Positions 1 to 40,490 of a stretch of DNA of 40,490 nt are shown one piece after another. The stretch comes from Burkholderiales bacterium (GTDB lineage: Bacteria > Pseudomonadota > Gammaproteobacteria > Burkholderiales > SG8-39). The DNA is taken from positions 1-40,490 of the forward strand of contig CAXNIK010000002.1 of assembly GCA_964202115.1 (NCBI GenBank), written 5' to 3'. The notes beneath the pieces were generated by a model, which was given only the letters and a program-made list of their open reading frames with translations, did no database searches and was not told the DNA's origin. Numbering within the stretch: position 1 is the first letter of the stretch; each line of letters opens with the position of its first letter. The translations under genes and the position numbers were made by a program.

Positions 1-227
1 TGAGAGACTTCAATCTTATTTGACCCACGTGTACACGATTCGGTTTGTAAAGAGCGGCTCAATTCCGATGGATGCAGTTTTAAGAGCGATGAATTGAGTC
101 AATGCGCAGGAGGAAAGGTCTATGAGAAGTATCTGCCTCCCGCTTCGAATTGCTTTTTAGAAAGCCGTGGCCCCGCGATATTTGCCAACACGATTGGCCC
201 TATTAACTTAGCCAGATCAGACCTGTC

Positions 228-1439
228 ATGTCAGACCCCGAACAAACTGTAGAACTGGCCTCGACCGAGGCGCGGCCGAATATGTACGACGAAGACGGAA
301 CTAGCATTCTGGAATTGCTGATTGTTCTGGCCAAGTACAAGATGTTTTTACTCGTTGTGCCGCTGGTTACGGCAATTCTTGGGGCTGGTATCAGTTTGAC
401 CATGACGGATGTTTTTAGGGCGAAGACGAGCATCCTGCCGCCGCAGGGCCAGTCTTCGACGTCGGCCATGCTTGCACAGCAACTTGGTGGTCTGGCCGGG
501 TTGGTTGGTGGAGCGTTGAAGTCACCTAATGATCTCTACATCGGAATGCTGAGGAGTCGAACTGTCGCAGACAACCTCATACAGCGCTTCGATCTCCATA
601 AAGACCAGAAATATCAGTCCGTAACCCGTGCACAACTTGCCGATCGAACCACGATAATGAATGGCAAGGATGGCATTGTTACGATTGAAGTTGATGATGC
701 GGATCCCAAGCGTGCGGCAGAGCTGGCCAACGCCTACGTCGAGGAACTCTTCAAGCTGACAAAGGGACTGGCGCTCACGGAAGCTTCCCAGCGCCGCTTG
801 TTCTTTGAGCGACAGTTCGCCGAAGCTAAGGACAACCTTGCCTCGGCAGAGGCGGCCGCACGGCAGGCACTCGAATCGGGAGGGTTGGTACAGGTTGAAG
901 GGCAAGGCCGGGGGATTGTTGAAACAACAGCACGCCTCCGCGGGCAAATTTCGGTCAAGGAAGTTCAGATCGGTGCGATGCGAACGTTTGCCGCAGACCG
1001 TAACCCGGAATTGCAGCTTGCCCAGCAGGAACTGGATGCAATGAAACGCGAGCTGGGTAGAATCGAGGGCGCTTCTTCGGGGAAGTCTTCGAAAGTGCCA
1101 ATAGGGACGGGTGGTGGAATAAACAGTTTGAATCTTTTGCGCAACGTCAAGTATTACGAGACGATATATGAATTGCTCGCCAGGCAATATGAGCTGGCGA
1201 AGATCGATGAAGCCAAGGACTCATCAGTCGTCCAGGTCATGGACATGGCGGTCCAGCCTGACCTTAAATTCAAACCCAGGCGACGTCAGATCGTGATGCT
1301 GTCTGCTCTGGCGGGAGGTTTCCTGGCCGTGCTTCTGGCATTTGCCATGCACGGGTTGAGCGTTGCAAGGACAAGGCCGGAACACGCGGAGCGAATGGCT
1401 CGTCTGAAGCATCATTTGTCTACAATTCGTGGTGCTTGA
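228..1439 (+). CDS. Polysaccharide co-polymerase / chain-length determinant (Wzz-GumC-EpsF type, no kinase domain)
   Basis: 403-aa ORF with ATG at 228. An N-terminal TM (ILELLIVLAKYKMFLLVVPLVTAILGAGISL) and a C-terminal TM (IVMLSALAGGFLAVLLAFAMHGL) flank a long helical segment (YYETIYELLARQYELAKIDEAKD), the typical PCP-family architecture. Confidence 0.8.
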   Translation: MSDPEQTVELASTEARPNMYDEDGTSILELLIVLAKYKMFLLVVPLVTAILGAGISLTMTDVFRAKTSILPPQGQSSTSAMLAQQLGGLAGLVGGALKSPNDLYIGMLRSRTVADNLIQRFDLHKDQKYQSVTRAQLADRTTIMNGKDGIVTIEVDDADPKRAAELANAYVEELFKLTKGLALTEASQRRLFFERQFAEAKDNLASAEAAARQALESGGLVQVEGQGRGIVETTARLRGQISVKEVQIGAMRTFAADRNPELQLAQQELDAMKRELGRIEGASSGKSSKVPIGTGGGINSLNLLRNVKYYETIYELLARQYELAKIDEAKDSSVVQVMDMAVQPDLKFKPRRRQIVMLSALAGGFLAVLLAFAMHGLSVARTRPEHAERMARLKHHLSTIRGA

Positions 1440-1535
1440 GCGCTTCTGCTTGTACAGATATCGATAAGTTCAGTAAAAAGCAGACTGGGTCTAGTCAATC
1501 CGCAGTTTCGATCAGGCAGAGTGGTGTAGGTAGTC

Positions 1536-3686
1536 ATGAGCAACCCTTCGATGAGCGCAGAATTCCACGGTGGTGATCTGGGCGGTTCCCCGGGAAGTCA
1601 GATACCCAACCAGCACCGCGGCACCACTCCCAACCGATCCCTTGCGGTCGTTGTTATCCTGACCCTGTTTGCAATTGGGTTGATGGTTTTTCCTCGTCAG
1701 CCGCTTTACTATCCCAATGTAGTTATTGAAGCAGCCGAAGGACTGCAGATTGATTTCTTGCTGAATGGTCGGCAAGACCGCAGTTCCTGTGTTTCAGCGG
1801 CAGCTTCCATTGCAAACGCCATAACCTCAAGCTGTATCGAATGCAAGACCCGCAGCCAGACTTGCATCAAAAACCCTTCCGCGGAGCTGCGTCAGCGCTT
1901 TGGAGAAGCGCCTCTTCCCGTACCCTCGGGGCGTTTGCCTAATGGCATAGTCATTTTCAGCCCTCCGGATTCGGGCAATGCCTCGGACCTTGCCTTGGCG
2001 GCCTGCCGGGAAAGTGAGCGTCAAGCCGCGCTTGACGGTGGGAAGGCAAAGGTCAGATGCTATGGCTCCGGTGTGGTACGCCCCTATACAGACTTTGAGA
2101 AGTATCGCGACCAATCCAGCCACACCACATTCACGCTGATGCTCGCTTTCGTCGGTACTCTCATCTTGGGCCTTGTGGCGGCCATTGTCTTTACTCTCAT
2201 TCGCCATCGGCGATTTCTGGCCCATACGGCAAGCGTGCCTGTCGATAACCCAATCTTTCCCACTCATCCCATACTTGAGAAATTCACGCTTGCTGGTGTA
2301 GATGTACTCGTATTAATCGGTACCTTCCTTCTCCTTTCCTGGCCGGCGAGTGAAGACATCAACCGCTGGAGCCGCCTTGACCGGGACACGGTGGTCGGCA
2401 ACGGCGTGATCATTATGCTAACCGTGAGCTGGTTCTGGCTTCTGCTTGAACACTATGCCCGCCGCCGTCCATTCTGGGATGAACTGCGGGAAATATTTCG
2501 TGTACTAATCATTATGTTCATGGTTGCGAGTGCTGCTGCATTTGTGTCAGGACTGGAGACAGGGCGCAGCAGCCATATCATTGCCTGGCTATTGAATTGC
2601 CTGTTGATACCCCTTGGGAGGGCGGGTGCCAAGCAATTGCTGGACGATTTTGGCCTGTGGCAGCGCCCTGCTATCATCATTGGTTCCGGAGAAAATGCCC
2701 GCGATGCATGGCTGGCAATCAAGAACGAGCGTGGCATGGGGTACCGGGTGCTCGGATTCATGGCGGTAAGCTCGAGCGAGGCCGATGACCCGAAGTTTAT
2801 TACCATAGGCAATGAGAGTCTTCCAGTATTTGCTGTGCCATCGTCAGTCGAAGTCCTCCTTGAAAACCTGGGGAGGCCTCAGGTCATCCTCGCTCTGGAT
2901 TCGCTTATGGACCAGGAGTGTCAGCCCCTAGTTCAGCGCTTGCTTGTATCGCATTCAAACATTCACATCGTTCCTTCGATACGTGGCCTGCCTCTTTTCG
3001 GAACCCAACTTTCGCATTTCTTCAGCCACCAGGTCCTGTTTCTCACGGTCAGGAACAATCTGTCCCGACCCGGCTATCAGTGGATAAAGCGAGCTTTCGA
3101 CATTGCCGGAGCCAGTGCGCTTCTGATCATACTGTCACCACTAATGGCGTACGTCGCATGGAGAATATGGCGTGAAGACGGCCGCCCGGTGATTTTTAAA
3201 CAGCCGAGATTGGCTAAGGGAAGCGGCGAATTCGGTTTTCTCAAGTTTCGAAGCATGGTCAAGGATGCCGATAGAATTATTGAAAAGTGGCGCGCGACCA
3301 ATTCTCCAGAATGGCAAGAATACTATGCCAACAACTTCAAATTGAAGAATGATCCTCGAGTACTTGGGGTCGGTTCTTGGATACGAGCGTGGAGCGTGGA
3401 CGAACTGCCTCAGATCATCAACGTACTGAAGGGGGAAATGAGTCTCGTCGGTCCGCGCCCGTTACTTGGTCGTGAATTGTCAGAGTATGGTGACTCCATC
3501 AATTACTATCGTCTTGCCCGCCCCGGGATCACCGGACTCTGGCAGATCAGCGGGCGTAGTCATACAAAGTTTACTGATCGGGCGGTGCTGGATGAGTGGT
3601 ATGTGCAGAACTGGTCGCTCTGGTACGACATTGCCATCCTGGTGAAGACCATCAAGGTCGTGTTGCAGGGGCGGGGTGCGTATTGA
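1536..3686 (+). CDS. Initiating polyprenyl-phosphate glycosylphosphotransferase (WbaP-like bacterial sugar transferase) with about 200-aa N-terminal extension
   Basis: 716-aa ORF with ATG at 1536. C-terminal hallmark motifs are present: KRAFDIAGASALLIILSPLMAYVAW, PVIFKQPRLAKGSGEFGFLKFRSM, DELPQIINVLKGEMSLVGPRP, PGITGLWQISGRS. Central region has TM helices and a CoA-binding-like segment (PAIIIGSGENA). Confidence 0.88.
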   Translation: MSNPSMSAEFHGGDLGGSPGSQIPNQHRGTTPNRSLAVVVILTLFAIGLMVFPRQPLYYPNVVIEAAEGLQIDFLLNGRQDRSSCVSAAASIANAITSSCIECKTRSQTCIKNPSAELRQRFGEAPLPVPSGRLPNGIVIFSPPDSGNASDLALAACRESERQAALDGGKAKVRCYGSGVVRPYTDFEKYRDQSSHTTFTLMLAFVGTLILGLVAAIVFTLIRHRRFLAHTASVPVDNPIFPTHPILEKFTLAGVDVLVLIGTFLLLSWPASEDINRWSRLDRDTVVGNGVIIMLTVSWFWLLLEHYARRRPFWDELREIFRVLIIMFMVASAAAFVSGLETGRSSHIIAWLLNCLLIPLGRAGAKQLLDDFGLWQRPAIIIGSGENARDAWLAIKNERGMGYRVLGFMAVSSSEADDPKFITIGNESLPVFAVPSSVEVLLENLGRPQVILALDSLMDQECQPLVQRLLVSHSNIHIVPSIRGLPLFGTQLSHFFSHQVLFLTVRNNLSRPGYQWIKRAFDIAGASALLIILSPLMAYVAWRIWREDGRPVIFKQPRLAKGSGEFGFLKFRSMVKDADRIIEKWRATNSPEWQEYYANNFKLKNDPRVLGVGSWIRAWSVDELPQIINVLKGEMSLVGPRPLLGRELSEYGDSINYYRLARPGITGLWQISGRSHTKFTDRAVLDEWYVQNWSLWYDIAILVKTIKVVLQGRGAY

Positions 3687-3717
3687 TCAACCGGATGGAG
3701 GCGGCCCGGAGTCGGGA

Positions 3718-4464
3718 ATGCCTCAGCAAGGGCGATTCTCAGCAGCCATGAATCCGGCGAGCGTGAAAACCACCATGCAGCAATCCAGCAGCAACTTGAC
3801 CACGCTGGCCAAAGCGCACCGTTACAACGGTTACATCGTCGACAATGTCAGACGGTATCTCGGAGACCGGGTGCTCGACATCGGCTGCGGTATTGGAAAT
3901 ACCACGGCTTTTCTGCAGCGGCCGTTTGTGCTCGGAATAGACACTTCCGAGTCCTGCCTTGCGCAGTTCCGGTCGCGGTTTCCCGACATCGAGGCGCGAA
4001 ATATCGACATGTCCCGTGATGACAGCGTCGCCGCATTGCTGCCGTACCGGTTCGACACGATATTTAGTTCCAATGTGATTGAGCACATCGAGGATGACGA
4101 CGCCGTCCTGGCTCATGCATACGAAGTGCTGGTTCCCGGAGGGGTGCTTGCCCTCGTGTTGCCGAACTACCCCTGGCTCTACAGCGCGCAGGATGAGTAC
4201 GTGCGGCATTTCCGGCGCTACCGGCAGGGTGAGCTTCGCAGTCAGGTCGAGCGGGCTGGATTCCGCTCGGAAGCGAGTTTCTGCATCAATTTCCCCGGGG
4301 TTTTCTGGTGGTTGCTCACCAGCAAGCTGTTGCGCAAGCGCGCGCTCTCGGACTGGGAGCCCGGCCTCATTGATTCCGTCATCCCCGTGGTGAGGCTGCT
4401 GGATGTCCTGACCCTGCACAGCATCGGACTGTCCGTTGTCCAGATCGCCCGCAAGCCAGGCTGA
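3718..4464 (+). CDS. Class I SAM-dependent methyltransferase
   Basis: SAM-binding motif VLDIGCGIGNTTAFL, and LVPGGVLALVLPN. The ORF opens at GTG 3676 (11-nt overlap with the upstream gene). ATG 3718 is preceded by GGAG at a 6-nt spacing and is preferred; the start remains uncertain. Confidence 0.8.
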   Translation: MPQQGRFSAAMNPASVKTTMQQSSSNLTTLAKAHRYNGYIVDNVRRYLGDRVLDIGCGIGNTTAFLQRPFVLGIDTSESCLAQFRSRFPDIEARNIDMSRDDSVAALLPYRFDTIFSSNVIEHIEDDDAVLAHAYEVLVPGGVLALVLPNYPWLYSAQDEYVRHFRRYRQGELRSQVERAGFRSEASFCINFPGVFWWLLTSKLLRKRALSDWEPGLIDSVIPVVRLLDVLTLHSIGLSVVQIARKPG

Positions 4465-6196
4465 CAGCGGCGATCGCCTGCGTCGAGGCGGAGCCGCCCG
4501 GTTCGGGAAGGATGCGTGGGCGCTGCCGCTGGCGGCGTTGGTCATCACCGCGGCGGTCGGCGCCATTGCGGCCATTCCATCTCCTGCCTACTTTCTCGTG
4601 CACATGGTGAATGATCCGGTGCTGTATTTCGTCATGGCTAGGGCCTTCGCTCAGCACGGGACAGCCGTGACATCCATGGCCGAGAACACTGCGCCATTCA
4701 CCTATGCTTTTGGCATGGCCTATGTCTATGGCTGGGTGTTCAAGCTGTTTTCGACCTATGAGCAGCAGATCCGCGGTATCCAGGCGGTCAACCTGCTGCT
4801 CATATTCGCCTATCTCGCCCTGTCTCTGCGCTTCGTTGCCGCGGTGCTGCCGCGCCTGCCCGTCGCCCTCTTCGCCGCGATTTTCGGCAGCGCCATGCTT
4901 CTGGATTACCGCTGGCACAACGCCGCGCTGATGCCCAATTCGGACATCCTGCCCGGCGTGCTGACCATGGCGGCGATCTTGATTGCCCGGCCGGCGTTTC
5001 AGCCCGGGCCGCAGCAGCTTGGGGGCCCGGGCATGGCTGCGCGCGCGCTGGCGGTTACGGTGCTCGGCGGCATGGGGTTGTTTGTCAAAATGTCCCTGGT
5101 TATCCTGCCGCTCGCATTTTTCTTCCTGCTGGCGATGGACAAGGGTGGCCAGCGCGGTGCCTGGTTCCGCCGCTTTCTTCTGCCGGCCATTCTGCTGGGC
5201 CTGCTGGCGCTGTTTTACGCCAACAAGGAAGTGGCCACGTATTATCTCTACGTCCTTTTCAACAGCTATCTGTTTCCCAGCGGCGAGATCTCTGCGGCGG
5301 GATTCGGCAAATCGCTGGTTAACTGGGTGGCGAACTTGGTCTTCTCTGCCCTGCCGGGGGCGATCATTCCCAAGTCACGGCACCTGTTCTTCAACGACAT
5401 GGCATTTCCGGCCGACGCCTTTCAGGCGGGGACCTATACCGGCCGGGTGGCGCTCGGAATGATTCTGGGGGCGGCGGTCACCGGCATCATGGCTCTTGGA
5501 GCTAGCCGGCTATGGATGCGCTGCCGCTATGAATTCGTCTGCCTAATGTTATGCCTGCCGGTCTTTGCCGTCGTCCACGACAGTACTGCGCGCTACCTGA
5601 TACCGTTCCAGGCTTTGGCATGGGTGGCCTTCATTGCCGGTTTGCCGCAGGGCCTTCCCCATGCATTGCAGCGGCACCGTGCACCCGTGGCGGTAGGCGC
5701 TGCCGTGCTGATAGCCGTTTTCATCGCCTTGCAGGCAAGGTTCTTCTGGAACAGGCCTGAAGGAGACTTGGGAAAGCTGGCTCACATCAGGGAGGCCGGC
5801 AGAGTCTATGGGGAGGCGCTGGCCGCACTGCGGACATTGCCGCTGGGGGACACCCGTCTGCTGCATTTCGACGAGCCGCAAAACCGCAGCACCGCATGGC
5901 GCGTTGCTACCGACCTAACCTTTTATGCGCCCGATGCCGATCTTCCGCAGGTTGCCGCCAATTATCGCACGCTGTTTGTGGTGGGCTGCGTCGACACGGG
6001 GTGCGATCTATTCGACAAGTCGTTCTCCGAGGCTATCTCCGCGATCCGCAAAACGGGCGATTTTGAGTTCGCCCTGGTGAAATCGCTCAGTTCAAGCGTG
6101 GCAAGGGTGGAGATTCATGCGATTAGGGCTGTCACGAAGCAGGCCGGTAACCGCCTTAACGAGAATGCGACAACTCTGGATGCGTTGTATGACTGA
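4436..6196 (+). CDS. Large polytopic membrane protein, putative GT-C-fold (ArnT/PMT/GtrC-like) glycosyltransferase
   Basis: 586-aa ORF with 10 or more hydrophobic helices followed by a soluble C-terminal domain of about 150 aa. It lies immediately upstream of a GtrB-like/GtrA-like pair. Start is uncertain: TTG 4436, TTG 4538 or ATG 4604. The functional call is contextual only. Confidence 0.5.
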   Translation: MSRSPASQADSGDRLRRGGAARFGKDAWALPLAALVITAAVGAIAAIPSPAYFLVHMVNDPVLYFVMARAFAQHGTAVTSMAENTAPFTYAFGMAYVYGWVFKLFSTYEQQIRGIQAVNLLLIFAYLALSLRFVAAVLPRLPVALFAAIFGSAMLLDYRWHNAALMPNSDILPGVLTMAAILIARPAFQPGPQQLGGPGMAARALAVTVLGGMGLFVKMSLVILPLAFFFLLAMDKGGQRGAWFRRFLLPAILLGLLALFYANKEVATYYLYVLFNSYLFPSGEISAAGFGKSLVNWVANLVFSALPGAIIPKSRHLFFNDMAFPADAFQAGTYTGRVALGMILGAAVTGIMALGASRLWMRCRYEFVCLMLCLPVFAVVHDSTARYLIPFQALAWVAFIAGLPQGLPHALQRHRAPVAVGAAVLIAVFIALQARFFWNRPEGDLGKLAHIREAGRVYGEALAALRTLPLGDTRLLHFDEPQNRSTAWRVATDLTFYAPDADLPQVAANYRTLFVVGCVDTGCDLFDKSFSEAISAIRKTGDFEFALVKSLSSSVARVEIHAIRAVTKQAGNRLNENATTLDALYD

Positions 6197-6330
6197 ACCT
6201 CATGCCGCAGTTGGACAATGGTGAGCCGTTTGATACGATGCGCGCGGACCGGCGGGGCGTGCAGGAATAGTCAGGCGCCCAGTCAGGCGACCCCGATTTC
6301 CGGGCCTATGCAGGCTGGAGCAGAACTACC

Positions 6331-7293
6331 ATGTTGATCAGCATCGTCGTACCTTGTTACAACGAGGAGGCCAATGTCGGCCAGGCGTATGAGGGCATAC
6401 GCGCGGCGTTTGCCGCGATTCCCGACCATGCCTACGAGATCATCTTCATCGACAACGCCTCCACCGACCTGACCGTGGACCGGGTCAAGGCCATGGCTGC
6501 TGCGGATCGCAACGTGCGCCTCATCGTCAATGCACGAAATTTCGGCCATATCCGATCGCCGGTGCACGCACTGTTTCAGGCTCGCGGCGACGCGGTGATC
6601 GTCATGGCCGCAGATCTGCAGGACCCGCCGTCGCTGATTCCCCAGTTTGTCGCAAAATGGGAGGAGGGATACCGGATCACCGTCGGTGTCAAGGCGAACA
6701 GCCTCGAAATGCCGCTGATGACATTTGTCCGCCGCCTTTACTATCGGGTGGTCGGGGCGATTGCGGATGTGGAACTGATCCCCGATTTTACCGGCTTCGG
6801 GCTCTATGACCGCAGTGTCGTCGAAATCATGCGCAAGTTCGATGATCCCTATCCCTATTTCCGGGGGATTATTTCCGAGATAGGGTTCAGCGTCGCCCAC
6901 ATTCCCTACACCAAACCGCGCCGGTCGCGCGGCATCACGAAGAACAATTTCTACACCTTGTATGACATGGCAATGCTGGGCATCACCAGCCATTCCAAGG
7001 TGCCGATACGGCTGGCTACCATGGCGGGCTTTGCGCTTTCCCTGGTGAGTTTCCTTATCTCGCTGACCTATCTGGTGCTCAAGCTGTTGTTCTGGGAGGA
7101 TTTCCAGTTCGGTACCGCCCCCATCCTCATCGGTTTGTACTTCTTTTCCTCCGTTCAGCTTTTTTTCATCGGCCTGCTCGGGGAATACGTGGCCACCATA
7201 CATACCCAGGTGCTGAAACGCCCCCTGGTGATCGAGCGGGAACGCGTGAACTTCGAAGCTCCGGAGGGTACAGCGGCCGCGCCGCCGCCATGA
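6331..7293 (+). CDS. GT2 polyprenyl-phosphate glycosyltransferase (GtrB/ArnC/DPM1-like) with two C-terminal TM helices
   Basis: N-terminus LISIVVPCYNEEANV...IIFIDNASTD, a DxD-type region (VMAADLQDP), and C-terminal TM helices (PIRLATMAGFALSLVSFLISLTYLV; ILIGLYFFSSVQLFFIGLLGEY). Confidence 0.85.
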   Translation: MLISIVVPCYNEEANVGQAYEGIRAAFAAIPDHAYEIIFIDNASTDLTVDRVKAMAAADRNVRLIVNARNFGHIRSPVHALFQARGDAVIVMAADLQDPPSLIPQFVAKWEEGYRITVGVKANSLEMPLMTFVRRLYYRVVGAIADVELIPDFTGFGLYDRSVVEIMRKFDDPYPYFRGIISEIGFSVAHIPYTKPRRSRGITKNNFYTLYDMAMLGITSHSKVPIRLATMAGFALSLVSFLISLTYLVLKLLFWEDFQFGTAPILIGLYFFSSVQLFFIGLLGEYVATIHTQVLKRPLVIERERVNFEAPEGTAAAPPP

Positions 7294-7697
7294 GCATCAG
7301 CCCGCGCAAGCTGTGGAGCAGCGACAAGGTCCGTTTTCTGGTGGTGGGTTCCTACAACACGCTGTTCGGCTTCGTCGCCTTTGCCCTGCTGTATGCATGG
7401 CTGGGAGATCCCCTGCATTATCTGGTGATCGCCACCATCTCGCACTTCATTGCCGTGACCAATGCCTATTTCTCACATCGTGTACTGGTCTTTCGCGCGC
7501 AAGGCGCGTTGCTGCCGGCGTACCTGCGCTTCAACGTTGCAACGCTTGGGACGCTGGTCGGCGGATTGACGCTCATGGCGCTACTGGTGGATCTGGGTGG
7601 TTTCAACCCACTGCTTGCGCAGGGCGTGGTGGTGATGGTCAATGCCGTATTCAGCTATTTCACCCACAAGCTGTACACCTTCGGCTTGCCGTCCTGA
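7290..7697 (+). CDS. GtrA-family small membrane protein
   Basis: 135 aa with 4 predicted TM helices, VRFLVVGSYNTLFGFVAFALLY and a C-terminal NAVFSYFTHKLYTF motif. ATGA overlap (7290-7293) with the upstream GtrB-like gene. Confidence 0.8.
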   Translation: MSISPRKLWSSDKVRFLVVGSYNTLFGFVAFALLYAWLGDPLHYLVIATISHFIAVTNAYFSHRVLVFRAQGALLPAYLRFNVATLGTLVGGLTLMALLVDLGGFNPLLAQGVVVMVNAVFSYFTHKLYTFGLPS

Positions 7698-7738
7698 GCG
7701 GCAGGGATGCCCAGGGAGGCATCATCGCCGTCCCGGAG

Positions 7739-9361
7739 TCAAGGAGAGCCACCGTCCTGGAATCTGGGCCGCTTGTAATCGAAAATGCGATCGGCGTTGT
7801 AACGGCTGGAATGGATTCTGTCGGGCCAGAGCAGCACCCGCACCGTGCCCTGAAAGGGGAAATGCGGTTCCGTCAGGCTTTCGGCACTCCTGACCCTGGA
7901 ATAGAACCAGGTACCGGTGAAATCCATTTCCTGCCCGTTGGTCGCGGCCTCAAACACCGGCGAAGCTCCGCTCGCTCTGAACTCCATGACGCTTTGCTGC
8001 ACTGCAGCGATATCCTGGCGCGATACCGTGCCATCTGGAAAGAGATACTTTTCAAGGGCAATCTGGGTTGTCGAAATTGCCTGCGGCAGGAGGGCCAGAT
8101 GTGTCGCCAGCATCGCAAGCAGGACTATGCCCGCCGCCCGCGCGGAGAAAACGTCCAAAAGAGCCCGGATGAAAAGCACGGCAAGAACGGCTGCGGCTGG
8201 ATAGCCGTAGTGGGTGAAATCGCCGGCGCCGACGCGGACGACCACGAATGCGACCACCACCAGCATGATGGTCCAGAAGGCATAGAAGCGCGCTCGTTCG
8301 TCGCCCAGCCATGCCAGGATCCGGGTATCGGGACTGTCGTCTGCCAACGCCGCCGTGCGCACGTGCAGCCTACAGGTTTTCCATATTCCGACTGTGATAA
8401 CGGCAAGCACAGCCAACCCAACCAGTGTTGTCACTGCCGGATGGCCGAGTGACGACCCGAGTATCATGATTTCGGCACGCCAGAACAATCCGTTCACCAA
8501 ATGCCAGATTGCTGCTGGCTTCAGGAACTCACTTCCACCTGATGCGGAGGCGGCGAGCGCCAGAAACTCGGGGGCGGCACCACCGAAAAATACCGCAGAG
8601 ATCCCGAAGCAGGAAAACATCACCGTGAATGCGGCAGCCGTTCCGAGAAGGAGCGCTTTCAGGATCCTGACGTGCGTGGAGTACGGTCCCGAGACCAGGT
8701 CAGGACTGGCAAGGTTGATGTGTGCCACATGCAGGAAGGTCAGCAGCATCGCCGCGAACAAGCCGAGTTCATCGGAGAATGCCGCAGGGGCCAGCCAGAA
8801 GAACTTCATGACTTTGCTGCGCGCGATGAAATGGCACAGCACGAAGGCTACCCACACATACTTCGCATACAGGACCAGCAGCATGACCGGACTCATCACC
8901 AAAGCCGTGGTGCAGACAGCCAGCCATGCCAGTGCGAAAAGGGTTGTTCGCGTCCGGAAGTCGGGCACGACCCTGGTGGCAAGCCAAGCCATCAATGCAC
9001 CATTCAATGTCATCAGGGCCATCATCCAGACATTGAACATGGGGGAGGGGAGCATCCATCGGGTCAGTCCGTCAAGCCCGTACAGCGCCGCTTGGATGAC
9101 GCGGCCCCTGCTCATGTCGTAGTTGTTGGACGATCTAAGGGAATAGAAAACCGCCTTGACGGCGCTCTTCGCACCGCCTCCGTCTTCCCGGAAATGGTCG
9201 ACATTCACCTGCCAGAAATGCATGAAGCGGATCGAATCGGGAGAAAGAGTCACCAAGGGCGATTTCAACAGCACGATGTGGAAGAATATCGCCAGCAGAG
9301 CCAGCACCACGGCTGCCTTGGCCAGCGTCATCAGCCCCTGTTTTCTGCCTGTGTCTTGCAT
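7739..9361 (-). CDS. Large polytopic membrane protein with C-terminal periplasmic domain, putative GT-C-type glycosyltransferase
   Basis: The ORF opens at TTG 9385; the first ATG is at 9361 and another ATG is at 9331. It has 10 or more TM helices and a soluble C-terminal domain of about 110 aa. It is convergent with gtrA-like and divergent from a second GtrB-like gene. Function is inferred from context and topology only. Confidence 0.45.
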   Translation of the reverse strand: MQDTGRKQGLMTLAKAAVVLALLAIFFHIVLLKSPLVTLSPDSIRFMHFWQVNVDHFREDGGGAKSAVKAVFYSLRSSNNYDMSRGRVIQAALYGLDGLTRWMLPSPMFNVWMMALMTLNGALMAWLATRVVPDFRTRTTLFALAWLAVCTTALVMSPVMLLVLYAKYVWVAFVLCHFIARSKVMKFFWLAPAAFSDELGLFAAMLLTFLHVAHINLASPDLVSGPYSTHVRILKALLLGTAAAFTVMFSCFGISAVFFGGAAPEFLALAASASGGSEFLKPAAIWHLVNGLFWRAEIMILGSSLGHPAVTTLVGLAVLAVITVGIWKTCRLHVRTAALADDSPDTRILAWLGDERARFYAFWTIMLVVVAFVVVRVGAGDFTHYGYPAAAVLAVLFIRALLDVFSARAAGIVLLAMLATHLALLPQAISTTQIALEKYLFPDGTVSRQDIAAVQQSVMEFRASGASPVFEAATNGQEMDFTGTWFYSRVRSAESLTEPHFPFQGTVRVLLWPDRIHSSRYNADRIFDYKRPRFQDGGSP

Positions 9362-9650
9362 GGTTGAAGCAGTTTTCGTCCGCAATTGTCCCGCGCGGCC
9401 ACTGGGCGACTTTGACGGGGTAAGCTGTGAATTCTCTCACGATCGCCGACCATCGGACCGGAACCAGGCCCTGCCGGATCTTTCGAGGGCATGCACGGCG
9501 CGCGCATTGACGCGTGCGGCGGCGATAGCTGGGATAATGCAAGCAGTTGCCCATCTGACATCGTCACTGGCGGGTTTCCCGCTGTGTCCGGACTGGCAGC
9601 AATTCCGATTTTCATGATAAGGCGCGTTCTTGAGCCTTTTGGGAGCGTAT

Positions 9651-10634
9651 ATGGGAGTGCAGGATCCGATATCGAAGTCATGCGCTGGGCAGTTGGCTGC
9701 GCAGGGGGACGGCACTGCGCATCGTCACGGCATTGCGGTCCTGATTCCCTGTCTCAATGAGGAAGTCACCATAGGCAAAGTGGTGAGGGACTTCGCGCTG
9801 GCGCTTCCCGGGGCGGTAATTTACGTGTTCGACAACGCCTCTTCGGATCGCACCGTGGAAGTGGCACGCAATGCCGGTGCGCGCGTCATTCATTCGCCGC
9901 AGCGTGGCAAGGGCAATGTCATCCGGCACATGAAGCGCGCCGTCGATGCCGATATTTTCGTGCTGGTCGATGGCGATGGCACCTATCCGGCCTCGGCGGC
10001 TCCTGAATTGATAGATCGGTTTCGCAAGGAGCGGCTCGACATGCTGGTTGCAACCCGCCTGGAGCAGCATCACGCGGGAGCGTTCCGCCTGTTCCATCGG
10101 TTCGGTAACCGGTTCATCAGCTGGCTAGTCTCGGTGCTTTTCTCAGTACGTGTCGGCGACGTGCTTTCGGGTTACCGCATTCTGTCGAGGCAATTCTTCA
10201 GGATGGTTCCGCTGCAGGCGCGGGGCTTCGAAATCGAGACCGAACTTACTCTGCAGGCGGCAGGAAAGTCCTTCGGCATCCGGGAAGTTCCCGTCGAATA
10301 CGGAGCCCGGCCGGAGAACAGCCATTCCAAGCTGAACACTGTTGGCGACGGCTTCATCATCCTGCGATGCCTCGTGCTAATTTTCAAGGACTACAAGCCG
10401 CTGTTATTCTTTTCCGTGATTGCCGGCATTCTGGCGCTGGCTTCGCTTGCTGCCGGCATCGGCCCGGTTCTGGAGTTTTACGAGACAGGAATTGTGCTGC
10501 GGGTTCCACGGGCGATTCTCGCCGCAGGGCTGGGCATACTCGCCACGCTCAGTTTCTCCGTCGGCCTGATCTTGGATACGGTCGCCAAGTACCACAACGA
10601 GACTATGGAACTCTGGCGCCAGCACCTGCACTGA
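9651..10634 (+). CDS. GT2 polyprenyl-phosphate glycosyltransferase (second GtrB/DPM1-like) with C-terminal TM helices
   Basis: IAVLIPCLNEEVTIGKVV...VFDNASSDRT, LVDGDGTYP (DxD), and two C-terminal TM helices. The ORF opens at TTG 9630; ATG 9651 is preceded by GGGAG at 5 nt and is preferred. Confidence 0.85.
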   Translation: MGVQDPISKSCAGQLAAQGDGTAHRHGIAVLIPCLNEEVTIGKVVRDFALALPGAVIYVFDNASSDRTVEVARNAGARVIHSPQRGKGNVIRHMKRAVDADIFVLVDGDGTYPASAAPELIDRFRKERLDMLVATRLEQHHAGAFRLFHRFGNRFISWLVSVLFSVRVGDVLSGYRILSRQFFRMVPLQARGFEIETELTLQAAGKSFGIREVPVEYGARPENSHSKLNTVGDGFIILRCLVLIFKDYKPLLFFSVIAGILALASLAAGIGPVLEFYETGIVLRVPRAILAAGLGILATLSFSVGLILDTVAKYHNETMELWRQHLH

Positions 10635-10655
10635 ATCGGGGTGAAGAAGCGGCCG

Positions 10656-11648
10656 TTATGGCTGGGACGAGGGTGCCGCCTTCATCTCCAGGGTGGCATC
10701 GCACATGTTCGCGATGACCCCATCCACTTGCGTTTTCGCGGCCCAACCGAGCCTGTGCCAGGCTTTCTCCGGGTTAGCCCGTCCCACCCGGATATCGGAG
10801 GGCCTGAGCAGGGATGGATCGGAGGCCACATATCGATTCCAGTCCAGTCCAAAATGCGAAAAGGCCTTTTCGACGAAGTAGGCCAGTGAAACTGTCCGGC
10901 CGGTGGAAATCACAAAATCCTCGGCTGTCTCCAGTTGCAGCATGAGCCACATGGCTTCCACATACTCTGGGGCCCAGCCCCAATCGCGATAGATGTCTAG
11001 ATTACCCAGAAGTAGTCTCTCGGGGCTGCCCCGTGCGATGCGGGCTGCCGCCCTGACGATCTTCTGCGTCACGAATCGATCCGGCCTCAATTGCGACTCG
11101 TGATTGAACAATATGCCGGTGCAGGCATGTATCCGGTACGCCTCGCGATAGTTGACGACCAGGTGATGGGCGGAGGCCTTGGCCACGGCGTATGGGCTGC
11201 GCGGGTGGAAGGGCGTCTCCTCGGTAGCAGGGCTGTCGCCAGTGTCCCCGAAGCATTCTCCCGTACCGGCGCTGTAGTAGCGTATCGGCTGCCCGAGGAA
11301 TCGGATGGACTCGAGCAGGTTCAGTGTCCCCATGGCGATGCTCTCCATGCTTTCCACGGGCTGCTGAAACGAAAGACCGACGGAACTCTGCCCGGCCAGA
11401 TTGTAGATCTCATCCGGGGCGGCATCCTTGATCGCAGCCAGCACACTACCGAAATCGCTGATCGCCATCGACACGGTTTGCACCCTGGCACGAAGTCCCA
11501 GGCGCGCCAGGTTGTCGAAAGACGCAGCCATGGCATCACGCGAGGTGCCGATGACCTCGTAGCCCTTGTCCAGCAACAGCTTTGCCAGATAGGCGCCGTC
11601 CTGGCCGCTGATGCCGCAGATCAGCGCACGCCTAGTCCTTGTGCTCAA
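10656..11648 (-). CDS. gmd: GDP-mannose 4,6-dehydratase, short (Pseudomonas-like) form
   Basis: [47 protein letters not shown] (YxxxK), [29 protein letters not shown] start at 11648 overlaps the rmd stop by 17 nt. It sits directly downstream of rmd, as in the P. aeruginosa rmd-gmd pair. Confidence 0.85.
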   Translation of the reverse strand: MSTRTRRALICGISGQDGAYLAKLLLDKGYEVIGTSRDAMAASFDNLARLGLRARVQTVSMAISDFGSVLAAIKDAAPDEIYNLAGQSSVGLSFQQPVESMESIAMGTLNLLESIRFLGQPIRYYSAGTGECFGDTGDSPATEETPFHPRSPYAVAKASAHHLVVNYREAYRIHACTGILFNHESQLRPDRFVTQKIVRAAARIARGSPERLLLGNLDIYRDWGWAPEYVEAMWLMLQLETAEDFVISTGRTVSLAYFVEKAFSHFGLDWNRYVASDPSLLRPSDIRVGRANPEKAWHRLGWAAKTQVDGVIANMCDATLEMKAAPSSQP

Positions 11649-12543
11649 GCAGTTCCCTTGTCCAGTAGGTCAGAATGTCGGCAAGGGTCTGGTCCAGCGG
11701 TATCCGTGGGACCCAGCCGGTTTCGATTCCAAGCTTGGTCTTGCTTCCGCGAACACGGCGTTGCTCGCTGGTCCTGAACCTGGCCGTATCGGGCCGCAGT
11801 TCCACCTTCAAGCTAGCCAGTTCGCACATGCGCTCCACCAAAGAACGCATGGAATGTTCCTCGCCGGAGCAGACATTATAGATTTCGCCATTCCTGCCTT
11901 GGTCCAGAAGCAGCCAGTAGGCGCTGACCACGTCGCGCACGTCGGTGAAGTCGCGCGTGGTGTCTATGTCACCGACATGGATCACCGGCTCGGTCTTGCC
12001 CAGCCTGATGGCCGCCACCTGGCGTCCGAAATCGGCCACCGCGAAGCGCTCGCTCTGACCAGGGCCGATGTGGTTGAACGGACGGGCGGTCACGATCTCG
12101 AATTGTTCCGTCTGGCTCCATTGGTAGCAAAGTGCCTCGGCAGCAGTCTTGGCCACGGCATAGGGGCTCAGTGGCCGCGGGAGACGGTCTTCTCCCACGG
12201 GAAGCTCCCCGGGGTTCAGCAACCCGTAGACCTCGCTGGAACTGACAAACAGCATGCGGCCGGAGAATCCGCAGTCGCGTAGCGCGACCAGCACGTTGAG
12301 CGTGCCGAGAAAGTTGATGTCGTAGGTGTCGCGGGGGTTTTGAAATGACTCGCGCAGCGTGGTAATGGCGGCCAGATTGACGACCTGGTCTGGCTGCTCC
12401 CTGGATATCAGCGCGCGCAGTTTCTCCAGGTCCCTGACGTCGGCGTCGCGACCGGTGGCGGCTACCACCGACGTGGCCTCGACGGAGGCGCGCATGTGGT
12501 TGCCCACAAAGCCGGTTCCACCAATCAGCAGGACCTTCTTCAT
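11632..12543 (-). CDS. rmd: GDP-6-deoxy-D-mannose (GDP-4-dehydro-D-rhamnose) reductase
   Basis: 303 aa with LLIGGTGFVGNH, LSPYAVAKTAAEAL, ARPFNHIGPGQ, GDIDTTRDFTDVRDVVSAY, YNVCSG, EQRRVRGS. These match my recollection of P. aeruginosa Rmd almost block for block. ATGA overlap with the upstream GT4 gene. Confidence 0.85.
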   Translation of the reverse strand: MKKVLLIGGTGFVGNHMRASVEATSVVAATGRDADVRDLEKLRALISREQPDQVVNLAAITTLRESFQNPRDTYDINFLGTLNVLVALRDCGFSGRMLFVSSSEVYGLLNPGELPVGEDRLPRPLSPYAVAKTAAEALCYQWSQTEQFEIVTARPFNHIGPGQSERFAVADFGRQVAAIRLGKTEPVIHVGDIDTTRDFTDVRDVVSAYWLLLDQGRNGEIYNVCSGEEHSMRSLVERMCELASLKVELRPDTARFRTSEQRRVRGSKTKLGIETGWVPRIPLDQTLADILTYWTRELLEHKD

Positions 12544-13697
12544 GCGGTCTGCCCGAACGCATTGACGGCCAGGCGAAGCCGCCGCTTGAATTCTGGAATG
12601 CCCCAGGCCGATGCGTGTCGGACCAGATAATCAGGGTCGAATCCGGCGCGCTCGAACCGTCGCACAGCCTCCACCAGGGCATCGGCTGTCTGCTGATGAA
12701 AAAAGACCGCTGTGGCCGATGCGTCGTTGCCGAGCCTTTCATCCCAGGGAATCATGGTCTCGGTGATGCCGCCTTCACCGTAACAGATGACTGGGGTGCC
12801 GCTGGCATTGGCTTCGAGGGGGATGAGGCCATATTCCAGGAAAGGGGTGAACACTACTGCCTTGGCCACGGCGTACTCGCGGGCCAGCGCGGCGTCGTCG
12901 ACGCCGCCCAGGAAGCTGATGTTGGACTGCGCCATGGCTCGCAGCCGCGTCTCTTCCTTCCCCGTGCCGATGATGCGCAATGGCAACCCCAGTCTGTTGA
13001 AAGCCTCGATCGCGTAATCCACCCGCTTCCACTGCTCCAGGCGCGACACCACAAGGTAGTGCTCGCCGTGCTTCTCGGAGGGGGCGAATTTTTCCAGGTC
13101 GATGGGTGAGAAAATGACCCGGGAGTCCCTGTGATAGGTGTCGGCAATATGCTTGCGGGTCGTCTCGGATATGGCAATGAATTGGTCGACGTGCCTGGCT
13201 GCGTGCAAGTCCCGGTTGCGCAACCAGGTCAGCATGGGCCTGATCAAGTGTGCCTTGACGCTTGCGCCGAAATACTCGTAGGTCTGCCACAGTGCGCGGG
13301 TGGGGATGTAGCAGTAGCAGATGTGCTTCCCGTTGGGGACCCGGACGTACTTTGCCACCGTTGCGGATGAGCTGAGAACGATGTCGTATTGCCCAAGATC
13401 CAGCGACTCCATCACGTAGGTCGACAGCGGGAATGACCATCGAAACGCATCCATGGAGCGCACGAAAGGGTTCACCCATGTCGTCCTGATGCCGCGCCCC
13501 CGGAAATAGGCCAAGGTCCTATCCGGATTGTATGCGAGGGTGTAGGCATCGGCCTCGGCGAATTCCTCGCAGATGTACTGAAACACCCGCTCGGAACCAC
13601 CGATGCCGCACAGATAGTCGTGGACGACGGCAATCTTCAATGCTGCGCCTGCACCGGTTGTCGCCCTCCTCTGCGGACCTGCCCGCGCATCATCCAC
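12540..13697 (-). CDS. GT4-family (GT-B fold) glycosyltransferase
   Basis: LKIAVVHDYL N-terminus and an E-x7-E region (PFLEYGLIPLEANASGTPVICY). The ORF opens at GTG 13697; an alternative TTG at 13640 would give MKIAVVH. Confidence 0.8.
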   Translation of the reverse strand: MDDARAGPQRRATTGAGAALKIAVVHDYLCGIGGSERVFQYICEEFAEADAYTLAYNPDRTLAYFRGRGIRTTWVNPFVRSMDAFRWSFPLSTYVMESLDLGQYDIVLSSSATVAKYVRVPNGKHICYCYIPTRALWQTYEYFGASVKAHLIRPMLTWLRNRDLHAARHVDQFIAISETTRKHIADTYHRDSRVIFSPIDLEKFAPSEKHGEHYLVVSRLEQWKRVDYAIEAFNRLGLPLRIIGTGKEETRLRAMAQSNISFLGGVDDAALAREYAVAKAVVFTPFLEYGLIPLEANASGTPVICYGEGGITETMIPWDERLGNDASATAVFFHQQTADALVEAVRRFERAGFDPDYLVRHASAWGIPEFKRRLRLAVNAFGQTA

Positions 13698-14955
13698 TCT
13701 TGCGGATCACTTCCACCTCTGGCAGGGGAAAGATCATGCCCACGCCGCGCTCGATCATTGCCTTTTCCCTGTCCAGGAACTCGGCCTTGAAATGCCACGG
13801 GAGAACCAGGTAGTAATCCGGTGCCAGCGCCCGGGATTTTTCCTCGCTGATGATGGGGATATCGGTGCCCAGGGTCTTTGCGCCATCCTTGTCCGGGTTG
13901 CGGTCGGACGCATAATCGACGAGCAGATTGTCTATCCCGCACCACTGCAGGATGGTGTTGCCCTTGGTGGAGGCGCCGTAGAGATGGATGACCTTGCCTT
14001 CCGCCTTGAGTTTCTTCAGCAGGGTGATCAGCTCGTCCCGGTGCTTCTCTATCCTTTCCTGAAAGTGCCTGTAGGGTTTGTCGGTATCCAGCTCGAGATC
14101 GAACTCCTCCTGTCGAAGCGCATCCAGATCCCGCGCAAACTCGGGCCTCTTGTAGGAGAAGTTATCGGCATGGCTTGCATAGCAGCGTATGCTTCCGCCG
14201 TTGATGCCGTTCAGGCCCGCGCGCACAATCTTCATTCCGGCGCGGCCAAGAATGTTCTCCAGCACCGCCAGGCTGTAGTACTCTAGGTGCTCGTGGCAGA
14301 TGGTGTCGTAGGAGTTCATCCTGAGCATGGAAGGCATATAGGACATCTCGAATATCCAGATGCCGTCCCTGGCCAGGAACTCCTTCACGTTCAGCACGAA
14401 CGCCACCGGATCCTCCAGATCGTAGAACATCGCGATCGAGGTAATGATGTCGAACGGCCTGCCTTGAATGTCGGTTTTCAGTTCCGCGGAGGGAAAGGTG
14501 TCCTGTATGACCCTGATGCCGTCGCCGACTTCCTGGGCCACATCCGATGGGTCCACCCCGTACTTGACGAAGTCGCGCGGATAGCATTTCAGCAGCGTTC
14601 CGTCGTTGCAGCCGATGTCCAGCACGCGGGCATCCCTGGCCTTGACCATGCCCGCAGCCTCCTCGGCGATGCCCTTGAGGTGATCGCGCATGGTCTGGTT
14701 CGTGCCGGATCTGTACCAGTATGCCGAATAGAGAATCTTCGACGGCACCGAGTGGACCATCTGCAGCAGCCCGCAGGCCTTTTCGTCCCGCGTGGGATCG
14801 CACCTGACCAGCACGGTGGGGATTCTTCGCATCGGCGGCAGTTCCTTGCCCGGCTTGACGAACGAGCCTTGCAAATACTGCTCCCCCAGGTCGATGACCT
14901 TGGTGAGAGCGGATGATCCGCATACGCGGCAGGTGTTGCGGTGGATGAGATGCAT
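13690..14955 (-). CDS. NDP-hexose C-methyltransferase-like protein (TylC3-type architecture: Zn-ribbon + class I MTase + C-terminal domain)
   Basis: 421 aa with ATG at 14955. N-terminal Cys pairs CRVCGS ... VRCDPTRDEKACGLLQM, then YWYRSGTNQTMRDH, the SAM motif VLDIGCNDGTLL, and a Rossmann-like C-terminal domain (KVIHLYGASTKGNTILQ). Confidence 0.7.
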   Translation of the reverse strand: MHLIHRNTCRVCGSSALTKVIDLGEQYLQGSFVKPGKELPPMRRIPTVLVRCDPTRDEKACGLLQMVHSVPSKILYSAYWYRSGTNQTMRDHLKGIAEEAAGMVKARDARVLDIGCNDGTLLKCYPRDFVKYGVDPSDVAQEVGDGIRVIQDTFPSAELKTDIQGRPFDIITSIAMFYDLEDPVAFVLNVKEFLARDGIWIFEMSYMPSMLRMNSYDTICHEHLEYYSLAVLENILGRAGMKIVRAGLNGINGGSIRCYASHADNFSYKRPEFARDLDALRQEEFDLELDTDKPYRHFQERIEKHRDELITLLKKLKAEGKVIHLYGASTKGNTILQWCGIDNLLVDYASDRNPDKDGAKTLGTDIPIISEEKSRALAPDYYLVLPWHFKAEFLDREKAMIERGVGMIFPLPEVEVIRKSG

Positions 14956-15041
14956 TGGAACCCGTGCTCCCGATCAATCAATTGTCAGACAAAACGAACC
15001 AAGTTTACCTGGCCGCCTGGAAAAAACGGCCTTTTACGTTT

Positions 15042-16151
15042 TTACTGTATCAGCAAACCGCGCATCACTTCACAGGTTCTGGCGATGCAGGCGTCCCAGG
15101 TGAACTGCCGGGCATGCGCCCGCCCCTTGCGGATAAGCGAGTCGCGCAAGGCATGATTGCCGAGCAGTTCCCTGATCCTGGCGGCAATGTCTTCCGGCCG
15201 GCGTGGATCGCAATACAACGCCGCGTCACCGCAAATTTCGGGCAGGGAGGCTGCATTGGAGGCGATCACCGGGCTGCCAGAGGCCATCGCTTCCAGCGGC
15301 GGCAGTCCAAATCCCTCGTAGAGCGATGGAAAGACAAACGCGTCGGCATGCGCCATGTACTGCTTCAGCGACTCATCAGTCACATAACCCGTGAAGTTTA
15401 CCCTGCCCAGCAGCCTTTCGGCGTCGAACATGGAGGCCGTGTCCCCGGTGATGAACCCCTCCTTCTTGCCGACGATTAGCAGATCATGCCCGATGTCATT
15501 GGTGACCAAGGTGAAGGCTTTGACTAGGGCGCCCAGGTTCTTGTGAGGCTTGACGTTGCCGACGTAAAGCAGATATGGCCTGCCATGGGGGTTTGCCAGC
15601 CTGGGAATGTCAAACCACGAGTCGTCGACCCCGAGATGAATGGGATGGATGGGCTGAGCCTGCGGCCTTTCACCGGTATATCGGATCAGTTCATCTCTGG
15701 TGAACCGCGAGATGGTAATGATCGCTGCGGCCTTTCGCCTGACCGCCTCGAACATGCACCGTGCATAGACGGACTTGTGCCACCCCCCCACCAGTTCGGG
15801 CATGGCTACATGGAAAAGGTCGTATACCGTGACCAGCATCCTGCCCCGGTAAAGCAGTGGAACATTGTAGTGGGTGGCTAAGTACAGCCGCGTGGACCTG
15901 GGGATCTTCCGGGCGATCTCGAACTGCTCTCTTACCGAGTACATCGAGGCCGCGGCCGATACCGGGATGACATTTGCCTGGCGCAGCAGGCCGTGGCGTT
16001 GCATTTCCCCGGGATCACCGAGCAGGCAGAAGTCTTCCCGGGGGAAGGCCGCAATTATTCCGGGAACGAGATTTCTCAGATAGGTGCCGATTCCGGAAAC
16101 CGAAAGCCATCTGACATCAATTGTGATCATGGACGATGCCGCGTCGGACAT
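15042..16151 (-). CDS. GT4-family glycosyltransferase
   Basis: [45 protein letters not shown] (E-x7-E). ATG at 16151, with an alternative ATG at 16130. It overlaps the upstream gene's stop at 16117. Confidence 0.85.
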
Positions 16152-17445
16152 GCTTTTTCAGGGCGACACCGTGTCGATGGAAGGCCAGCAGGATTCCGTA
16201 GGCGAACCAGAAGAAGGTGAGCATGTGGGATGCATAGGTCAACCCGTCGATCAGGATGGCGGTCATGGCGCAATACGCGCCCACGAACATGGCCAGCATG
16301 CCGCCGTCCCGGTCCCGCTGCAGCATGGCCAGCGAGCGCAGCGGCAACACCAGCGCGGCCAGGACGGCAAGCAGGTAGGACAGCATTCCCAGCATTCCCA
16401 GTTCTGCGAAAATGTCCGCCAGAACATTGCCCGTGGTGGCGCTGTCCTCGCCGAAAATGTGAGGAATGTTGCCCAGACCGATGCCGGCAATGAAGGTGGG
16501 CAGCGATGAGGATGCGGCCGACACCGCCGCGGTCATGGCCTCGAGCCTGAGATTGGCCGTGGCGTCTCCCCCTGCCAGCAAGGAGAGCAGGCGGCCGAGT
16601 AATGCGGTCAGAATTTCGGCGACGGCGACGGCATTCCAGAAGAGCACGGCCAGCACGGCGGCCGCGAGGGCCAGTGCCCGGCGTGCCTGGGGCAGCAGGG
16701 CGCGGATCTCGTCGATCCGGTGTGCGACCGCCAGTGCGGCCATGGCGAAAAGCCCGGCGGCAAAACCCAGTATCCCGCCACGTGAAAATGTCAGGGCTTG
16801 CGCAACCAGCACCACCAGCAGGCCGCCACGGTAGGCCCAGCGCTCCCACCCTGGCAGCGATTTCTGGAACAGGAGCGCCGCGAGCAGGAAACCGAAGGGC
16901 AGGCACAGAAACTGGGAGAATTCATTGGCTTCGGCGAAGAAGGAACGCACTCGAGGCAGGCCCTGTTCCGTGCTTGTGATCCAGTAAACCTGAAGGTTCT
17001 CCGGGAAGAAGAACAGCTCGACGATTCCCCAGGCGGCGATGAGGATGCCGGGATAAGTGACCCAGCGGAGGGTCTGGACGATCTGCGCACGGGACCATCT
17101 CTGGGCAACGAGCGCGGACAGCGTGATCATGGCAATCAACAGCAAGGTTTGCTTGAACCATAGATCAAGGCGGTTGGCATTGAGTCCTGATAGCAGTACG
17201 CTCAGAACCAAGGGCAGCACAAGTACGATGGCTGTGGTATTGGGAATGATGAGTGCTCCCCGCAGGCACGCCTTCATGAAGATGGAAGCGGCAAACGCCA
17301 CCAACAGAACTTCCCACATCCGGATATTGGCGCCACCTACCTGTCCAACTGCCACGGTACCAAACCCCAGCGAACCCACCAGCAGACCGTACAACCAGCT
17401 GGAGAACGCCGTGTTGCCGCCTATATACATGCTGAGAGACTTCAT
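16117..17445 (-). CDS. O-antigen ligase/polymerase family (Wzy_C-domain) polytopic membrane protein
   Basis: About 442 aa counted from ATG 17445 (MKSLSMYIGG), which forms an ATGA overlap with the upstream GT4 stop. It has 10-12 TM helices and a Wzy_C-like block, LVAQALTFSRGGILGFAAGLFAMAALAV, followed by a large loop. Confidence 0.7.
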   Translation of the reverse strand: MKSLSMYIGGNTAFSSWLYGLLVGSLGFGTVAVGQVGGANIRMWEVLLVAFAASIFMKACLRGALIIPNTTAIVLVLPLVLSVLLSGLNANRLDLWFKQTLLLIAMITLSALVAQRWSRAQIVQTLRWVTYPGILIAAWGIVELFFFPENLQVYWITSTEQGLPRVRSFFAEANEFSQFLCLPFGFLLAALLFQKSLPGWERWAYRGGLLVVLVAQALTFSRGGILGFAAGLFAMAALAVAHRIDEIRALLPQARRALALAAAVLAVLFWNAVAVAEILTALLGRLLSLLAGGDATANLRLEAMTAAVSAASSSLPTFIAGIGLGNIPHIFGEDSATTGNVLADIFAELGMLGMLSYLLAVLAALVLPLRSLAMLQRDRDGGMLAMFVGAYCAMTAILIDGLTYASHMLTFFWFAYGILLAFHRHGVALKKHVRRGIVHDHN

Positions 17446-18557
17446 GTTCCGTGCGCCGCGTAATTGTCCGCCCTTCCGATGAGGACACCTGCCAGGATTT
17501 TGCCGCTTGCTTCCCAGGTAGGCAGGCTGGTTCGTTCGGTGCCGGACTTTCGTGGCTGAGACAATGCCTTCAGCATGCCTTCGCACAAGCCTGGAAGCGT
17601 CGGCGCAACATACACTGCATCATCCCCGCCGGCTTCGCGCAGCTCGGGAAGGTCGCTTGTCAGAACCCGCGTCCCGCAGGCGCGGGCCTCGGCGACAGGC
17701 ATGCCGAATCCTTCGTACTTCGACGGAAAGACGAACAATTCCGCGCCAGCGTAAAGGCATGGCAGATCCTCGTCAGTGACATAACCCATCGCGATTACGT
17801 CATTATCGTGCGCCTCGTCCAGCCGTTCGCCCAGCGCTTTTGCCCGCCATCCTTTGCCGCCGGCGAGGATCAGGGAATAGCCGGGGAGTCGGCCTTGTTT
17901 CTTGAGCGCGAGAAATGCCTCCAGCAGCAAGGCGGTGTTCTTCCTCGGTTCGCGTGTTGCAACCGAAAGAATGTAGGGCGGAGCGATAGCATGGCGCTTC
18001 AGACAGGCGGCGACTGCCTCCATTGATTGCGGCCTGAAAGCATCAGCTACCGCCGGATAAACGGTGACGGGCGTGCGTGATTCGAGCTGCTCGCTTATGC
18101 GTGCGGCAGTGCCGTGTGAGTTGGTCATGACGGCATGGGCTCGTCTGAGGTCCGCGCGAAAAAAAAGCTGGTGCGCCCAGCGATGAAAGGTGGACATACT
18201 TTCTGGGGCGATTTTGAACGTTACGTCATGAACCGTGACGGCCATGCGGATATTACCAGCCAGTGGCGGCAGGAAGGCGGCCACACCCCAGAAAATATCC
18301 AGATTGTCCTCGCGGCACAACCGGCCGCAACGCAGTTTCAGCCACAGCACCGGTTTCATGCGCCGGGCCAGGGGGAAGGGGTCCAGCCGCAGCGTCCAGC
18401 GCGCCGACGCCACCGGCATTTCTACCGGCATGTTGCTGTAGACGTAGAACTCGGCATCCGGGATCAGGCGATCCAGTTGCCGGCACAGTTCGAAGGCGTA
18501 GCGGCCAACGCCTGTGCGCAGGCCCTGCAATGGCCGTCCGTCTATGCCGATTCTCAT
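17442..18557 (-). CDS. GT4-family glycosyltransferase
   Basis: Start MRIGIDGRPLQG at ATG 18557 (ATGA overlap with the GT9 stop). The long N-terminal extension in the ORF track up to 18872 is Arg/Cys-rich and overlaps the GT9 gene. E-x7-E block: FVFPSKYEGFGMPVAEARACGTRVL. Confidence 0.85.
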   Translation of the reverse strand: MRIGIDGRPLQGLRTGVGRYAFELCRQLDRLIPDAEFYVYSNMPVEMPVASARWTLRLDPFPLARRMKPVLWLKLRCGRLCREDNLDIFWGVAAFLPPLAGNIRMAVTVHDVTFKIAPESMSTFHRWAHQLFFRADLRRAHAVMTNSHGTAARISEQLESRTPVTVYPAVADAFRPQSMEAVAACLKRHAIAPPYILSVATREPRKNTALLLEAFLALKKQGRLPGYSLILAGGKGWRAKALGERLDEAHDNDVIAMGYVTDEDLPCLYAGAELFVFPSKYEGFGMPVAEARACGTRVLTSDLPELREAGGDDAVYVAPTLPGLCEGMLKALSQPRKSGTERTSLPTWEASGKILAGVLIGRADNYAAHGT

Positions 18558-19759
18558 GGTGTCTTCGCTCCGGCGAGCAGCGCGCGGGCCGCATGAGCGA
18601 CTTCGGAGACTTCGACATTCCGGACGCATTCCATGCCTTTGCATCCCAGATGACAGGCCAGGCAGGGTACCCTGGCCGTCAGCGTCAGAGACATTTCGCC
18701 GAGCGGACGGAAATAGGCAGGGTCGGTAATGCCCGACCAGACTGCAACGCAGGGCACCCCGGCAGCCGAGGCAATATGGCTGGCAAGGGACTCCACGCAC
18801 AGCACAAGTTTCGCCCTGCCCATGATCGCGATGAACGTGCCCCAGTCCAGCTTGTCGCACACATTGAGGCAATTGCGCACGCCGTGCGATACCAACTCGG
18901 CCGCGCGGGCCTCCCTTTCACCGGACCCGGTCAGCACGACTGCATGCCCTTCGCCGGTCATGGTCTCGACCAGCGCCCGCCATTTTTCGCGGGGCCACTC
19001 CCTCTTCGGCTCTCCCGTGCCCATGTGCACGATCACATAGGCGCCGGGCGCGAGCGATGCGCCTGCCAGAATGGCGGCGGCTGACCGCATGGCCTCGGCT
19101 GATGGCATCGGCAGGACGTAGCGAAGGTTTGTTGAGCCTCCTTTGCCTTGCAGCAAGGGCTCGAGCAGGTCGGCATGATAGGCCGATACCTGCCGGTCCG
19201 AGCGTCGCCATGTGAAGGGGTGCGTCAGCAGCGGCCCGAGGCCGCCGCTGATGTAGCCGATACGCACCGGTATCCCGGCCTGCCAAAGCAGGCCGATGAC
19301 ATTGGGTTTGGAATACAGGTTGACCGCGACGTCATACTGCCTGCTCCTGATTTCCAGCAACGCCTGCCTGCGGGTCCTCAGGTGGCGCCGCAGCTTCGCC
19401 AGCGAGCCTTCCGCAGAGCGGTTCAGGCGGCGATGATCCATGGTGTGCACCCAGTCGATCAGGGGATGGGACTGCAGCACGGGCAGGGACCATGATCCCG
19501 CCAGAAAGCCGATCTTTGCTCCGGGGAATGCCTCTTTCATCATGGGCAGGATGGCGGTCGAGATCAGGGTGTCGCCCAGATGAGCGATATTGGCAATGAG
19601 CACTCGTCTGGGGGCCGCGGCTGGTGCGGCATTGCGCCCGCGCGGAGCGAGAACGGCCAGAAACGCGTCGAGCGCGCCATAGAACAGCTTGAACTTGAGG
19701 CTGGAGTCCGGATAGCGCTTTTCCAGCCAGCGCGAGGATCGGCGGGCGGGGCTACGCAT
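18554..19759 (-). CDS. GT9-family (heptosyltransferase-like) glycosyltransferase
   Basis: RVLIANIAHLGDTLISTAILPMMKEAFPGAKIGFLAGSWSLPVLQSHPLIDWV is the typical GT9 N-terminal signature, with a C-terminal GTGEPKREWP...VLTGSGEREA...CVESLASHIASAAGVPCVAVW block. ATG at 19759. Confidence 0.75.
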   Translation of the reverse strand: MRSPARRSSRWLEKRYPDSSLKFKLFYGALDAFLAVLAPRGRNAAPAAAPRRVLIANIAHLGDTLISTAILPMMKEAFPGAKIGFLAGSWSLPVLQSHPLIDWVHTMDHRRLNRSAEGSLAKLRRHLRTRRQALLEIRSRQYDVAVNLYSKPNVIGLLWQAGIPVRIGYISGGLGPLLTHPFTWRRSDRQVSAYHADLLEPLLQGKGGSTNLRYVLPMPSAEAMRSAAAILAGASLAPGAYVIVHMGTGEPKREWPREKWRALVETMTGEGHAVVLTGSGEREARAAELVSHGVRNCLNVCDKLDWGTFIAIMGRAKLVLCVESLASHIASAAGVPCVAVWSGITDPAYFRPLGEMSLTLTARVPCLACHLGCKGMECVRNVEVSEVAHAARALLAGAKTP

Positions 19760-19836
19760 GGTCGCTGCCCGTTCCCTGCGGTATGACGTTAGTGCTGCCC
19801 ATGGGTGTCGATCCTGCGTCCTGCAATTCGTCAGGC

Positions 19837-20583
19837 TTACACACTGACAGTGCGCTTGCGGGTGGCGGTGCTCAACAGGTTTTCCGTATAGATGCCGCCC
19901 ATTCTCCCGCCGACGGCGATCCGTAGATAGAGCGAAATCAGGGGGCTGATGACTCTACGCCAGAGCATGGTTCTCACCATGCTCTTCCAGTCTGCGGGGA
20001 ACGGGCCCAGCGGGAAATGCTGGATAGTCTCGCTGTCATAGCCGGCCATTTTCAGGCTTTGCTCGATGCTGTGGACCGTGTAGGCCCGCTTGTGGGTCAC
20101 GTCGCCGTAGCGGTTGACGCAGAGTGGTGAAAGTCCGTTGGGCACCTGGATGATCAGCAGGCCGTCATCGGAAAGTGACTTTCTTATCTGGGCAAGCAGG
20201 CTGATCGAGTACTCGACATCGAGATGTTCCAGGACGTCCAGGAGCAGGATGGCCTGATAGGACTGCTTTGCTGCCTCAAGGAATGGGATTGGATCGGCCA
20301 CCTCGATGCTGGCGGCGAGACCCAGCCTGTTCCTGCCATATTCGATCTGCTCCGCACTGATGTCTATTCCCGTGACATTGGTGTAGCCAATTGCCATCAT
20401 GGCCTTGATATAGCGGCCATACCCGCAGCCCACGTCCAGGATATGCGCCTCCCTGTCTGCGGGAAGGTGCGCAAGCAGATGGTGGCGGAAATACTTGGCG
20501 GTCCATGCCGTCAATTCGCCTTCCTCGAAGCCGCGCAGCATGGTGGTCGAAGTGTAGTTGCCGTAAAGATCGGTGTCTTTCAT
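19837..20583 (-). CDS. Class I SAM-dependent methyltransferase
   Basis: ILDVGCGYGRYIKAMMAIGYTNVTGIDIS, ILLLDVLEHL, DDGLLIIQVPN. ATGA overlap with the upstream methyltransferase gene. Confidence 0.85.
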   Translation of the reverse strand: MKDTDLYGNYTSTTMLRGFEEGELTAWTAKYFRHHLLAHLPADREAHILDVGCGYGRYIKAMMAIGYTNVTGIDISAEQIEYGRNRLGLAASIEVADPIPFLEAAKQSYQAILLLDVLEHLDVEYSISLLAQIRKSLSDDGLLIIQVPNGLSPLCVNRYGDVTHKRAYTVHSIEQSLKMAGYDSETIQHFPLGPFPADWKSMVRTMLWRRVISPLISLYLRIAVGGRMGGIYTENLLSTATRKRTVSV

Positions 20584-21236
20584 GGTGCGGGCATCTTTTT
20601 CACGACCACCTCAATGGAGTACTCGCCGTCACTGTGCGCGTCAGGGGCGTCGATTGTATGTCCTTCCCTACAGATTTCCGCACGGACGATCATCTGACCC
20701 GGCAGCAGGCGCCGTATCAGCGGGACGATGCCAATGGTATCGGGGGCTTCGTCCCGGTCCAGCAAAAAGAAGTGCTTGTGGTCCAGGTTCCAGCGCGAGG
20801 GCAGGGTCTTTTTCTTTTCGTACAAGTCCCGCTCGGGAATGAAGATGATCAGGTGCCCCCCGGGCTTGAGCACCCGCCACCAGTTGGCCAGGGTCACGCC
20901 GGGGTCCACCATGTGCTCGAGCGTATGGGAGGCGTAAACAAAATCGAAACTTGCATCCGGTAGCCCGCGAAGGTACTGGGCGTCGCCATGCTCGAAATCC
21001 CAGCCCGTGCAGTTGGTCTCCAGCAAGTCGCCTCCATAGCCGATGTCCAGCCCCCGGCCCGTGCAGTATTTGTCGAAGAAGCCCTCGCGCAGCCTGCGCG
21101 CCCTGGCCTTCGCAGACTCGCCCTGCCTGGCGGGCCGGCCCAGGGTACGGTACTTTGCCTTCACCAAGGCGTAAAAGCATTGCTTGGCGGCATCGTATGC
21201 CGCTTTGGGGAGCAGGATTTTCAGGATGCGTTTCAT
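20580..21236 (-). CDS. Class I SAM-dependent methyltransferase (Methyltransf_11/23-like)
   Basis: GLDIGYGGDLL, FDFVYASHTLEHMVDP, LKPGGHLIIFIPERD. ATGA overlap with the upstream GT2 gene. Confidence 0.8.
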   Translation of the reverse strand: MKRILKILLPKAAYDAAKQCFYALVKAKYRTLGRPARQGESAKARARRLREGFFDKYCTGRGLDIGYGGDLLETNCTGWDFEHGDAQYLRGLPDASFDFVYASHTLEHMVDPGVTLANWWRVLKPGGHLIIFIPERDLYEKKKTLPSRWNLDHKHFFLLDRDEAPDTIGIVPLIRRLLPGQMIVRAEICREGHTIDAPDAHSDGEYSIEVVVKKMPAP

Positions 21237-22282
21237 GCTCCACCTTGTCTCAGGGTTTGTGACAGGCTGCGAATCAAGCGCCGCGCGGTTCTAGCAGTCA
21301 GGTACAGGGGTCGTAACGCCCAGAGCGGCAGAGCGACGAACGGATGCAGGAACAGCCAGTAGTTCCGGTACGGTCGGTACAGCCTGGTGATCTCGGCCAG
21401 GACTTCAGGGCTGGCGTGCGGATCCATATTGCAGCGCCTTGGTATGACCAAAATGTAAAAGCCCCGCACCAGGGCATTGAGCACCGTGTGCTCGGTTCTG
21501 GCCGACACCAGATTGTGGCTGCGCAGGATCTGGTATTCGCGGGCGCTGTCGATCAACGTCGTCAGCACGTTGTAGTTGTTCCCGTCCTGCGGATTGTGGC
21601 AGGCCAGCGCCAGCTTGCCGATGAAAATGCAGGGCTTGCGCGAACTCAGCAGCACATAGTGCGCAACGTTGACGGTGTAGCCGCGCGTGAAGCCCTTCTC
21701 GGCGTAACCTCGTACGGTCGGGATATGGGGCAGCGCAAGGCTGCGTTTCATGATGATGGCGGAGAAATGGGTGATCTCCAGTTCGCGCAGCGCTTCCTCG
21801 GGATCCAGGTAGGTCTTGTCCGGGCGTACAGTGGTTCTGCCGTAGACGATATCGTAGGGTTCGCCTGGCCAGTAGCCTGCGACATGCAGATACAACAGGC
21901 CGGCATTTGCGCCCGCGATGTTCTTCATGATCTCGTCGAACACGCCCGGCAGAGGAATGTCGTCATCGGAAAGCAGCCAGACGTAGGTTCCCGCAGCGGC
22001 CTCGATGGCCCTGAAGGCATTCTCGTCCATGCCCAGATTCCGCTCGTTGCACTGGTAACTCAATGCCGGATGCACCTTCCGGAAGGATTCCACGACGGAG
22101 TGGGTTTCATCGGTGGAGGCATTGTCCGAAATGAGCACCTGAACAGATGTCCAGTCCCGAATCTGCTTGAGCAGGTGATTCAGGGTGGTGCGCAGGAAGC
22201 GCGCTCGGTTGTACGTGGGGATGCAGATGGTGAGCTGAGGCATGATGGCTTGCGATGATAAGCGCTTTGGTTTCCTTGTCAT
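21233..22282 (-). CDS. GT2-family glycosyltransferase
   Basis: LTICIPTYNRARFLRTTLNHLL...ISDNASTDETHSVV, LLSDDD (DxD). ATGA overlap with the flippase-like gene's stop. Confidence 0.85.
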   Translation of the reverse strand: MTRKPKRLSSQAIMPQLTICIPTYNRARFLRTTLNHLLKQIRDWTSVQVLISDNASTDETHSVVESFRKVHPALSYQCNERNLGMDENAFRAIEAAAGTYVWLLSDDDIPLPGVFDEIMKNIAGANAGLLYLHVAGYWPGEPYDIVYGRTTVRPDKTYLDPEEALRELEITHFSAIIMKRSLALPHIPTVRGYAEKGFTRGYTVNVAHYVLLSSRKPCIFIGKLALACHNPQDGNNYNVLTTLIDSAREYQILRSHNLVSARTEHTVLNALVRGFYILVIPRRCNMDPHASPEVLAEITRLYRPYRNYWLFLHPFVALPLWALRPLYLTARTARRLIRSLSQTLRQGGA

Positions 22283-23655
22283 GCGCCGGGTTTCAGGCGC
22301 CTATGGGTTTCCTTCGCGGCCAGCACCCGGACATGCAATGGAACGAAAATGAGAACGGTGACGATAAGCAGGGCCGCCGCCAGCACTTCCGCGTCGAACC
22401 ACTTTGCGCTGGTGAATACGGTCGCCGCCGATACCACCGCGACGATGGCGGCTGTCTGCATCAGCGGCTCCTCCTTGAAGGCCCTCAGGTAGGAGGAAAT
22501 GCCGGTGGTGACGATATTGCCCAGGTTGGTGAGGCAGAGAAAGGCGAGGCCCCAGAGCGACAGTGTGCGCCCGTCGAAGCGCGGAAACCATGCCGCCAGG
22601 ATGCCGATGCCGAGCACCAGCGCCACCGAAAGGCATGCCCCTGCGAACAGGGCGCGCAGCGTGGCAGTCCGGGCCAGCCGGCCCGCTTCGGAGATGCGGC
22701 CTTCGGCGATAACCCGTCCCACAACGGGTGCCTGGGTGGCGATCCAGGCATTGCTGAGCAGGTAGATGATGCCGGTCAGTTTCAGGCTCATGCCGAGCTG
22801 GCCGGCCTCGGCGGCGCCGCGGTACTCGAAGACCAGGGGCACGAACAGGAAGCTCGTGAAGTAGGCGCAGACCCAGCTGACGGCGATTCGCCATTGCATG
22901 GGCAGGACTTCCCGCTTCCAGGAAAAATCCCGCACCAGACCTGGGGACAACGTCAGCGTCTGCCGGAGCAGTCCGGAATAACGCACGGCAATCCACCCTC
23001 CCAGGATGAGGCTGCTCGCAAGCATTTCGCATGCGGCGGCGTAGAGCTTGAATTCGCCAATCAGCAGGGGCCACACCACCAGGGGCGAGGCCATGACCTG
23101 GAAAAAGCGTATGCGCTGCACCTCCGCCACCATGCCGCAGCCTTCGAGCACCGCGAGCAGCGGGATCAGGAAGGTGCCGAAGGCGAAGCCAGCCATGAAG
23201 ACGATCCATGGCAGGAGGTAGTTGACCTCGAGGGACTCGGGCTTTCGGGTGAACATCCACGCACCGAGCGGGATGAGGATGATGACCAGCAGCAGGCTGA
23301 TCGCTCCATACCATAGCAGCGCCTTGCGCAACATGGCAAGCACTCGGTGCAGCGCGACGCTGTCCCCCTGCAGCCTGCCATCCGGCGACCATCGGAGCCG
23401 GGCGTATTCGTGGCTGGCGAACTGGGTCAGCACCACTCCCAGGCCCAGTTCCATCAGGATGGAAACGCCGGTCAGCGCGGAAAAGGCGTAATAGAAGCCC
23501 TGCTCGACTTCGGTAAGCGTGGACACCACGAGGATGAGCGTGACCGGCGATGCGAACAGTGTGAATGCTCGCGAGGACAGCACGAAGGACACGGCCCGGT
23601 CCAGCCCCATCAACTCCGCCACCCGCTTCAGCGCGGCTGCTGCGCTCTTGTGCAT
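22279..23655 (-). CDS. Polysaccharide flippase-like (MOP/Wzx-type) polytopic membrane protein
   Basis: About 458 aa counted from ATG 23655, which is preceded by AGGGGGG at about 8 nt (the TTG at 23784 is less likely). About 12 TM helices. The N-terminal pattern (LDRAVSFVLSSRAFTLFASPVTLILVVSTLTEVEQGFYYAFSAL) is typical of polysaccharide-biosynthesis flippases. Confidence 0.6.
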   Translation of the reverse strand: MHKSAAAALKRVAELMGLDRAVSFVLSSRAFTLFASPVTLILVVSTLTEVEQGFYYAFSALTGVSILMELGLGVVLTQFASHEYARLRWSPDGRLQGDSVALHRVLAMLRKALLWYGAISLLLVIILIPLGAWMFTRKPESLEVNYLLPWIVFMAGFAFGTFLIPLLAVLEGCGMVAEVQRIRFFQVMASPLVVWPLLIGEFKLYAAACEMLASSLILGGWIAVRYSGLLRQTLTLSPGLVRDFSWKREVLPMQWRIAVSWVCAYFTSFLFVPLVFEYRGAAEAGQLGMSLKLTGIIYLLSNAWIATQAPVVGRVIAEGRISEAGRLARTATLRALFAGACLSVALVLGIGILAAWFPRFDGRTLSLWGLAFLCLTNLGNIVTTGISSYLRAFKEEPLMQTAAIVAVVSAATVFTSAKWFDAEVLAAALLIVTVLIFVPLHVRVLAAKETHRRLKPGA

Positions 23656-23758
23656 CGTGCGCACCCCCCTGCCTGTCACGGTGCGCCCTTTCGGGCAGCA
23701 AGCGCTTTCCGGAGAAGCGCTTGTCGGAGCATGATCGTCCGGCGCGGAACAGATAGCT

Positions 23759-24778
23759 TCACGCCGCCGCCGCAGAATTGCCAATGGCGCGCTTCATGGC
23801 TCGCGCCAGCGCCAGAGACCATCGAGGCAGCAGCAGGACAGGACGGCACTGCAGCCAGTACTGCGGACAGTCGCGGTAGTTCGCCGCGAGCGCCGCCGCC
23901 GCCGCCTGTAGCGGTCGATTGTTCATCTTGAGCAGGACGAGTCTGCGGATGACGTTGTAAAGGATATTCTTGTTCCGCGCCTTGCGAATCGCTTGCGTCG
24001 AATAGCCGTACTGCGCCAGAGCATGCACGGCCGACGCCAGGCCGATCACGAATGTCCTGACCCAATGATCGTCGTCAAAGCGCGCAATGCCGCTACGGTA
24101 GAGTACCACCGGGCTCTCGATCAGAGCAGGACGGCAATTGACCGGTGCGCTGGCATAGACGCAGTACAGAAACGATGCGCCGCATTCCATGAACCGGTCG
24201 CGCTCGGCGGTCGGAACGGACAGGAAACGCTGCCGATGGGTGACGGAGCAGGAAATGAACCCCAGTGTCGTACTGTAGATCGCAAGTACGGCATCGCGGT
24301 CGTTCAGCAGCGACGGGCTTGCGATTGGCAGGCCACGCTTTTGCAGGACTCGCGAAAAATCCGGCGACATCACCGAGTACTGGCAGATGATTAGGTCATG
24401 GCCGGCGCGGACCTTTTCCAGAACCAGGCGTATCGCATCGGCGGTAATCTGGTCATCGTCGCCGAGCACCCACACGAAGCGTCCCCGCGCCCGCTCCATG
24501 GCAAGATAAAAGTTTTCATCGAGTACATTGCGCTCGTTGCGAAAGTAGGAGGCGTTCTGATGGTTCCGGACGAACCGCGTGGCCACCTCGGCCGTCGCCT
24601 TTTCGCTGGCATTGTCGGAGATGACGATTTCGACTGTATCCTCGATGCCCTCGAGCGAGCGCACGATGCTTTGCAGGCACTCTTCGAGCAACTGCGGGCG
24701 GTTGAAAGTCGGGACGCATATTGACAGCACGGGGTTGGCGTCCATGCTGCTGGTTTCTGCGTAAGAGATATGAGTCAT
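23759..24778 (-). CDS. GT2-family glycosyltransferase
   Basis: LSICVPTFNRPQLLEECLQSI...VISDNASEKAT, LGDDD. ATG at 24778, with an alternative ATG at 24745. Confidence 0.85.
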   Translation of the reverse strand: MTHISYAETSSMDANPVLSICVPTFNRPQLLEECLQSIVRSLEGIEDTVEIVISDNASEKATAEVATRFVRNHQNASYFRNERNVLDENFYLAMERARGRFVWVLGDDDQITADAIRLVLEKVRAGHDLIICQYSVMSPDFSRVLQKRGLPIASPSLLNDRDAVLAIYSTTLGFISCSVTHRQRFLSVPTAERDRFMECGASFLYCVYASAPVNCRPALIESPVVLYRSGIARFDDDHWVRTFVIGLASAVHALAQYGYSTQAIRKARNKNILYNVIRRLVLLKMNNRPLQAAAAALAANYRDCPQYWLQCRPVLLLPRWSLALARAMKRAIGNSAAAA

Positions 24779-24851
24779 CGGGTAAGTCTGGCGAATGTCG
24801 CTACTGTGGCGGGGGCTTCTCGGGGCTTGGGATCAGGCATGGTGATGTTCA

Positions 24852-25892
24852 TTAACTGCCGTCCCTCACCCGGACGCCGCGCGCATGCGGCCGACGCAGG
24901 ATGCGCTTGAGCAGCCTTATGGCCAGCGACAGGGCCGAAAGCAGCCACAGCCCGGCGAATTGCTCGCCCAGGCGCAACAGGGGGCGGGAGCGTGTCCTGT
25001 AGCCTCTGCATTGGCCGAGCATCCGGTCGAAGGCGAGGCGCATGGCGCGCAACTCCCCGGAATCGAACAGGTGGGCGTCGTGCAGGATCGCCATGGGCAG
25101 CCATGACTCCACCAGGCCGGCCCGGTATGCAAAGTCCTGGTCGGACGAAATGCCCTTCCTCCGCAGGTCGTACTGGAAGACCAGGTAATCGTGGCACAGG
25201 TGCTGCAGGCGATCGTAGTTGATCGCGTGTGGCGTGCGGGCTGCGACGCCGCGCGCGCCCATGAAGGCTGCCGGCAAATTGGAGCCGGCGGCGCAGCGCG
25301 GGGCGATTTCCGAAATGATGCCGCGCGCCCTGTTGTAATAGGCAGGGTCGAATTCCCGCATCAGTTCGGCGAGCGCGCGCTGCGCGAGATCGCGCCTGCA
25401 GGCGAGACCCGAGTAATGGCCGACGCTCGGATGGTTCATCAAATCGAGGCCGCGGGCGAAAATCCTGTCCTCGTCGGGGGCAAATTCTGCCGGATCGGGC
25501 CTGGTCGGATCATCGCGAAAGCTGATGTAGTTCATGGCCATGAGGCAGTAGGGGCCGCGCGGCAGGAAGGCGAGCAGGCGCTCAACCTGACCGGGCAGGT
25601 ACAGGTCGTCATCACACAGAAAGGCGATGTACTCACCCCGGGCCGTTTCAATGCACTTCATCTGGCTGCCGGCATAGCCGCGGTTCTCCGGCAATCTCGC
25701 CACGCAGACGCGGGGATCGTTGCGTGATGCATTCTGGAGCAATGCACCCGTGGCATCGGACGAGCCGTTGTCCACCACCAGCACCTCGACGCTGCCATCC
25801 CCCGGCACCTGCGGAAGCAGCCATCCCAGGCACTGTGCGAGCAGATGCGCCCTGTTATGGGTGGGAATCGCAATGGTCAATATCGGGAGCAT
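24852..25892 (-). CDS. GT2-family glycosyltransferase
   Basis: MLPILTIAIPTHNRAHLLAQCL...VVDNGSSDATGALL, LCDDD. ATG 25892 is preferred over TTG 25940 because it sits 13 nt downstream of the repaired stop of the upstream gene. Confidence 0.85.
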   Translation of the reverse strand: MLPILTIAIPTHNRAHLLAQCLGWLLPQVPGDGSVEVLVVDNGSSDATGALLQNASRNDPRVCVARLPENRGYAGSQMKCIETARGEYIAFLCDDDLYLPGQVERLLAFLPRGPYCLMAMNYISFRDDPTRPDPAEFAPDEDRIFARGLDLMNHPSVGHYSGLACRRDLAQRALAELMREFDPAYYNRARGIISEIAPRCAAGSNLPAAFMGARGVAARTPHAINYDRLQHLCHDYLVFQYDLRRKGISSDQDFAYRAGLVESWLPMAILHDAHLFDSGELRAMRLAFDRMLGQCRGYRTRSRPLLRLGEQFAGLWLLSALSLAIRLLKRILRRPHARGVRVRDGS

Positions 25893-25905
25893 GGCGGTTG
25901 TTGGC

Positions 25906-26674
25906 TCAAGCCCGATCTTCCCGCGAAGACTTTTGCGCAAAAAACAGCAATCCCCAAAAGCCGCCGTGGTCGGTCTGCTCCAAATGGATACGCCCGAACC
26001 CCGCGGACTGGAAGGCCTGCAGCAGTCGGTTGGCGTCGTAGAGATTAATCTGCATCAGCGGATCGGAAGTGGATCTTCCCTGCAGTAAGTTGAGCAGGAA
26101 GTGCAGTGGGGGAATGCGATGTCGCAGAGAATTCAGCATCTTGCGCGGCAGGGAGCAATCCCTGTGGTAGGTGAAATGAAGGACGGCACCCCCCCGGAGC
26201 CGTTTTGTCCAACAATCTCCTCAAGATATCCATGCCCTTTGCAGCCGGGATGTGCTGGAAGACGATGAAGGAATGGATAAGGTCAAATGGTTTGCAGGTC
26301 TCCATCCATGGATGGTCTGAGCGCTCGAAGCTCACGTCGGCCGTGGGTTGTGCAACCCCGACATTCCTTTTGGCTTCGTCGAGCATAGACGGAGAGATGT
26401 CTACGGCAACGACTTCCCTGCAAATCTTTGCCAGTGGAATGACCAGGCGTCCGACGCCGCAGCCGAAGTCGACAGCGCGCAAGGGGCTGAATGTATCGTC
26501 CAGGGTATTCCTGATGGTGTGCATGACCTGATCGATGTGATCCTCGCTGGACTGGAAGAATTGTTTTCTCGCTTCCTTTGAAAGTTTGCCAGAGCGATAG
26601 TCCTCGCATGTCAGGACAGCGTAGTAGGGATCCTTGCGGCCCCATTCTTCCCACTGGGTGTCAGCTGAAAACAT
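25906..26674 (-). pseudogene. Class I SAM-dependent methyltransferase interrupted by a +1 frameshift in a G7 homopolymer
   Basis: The N-terminal part (ORF 26045..26695, SAM motif AVDFGCGVGRLVIPL, FIVFQHIP) degenerates after ...LLDKTAPGG at the C7/G7 run 26189-26195. The -1 frame continues AVLHFTYHRD...MQINLYDANRLLQAFQSAGFGRIHLEQTDHGGFWGLLFFAQK to a stop at 25906 and includes the 77-aa ORF 25906..26139. Removing one G gives a contiguous MTase of about 256 aa. ATG 26674 follows AAGGAG. Confidence 0.8.
26189..26195 (-). repeat. G7 (C7 on + strand) homopolymeric tract at the frameshift site
   Basis: Read directly: ...ggacggca-ccccccc-ggagc... at 26189-26195. Confidence 0.95.
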
Positions 26675-26809
26675 CGCACGATGCTCCTTGTCCAAACCCC
26701 GCTTTGGGTGCCTTCAAAACATGCCGGCAGACCGGCTCACATGCCGTGCGCCAACTTGTCCAAATCATGCTGACCTGCTGCAGCGGGCCGGGGACTAGGA
26801 ATTCCATCG

Positions 26810-27463
26810 TCATGGTTTGCCGAAGAGCCGGACTATAGTGTGGGGCTGGTCCAGCGCGAGGTCTTGCCCGGCATTCTCAGGAGCGCTGGCGCCTCCGTAC
26901 CCCCAGGTCGCTAGCCCGAACTGCAGCCGGTTGGCGCCTGCTGCCTGGCGATCCTCGTCGCGATCGCCGATATAGGCCGTATGCAGCTGATCCAGCTTGT
27001 GCCCGGACAGGATGCGAGCAATCAGATCGGCCTTCCGCGCCAGGGGTGGCTCGAAGAAATCCAGTGCGTAGATGCCCCGGAAATACGGCGTCCAGCCCAG
27101 GAATTCGATGATCAGCCGGGTCGGCAGCAGACGCTTGTTGGTGGCGATGTAAAGAGAGTGGGATAGGGCCAGCTCGCGCAGCATTTCGGGCACACCGGTA
27201 AACACCCGCGTGAGCTTGTAGCCCTCCGTGTCGTAATGCGCCTTGAAGGCATCCGCCAGGGGACGCAGGACGGCGCTGTCGTTGCAGCCCGCCAGCTGCG
27301 CCAGGGTGTCCATGAGAGGAGGGCCGATCACATCGGAAGCCAGCGGCCGCACAGGGCTTATCCCGCACCGGGCGAAGGCGCCCGCGAAACTGCCGAGGAT
27401 GCCCTCCGAGGAGTCGATCAGCGTGCCGTCCAGGTCGAATATCAGGTGCGAAATGTTCTGCAT
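26810..27463 (-). CDS. HAD-superfamily (subfamily IA, phosphoglycolate-phosphatase-like) hydrolase
   Basis: Motif I LIFDLDGTLIDS, motif II YIATNK, motif IV AYIGDRDEDRQAA. ATG at 27463. Confidence 0.85.
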   Translation of the reverse strand: MQNISHLIFDLDGTLIDSSEGILGSFAGAFARCGISPVRPLASDVIGPPLMDTLAQLAGCNDSAVLRPLADAFKAHYDTEGYKLTRVFTGVPEMLRELALSHSLYIATNKRLLPTRLIIEFLGWTPYFRGIYALDFFEPPLARKADLIARILSGHKLDQLHTAYIGDRDEDRQAAGANRLQFGLATWGYGGASAPENAGQDLALDQPHTIVRLFGKP

Positions 27464-27469
27464 GCCTGT

Positions 27470-28537
27470 CTATACCTGCCCGGAGGCTCTGGCGAAGTCC
27501 GCAGTCTTGCGAATCGATGATTCCAGCGATGTCCAGGCATCCAGACCCAGCTCCGTTCGTGCCCTGCCGATGTCGGGGACGTACCAGTTCCGGGAGAAAT
27601 TACCGACGCGGTTTCCGCTCTCGCCCAGCACCTGCACGGGCTTGCCGGGGCTGACGGTGTCGCGTACCAGATGGGCTAGGTCGAGGATGCTAACGGCTTG
27701 ATCGGAGCCGACGTTGTAGACACGTGCATGCCGCCCATTGACCAGCATAGTCAGCAGCCACACTATGAGGTCCGACATGTACAGAAACGAGCGCATGGGG
27801 GATCCGTCGCCCTTGACGACGATCGTTTCTGCGAACAGGGCGTCGCGGATGAAGTTGCCGATGGCGTAGTGGATGTCGAGCGGCAGATGCGGACCGACAA
27901 AAGAGAAGCAGCGGCCGACGGTGAACTCGAAGCCATGCTTCTGGGCGTAATAGGCGCAAAGAAATTCCGCGCTGCGCTTGGCGATGCCCAGCGCCGAATC
28001 CACCTGGGTCGTGTCCGGCGATCCGGGATACTCCTCGAGTATGCGCTGCATGCCAGACGGCGTCGGGCCGTAGGCCACGCCGGAACTGGTGAAGAAGACC
28101 TTCTTCGCCCCGCATCGGGCCGCGAATTGCAGCGTGCGCTCCGTTCCGTGCAGCAGGGTGTGGAATTTGCGCAGCTGGTCCTCCCCGTGGCTGGTTTCCC
28201 AGGCCGAGGTGGTGGCCATGTGCAATACGTGGGAAAACGACTCGTCTGGAAAGTCGAAACTCATCACGTCTCCACCGATCACGCGGACTGCACCGTCGCC
28301 GAAGAACTGCGGGAACTGCCGGCGGAAATTGTCCGGATTGCGGGTCAGCACCGTCGCCTTCAGGTCCGTTCCCAGGGTGCTGTTCGCGCACAGCATGGCC
28401 TCCAGCAGCCATCGCCCGAAAAGGCCGGTGCCGCCAGTGATGAAGAGGGACTGCCCGCGCAATGCTTTCCACAGAGGGGCGCTGCGGGCTGCGATGGCGG
28501 CGATATCCTCGCTCAGGAGATTCTGATCCGGTTTCAT
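27470..28537 (-). CDS. Extended SDR (NAD-dependent epimerase/dehydratase/reductase family), atypical active site
   Basis: LFITGGTGLFGRWLLEAML (GxxGxxG), FFTSSGVAYG. The position aligned with YxxxK reads LGIAK. ATG 28537 (MKPDQN) is 10 nt downstream of the Nudix stop; the longer ORF reaching 28669 overlaps the Nudix gene. Confidence 0.75.
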   Translation of the reverse strand: MKPDQNLLSEDIAAIAARSAPLWKALRGQSLFITGGTGLFGRWLLEAMLCANSTLGTDLKATVLTRNPDNFRRQFPQFFGDGAVRVIGGDVMSFDFPDESFSHVLHMATTSAWETSHGEDQLRKFHTLLHGTERTLQFAARCGAKKVFFTSSGVAYGPTPSGMQRILEEYPGSPDTTQVDSALGIAKRSAEFLCAYYAQKHGFEFTVGRCFSFVGPHLPLDIHYAIGNFIRDALFAETIVVKGDGSPMRSFLYMSDLIVWLLTMLVNGRHARVYNVGSDQAVSILDLAHLVRDTVSPGKPVQVLGESGNRVGNFSRNWYVPDIGRARTELGLDAWTSLESSIRKTADFARASGQV

Positions 28538-28547
28538 TACTTCTGGA

Positions 28548-29063
28548 TTACGGGCCGTCGATAAGGGAACGATAGGCCTCATGCTGCGGAATGATGTTGG
28601 CGGGGCAACCCTTATGCCACATCCATTGGTTGTTCCTGGGGTTGCCCGGGTCGAAACGGTGCGCTTCATCCGGCATGGAAGTCAGTTTGCAGCGATACAG
28701 CATCGAAATGAAGTGTCCGCGAATGTCCCGGTGTGGCGCCATGACTTCGCGGACGACGACCGGCGTGGCTTCGGCGGTTACGGACGCATCCAGTTCGCTT
28801 TCGGCAACTTTCTGAATGCGAGTGGCTGCATGTTCCTTGAACCGCAGGATGCCGCCTGGAATGTGCCAGCCGGGACCGTAAAATTCATCCGCTCGCCATG
28901 TGAGGAGGGTTTCGCCCGAGGCATTCTTGATCAGCAGGTCTACATTGACCATTGGCGTGAGCTGGCTGATGAAATAGAAGACGTCCTTGGGCAGCGACAG
29001 CCGGGGATTTTCTATCGCTTGCATGACTTCCGCCAACAGGGCCGGCAACGGCGCGCCGGTCAT
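28548..29063 (-). CDS. Nudix hydrolase, GDP-mannose mannosyl hydrolase (WcaH/NudD)-like
   Basis: 171 aa with VDLLIKNASGETLLTWR...GWHIPGGILRFKEHAATRIQKVAESELDA, a modified Nudix box as in GDPMH-type enzymes. ATGA overlap with the upstream gene. Confidence 0.7.
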   Translation of the reverse strand: MTGAPLPALLAEVMQAIENPRLSLPKDVFYFISQLTPMVNVDLLIKNASGETLLTWRADEFYGPGWHIPGGILRFKEHAATRIQKVAESELDASVTAEATPVVVREVMAPHRDIRGHFISMLYRCKLTSMPDEAHRFDPGNPRNNQWMWHKGCPANIIPQHEAYRSLIDGP

Positions 29064-30229
29064 GGCACGGTCTCCAGTCCGTGATCGCGCAAGATTGCCA
29101 CTTTCATCGAGGCGGGATAGCGAGCGCGAATCGTGCGGGCGACTTCGTCCGAATACGCTGCCGCCATGATGATGACGGCATCCACGGGGTCGCTGAGCAA
29201 TGTGTCGGGAGCGACGATGGGCACATGCGAAGCCGGGGTGAATTTGCCTTGCTTGAATAGTGCCGAATCGAGCACGTACTTGACCCTCTTGCCGATGTCG
29301 GCAAGGGCGATGACTGCCAGCGCCTGATGACCTGCGCCCCAGACGGCCACCCGGTTGGCGGGAAAACGGTCGATGAAGCCATTCAGGGCTGTAGCTATCC
29401 TAGTGCGGTAGTCCTCGAAGAAAGTCAGATCCGTCCGCGGCCGCTTGCGTACGATAGCCGAGAGTATGTAGTCATGCCACACGGGCTCGCATTCCAGCAC
29501 CTCGAAACCATTACGCTGCAGGGTGAAGGTCAGGGTGTCGCGAGTGAAATACAGCAGATGATCGGCGATGAACTCCGAGAACAGTCCCATTTTCAGGATC
29601 ATGTCGAAGTTGGGCACTTCGACCATGCCAATGCTTCGGTCAGCTAGATTCCTGCAAATTTCTTGCAGCGTAGCGTTGGGGTCGGGCCAGTGTTCAAGGA
29701 AGTTCAGGCAGACGAAGCCGTCAAAGGGCGCATCCGGCAGTAGTGGGGAATCGGCATCCATGAATGCCCGATGGACCGAGAGTTTCCGGTCGGCGCAGGC
29801 ATCCACCGATGTCTGCCCGAATTCGACGCCGACGGCATCGACAGGCAATTCACCCAACAACTCGAGATACTCTCCGCGCCCACAGCCGACTTCGAGGATT
29901 TTCTTGCCGGACAGGCTGTATTTATCCACCCATTGCTCAAACTGCACGCGGCGAAACTCCCGCATTTCCTCAGAAAAGGCTGAAGCCCTGATGACTTCGC
30001 GGTAATAGGGCACCGGTGGGTTGCTCAACTGCACGAGGCCACAGGCCGAACACTGGTACATCTCGAGATCCGCACCGGCATCAGTTTGAAGAGTTGCCAG
30101 AGTCGGGAATCCTTGGGCGGCAGCGGGCATATTTGAGTATCGTAGCGATGGCTCTTCGAACAATGCCCCGCCACACACCTTACAAGGTTGTCTGTTGCCC
30201 AGCTTTGCCTGACCCGATACCCAACCCAA
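29060..30229 (-). CDS. NDP-hexose C-methyltransferase-like protein (second TylC3-type architecture)
   Basis: N-terminal Zn-ribbon CKVCGG ... YQCSACGLVQLSNPP, SAM motif ILEVGCGRGEYLELL, and a C-terminal Rossmann-like domain (RVAVWGAGHQALAVIAL). The TTG start at 30229 is preceded by AAGGGGGA at about 8 nt, and there is no in-frame ATG upstream of the Zn-ribbon. Confidence 0.7.
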   Translation of the reverse strand: MGWVSGQAKLGNRQPCKVCGGALFEEPSLRYSNMPAAAQGFPTLATLQTDAGADLEMYQCSACGLVQLSNPPVPYYREVIRASAFSEEMREFRRVQFEQWVDKYSLSGKKILEVGCGRGEYLELLGELPVDAVGVEFGQTSVDACADRKLSVHRAFMDADSPLLPDAPFDGFVCLNFLEHWPDPNATLQEICRNLADRSIGMVEVPNFDMILKMGLFSEFIADHLLYFTRDTLTFTLQRNGFEVLECEPVWHDYILSAIVRKRPRTDLTFFEDYRTRIATALNGFIDRFPANRVAVWGAGHQALAVIALADIGKRVKYVLDSALFKQGKFTPASHVPIVAPDTLLSDPVDAVIIMAAAYSDEVARTIRARYPASMKVAILRDHGLETVP

Positions 30230-30309
30230 CTCATTTCCCCCTTGTATTTAATTTAACCTGCATCCACCTGATTCACTGCCTCCTCCCGGCGAGCCCAAGG
30301 ACAACTTAT

Positions 30310-31113
30310 CTATCCAAAGACTGTTATGCCGCCAGCCCACTGCTCAGATACCTGAGTGGTGTCCTTAGTGAGCATATTGGTCATGCACCAGAACTCCATA
30401 TGGGGGCCATATGCCTTGAGCAGTAGCACAAGGCGCGGATCTGCATGCACATAGGCCGACAAGCACACAATCGGCGTGTAGTGCTCATCGCTGATGAGCA
30501 GGTCGGGTGATCCGATCAGTGCTGCGCAAATATCCATGCCTCCGCTAAGACAGACATTGACGCCGTCAAGCTCGGGCAATGAAGTCATTTGCTCCCGTTG
30601 TGACCTTACATCGTACTCCTGCAGGGCTTGCGGAAAATACCAACCGACAACTGCAGCGCTCTGGCTTGCGTCTATAAACCGTTGGTAGCGGGATGCCTTG
30701 TCCAGCGTGATATGGCCTGGCAATTCGGAGTTGCTTTGCAGCACAGCCTTGAAATGGGCTTCCGGGTAGCGAGCGGTAAATGAACCCTGCAGATTTGACA
30801 GCAAAGTATTTTCAAGATTCGATCCAAGATCAACCTCGCTGCCAACACGCTGAAAGACGAAAGGGATGTGCACGCCTTTCAGCAGATTTGCATACGCTGG
30901 ACTGGCATTGAGTTTGTCAAGCAGGGCTTCGGCCCTGGATTTGAAATCAGCGGCCGTCAAACTGGCAGGGGAAACGTTGTACTGCTTGCAACGAACGAGA
31001 ATCTGCTGGTAGTCGAGTTTTGGCTGCGTCAATCTGTAGTAGTTGCTGGGCGTCTTCCCAAACAGACGCATGCCGTCGCCTGGAATACGGCGACCGATTT
31101 CATTGAAATACAT
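30310..31113 (-). CDS. Hypothetical protein, no recognisable family
   Basis: 267-aa ORF (ATG 31113 preceded by GGAG; GTG at 31116), 12-15 nt downstream of the radical SAM gene. No TM helices and no signature motif that I recognise. Clearly lower GC than its neighbours. Confidence 0.7.
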   Translation of the reverse strand: MYFNEIGRRIPGDGMRLFGKTPSNYYRLTQPKLDYQQILVRCKQYNVSPASLTAADFKSRAEALLDKLNASPAYANLLKGVHIPFVFQRVGSEVDLGSNLENTLLSNLQGSFTARYPEAHFKAVLQSNSELPGHITLDKASRYQRFIDASQSAAVVGWYFPQALQEYDVRSQREQMTSLPELDGVNVCLSGGMDICAALIGSPDLLISDEHYTPIVCLSAYVHADPRLVLLLKAYGPHMEFWCMTNMLTKDTTQVSEQWAGGITVFG

Positions 31114-31128
31114 CACCCTTTTCTCCGA

Positions 31129-32262
31129 TCAGCCATCAATAGCGGGGGCACGACCAAAACCGTGTTCATAGGGAACCGGTAGAAGCGGACTCACCTTCGA
31201 ATAATCGGCGACTGAACTATTATGGAAGTGGATGAAGTCTTTGTGTTCCCCAATGATGCATTCGTCGCGATATGGCCCCAGCCAGCTGTTCTTCATGCCA
31301 CGCTCAAGAATCACTGACAGCGGCTCCTTCGTGACATTCCCGATCGACAGATCCATATAGGGGCATGGAACAATCTCGCCATCGTGGTTGACCGTGTTGA
31401 TTCCCTTGACTGTGATGCAGCGCCCGGGTTGCCCATAGGAAGGGCTCATATGAGTGAATATGTTGTATTTATTTTCCAGGTACTTGAGGTGATCCACGTC
31501 CTTCTTGGTACACACCCAGGTATCTTGTTCCCGAGCCGTTCCAACTGGTTTGGCGAGCGTCACATACAAAGGTATCTCTTCAACCTTGCAATACTCGCAA
31601 AGGCTCAGGAATTCGTCAGAATATACGCGATCCTTGATGACGCAAGTCGAGATCAAGAGTTCAAGATTTGCATTCTTGGCTGCATCCAAAGCCCGCAATA
31701 CCCGCTTGTAGGAGCCCTTCTTGCCGCGAAACGAGTCATGCTCTTCTTCAATCATGCTATCAAGGGAGATTTGTGCCTTGTAACCGCCCAGACCCGCAAA
31801 CCACTTGGCCTTCTGGTCATCAAATGTCCAGCCATTGGTGTCCAGGATAATGAGGTGCTTCATCGGGTCAAGGGCCTCGATCAGCTTGTCCAGGCTCTTG
31901 TCCAGAAGCGCCTCGCCTCCGGTCAGCACAAAACGGAAGATTCCATATTCATCGGCTTGGCGTGATAACTCCCGGTACTCCTCCAAACCCATTTGCGGTC
32001 GGGGATCAATGGAACCGATGCGTTTTTTCAGATCCCGAGTCATGTAAGGTTCTTCGCAGCAATGTACACAATGAAAATTACACAAAGAACGGTTGATCTT
32101 CAGACGCAGAATCGGGCTGATTTGGCCGTCGAGCATGCCCTTGAAGTACTGCTGAATCTTTTCGTGAACGCGGGGACGCCTTTGACTCTGATCCTTGCGT
32201 TTGTTCTTCTCAGTCAAGGACAGGGCTTCCTGTTCTGCCAATATTTGAAGAGTGTTCGACAT
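31129..32262 (-). CDS. Radical SAM enzyme with C-terminal twitch/SPASM-like Cys region
   Basis: CNFHCVHC (CX3CX2C, residues 61-68), VLTGGEALL (GGE motif), and a C-terminal GRCITVKGINTVNHDGEIVPCPYMDLSIGNV. ATG 32262 is preceded by AGGAG at 7 nt. Confidence 0.85.
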   Translation of the reverse strand: MSNTLQILAEQEALSLTEKNKRKDQSQRRPRVHEKIQQYFKGMLDGQISPILRLKINRSLCNFHCVHCCEEPYMTRDLKKRIGSIDPRPQMGLEEYRELSRQADEYGIFRFVLTGGEALLDKSLDKLIEALDPMKHLIILDTNGWTFDDQKAKWFAGLGGYKAQISLDSMIEEEHDSFRGKKGSYKRVLRALDAAKNANLELLISTCVIKDRVYSDEFLSLCEYCKVEEIPLYVTLAKPVGTAREQDTWVCTKKDVDHLKYLENKYNIFTHMSPSYGQPGRCITVKGINTVNHDGEIVPCPYMDLSIGNVTKEPLSVILERGMKNSWLGPYRDECIIGEHKDFIHFHNSSVADYSKVSPLLPVPYEHGFGRAPAIDG

Positions 32263-32403
32263 TTCGGTCTCCTAGGTTTAAGTGTTAAATTGGCGGGACG
32301 CCACGATTAGACGCCCGCAGCAATTATGGCCAAATTCGTTGACAGCATCACGCCAATGCGATGGTCGCAATAATATCCTTACAATTATTTTCATTGTAGG
32401 CGG

Positions 32404-34224
32404 CTAATGTTTTCTAGTGCTTATTGAGGCATCTAGCAACGGGATGAGCATCTCCTTCTCCAAGATGCTCAGATCGAGCAACGGGGTCATGTCCTCCAGT
32501 GGCATGGATATCATGCTGCCATCGGGTTGCGGCATTGCGGCCGCCTTTGGCGAGAGGACTTCGTTTTCGACCAGACGCACATCTATGATGCAGGGCCGGG
32601 ACATTTCCATGACAGCATTAAGGTCTTTTGCCAAGCTTGCAGGTTTGTCGATCCGGCGGAACGCAAGCCCATAGGCTGTGGCAATGAGTTCCAAGTCGGG
32701 CAGTAACAGGCCGGCTTCGGGGCCGGTTCCTACGTAGCGCCCCTCAAAATAATTGCGCTGTGTGTTGCGGATCGAAGCATATCCACCGTTATTCATCACG
32801 ATCAGGCAAATGGGCAGGTTGAAGGCGCGAAGCGTGGCCAGTTCCTGGATATTGAGTTGCAGGCTGCCATCGCTTTCCACGGCGATCATCGGCTTTCGGT
32901 CATTTGCAAAACATGCGCCAATGGCTGCAGGCAATCCATATCCCATTGCGCCCAGACCCGATGTGAGAAACACTCTTTGCCCGGGCTTATTGCGAAATAC
33001 GGTATAGAACGCCTCCACCGCCAGACCGGAACTGCCTGTTGTGATGACCGCGCCTTCCGGAAAGGCATCCGACAAGGCGTCCATCAGCTGGTAATGCGAG
33101 ATCTTTCCCGCGGTTGGAAACGGCTGACCGTCGTTGACCGGATACCGCCGCTTCCAGTCCAGACAACGTGTCCGCCAAGGCTCCCAGTCAGCGTGGGACG
33201 GTGTCTCGTGCTGGTTGACTGCTTCAATGAACGCCATTGCGCTGCTGGCCACGGAAACGGCAATTTCCATGTCCAGTTTGTCGATTTCGTTCTGATCTAC
33301 GTCAACGATGATTTTTCTGGCTGCCCGTGCAAGGCCGCGCGGATTGTAGGCGGTGATGATGTTGTCCAAGCGGCTGCCGATGCTGATCAGGAGATCGCAA
33401 TTCTGCACGGCAAAATTCGGGGCCCGCAATGCAACCACGCCGGGACGGCCGATATTTAAATGATGGCTGTAGGGCAGAAGATCCAGCGCATTCCAGGTGG
33501 TGACGACAGGGATGCCGAGTTTTTCAACCCAAGCTCGAAATACTTCTGCAGCACCGGCTAGACGAATACCATGGCCGGCAAGCACCAAAGGGCGTTCCGC
33601 CTTGGCGATGAGCAACAGGATGTCCTTGATTGTGGCCACAGGAATTCCGTCTGCTTGCTGGGCAAGTTTCCGGGTCCACGGACGCAGGGCTGTCGGATCG
33701 ACTGGGGCGCCCTGAACATCCAACGGTACATCGATCCACACCGGGCCCGCACGGCCTTCGCGTGCCACATGGTAGGCCTCCTCCATGACTGCACGGATAT
33801 CTTCAGGCTGTTCCACCGTCACGGCGTATTTCGTAATACCCTGGACCATCCTGACAATATCGACTTCCTGTACGCCTTTCTGGCGCAGGGGGGCGTCACG
33901 CAGCATGTCTGCACGCTTGACCTGCCCTGTAAGGACCATGAGTGGCACGGATTCGATCCATGCTCCGGCAACTCCGGTGATGACGTTGGTGGCTCCCGGA
34001 CCGGTGGTCACCAATGCCACGCCGATATTCTCGTTGATTCGAGCATAGGCTTCGGCGGAAATGCCGACGGCTTGCTCATGAAGGCATGCCACGGTTTCCA
34101 GCCCGGGGCATTTGCCCACCGCATCGACCAGGTGCATATTGCCGCCGCCGGGCAGCAGGAAGACATGCCTGACCCCAATGCCGGCCACGAAATCAGCGAT
34201 AAAGTCTGCTACACGATAGTGCAT
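32404..34224 (-). CDS. Thiamine-diphosphate-dependent carboligase of the acetolactate-synthase/YerE type
   Basis: 606 aa. N-terminal Pyr domain: HVFLLPGGGNMHLVDA...HEQAVGISAEAYAR...VTTGPGATNVITGVAGAWIESVPLMVLTGQV. C-terminal ThDP motif: ESDGSLQLNIQELATLRAFNLPICLIVMNNGGYASI. It lies two genes downstream of rfbH, the position YerE takes behind the ddh genes in the yersiniose pathway. Confidence 0.8.
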   Translation of the reverse strand: MHYRVADFIADFVAGIGVRHVFLLPGGGNMHLVDAVGKCPGLETVACLHEQAVGISAEAYARINENIGVALVTTGPGATNVITGVAGAWIESVPLMVLTGQVKRADMLRDAPLRQKGVQEVDIVRMVQGITKYAVTVEQPEDIRAVMEEAYHVAREGRAGPVWIDVPLDVQGAPVDPTALRPWTRKLAQQADGIPVATIKDILLLIAKAERPLVLAGHGIRLAGAAEVFRAWVEKLGIPVVTTWNALDLLPYSHHLNIGRPGVVALRAPNFAVQNCDLLISIGSRLDNIITAYNPRGLARAARKIIVDVDQNEIDKLDMEIAVSVASSAMAFIEAVNQHETPSHADWEPWRTRCLDWKRRYPVNDGQPFPTAGKISHYQLMDALSDAFPEGAVITTGSSGLAVEAFYTVFRNKPGQRVFLTSGLGAMGYGLPAAIGACFANDRKPMIAVESDGSLQLNIQELATLRAFNLPICLIVMNNGGYASIRNTQRNYFEGRYVGTGPEAGLLLPDLELIATAYGLAFRRIDKPASLAKDLNAVMEMSRPCIIDVRLVENEVLSPKAAAMPQPDGSMISMPLEDMTPLLDLSILEKEMLIPLLDASISTRKH

Positions 34225-34233
34225 TGACGCGCC

Positions 34234-35739
34234 TTATCTCATCCAGTAGGTCAGCAGGGTTTTACGCTGCTTGTTAGCCATGATGGCCGGGTCTGTGTAG
34301 AACGAGTCATCCCTGAAATGCGTGGTCGATATTTCCTCAATGACCGCACCGGCCTGGCTCCTAAATGCATGTCTTGTGCCCGGTTCGATGGTAATGACAT
34401 CTCCCGGTTTGCATTGTCGTGGTTGACCGTCCAGCTCCAGGGTAATTTCCCCATACAGGACGTGGAATGTTTCCTCTTTCTGCTTGTGATACTGCTCCGG
34501 ATGCGATTGTCCCGGCAGGGTCACAAGCAGCTTCTTGCAGTAGTCGCGATTCACGACTGTGAGCATGGTGAGGCCTACGTCATCAAACCGGCCCAATCCG
34601 TAGTGGTGAGAGATGTCCAGTTCGGCACTGCCCGGAATCACAACCTGACTTTCTTTTAGAAAGGCCTTTACCCTCTTGACGATATCCCAGATTTTTTCGC
34701 GAGTATCGCTTTGCACCGAATTGGCCGGTGCGATGGCGCCGTCTGCGGCGATGGGTGCGGTGGCGGTGAATTGAGTGTATTTCGACCAGTCGTTGGCGGT
34801 GTATTGGTCGTCCTGGGGAGGGAACGCGAAATACACGTCTTCGCGCCGAACGATTTCGCCCTTTGAGATGGGGCGCCTGGCGAACACACCCCGACGCAGG
34901 GAGCGCAGGCTGGCTATTTCCTCAGGGTTCTCAGGACGCCGGACCTGCCCTTCACCGCAGACAGTCAGGGCGTATTCCGCCGCTGACAACCATGCATCCA
35001 CCTGTCCGGGAGAGGCCGAATAGGCATTGATCGGATATTTGTCTGTCGGCAGGCCGACGTGTTTCTCGAATATGGTCGCGCCCTTGGCAATGGCCATCTT
35101 GACCATGTCTGTGTTAGCCGGGTTCTCGTGGGTGGAAAAACCAATTCTTACACCCGGGTAACGCCGCTGCAGGAAGTCAAGTTGCGACAGGTGCATGCGC
35201 TCATCCGGGGTGGGGTATTCGCCGACGCAATGAAGAATGGCGAAATCCTTGGCGCGGTGCTGGAAGAAACTGATGACGCGATCAATGTCTTCCAGCTTTG
35301 CGCCGGCTGTCGAAGCGATGATCGGCCGGTCGGTCCCAACGATGCGCTCGAGCAGTGGCCAGTCGTTGAAGGAACAGCTGGCAACCTTGATGATGTCCAG
35401 TTTTTGCGATTCGATTGTGTCCACTGATGCCTCATCGAACGGGGTGGACATGGTGAGGAATCCCTGGGTACGAATTTCAGCTACAAGCCTGTCAAAATCC
35501 GCACGTGACAAGCGGGTTTCCGAAAAGCGCTTGATGTACTTGATGTCGTCCCGCCCCTGCATGGACGGGTGGATGAAAGTATCCAAGTCGCGGTATTGGA
35601 GCTTGAAAGCCATCGGAAAGCCGTGCTTTCTGCGGATTTCGCCAAAGGCACGAATCACGGCAAAGCCGTGTTCCATGTCCCCCATGTGGTTGTTGGCCAT
35701 TTCTAGAACAATGAGCGGGGTCGGAATTTTGGAAGTCAT
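34234..35739 (-). CDS. NeuB-fold (sialic-acid-synthase-like, PEP-condensing) enzyme fused to SAF and C-terminal cupin domains
   Basis: 501 aa from ATG 35739 (GAGG at 6 nt). NeuB block: PLIVLEMANNHMGD...IIKVASCSFNDWPLLERI...PIIASTAGA...ILHCVGEYPTP...IGFSTHE. SAF-like segment: RRGVFARRPISKGEIVRREDV. Cupin motifs: GQSHPEQYHKQKEETFHVLYGE and GDVITIEPGTRHAF. Confidence 0.8.
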   Translation of the reverse strand: MTSKIPTPLIVLEMANNHMGDMEHGFAVIRAFGEIRRKHGFPMAFKLQYRDLDTFIHPSMQGRDDIKYIKRFSETRLSRADFDRLVAEIRTQGFLTMSTPFDEASVDTIESQKLDIIKVASCSFNDWPLLERIVGTDRPIIASTAGAKLEDIDRVISFFQHRAKDFAILHCVGEYPTPDERMHLSQLDFLQRRYPGVRIGFSTHENPANTDMVKMAIAKGATIFEKHVGLPTDKYPINAYSASPGQVDAWLSAAEYALTVCGEGQVRRPENPEEIASLRSLRRGVFARRPISKGEIVRREDVYFAFPPQDDQYTANDWSKYTQFTATAPIAADGAIAPANSVQSDTREKIWDIVKRVKAFLKESQVVIPGSAELDISHHYGLGRFDDVGLTMLTVVNRDYCKKLLVTLPGQSHPEQYHKQKEETFHVLYGEITLELDGQPRQCKPGDVITIEPGTRHAFRSQAGAVIEEISTTHFRDDSFYTDPAIMANKQRKTLLTYWMR

Positions 35740-35834
35740 CGGATACCTCACTGCGAGAGTGGTTGAGGACGGTGATAAAGGTCGGTCATCTGCAAATTGC
35801 GTCGATTGGGAAACAGGCTTATGTGGGGTAGTGA

Positions 35835-37151
35835 TCAGAAATTTAGGCCAAGGAAGATCGAGACCTTCCTTGCGACAAAGTCAAGCATTGGTTCCGTAAG
35901 GCCGGGATACACACCGATCCAGAACGTGTTGTTCATGATGATGTCCGTGTTGGCGAGATGCCCTGAAATGCGGAAATTGCGGCCTATCATATAGGGCTGG
36001 CGCGCCAGATTACCGGCAAAAAGTAGCCTGGTGCCTACTTTTTCCTGATCCAGGTACGTGAGCAGGTCCACCCGGCTGACCGGCGCGTTGTCTTTTAACG
36101 TGATCGGGAAACCGAACCATGAAGGATCGGAATCAGCAGTGGCCTGCGGCAAGATCAGAAATTCTTCGCAGTCAGCCAGCCGGTTTTTCAAGAACGCGAA
36201 ATTATTCTTGCGGGCCTGCACAAAATGATCGAGTCGATCCATCTGAGCCAGGGCGCAGGCAGCCTGCACGTCACCGATCTTGAGGTTGTAGCCCAAGTGG
36301 CTGTACGTGTACTTGTGGTCATAACCTTCTGGCAGTTGGCCGAGTTTCCAGCAGAAGCGCTTGTTGCAGGTATTGTCCTTGCCCGGGGCGCAGTAGCAGT
36401 CCCGACCCCAGTCACGGAAGGACTCGGCAATGCGCTTTAGGTCGTCGTTGTTGGTGAAGACAGCTCCACCTTCACCCATTGTGATGTGATGAGCCGGATA
36501 AAAACTCAAGGTGCCGATGTCCCCGAAAGTGCCCACGCGTTGACCGTTGTAGGTGGACCCCAGGGCGTCGCAGCAATCCTCTACCAGCCAGAGATTGTAT
36601 TTTCTGGCGATACGGGTGACTTCAGCGAGGTTGTACGGATTTCCCAGAGTGTGCGCCAGCATGATGGCCTTCGTCTTGGGACCGATGGCCGCTTCGAGTT
36701 GCGTTACGTCGATATTGTAGGTGGGGATATGGACGTCAACGAATACTGGAATCGCGCCGAACTGCAGTATGGGATTCACCGTTGTGGGGAATCCGGCGGC
36801 TACGCCGATGACTTCATCTCCCGGCTTGATTGCCCGGTCGCCGAGCATGGGGCTGGTCAGCGCAGAGAAAGCGACCAGATTTGCCGATGACCCCGAATTG
36901 ACGGTAATGACGTGTTTGACGCCAAGATACTTGGCCAGGCGCTGCTCGAAAGCACTGTTGAAGCGGCCAGTTGTCAGCCAGCCGTCCAGAGAGGCTTCGA
37001 CCATGTTCCTGAGTTCACCGGCTCCGATTACCTTTCCCGACGGGGGGACCACTGTTGTGCCTGGTGTGAAGGGCAACGGAGAAAAAGCGAGCGCCGCGTA
37101 CTCATCGACGAGCTTGGCAATCTGTTGCCGGATCTGTACGGTTTTTTCCAT
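35835..37151 (-). CDS. rfbH: CDP-4-dehydro-6-deoxyglucose 3-dehydrase (E1; PMP- and [2Fe-2S]-dependent)
   Basis: 438 aa with [44 protein letters not shown] has His where aminotransferases have the Schiff-base Lys. The Cys pattern C194-X57-C252-X1-C254-X7-C262 matches the E1 iron-sulfur motif. Confidence 0.9.
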
Positions 37152-37158
37152 GAGAATC

Positions 37159-38232
37159 TTAGTGGATTGTGGCTTGGTATTGGGAGATCTGCTTCAGAGT
37201 GACAGTCTTCATGTCAGCTTTGTCGAGAAAAGCCTTGTGCCATGCCACGATGTTGTCGAGAGTTTCCTTCAATTGCCATTTTGGATTCCAACCCAGCCGT
37301 GCCTTCGCCTTGGAGCAATCAAGCTTGAGGTAGTGGGCTTCATGGGGGTGCGGATTTGGATCGAGTTTCCAAGAAGCCCCCGTGCTCCAGGATTTTGTCA
37401 GACATTCGACAATCCATTGCACCGGCTTGGCATCATCGTCACCTGCGCCGAAATTCCACGCTTCGGCGTAGGTAATGCCATTGTCGTAAAGCTTTTCAGC
37501 AAGCGTGAGGTACCCGCCCAGTGGCTCTAGTACATGCTGCCATGGGCGAATGGCTTGAGGGTTCCGGATATTGACTGGCTGGCCGGATTCAATGGCACGC
37601 AGAATGTCGGGTATCAGGCGATCTACCGCCCAATCACCGCCGCCAATGACGTTGCCGGCCCGCACTGTCGCTAGGGCAACACCATGCTCCTTGTGTCTGG
37701 CAGGGTTGAAAAAGGAATTGCGATAGGCAGCGGTCACGAGTTCCGCGCATCCCTTGCTGTTGCTATAAGGATCGTAACCCCCCATGGGATCATTTTCCCG
37801 GTAGCCCCACAGCCATTCCTTGTTTTCATAACACTTGTCGCTGGTGACATTGATTACGGCTCGCACGCTGCCGGTCTTGCGTACGCCTTCGAGCATATGC
37901 ACAGTGCCCATCACGTTTGTTGCGTAGGTTTCTACAGGAGCCGCATACGAATGGCGTACCAGCGGCTGAGCAGCCATGTGGATCACAATGTCCGGCTTTG
38001 CATCGTGCATGATACTTGCCAATTTTTCGGCATCGCGGATGTCTGCAATGACGGATCGCATACCTTTTCCTACATCCGCCACTGCAAATAGGCTGGGACT
38101 TGTGGGGGGCGGCAATGCATATCCGGTAAGGTCTGCTCCAAGCTGCTGCAACCAGAGGGACAGCCAACTGCCCTTGAAGCCGGTATGGCCTGTCATGAAG
38201 ACTCGTCTGTCACGCCAGAATGAGAGATTCAT
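37159..38232 (-). CDS. rfbG: CDP-glucose 4,6-dehydratase
   Basis: [44 protein letters not shown] 38232 forms an ATGA overlap with the rfbF stop; the TTG at 38247 is less likely. Confidence 0.92.
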
Positions 38233-39005
38233 CCCCAAACTTTCCAAGGCGCCTTGCCGCTGGCCCAGAGTTCTTCAAGCAACGTCTTGTCGCGCAGGGT
38301 GTCCATGGGTTGCCAGAACCCTTTGTGAGGAAAGGCTTTGAGCTGGCTTACCTCTGCCAGAGTTTCTAGGGGTTCGCGCTCCCAAGGTGTCTGGTCGCCT
38401 GCAATCAGGTCCATGACCTTAGGTGAAAGCACAAAAAAGCCCCCATTTATCAGGCCGCCGTCACCCCTGGGCTTTTCCTTAAACGAAGTAACGCGACTGT
38501 CCGGATGGATATCCAGGGCGCCGAAACGCCCGGGGGGGTAAGTGGCGGTAATTGTCGCCTGCAGGCCGTGTGCCAGGTGGAATCTGATCAGTTCTGTTAC
38601 GTTGACATCGCTCAAACCATCTCCGTAAGTGAAGCAGAATGCCCCTTCATCCCTCACATAGGAGGTGACTCGTTTGAGGCGCCCACCTGTATTGGTACTT
38701 TCGCCCGTATCTACCAGCGTGACACGCCAGGGTTCGGCATAGCGCTGATGGACTTCCATTTTGTTGTGCTGGACGTCGAAGGTGACATCCGACATGTGCA
38801 GGAAGTAGTTGGCAAAGTATTCCTTGACAACATACCCCTTGTATCCGCAACAGATGATGAAATCGTTGATGCCATGGTGGGAGTAGATCTTCATGATGTG
38901 CCATAGGATCGGCTTGCCACCGATCTCAACCATGGGCTTGGGTTTGAGATTGGTTTCTTCGGAGATGCGGGTTCCAAGACCGCCAGCGAGAATTACAGCC
39001 TTCAT
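38229..39005 (-). CDS. rfbF: Glucose-1-phosphate cytidylyltransferase
   Basis: 258 aa with [86 protein letters not shown]. Confidence 0.95.
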
Positions 39006-39123
39006 GATTGGATTTTCTTGATGCTGGAAGATTTCGTTTCAAAGAGGATGGTTGGGCGCACCGACTCAACATTCGATGTTGCTGATTCAACGTGCATTCC
39101 AGAGGTGAATGCGGCCGCATTCA

Positions 39124-40221
39124 TCACTCGTGATGGTCCATAAATTTGTAGCCGTGGTGTTTGATGAGCTCGTCACGTTTTGCTGTCTTGAAATCTTGGC
39201 GTACCATTTCGGCAACCAGCTCTTCAAATGTGGTTTTCGGAGTCCAGCCGAGTTTTTCCTTGGCTTTAGTTGGATCGCCTAGCAGTGATTCGACTTCAGT
39301 CGGGCGGAAATAGCGAGGGTCAACGGCAACAATGCAATTGCCGTTGGCATCAAATCCCTTTTCCTCCTTGCCTTCACCTTTCCATGCGATTTCCTTCATA
39401 CCCAGTTCTCTAGCCGCAGCGTCGACGAAGTCTCGTACACTGTATTGCAGGCCAGTCGCGATGACATAGTCTTCCGGCCTGCCCTGCTGCAGCATTAGCC
39501 ACTGCATTTCGACGTAGTCACGGGCGTGCCCCCAGTCGCGGCGCGCGGAAAGATTGCCAAGGTACAGGCAGTCCTGCAGCCCAAGCTTGATTCTGGCAAG
39601 TGCGCGCGTGATCTTTCGCGTGACAAAGGTTTCGCCGCGAATGGGGCTTTCGTGATTGAATAAAATGCCATTGCAGGCGTAGATTCCATAGGCCTCACGG
39701 TAGTTAACCGTGATCCAGTATGCGTAAAGTTTGGCAACTGCGTATGGGCTGCGTGGATAGAAGGGTGTGGTTTCCTTTTGCGGAGTTTCCTGCACCAGGC
39801 CATAGAGTTCCGAAGTGCTGGCCTGGTAGAAGCGAGTTTTCTTGTCCAGGCCAAGCAGGCGAATAGCCTCAAGGATGCGTAACGCGCCCAATGCGTCGGA
39901 ATTAGCGGTGTATTCGGGTTCTTCAAAGCTGACCGCCACATGGGACTGAGCTGCTAGATTATAAATTTCATCCGGTTGGGTTTGCTGGACTATGCGGATG
40001 AGGCTGGAACTGTCCGTCATGTCTCCATAGTGTAGAAATAATCGGGCCCCGGCTTCGTGAGGATCTTGGTACAGGTGATCGATACGATCGGTATTGAAGA
40101 GTGACGCTCGACGGCGAATTCCATGCACCACGTAGCCTTTACTAAGTAGTAATTCCGCTAGGTAAGCACCATCCTGGCCGGTGATGCCAGTGATGAGAGC
40201 AACTTTGCTTAATTTGGTCAT
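39124..40221 (-). CDS. gmd: GDP-mannose 4,6-dehydratase, long (enterobacterial-type) form
   Basis: 365 aa with [99 protein letters not shown]. Confidence 0.95.
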
Positions 40222-40376
40222 GGGAGTGGTTCAGTATGAATTTTTGCTTGCGTAACGTGATTGATCTTCAATGTGTGGAGGTGATGTTTGAGTTGGCGAC
40301 CCCGTGTGTTTCACATCGAGATGAAGTGGATTTGTGGTAAGTCATAGACCTGTTGGTATAACTGCGCCGGCTCCGA

Positions 40377-40419
40377 TTTTTCTGGACACGAATTTGGGGT
40401 TAAATCGTGTCTGGAAAAA
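40377..40419. repeat. 15-nt-arm inverted repeat (tttttctggacacga / tcgtgtctggaaaaa) with 13-nt spacer in the region upstream of gmd
   Basis: Read directly: 13 of 15 arm positions are Watson-Crick complementary, and the two exceptions would be G-U pairs in a + strand RNA. It lies 156-198 nt upstream of the gmd ATG (minus strand). It also lies 11-53 nt upstream of a possible + strand ATG at 40430. Confidence 0.5.
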
Positions 40420-40490
40420 GGGGTTGAAAATGCTCAAAGTGAAGGATGCAAGTGGGGTTGCGCCGGGGTCGCTGGAAGGAGCGCGTAGCG

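Follow-up and report, generated by a model that had tools for sequence, protein, structure and literature searches.

Do the genes for CDP-3,6-dideoxyhexose synthesis, followed on the same strand by a NeuB-SAF-cupin fusion, a ThDP enzyme, a radical SAM enzyme and a C-methyltransferase, encode a single pathway, and if so, for which sugar? The window analyzed here, 40,490 nucleotides of DNA from a Burkholderiales bacterium, is a large polysaccharide cluster of mixed content and also holds a separate GDP-sugar module. All eleven genes listed in a first-pass annotation of this DNA are present on the minus strand, at the positions it gave or a few bases from them, and in families that agree with its assignments; the hairpin and gmd described next are on the minus strand too. 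Intergenic gaps from rfbF to the HAD phosphatase gene run from -4 to 141 nt. Just downstream of the latter, a terminator-like hairpin (26723..26736), weak and found by consensus scan only, may mark the end of the operon. The adjacent upstream neighbor, gmd (GDP-mannose 4,6-dehydratase, 39124..40221; TIGR01472, 592 bits), lies outside the conserved module, with a homologue in only one of 32 related loci. These 32 are the related loci longer than 12 kb; a contig scan of a genome collection gave 41 loci.

Judged by their sequences, RfbF and RfbG, with an RfbH of authentic E1 type, supply CDP-4-keto-3,6-dideoxy-D-glucose. RfbF/DdhA (glucose-1-phosphate cytidylyltransferase, 38229..39005) matches Pfam NTP_transferase and, at 468 bits, the TIGR02623 equivalog (cutoff 300), and RfbG/DdhB (CDP-glucose 4,6-dehydratase, 37159..38232) matches TIGR02622 at 517 bits against 278. 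Direct reading of the sequence bears out the ATGA coupling of the two genes, in which the rfbG start ATG at 38232 overlaps the rfbF stop codon; the 345-aa RfbG predicted by the metagenome gene caller is a truncated version. RfbH/DdhC (E1, a PMP- and [2Fe-2S]-dependent CDP-6-deoxy-4-keto-glucose 3-dehydrase, 35835..37151) matches PRK15407 at 750 bits against 423. It carries the E1 signature C194-X57-C252-X-C254-X7-C262, with His replacing the Schiff-base Lys of aminotransferases. An E3 reductase gene was found next to E1 in none of the loci examined, the window included, so electrons would have to be delivered by a housekeeping reductase, as they are to SpnQ.

The 606-aa enzyme encoded at 32404..34224 has three TPP domains and is a predicted YerE-like ThDP-dependent carboligase. 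Its best PDB match is JanthE (8rph; 416 bits, 36% identity over 592 aligned residues), followed at 286 bits by 5ahk, which we take to be PpYerE, and by acetohydroxyacid synthases at no more than 254 bits. The cofactor motif is non-canonical, reading SDG where JanthE has CDG and the canonical form is GDG, and SDG recurs in 26 of 37 ThDP homologues linked to NeuB-cupin genes. JanthE, from Janthinobacterium sp. HH01 (PDB 8RPH/8RPI/8RPJ), is itself YerE-like and has a C-terminal extension in common with the window enzyme. It falls outside the NeuB-cupin-linked clade, since all members of that clade are only about 30-37% identical to it. The physiological substrates of JanthE and its gene-cluster role are unreported (PMC12188165).

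Carboligases of this type have known roles in branched sugars. Steitz et al. 2022 (PMC9306805) linked erwiniose, caryophyllose and gastriose to DdhABC acting together with a YerE-like ThDP carboligase, a reductase and an alpha-keto acid that an aldolase supplies. The first-pass annotation had known of no assigned genes for such sugars, a statement outdated by the same study, which assigned ErwE/F/I/J in Pectobacterium atrosepticum, MMAR_2331/2332 (in MMAR_2331-2333) in Mycobacterium marinum and MyGE/MygI/MygF in M. gastri. YerE, ErwE, MMAR_2332 and MyGE transfer C2-C8 alpha-keto-acid donors onto CDP-4-keto-3,6-dideoxyglucose; where the donor is a gamma-hydroxy-alpha-keto acid, a clustered aldolase supplies it, and a reductase acts next (PMC9306805; PMC12247030). 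ErwE rejects pyruvate and needs the keto acid of its clustered enzyme (PMC9306805). A 2024 in-silico survey, cited in PMC12247030, covered more than 200 YerE-like clusters.

In the window, the gene directly between rfbH and the ThDP gene encodes a fusion of NeuB (Pfam, 134 bits), SAF and Cupin_2 domains (34234..35739). It scores far below the equivalog cutoffs for NeuB (133 against 400) and PseI (120 against 340). Its residues 6-339 match PDB 3g8r, the nearest structure and an uncharacterised one, at 441 bits, and the cupin part (residues 358-489) matches the D-lyxose isomerase 2y0o with E 3e-13. G(F/Y)STHE and FEKH, the metal motifs of the NeuB part, are kept in nearly all homologues, and relatives at 70-85% identity fill more than 100 clusters. 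From these matches we infer a 3-deoxy-2-ulosonate synthase that uses PEP and is joined to an aldose/ketose isomerase resembling D-lyxose isomerase. NeuB-type synthases, by established NeuB/KdsA chemistry, give a 4-hydroxy-3-deoxy-2-keto acid, the pattern that the aldolase-made donors also have.

Two downstream genes could complete such a pathway. The extended SDR of nucleotide-sugar type (27470..28537; PF01370, 103 bits), present in 21 of the 32 related loci, is a candidate branch-ketone reductase in the role of YerF or ErwF; among solved structures it is nearest to UDP-glucuronate decarboxylase (90 bits) and MoeE5, and it resembles epimerases too. The HAD-IA protein (26810..27463; PF13419, 73 bits), with its DxDGT motif as FDLDGT at residues 9-14, is a candidate ulosonate-phosphate or sugar-phosphate phosphatase. 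A HAD of this type occurs in 10 of the 32 loci, and ten others have a protein of about 199 aa with HAD-type motifs between the NeuB-cupin and ThDP genes, assigned from motifs only (hhalign probability 2.5%). Counting the latter by its motifs, most complete versions of the module appear to have a phosphatase.

The arrangement is not due to chance, as the same gene set was found again in dozens of unrelated lineages, and the module is widespread. NeuB-cupin and ThDP genes occur together in 30 of the 32 loci, which span Proteobacteria, Bacteroidales, Planctomycetia, Actinobacteria and Prochlorococcus. The distance from NeuB-cupin stop to ThDP start is 9 nt in the window and 1 nt in Pseudomonas, and the genes abut or overlap in Sulfuriferula nivalis. 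An rfbH gene is nearby in 19 of 32 loci; of the 41 genome-collection loci, 22 have rfbFGH immediately upstream of NeuB-cupin, as do the marine and JGI loci. The full 12-gene set was found again in marine and JGI contigs. The view of the first-pass annotation that these genes form one module with rfbFGH is upheld by these recurrences, which do not show the genes for NeuB-cupin, the radical SAM enzyme and the 267-aa protein moving independently of rfbFGH. In about ten loci whose upstream flank is adequate, among them the complete Sulfuriferula nivalis genome, NeuB-cupin and ThDP genes occur with no rfbFGH within 10 kb; there the acceptor could be a different keto-sugar, or rfbFGH could lie elsewhere in the genome. 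Aldolases of the HpcH or BphI type are not a recurrent family in the related loci. A DHQ-synthase-like cyclase is encoded in two of them (L012 and L013).

On balance, we read the rfbF-to-HAD operon as a modified ThDP-dependent acyl-branched-sugar pathway, with donor, acceptor and product deduced from the enzyme families. Relative to the published scheme it would make one substitution, NeuB-SAF-cupin, probably with the phosphatase, for the pyruvate aldolase. The cupin domain, resembling D-lyxose/mannose isomerases, would convert a ketose to an aldose or aldose phosphate, which the NeuB domain would condense with PEP to a 3-deoxy-2-ulosonic acid; the HAD phosphatase would strip the phosphate before or after condensation, following the logic of NANS/NANP and KdsD/KdsA/KdsC. 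The ulosonic acid would skip CMP activation and instead be decarboxylated by the YerE-like enzyme, which would place the acyl-anion equivalent on the ketone at C4 of the CDP-sugar and so form a tertiary alcohol, and the SDR would then reduce the branch C1' ketone. The product is most likely a nucleotide-activated 3,6-dideoxy sugar with a long carbon branch, predicted as a CDP-activated 3,6-dideoxy-4-C-(polyhydroxyalkyl)hexose with a 2'-deoxy branch. This branch would have seven carbons (a C13 sugar) if the NeuB substrate is a pentose and eight (a C14 sugar) if it is a hexose. A glycosyltransferase of the surrounding WbaP/Wzx/Wzy cluster would transfer the sugar into a heavily methylated surface polysaccharide. 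The first-pass interpretation stands in part, namely in proposing a single module and a sugar more elaborate than yersiniose, of which the caryophyllose/erwiniose type is the best reading.

That annotation had also offered two rare sugars made side by side, which would here be a CDP-3,6-dideoxyhexose (or pyruvate-derived yersiniose) and, apart from it, a NeuB-derived ulosonic acid served by tailoring enzymes of its own. NeuB-family enzymes do normally make glycosyl donors themselves, about ten loci have NeuB-cupin and ThDP genes with no nearby rfbFGH, and the mixed cluster in the window already has another GDP-sugar module. However, no CMP-ulosonate synthetase of the NeuA, KdsB or PseF type is found among the window ORFs, so that the ulosonic acid could not be activated, and the NeuB-cupin and ThDP genes are translationally coupled and almost always together. 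The linked ThDP clade is also distinct from the pyruvate-using YerE, by its score to PpYerE and its SDG motif, and the precedent ErwE does not accept pyruvate (PMC9306805). We consider two separate sugars unlikely.

The ThDP enzyme might instead be a plain decarboxylase of the NeuB product, comparable to sulfopyruvate or phosphonopyruvate decarboxylase, yielding a 2-deoxy-aldose one carbon shorter for processing by the SDR, radical SAM enzyme and methyltransferase, while rfbFGH serve an unrelated dideoxyhexose. ThDP enzymes of the decarboxylase superfamily are often simple decarboxylases, and in some genomes the module has no neighboring rfbFGH. Ketone activity of MygE was undetected in vitro, and heterologous RhopE and SpirE have so far shown no ketone acceptance (PMC12247030). 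We find this improbable, given that there is no kinase or nucleotidyltransferase to activate a free sugar, that the nearest solved relatives are ketone-accepting carboligases and that synteny with rfbFGH is frequent. No RfbJ/RfbS-type CDP-4-keto-3,6-dideoxyhexose 4-reductase was recognized either, although the lone SDR could in principle serve.

The remaining four genes, for the C-methyltransferase, the Nudix-like protein, the radical SAM enzyme and the 267-aa protein, would tailor the product under the branched-sugar reading. They are an optional block, and the radical SAM gene is missing from a good third of modules, the Pseudomonas version included. The NeuB-cupin and ThDP proteins are each about 71% identical to those of the window with or without the block (L002 versus L003), and the block therefore probably tailors the product and does not supply the core substrate. 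The divergent TcaB9/TylC3-type sugar C-methyltransferase (29060..30229; PF13489 65 bits, PF08484 48 bits, PF08421 weak) has full-length but weak PDB matches to 5t64, TcaB9 and TylC3 (E about 1e-13), a four-Cys N-terminus (CKVC...CSAC) and only 23% identity to a second C-methyltransferase in the window. It probably methylates carbon beside a ketone, and our guess for the site is ring C3 or C5 if methylation precedes branching, or branch C2' if it follows. The Nudix-fold protein (28548..29063) resembles GDP-mannose mannosyl hydrolase (PF00293, a marginal 23 bits; PRK15434, E 1e-6; Gmm structures, E 1e-4), has a degenerate Nudix box (G71-x5-E77-x7-K85-V...E88-x-E90, canonically RE..EE) and accompanies the radical SAM gene in 16 of 16 loci.

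The radical SAM enzyme (31129..32262; PF04055 57 bits, PF13186 23 bits) has a twitch/partial SPASM domain, a CX3CX2C motif at residues 61-68 and further Cys at 282, 300 and 335. Relatives at 84-95% identity fill more than 120 clusters, and its matches to MoaA, AhbD, NirJ, SkfB and BlsE are all weak (BlsE, E 1e-3). The 267-aa protein (30310..31113) proved as unrecognizable as first noted, with no match in Pfam, NCBIfam, PDB sequences or Foldseek. Its AF2 model is confident (pLDDT 88, pTM 0.90), and a Foldseek search of the PDB with it returned no hit better than E 0.4 or TM 0.2. The family comprises 511 representative clusters. Its gene occurs with, and always adjacent to, the radical SAM gene in 10 of 10 loci, and in some organisms the domain is fused to the radical SAM enzyme, as in P0409, where it is C-terminal to radical SAM/SPASM; the two proteins are one unit. 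This unit would act at an unactivated carbon. Our best guess, held with low confidence, is an AprD4-like diol dehydration, which, followed by keto-reduction, would leave the sugar with a terminal deoxy group like that of caryophyllose; epimerization is the alternative.

The count of four C-C bond-forming classes in the first-pass annotation was overstated, because the radical SAM enzyme belongs to an optional block and no part in C-C bond formation has been shown or can be inferred for it. Among twitch radical SAM enzymes with sugar substrates, the more usual reactions are dehydrogenation, dehydration, epimerization and decarboxylation (BtrN, AprD4, BlsE). That the enzyme forms an extra C-C bond, as do TunB, PolH and NikJ, so that four C-C enzymes build a higher-carbon or carbocyclic skeleton, is improbable: its twitch/SPASM type, its best family match to the C-C-forming MoaA (well below cutoff), its dedicated, sometimes fused partner without a matching solved fold, the cyclase in L012 and L013 and the natural carbocyclic relatives caryose and bradyrhizose speak for it, but it has no specific likeness to any C-C-forming sugar radical SAM enzyme, twitch enzymes on sugars more often do other chemistry, and modules lacking its gene build the carbon skeleton without it.

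We compare the window with four groups of known systems. In AprD4/AprD3, BtrN and BlsE, too, a radical SAM enzyme is encoded within a sugar-modification cluster, close to a reductase, and acts at an unactivated sugar carbon, as the window enzyme would. The similarity of the window enzyme to them is weak or absent, and its 267-aa partner has no counterpart there. With NeuB/PseI/LegI and their NeuC/PseG partners the window shares the NeuB TIM barrel with SAF and the conserved metal motifs, and its predicted isomerase-synthase-phosphatase trio is similar to KdsD/KdsA/KdsC and to eukaryotic NANS with NANP. Unlike these nonulosonic acid and KDO systems, its synthase is fused to a D-lyxose-isomerase-like cupin and paired with a ThDP gene, and it has no CMP-activating enzyme. 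CDP-yersiniose synthesis in Yersinia pseudotuberculosis (DdhA-D, YerE, YerF) would have in common the CDP-3,6-dideoxy-4-ketohexose acceptor, ThDP-dependent C4 branching and ketoreduction. YerE uses pyruvate to add a C2 branch, so that pathway needs no donor-forming enzyme; Yersinia also encodes an E3 reductase (DdhD/AscD), which the window does not, and the window carboligase scores higher with JanthE (416 bits) than with PpYerE (286 bits). Compared with erwiniose, caryophyllose and gastriose synthesis, the window has NeuB-SAF-cupin and a candidate phosphatase in place of an HpcH/BphI-type pyruvate aldolase, a ThDP enzyme of a separate clade with the SDG motif, an optional block and no encoded E3 reductase. 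It shares with these pathways the DdhABC-type genes and a YerE-like ThDP enzyme, and probably also a functionalised gamma-hydroxy-alpha-keto acid donor from a clustered enzyme, a clustered NAD(P)H reductase and a surface glycan as destination.

Pfam and NCBIfam assignments for the window ORFs bore out in full, in both coordinates and families, the gene run listed in the first-pass annotation. All of these genes lie on the minus strand. A gmd gene (39124-40221) is the upstream neighbor of rfbF, which encodes glucose-1-phosphate cytidylyltransferase (38229-39005; TIGR02623, 468 bits against a cutoff of 300), followed by rfbG for CDP-glucose 4,6-dehydratase (37159-38232; TIGR02622, 517 bits, cutoff 278) and rfbH for the E1 3-dehydrase (35835-37151; PRK15407, 750 bits). 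The rfbF stop codon and the rfbG start codon overlap as ATGA, confirming the coupling described earlier. Downstream lie genes for a fusion of NeuB, SAF and Cupin_2 domains recognized by Pfam (34234-35739; hereafter NeuB-cupin), a 606-aa ThDP enzyme with three domains (32404-34224; PF02776, PF00205, PF02775), a radical SAM/SPASM protein identified by a CX3CX2C motif and PF13186 (31129-32262), and a 267-aa protein that matches no family (30310-31113). The run continues with a TcaB9/TylC3-like C-methyltransferase (29060-30229; PF08484, PF13489), a Nudix-like protein with a marginal Pfam NUDIX match (28548-29063), an extended SDR (27470-28537) and a HAD phosphatase (26810-27463), the last two assigned by Pfam. 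Gaps between module genes range from -4 to 141 nt, and a terminator-like hairpin lies 3' of the HAD gene. Third-position GC content is mosaic between 26000 and 40490: 0.57-0.68 from gmd to the 267-aa gene and in a methyltransferase gene at 26045-26674, 0.68-0.70 in the C-methyltransferase and Nudix-like genes in between, and 0.74-0.81 in the SDR, HAD, downstream glycosyltransferase and Wzx genes. This mosaicism suggests that the biosynthetic module was put together from parts of differing origin.

The window lies within a 54.9-kb metagenome contig (ENA ERZ27280310, k141_1682020), and by gene content it is, as a whole, a polysaccharide locus of the Wzx/Wzy type. It encodes an initiating transferase of the WbaP type (1536-3686; 432 bits), proteins resembling Wzz, the flippase Wzx and Wzy/ligase, glycosyltransferases of families GT2, GT4 and GT9, and numerous methyltransferases. 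Separate from the genes above, 10656-14955 holds another sugar module, with gmd2 (10656-11648), an SDR resembling Rmd/Fcl (11632-12543), a GT4 (12540-13697) and a C-methyltransferase of canonical TylC3-like type (13690-14955); this methyltransferase is only 23% identical to the enzyme at 29060-30229. The likely product of this second module is a GDP-6-deoxy-3-C-methylhexose destined for the same polysaccharide.

RfbF and RfbG both score above their NCBIfam cutoffs, and RfbH carries a [2Fe-2S] motif of exact E1 type (C194-X57-C252-X-C254-X7-C262), with His replacing the Schiff-base, PLP-binding Lys of aminotransferases (AHH at residues 220-222). These sequence features identify an authentic RfbF/G/H set. 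An E3 reductase (DdhD/AscD/RfbI, with Fer2 and FAD/NAD domains) was absent among the scanned window ORFs, was not among the families recurring in related loci, and was found in none of the related loci examined. An authentic RfbH with no clustered E3 implies that the whole cluster family must depend on an electron donor encoded outside the cluster.

The best solved relative of the ThDP enzyme is JanthE (8RPH; 416 bits, 36% identity over 592 aligned residues), followed by 5AHK (286 bits), which we take to be the YerE-like enzyme PpYerE. Acetohydroxyacid synthase structures rank behind both, at 254 bits or less. The canonical ThDP-binding motif is GDG; the window enzyme has SDG...NN (SDG at residues 451-453), which lines up with the unusual CDG of JanthE, and SDG is found in 26 of 37 ThDP genes linked to NeuB-cupin. 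From these comparisons, the enzyme belongs to the YerE-like carboligase family; its predicted acceptor is a ketone, CDP-4-keto-3,6-dideoxyglucose. JanthE is the closest solved relative, and its physiological substrates are unreported (PMC12188165). It was rejected as a member of this cluster type and is regarded as an outgroup because it is about equally distant, at a uniform identity of about 30-37%, from every NeuB-cupin-linked ThDP enzyme.

Residues 6-339 of NeuB-cupin match the structural-genomics entry 3g8r at 441 bits, as against 59-89 bits for structures of true NeuB, SpsE and PseI, and the protein falls below the equivalog cutoffs for nonulosonate synthases (TIGR03569, 133 vs 400 bits; TIGR03586, 120 vs 340 bits). 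Its metal-binding motifs, G(F/Y)STHE and FEKH, are conserved, and residues 358-489 resemble D-lyxose isomerase 2y0o (E 3e-13). The 120 best-scoring NeuB-cupin clusters are 69-100% identical to the window protein (all but four at 70-85%), with sources including Sulfuricella, Sulfuriferula, Methylumidiphilus, Chlorobiaceae and Pseudomonas. Sequence comparison defines a large family in which a NeuB-type synthase is fused to a lyxose-isomerase-like cupin. Among the window ORFs there is no NeuA/KdsB-type cytidylyltransferase, nor any CMP-NulO synthetase or UDP/GDP-sugar hydrolase/epimerase (NeuA/NeuC, PseF/PseG); the one gene there that comes near such a role encodes the degenerate Nudix-like protein. 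Pyruvate aldolase domains of the HpcH/HpaI or BphI type are likewise absent from the window, where NeuB-cupin takes that logical position, and no aldolase family recurs across related loci; a weak HpcH-like ORF adjoins a second ThDP gene in one of them (L012). The extended SDR (27470-28537) stands as the candidate for the YerF/ErwF reductase role. In 10 loci, including L022, L027, L028 and L033-L037, a protein of about 199 aa is encoded between NeuB-cupin and ThDP and replaces the window-type HAD. Its invariant motifs (W-D-x-D-D-V-L, T, K/R, DD) are arranged in the sequence usual for HAD phosphatases; neither Pfam nor a profile search of the PDB nor hhalign with the HAD family of the window gave a significant match, so its assignment as a HAD phosphatase, which only the motif pattern fits, is tentative.

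A scan of one genome per species yielded 41 related loci, which span Beta-, Gamma- and Deltaproteobacteria, Magnetococcales, Bacteroidales, Planctomycetia, Actinobacteria, Nitrospiraceae and Marinimicrobia; one related locus comes from a Prochlorococcus single-cell genome. Searches with the window proteins (tblastn) of the 32 loci longer than 12 kb detected ThDP in 30, usually directly after NeuB-cupin, the SDR in 21, radical SAM in 20, rfbH in 19 and the C-methyltransferase in 18. The Nudix-like gene (16/32) and the 267-aa gene (10/32) always occur with radical SAM; the window-type HAD is present in 10 loci and gmd in one. Linkage to rfbFGH was seen in the window, in 22 of the 41 genome-collection loci, in a Pseudomonas locus (L003) and in four loci from marine TARA and JGI contigs (L047-L050). 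About ten loci with enough upstream flank, including the complete Sulfuriferula nivalis genome AP021881, have no rfbFGH within 10 kb. The first-pass annotation had asked whether the NeuB-cupin, radical SAM and 267-aa genes travel independently of rfbFGH; co-occurrence across the related loci argues that they do not. As judged from gene neighborhoods, the coupling of rfbFGH, ThDP and NeuB-cupin is tight and widespread.

In the Pseudomonas locus (GCA_013043895.1, JABETN010000002.1, 30-21533) the module lies immediately downstream of flgH-flgI-flgJ-flgK-flgL and comprises rfbFGH, NeuB-cupin, ThDP, two methyltransferases, GT2, HAD, SDR and a 1431-aa RgpF/GT2 protein. It retains NeuB-cupin and ThDP and lacks the Nudix-like, radical SAM and window-type C-methyltransferase genes. 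Because it adjoins flgH-flgL, its position suggests a flagellin glycosylation island in which the sugar decorates flagellin. Some loci carry further genes. Two from uncultured betaproteobacteria, L012 (1230-6691) and L013, have five genes between rfbH and NeuB-cupin, encoding a weak HpcH/HpaI-like aldolase, an SDR, an epimerase-family SDR, a second YerE-like ThDP enzyme and a 3-dehydroquinate-synthase-like sugar-phosphate cyclase; such loci might produce two distinct branched sugars or one that is carbocyclic. L002 (18888-20774) and 12 other loci encode a B12-binding radical SAM protein of about 607 aa with C-terminal TPR repeats. This protein, which the window lacks, probably methylates carbon of the same sugar in a cobalamin-dependent manner. 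The marine TARA locus L047 (GCA_001049175.1, 45-20456) holds its 12-gene module outside any glycosyltransferase-rich locus, with an aldo/keto reductase gene separating ThDP from the C-methyltransferase. Its neighbors encode an AMP-binding enzyme, a multicopper oxidase and a protein resembling acyl carriers, next to the housekeeping genes miaA, DAHP synthase and ispH.

The reading we favor, by a modest margin over doubt, is that NeuB-cupin makes an ulosonic acid that the ThDP carboligase uses as donor onto CDP-4-keto-3,6-dideoxyglucose. The cupin domain and the phosphatase would provide an aldose, which the NeuB domain would join to PEP to give a 3-deoxy-2-ulosonic acid. This acid, for which the window encodes no CMP-activating enzyme, would be decarboxylated by the ThDP enzyme and added at C4, and the SDR would reduce the branch ketone. 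The expected branch pattern is 1'-hydroxy-2'-deoxy-3'-hydroxy, with a chain length set by the NeuB substrate. A more elaborate product, of a sugar class so far undescribed, is improbable: a C13-C15 monosaccharide, in which an 8- or 9-carbon ulosonic acid is grafted by the ThDP enzyme onto C4 of a CDP-3,6-dideoxyhexose and the radical SAM enzyme and its partner add a new radical transformation, for example closure of a caryose- or bradyrhizose-like carbocycle or a deoxygenation of a new kind. A core route in which gmd, the Nudix-like protein, the SDR and the C-methyltransferase supply a free 6-deoxy-C-methylhexose as NeuB substrate, by NeuC/PseG logic, was rejected, as gmd occurs in one of 32 loci and the Pseudomonas module has no Nudix-like, methyltransferase or radical SAM genes of this kind, yet its NeuB-cupin and ThDP stay at about 71% identity to those of the window.

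The C-methyltransferase, Nudix-like, radical SAM and 267-aa genes form an optional block, which probably tailors the product, since NeuB-cupin and ThDP are equally similar to the window proteins (about 71% identity) in modules with and without it. The radical SAM enzyme has C61, C65 and C68 (CX3CX2C) at residues 61-68, a PF13186 match of 23.1 bits (cutoff 21.5) over profile positions 1-44 of 67, and a twitch-like set of invariant cysteines (Cys282, Cys300, Cys335). It weakly resembles MoaA, AhbD, NirJ, SkfB and BlsE; no NCBIfam family scores above its cutoff, the best matches being MoaA, AhbD and NirJ. TunB and PolH are not among the best 25 of its 41 NCBIfam matches, nor among its PDB-sequence matches. 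Its AF2 model (pLDDT 55) came from too shallow an alignment. The enzyme is unusually conserved, at 84-95% identity across more than 120 sequence clusters. L047-L050 carry the same 12-gene cluster with a radical SAM enzyme 84-86% identical to that of the window, and their NeuB-cupin, ThDP and C-methyltransferase proteins are 47-70% identical. The radical SAM and 267-aa genes (30310-32262) also coincide with a local GC dip (0.50-0.53 vs 0.55-0.64). Conservation and GC dip together point either to extreme constraint or to a cassette swapped between clusters. A second subtype, only 37-49% identical, occurs in Sulfuriferula-type loci.

The 267-aa protein has no match in Pfam, NCBIfam or PDB sequences. 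Its AF2 model is confident (pLDDT 88, pTM 0.90), and Foldseek against the PDB returned nothing better than E 0.4 or TM 0.2. A profile search recovered 511 representative clusters, fusion proteins among them; some organisms carry the domain C-terminal to a radical SAM/SPASM enzyme, as in the homologue P0409, and P0386 and P0420 are related proteins. Because of the fusion in P0409, we consider the radical SAM enzyme and the 267-aa protein to be one functional unit. Invariant Cys188, Cys217, Cys243, His120, His223 and His238 hint at a metal site. Identification of the 267-aa protein as the missing E3 reductase or a flavoprotein was rejected: its nitroreductase-like Foldseek matches (E at least 0.4, TM below 0.2) are meaningless, and the gene tracks radical SAM, not rfbH.

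The C-methyltransferase scores 48.5 bits to PF08484 (cutoff 23.5) and 65 bits to PF13489; PF08421 reaches 19 bits, below its cutoff of 31, and the four Cys of that Zn-binding N-terminal domain are present. It aligns over its full length with TcaB9 and TylC3 (E about 1e-13), as a divergent member of that type on sequence grounds. The Nudix-like protein has a marginal Pfam score (23.2 vs 21.1). The canonical box GX5EX7REUXEEXGU was not found in it, the sequence present being G71-x5-E77-x7-K85-V-A-E-S-E; its nearest relative, GDP-mannose mannosyl hydrolase, likewise has a modified Nudix box. With low confidence, the TcaB9-like enzyme could C-methylate a carbon next to a ketone, and the radical SAM/267-aa unit could carry out an AprD4-like dehydration or an epimerization. 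The families behind the earlier proposal of four C-C bond-forming enzyme classes are present; the proposal itself is not established, and an extra C-C bond formed by the radical SAM enzyme finds neither support nor contradiction here.

The first-pass finding is real, and the proposal of a branched sugar was right in its general direction; the kind of pathway was already known, and the statement that caryophyllose- and erwiniose-type sugars have no assigned genes is outdated. In the unifying scheme of Steitz et al. (2022; PMC9306805), proposed and partly demonstrated, DdhABC(D) makes CDP-4-keto-3,6-dideoxyglucose, and the gamma-hydroxy-alpha-keto acid comes from a pyruvate aldolase encoded in the cluster (ErwI, MMAR_2331 or MygI). 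A ThDP enzyme of the YerE-like kind (ErwE, MMAR_2332 or MyGE) decarboxylates this acid and adds it at C4, and the reductase ErwF completes the branch; pyruvate is not accepted by ErwE. According to a review (PMC12247030), ropiose and aurantose also belong to such sugars; the review cites an in-silico survey from 2024 that covers more than 200 YerE-like clusters. In the literature apart from that survey, we found no link of yersiniose or YerE with NeuB or radical SAM enzymes. Three features appear to be new in the accessible literature: a NeuB-family synthase that would make the donor for a YerE-type carboligase, how widely the module is distributed, and the radical SAM unit whose partner has no solved-fold match.

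Dideoxy sugars with a long-chain branch at C4, among them caryophyllose, erwiniose and gastriose, serve as rare antigenic determinants, and the only clusters linked to their biosynthesis up to now are of the pyruvate-aldolase type and come from a few species. The cluster type in the window is far more widespread, across many bacterial phyla and abundant marine lineages, with NeuB-cupin homologues at 70-85% identity in more than 100 clusters, marine TARA contigs included. If the proposed route is correct, an enzyme of the sialic-acid synthase family would take on a new role, supplying a carboligase rather than a CMP-transferase; ThDP carboligases would gain sugar-acid donors of interest to biocatalysis; and environmental bacteria, as well as some flagella, would be predicted to carry a whole class of high-carbon sugars not seen before. 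The radical SAM unit with its partner protein would form a defined, testable enzyme system. Cultured carriers exist, namely the Pseudomonas strain GCA_013043895.1, Azonexus hydrophilus ZS02 and Sulfuriferula nivalis, and therefore the prediction can be tested directly; a PLSDB plasmid search for an annotated cultured carrier gave no match. Compared with the acyl-branched sugar scheme, in which a pyruvate aldolase makes the donor, NeuB-cupin stands in that place here, and the branch pattern predicted for the final sugar is the same as in caryophyllose and gastriose.

What the first reader, a model, noticed from the sequence alone, without database searches (positions are those of the whole stretch)
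30310..32262. Low-GC islet: radical SAM/twitch enzyme paired with a 267-aa protein of no recognisable family
Seen: the two genes are separated by only 12-15 nt and both have good SD sequences (AGGAG; GGAG). They are flanked by the two longest AT-rich spacers inside the operon (30230-30309 and 32263-32403). Hand counts of individual 60-nt lines inside the pair give about 42-43% GC. The same counts give about 50-63% in the adjacent genes and about 63-67% in the centre of the locus. The rSAM protein has CX3CX2C, a GGE motif and a C-terminal Cys-containing twitch/SPASM-like segment. The partner protein has no TM helices, no nucleotide-binding motif and no motif I can place. Inference: this looks like a two-gene cassette acquired separately and inserted between the ThDP enzyme and the C-methyltransferase, with the unknown protein as a dedicated partner of the rSAM enzyme (substrate-binding, reductase-like or scaffold role). 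It is the least explainable part of the window.
Basis: partly seen in the sequence, partly recalled or inferred. Interest (0 to 1): 0.65.

Follow-up and report, generated by a model that had tools for sequence, protein, structure and literature searches.

The report
Radical SAM enzyme with new-fold partner
Two adjacent genes in a surface-polysaccharide locus encode a very highly conserved radical SAM enzyme and a roughly 267-residue protein with no known family or fold; the two always occur together (in some bacteria fused into one protein) and look like an uncharacterised optional tailoring step in making a branched deoxysugar.

Summary
The gene pair is real: a radical SAM (rSAM) gene at 31129-32262(-) and a 267/268-aa gene, here called X267, at 30310-31116(-). 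They are 12-15 nt apart and both have Shine-Dalgarno (SD) sites. The pair is 51.2% GC, not 42-43%. It is the lowest 2-kb stretch of the window, but its GC3 (0.60) matches the neighbouring sugar genes.

The "dedicated partner" idea is strongly supported:
- The rSAM lies directly upstream of X267 in every locus with enough sequence (about 35 loci found from three different starting genes).
- Three independent natural rSAM-X267 fusion proteins exist.
- The two proteins' divergences correlate (r = 0.75-0.89).

"Separately acquired and inserted here" is not supported. The pair always sits in one conserved module: CDP-glucose genes, RfbH, NeuB-cupin, ThDP enzyme, C-methyltransferase, NUDIX and SDR. 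The closest relatives share the window's gene order. The pair is, however, optional: most NeuB-cupin/ThDP modules lack it.

Best reading: a two-component twitch-type rSAM that tailors a CDP-linked acyl-branched deoxysugar. The reaction it catalyses is unknown.

The parts
31129..32262 (-). Twitch-type radical SAM enzyme, 377 aa. It has CX3CX2C at residues 61-68, GGE at 115-117, and auxiliary-cluster Cys at 282, 300 and 335.
   Evidence: Pfam Radical_SAM scores 57.4 bits (cut-off 29.5) and SPASM 23.1 bits (cut-off 21.5). NCBIfam gives only sub-threshold MoaA/AhbD/NirJ-like hits. Six Cys are invariant across all three clades. A profile search of PDB finds MoaA, then SkfB, then BlsE. The best 120 homologue clusters are at least 84% identical.
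30310..31116 (-). X267: a 268-aa protein from the GTG start (267 aa from the ATG at 31113). It belongs to an uncharacterised family with no detected fold relative and is the obligate partner of the rSAM.
32269..32273 (-). Shine-Dalgarno AGGAG, 6 nt upstream of the rSAM ATG.
   Evidence: Read directly from the sequence. It is conserved in L103, L105 and L106.
31123..31126 (-). Shine-Dalgarno GGAG, 6 nt before the GTG at 31116 and 9 nt before the ATG at 31113.
   Evidence: Read directly from the sequence. Homologues begin M-x-[YF]-F, which fits the GTG start.
32263..32403 (-). 141-nt spacer between the ThDP gene and the rSAM gene, 46% GC. It is the longest spacer of the operon.
   Evidence: It is largely conserved in the closest relatives L105 and L106 and shorter in L103. 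No promoter, terminator or Rfam match was found.
30230..30309 (-). 80-nt spacer between X267 and the C-methyltransferase gene, 49% GC.
   Evidence: No promoter- or terminator-like site was found.
38229..39005 (-). Glucose-1-phosphate cytidylyltransferase (RfbF); module context.
   Evidence: NCBIfam TIGR02623 scores 468 bits (cut-off 300).
37159..38247 (-). CDP-glucose 4,6-dehydratase (RfbG); module context.
   Evidence: NCBIfam TIGR02622 scores 517 bits (cut-off 278).
35835..37151 (-). RfbH/E1-type CDP-4-keto-6-deoxyglucose 3-dehydrase; module context.
   Evidence: NCBIfam NF011936 scores 749 bits (cut-off 423).
34234..35751 (-). NeuB-SAF-cupin fusion protein (505 aa). Inferred to be a PEP-dependent synthase that makes the alpha-keto acid donor.
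   Evidence: Pfam NeuB, SAF and Cupin_2. It is always directly upstream of the ThDP gene in related loci.
32404..34224 (-). ThDP-dependent carboligase of the acetolactate-synthase type, with a YerE/ErwE-like role in this context.
   Evidence: Pfam TPP_enzyme_N, _M and _C. The role is inferred from PMC9306805.
29060..30229 (-). TylC3-type sugar C-methyltransferase. It commonly occurs with the pair but also occurs in modules that lack it.
   Evidence: Pfam Methyltransf_13, _23 and _14. Co-occurrence is shown.
28548..29063 (-). NUDIX-fold protein resembling GDP-mannose mannosyl hydrolase. It co-occurs with the pair more tightly than any other module gene.
   Evidence: Pfam NUDIX scores 23.2 bits. 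NCBIfam NF011963 is sub-threshold. Co-occurrence is shown.
27470..28537 (-). SDR epimerase/reductase, in a YerF-like position. The likely start is Met45 of the 399-aa ORF, which gives 355 aa.
   Evidence: Pfam Epimerase. Homologues in L105 and L106 are 355 aa. The longer ORF would overlap the NUDIX gene by 122 nt.
26810..27463 (-). HAD phosphatase; module context.
   Evidence: Pfam HAD_2. It is conserved in many related loci.

Best explanation
The two genes encode one functional unit: a two-component radical SAM enzyme.

The 377-aa subunit is a twitch-type rSAM. It has a SAM-cleaving [4Fe-4S] site (C61/C65/C68, GGE) and one auxiliary cluster held by only three conserved Cys (C282/C300/C335). 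The 267/268-aa subunit (X267) is a globular alpha/beta protein of an undescribed family with no detected fold relative. It is translated just downstream of the rSAM, and in some bacteria it is fused to the rSAM C-terminus.

The unit is an optional tailoring step in a conserved pathway. That pathway makes CDP-4-keto-3,6-dideoxyglucose (RfbF, RfbG, RfbH). It then adds an acyl branch at C4 with a ThDP carboligase, using an alpha-keto acid made by the adjacent NeuB-cupin synthase, with HAD as a phosphatase. The product is reduced by the SDR and goes into a surface polysaccharide. The pair usually comes with a NUDIX protein and a C-methyltransferase.

Inferred mechanism:
- The reduced cluster cleaves SAM.
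- The 5'-deoxyadenosyl radical abstracts a hydrogen from the CDP-bound sugar or its side chain.
- The open iron of the three-Cys auxiliary cluster helps bind or oxidise the substrate.
- X267 either forms the substrate-binding cap of the active site or processes the immediate radical product.

Shown here: the coupling of the two proteins, their module context, and the cluster motifs. Inferred: the substrate and the reaction type (dehydrogenation, epimerisation, dehydration or C-C cyclisation).
For: Adjacency from three independent starting genes:
- X267-anchored genome loci: the rSAM is directly upstream in all 15 loci with upstream sequence.
- NeuB-anchored metagenome loci: 9 of 9 type-A rSAMs with downstream sequence, and 2 of 2 type-B, are followed by X267.
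- rSAM-anchored look-ups: 2 of 2 are followed by a Pfam-less 268/282-aa gene.

Fusion proteins (Rosetta-stone evidence):
- P0290 (632 aa) is Radical_SAM + SPASM + the X267 domain.
- P0272 and P0303 are further independent fusions with different linkers.
- P0290 sits in the same module, in the order NeuB-cupin, ThDP, C-MT, NUDIX, fusion, SDR, HAD.

Deep conservation of the link: an X267 homologue only 29% identical still follows a 52%-identical rSAM next to NeuB-cupin and ThDP.

Co-divergence: r(rSAM, X267) is 0.89 overall (partial r 0.86) and 0.75 within type A. Correlations with ThDP or C-MT are 0.2-0.5.

rSAM features. The closest solved relatives are MoaA (a nucleotide substrate and a three-Cys auxiliary cluster), SkfB and BlsE (a cytosine-nucleoside sugar).

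Pathway context: RfbF, RfbG and RfbH score above NCBIfam cut-offs. The published scheme for acyl-branched sugars supplies the pathway logic (PMC9306805).

Selection: the rSAM has a median identity of 83% across loci, against 41-69% for the other module genes.
Against: - No biochemical data exist for either protein, and no name beyond 'hypothetical protein' was found.
- A sister rSAM clade (39-41% identity) sits in the same module without any X267 (L042, L100). So the fold is not universally required by this rSAM lineage.
- Distant X267 homologues with an N-terminal extension occur alone, far from any rSAM. So the fold also has an rSAM-independent role.
- AlphaFold on the natural fusion did not give a confident inter-domain arrangement (pTM 0.54). 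A physical interface is therefore not shown.
- Adjacency and fusion fit 'consecutive enzymes' just as well as 'subunits of one enzyme'.
- The substrate could be the free ulosonic acid or an aldose rather than the CDP-sugar.
Confidence: 0.6

Rival explanations
1. The pair is a foreign two-gene cassette that was acquired separately and recently, then inserted between the ThDP gene and the C-methyltransferase gene of an existing operon.
For: - It is the lowest-GC 2-kb stretch of the window (51.2% against 58.4%; 2% tail) and is flanked by AT-richer spacers.
- The pair's position in the module varies among loci.
- The pair's phylogeny is partly decoupled from ThDP and C-MT.
- Most NeuB-cupin/ThDP modules lack the pair.
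Against: - GC3 of the pair (0.60) equals that of RfbG, RfbF and the methyltransferase at 26045-26695, and is close to ThDP. The deficit lies in codon positions 1 and 2 of a hyper-conserved protein.
- In 22 other loci the pair's GC3 tracks its neighbours (mean difference +0.003 and -0.022). The rSAM's total GC is compressed to 0.34-0.60 whatever the host GC.
- The closest relatives have the same ThDP-rSAM-X267-C-MT-NUDIX-SDR-HAD order, or the same ThDP-rSAM-X267 junction.
- There are no flanking repeats, no transposase and no promoter or terminator in the spacers.
Confidence: 0.12
2. X267 is an independent enzyme that catalyses the step after (or before) the rSAM, for example an isomerase, hydrolase or lyase acting on the radical product. 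It is not a structural subunit. The two are linked only as consecutive pathway steps.
For: - About 54 residues are invariant across 80 type-A homologues, many of them polar (H120, K122, Q126, E166, D168, R173, D225, R227, K233, H238, E240, E257).
- Solo homologues exist outside rSAM contexts.
- A sister rSAM clade works without X267.
- The fusion model shows no confident interface.
Against: - Across the whole superfamily the conserved positions are mostly Gly, Pro, Phe and Leu, with only about four semi-conserved polar residues.
- The type-A Cys and His are lost in the fused and type-B forms.
- Co-divergence at r = 0.75-0.89 and invariant adjacency in the rSAM-then-X267 order with 12-30 nt gaps are stronger than for any other pair of pathway genes.
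Confidence: 0.25
3. X267 is a dedicated redox or metal partner, either an electron donor to the rSAM cluster or a reductase in the manner of AprD3.
For: In type A, three Cys (188, 217, 243) and three His (120, 223, 238) are invariant or nearly so. Precedents exist for rSAM-plus-reductase pairs (established knowledge: AprD4/AprD3).
Against: - These Cys and His are replaced in the fused and type-B proteins (C188 to L, C217 to W, H238 to Y or N, C243 to N).
- There is no CxxC, no GxGxxG and no Rossmann or ferredoxin/flavodoxin family hit.
- No fold match to any redox protein was found.
Confidence: 0.05
4. X267 is itself the protein substrate of the rSAM: it is modified post-translationally to become an active enzyme or cofactor carrier.
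For: Only the strict pairing, the fusion and the extreme conservation of the rSAM. Nothing direct supports it.
Against: - No residue that could be the modification target is conserved across types A and B.
- The rSAM resembles small-molecule and nucleotide-acting enzymes (MoaA, BlsE) at least as much as it resembles peptide maturases.
- The pathway context is entirely nucleotide-sugar chemistry.
Confidence: 0.04

Closest known systems
MoaA (GTP 3',8-cyclase), the best-scoring characterised relative of the rSAM subunit
   Same: It has a radical SAM core with an N-terminal CX3CX2C and a C-terminal auxiliary [4Fe-4S] cluster held by three Cys. Its substrate is a nucleotide. It gives the best NCBIfam hit (78 bits) and the best PDB profile hit (78.5 bits).
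   Different: The score is far below the MoaA cut-off (78 against 284 bits). The spacing of the auxiliary Cys differs (C-X17-C-X34-C with a twitch CX12GX4C signature). There are no molybdopterin genes nearby. The context is CDP-sugar synthesis, and there is an obligate extra protein.
Sugar-tailoring twitch/radical SAM enzymes: BtrN, DesII, AprD4 with AprD3, and BlsE
   Same: These are rSAM enzymes that abstract a hydrogen from a sugar or nucleoside sugar to oxidise, deaminate, dehydrate or decarboxylate it. AprD4 works with a dedicated second protein (established knowledge). BlsE is detected by the family profile (43 bits).
   Different: There is no family-level match to any of them. The partner here has no NAD(P)-binding fold, unlike AprD3. 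The pathway is for a CDP-linked cell-surface sugar, not an aminoglycoside or nucleoside antibiotic.
YerE/ErwE/MMAR_2332/MyGE pathways for acyl-branched 3,6-dideoxyhexoses (yersiniose, erwiniose, caryophyllose, 'gastriose')
   Same: They use CDP-glucose genes plus RfbH to give CDP-4-keto-3,6-dideoxyglucose. A ThDP carboligase adds an acyl group from an alpha-keto acid, followed by an NAD(P)H reductase. Some clusters also have a SAM methyltransferase (PMC9306805).
   Different: The alpha-keto acid is apparently made by a NeuB-SAF-cupin protein, not a pyruvate aldolase. The paper read (PMC9306805; its main text apart from the tail of the reference list) mentions no radical SAM enzyme or X267-like protein in those pathways.
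PqqE/PqqD and other rSAM-plus-accessory-domain pairs (RRE-type partners)
   Same: A SPASM/twitch rSAM depends on a small separately encoded partner that is fused to the rSAM in some organisms and presents the substrate (established knowledge). The genetics here follow the same logic: adjacency, occasional fusion and co-divergence.
   Different: X267 is three times larger. It has no PqqD/RRE match. The pathway has no precursor peptide. The likely ligand is a sugar nucleotide.

Membership tests
Radical SAM superfamily (PF04055) | CX3CX2C cluster motif near the N-terminus | tested here: met
   C61-X3-C65-X2-C68 is invariant in 25 sequences from three clades.
Radical SAM superfamily (PF04055) | Profile score above the Pfam gathering threshold, plus a GGE SAM-binding motif | tested here: met
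   57.4 bits against a cut-off of 29.5. G115-G116-E117 is invariant.
SPASM/twitch subgroup | CX9-15GX4C signature after the core | tested here: met
   C282-X12-G-X4-C300. Pfam SPASM scores 23.1 bits against a cut-off of 21.5.
SPASM/twitch subgroup | Full seven-Cys SPASM motif for two auxiliary clusters | tested here: not met
   Only three C-terminal Cys (282, 300, 335) are conserved across clades. This fits a single-cluster twitch domain.
MoaA (GTP 3',8-cyclase) | Score above the equivalog cut-off | tested here: not met
   TIGR02666 scores 78.2 bits against a cut-off of 284. TIGR02668 scores 66.9 against 325.
MoaA (GTP 3',8-cyclase) | Genomic association with the moaB/C/D/E genes | tested here: not met
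   All neighbours are polysaccharide and nucleotide-sugar genes.
AprD4/AprD3-type rSAM dehydratase plus reductase pair | The partner is an NAD(P)H-dependent reductase with a Rossmann fold | tested here: not met
   X267 has no GxGxxG, no SDR/AKR family hit and no fold match.
PqqD/RRE-type rSAM partner | The partner matches the PqqD/RRE winged-helix family, and a precursor peptide gene is present | tested here: not met
   No Pfam hit at E <= 0.01. The 12-15 nt gap between the two genes leaves no room for a small ORF. Small ORFs in the rest of the module were not examined.
YerE-type acyl-branched sugar pathway (context of the pair) | Genes for CDP-4-keto-3,6-dideoxyglucose (cytidylyltransferase, 4,6-dehydratase, RfbH/E1) | tested here: met
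   All three score above NCBIfam cut-offs. An E3-like reductase is absent from the window but present in L103/L104.
YerE-type acyl-branched sugar pathway (context of the pair) | ThDP carboligase that accepts the keto-sugar, plus a side-chain reductase | tested here: inconclusive
   A three-domain ThDP enzyme and an SDR are present and conserved.
YerE-type acyl-branched sugar pathway (context of the pair) | A pyruvate aldolase supplies the alpha-keto acid donor | tested here: not met
   No aldolase is present. A NeuB-SAF-cupin protein occupies the position next to the ThDP gene in all loci.

The most novel reading that the evidence does not exclude
X267 founds a new protein fold and family that is the obligate second subunit (or C-terminal domain) of a new class of radical SAM sugar-modifying enzyme. 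Together the two proteins carry out chemistry not yet described for nucleotide sugars, for example a radical C-C cyclisation or rearrangement of a long acyl branch that yields a carbocyclic or bicyclic higher-carbon sugar. This would occur in the surface glycans of abundant freshwater and marine Proteobacteria (Methylophilaceae, Burkholderiaceae, Nitrosomonadaceae, Halieaceae, Dechloromonas, Legionella).
Probability: 0.15. Interest if true: 0.85.

Novelty: new variant of a known kind. Interest (0 to 1): 0.62.

Why it matters
Radical SAM tailoring of nucleotide sugars is known mainly from antibiotic pathways. Here an uncharacterised rSAM under unusually strong purifying selection (about 85% identity across proteobacterial classes) is tied to a protein family with no annotation and no detectable structural relative. 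Both sit inside a widespread gene module for acyl-branched deoxysugars of cell-surface polysaccharides.

The module itself extends the published 'unifying scheme' for acyl-branched sugars, because a NeuB-cupin synthase replaces the aldolase.

The pair gives a well-defined, testable target. It has two proteins, a natural fusion, a predictable substrate class, and natural 'minus' variants of the pathway for comparison. From it one could discover a new sugar structure, a new rSAM reaction and the function of a new fold. Such surface sugars also shape phage and grazer recognition in abundant aquatic bacteria.

Tried and rejected
- AlphaFold on the natural 632-aa fusion, using an unpaired alignment, gave pLDDT 77 and pTM 0.54. 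The X267 domain was confident, but the rSAM cluster loop, twitch region and linker were poor. No statement about an interface is possible. Model coordinates could not be read, so pockets and residue clustering could not be examined.
- X267 as an E3 (AscD) substitute for RfbH is rejected. Modules with RfbH but without the pair are common, and one locus has both an E3-like gene and the pair.
- X267 as an Fe-S or metal protein is rejected, because the type-A Cys and His are not kept in type B or the fusions.
- X267 as a P-loop protein is rejected, because the Walker-A-like string is not conserved.
- A glycyl-radical-type substrate idea (the C-terminal GG) was dropped, because the motif is not conserved across the superfamily.
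- Searches for cassette signatures found nothing: no flanking repeats, no promoters or terminators and no Rfam element.
- Four of the five literature searches found no paper on an rSAM in this kind of pathway. The fifth yielded PMC9306805, which gave only the pathway framework.
- Source names for homologues are only 'hypothetical protein' or the generic 'MoaA/NifB/PqqE/SkfB family radical SAM enzyme'.
Full report
**What is in the sequence**

On the minus strand, 31129-32262 encodes a 377-aa protein. The ORF at 30310-31116 encodes a 268-aa protein if translation starts at the GTG, or 267 aa from the ATG one codon later. The rSAM stop codon and the next start are 12 nt (GTG) or 15 nt (ATG) apart. 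AGGAG lies 6 nt before the first ATG. GGAG lies 6 nt before the GTG. Homologues begin M-x-[YF]-F, which favours the GTG start.

The first protein carries CX3CX2C (61-68), GGE (115-117) and the twitch/SPASM signature C282-X12-G-X4-C300, followed by C335. It passes the Pfam thresholds for Radical_SAM (57.4 bits) and, narrowly, SPASM (23.1 bits). In NCBIfam it reaches only sub-threshold scores for MoaA, AhbD, NirJ and peptide maturases.

The second protein (X267 in this report) has no hit in Pfam, NCBIfam or PHROGs. It has no TM segment and no GxGxxG motif. Its one Walker-A-like string is not conserved in homologues.

**Composition**

The pair is 51.2% GC, and its 60-nt lines average 51.4%. It is still the lowest 2-kb stretch of the window (mean 58.4%, sd 3.2; 2% tail).

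Third-codon-position GC tells a different story. The rSAM and X267 both have GC3 of 0.60. That is the same as RfbG (0.595), the small methyltransferase at 26045-26695 (0.61) and RfbF (0.64), and close to ThDP (0.64) and NeuB-cupin (0.67). The real step in GC3 is between 29060-40221 (0.57-0.68) and 19837-28669 (0.74-0.81).

The extra deficit in the rSAM lies in codon positions 1 and 2, that is, in amino-acid composition. In 22 related loci whose GC3 ranges from 0.17 to 0.87, the pair's GC3 tracks its neighbours (mean differences +0.003 and -0.022). The rSAM's total GC stays within 0.34-0.60. That is the behaviour expected of a protein whose sequence is almost frozen.

The 141-nt spacer upstream of the rSAM is the longest in the operon. 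The 80-nt spacer downstream of X267 is not among the longest. Neither spacer has promoter-like, terminator-like, repeat or Rfam features. The upstream spacer is largely conserved in the closest relatives.

**The neighbourhood**

The window is a large surface-polysaccharide locus. It contains Wzz/GNVR, an initiating sugar transferase, many GT2/GT4/GT9 glycosyltransferases, Wzx- and Wzy-like proteins and methyltransferases.

Around the pair lies a sugar-synthesis module:
- glucose-1-phosphate cytidylyltransferase, CDP-glucose 4,6-dehydratase and RfbH/E1, all above NCBIfam cut-offs;
- a NeuB-SAF-cupin protein;
- a three-domain ThDP enzyme;
- a TylC3-type C-methyltransferase;
- a NUDIX protein;
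- an SDR;
- a HAD phosphatase.

This matches the published logic for acyl-branched 3,6-dideoxyhexoses. In that scheme a YerE-like ThDP enzyme adds the decarboxylated alpha-keto acid to C4 of CDP-4-keto-3,6-dideoxyglucose, and a reductase follows (PMC9306805). The difference here is that a NeuB-type, PEP-dependent synthase occupies the place of the aldolase, with a HAD phosphatase alongside. That reading of NeuB and HAD is an inference from context.

**The pair in other genomes**

X267 has 393 homologue clusters in the word-indexed search. In the exhaustive profile search it has 512 clusters at 50% identity.

Sixteen genome loci were recovered. They come from Nitrosomonadaceae, Dechloromonas, Legionella, Methylophilaceae, Burkholderiaceae, Halieaceae and other Beta- and Gammaproteobacteria. 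In all 15 that have upstream sequence, the rSAM lies directly upstream of X267 on the same strand. All loci with enough flank carry the same module nearby.

The pair's position within the module varies:
- after the SDR in most loci;
- between NUDIX and SDR in L001 and L004;
- about 5-6 kb away in three Methylophilaceae loci;
- upstream of the module, next to an IS element, in L017;
- between ThDP and C-MT in the window.

The window's order is not unique. Two contigs with 90%-identical X267 have exactly ThDP-rSAM-X267-C-MT-NUDIX-SDR-HAD. An 83%-identical relative has NeuB-ThDP-rSAM-X267 followed by the remaining genes inverted.

Two further checks are not biased by anchoring on X267. Among 80 NeuB-cupin-anchored metagenome loci, every type-A rSAM with downstream sequence (9 of 9) and both type-B rSAMs are followed by X267. 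Two look-ups anchored on rSAM proteins, one of them a marine sequence seen on more than 20 contigs, again show a Pfam-less 268/282-aa gene immediately downstream.

**Fusions and co-divergence**

The exhaustive search recovered P0290, a 632-aa protein. Residues 1-370 are Radical_SAM + SPASM, and residues 380-630 are the X267 domain. It also recovered two further, independently diverged proteins (P0272 and P0303, truncated at contig ends) that join the SPASM region to X267 through different linkers. P0290 sits in the same module, in the order NeuB-cupin, ThDP, C-MT, NUDIX, fusion, B12-rSAM, SDR, HAD.

A homologue only 29% identical to the window's X267 still follows a 52%-identical 377-aa rSAM and precedes NeuB-cupin and ThDP.

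Pairwise distances of the rSAM and X267 correlate at r = 0.89 over 21 loci. The partial r is 0.86 after controlling for ThDP and C-MT. Within the close 'type A' clade alone the correlation is 0.75. Either protein correlates with ThDP or C-MT at only 0.2-0.5, whereas ThDP and C-MT correlate with each other at about 0.8.

So the two genes are inherited, and probably exchanged between clusters, as one unit.

**The pair is optional**

Of the 15 NeuB-anchored loci with at least 6 kb upstream and 8 kb downstream of the NeuB match:
- one carries the pair;
- one carries a 41%-identical rSAM without X267;
- thirteen have no related rSAM at all.

Where the pair is present, the NUDIX gene and usually the C-methyltransferase are present too. 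One exception is L020, where no NUDIX gene was seen. A 'type C' rSAM (39-41% identity; L042, L100) occurs in the module with no X267 detectable even by HMM.

A distant X267 branch with a 50-90-residue N-terminal extension occurs alone in unrelated contexts.

**What X267 looks like**

AlphaFold with 80 homologues gives a confident single-domain model (pLDDT 94.2, pTM 0.93). It has an N-terminal helical segment, an alternating beta-alpha core and a C-terminal antiparallel sheet.

Within type A, 54 positions are invariant in 80 sequences, many of them polar. Across the whole superfamily the conserved positions are mostly Gly, Pro, Phe and Leu, with only D95, R8, R173 and D194 semi-conserved. The type-A Cys and His are replaced in the fused and type-B forms. 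This argues against a metal, cluster or redox role. It is compatible with a binding or capping domain, or with an enzyme whose catalytic residues differ between clades.

**The rSAM**

Six Cys are invariant across types A, B and C. Three form the SAM cluster and three (282, 300, 335) lie in the twitch region. That points to one auxiliary cluster with an open iron site, as in MoaA. This is an inference from the motif.

A profile of the three clades finds MoaA (78 bits), then SkfB (59) and then the cytosylglucuronate decarboxylase BlsE (43) among solved structures.

The family is strikingly conserved. The best 120 clusters are at least 84% identical to the window protein. Median identity across loci is 83%, against 41-69% for the other module genes.

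**Interpretation**

The evidence shows that the rSAM and X267 form one functional unit dedicated to this sugar module. It does not show what reaction the unit performs.

I favour a two-component radical tailoring enzyme acting on the CDP-bound branched sugar or its side chain. X267 would be either the substrate-binding or capping subunit or the enzyme for the immediately following step. The data cannot separate those two roles. The fusion model gave no confident interface (pTM 0.54).

An E3-replacement role is excluded, because RfbH-containing modules without the pair are common and one locus has both an E3-like gene and the pair.

'Separately acquired islet inserted here' is not supported. 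In evolutionary terms, though, the pair is a movable, optional add-on to a core module.

**Novelty**

No annotation, curated family, solved structure or paper was found for either protein. The kind of system, an rSAM tailoring enzyme with an accessory protein in a nucleotide-sugar pathway, is known. This particular rSAM clade, its partner family and the NeuB-cupin variant of the acyl-branched sugar pathway appear undescribed.

Noticed in passing
window 27470-40221 and loci L001-L109: The module around the pair (RfbF, RfbG, RfbH, a NeuB-SAF-cupin fusion, a ThDP enzyme, an SDR and a HAD) is common in aquatic metagenomes. It looks like a variant of the published acyl-branched sugar scheme in which a PEP-dependent NeuB-type synthase replaces the pyruvate aldolase. 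The cupin domain is always fused to NeuB.
   Followed up: partly
window 31129-32262; The rSAM is about 85% identical across Beta- and Gammaproteobacteria, while its operon neighbours are 41-69% identical. Its total GC is compressed to 0.34-0.60 whatever the host GC. This is unusually strong purifying selection for a polysaccharide-locus gene.
   Followed up: partly
L042:15327-16349 and L100:6312-7325: A sister rSAM clade (39-41% identity, with the same six conserved Cys) sits in the same module but has no X267, not even by HMM. It lacks the short insertion after the CX3CX2C motif that the X267-linked clades have.
   Followed up: partly
L019:587-1642, L022:2318-3277 (P0332, P0313, P0287, P0297, P0390): A distant X267 branch (about 310-350 aa, with a 50-90-residue N-terminal extension) occurs alone, with no rSAM nearby. 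One copy lies near a bAvd gene (a diversity-generating retroelement accessory gene). Another lies among housekeeping genes (iPGM, RNase Y).
   Followed up: partly
L017:12534-14309, L018:8337-9998, L020:3214-4959: A B12-binding radical SAM gene (a likely C-methylase) lies next to or near the pair in three loci. L020 additionally has a third rSAM (C2185-like N-terminus) and a PhyH dioxygenase. Some variants of the module therefore carry several radical enzymes.
   Followed up: no
window 10656-14955: The window holds a second, complete TylC3-type C-methyltransferase (13690-14955; Methyltransf_13, _23 and _14). It lies beside a GT4, a second GDP-mannose 4,6-dehydratase-like gene (10656-11648) and a GDP-sugar epimerase/reductase-like gene (11632-12543). 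This suggests a second, GDP-linked C-methylated 6-deoxysugar in the same polysaccharide.
   Followed up: no
window 19837-28669 versus 29060-40221: GC3 changes stepwise within the minus-strand gene array. It is 0.74-0.81 in the glycosyltransferase/flippase part and the SDR/HAD genes, and 0.57-0.68 in the sugar-synthesis part. The methyltransferase at 26045-26695 is an exception at 0.61. The locus looks like a compositional mosaic on a larger scale than the pair.
   Followed up: partly
window 28548-29063: Read by eye, the NUDIX protein's Nudix box looks degenerate (about GX5EX7-KVAESE instead of REUXEE). It may not be a standard pyrophosphohydrolase. It co-occurs with the rSAM/X267 pair more tightly than any other module gene.
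   Followed up: no
L103:1220-1951: An E3 (AscD)-like reductase gene (FAD_binding_6/NAD_binding_1, 243 aa) sits next to RfbH in L103 and L104. No such gene is in the window, nor in L017, L018 or L020. The reductase partner of RfbH in the window's organism is not evident.
   Followed up: no
L010:9980-10789: In the Dechloromonas sp. SSB2 chromosome, X267 is split into two ORFs (9980-10531 and 10535-10789). This could be a frameshift, a stop codon or an assembly error. It is the only interrupted copy seen.
   Followed up: no
window 27470-28669: The longest SDR ORF overlaps the NUDIX gene by 122 nt. Homologues are 355 aa, so the true start is probably the Met at 28537.
   Followed up: yes
window 4436-6196(+), 7313-8452(+), 7739-9385(-), 8355-9122(+): Several long ORFs in the plus-strand part of the locus have no Pfam match, and some of them overlap each other on opposite strands. 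Which ones are real genes was not resolved.
   Followed up: no
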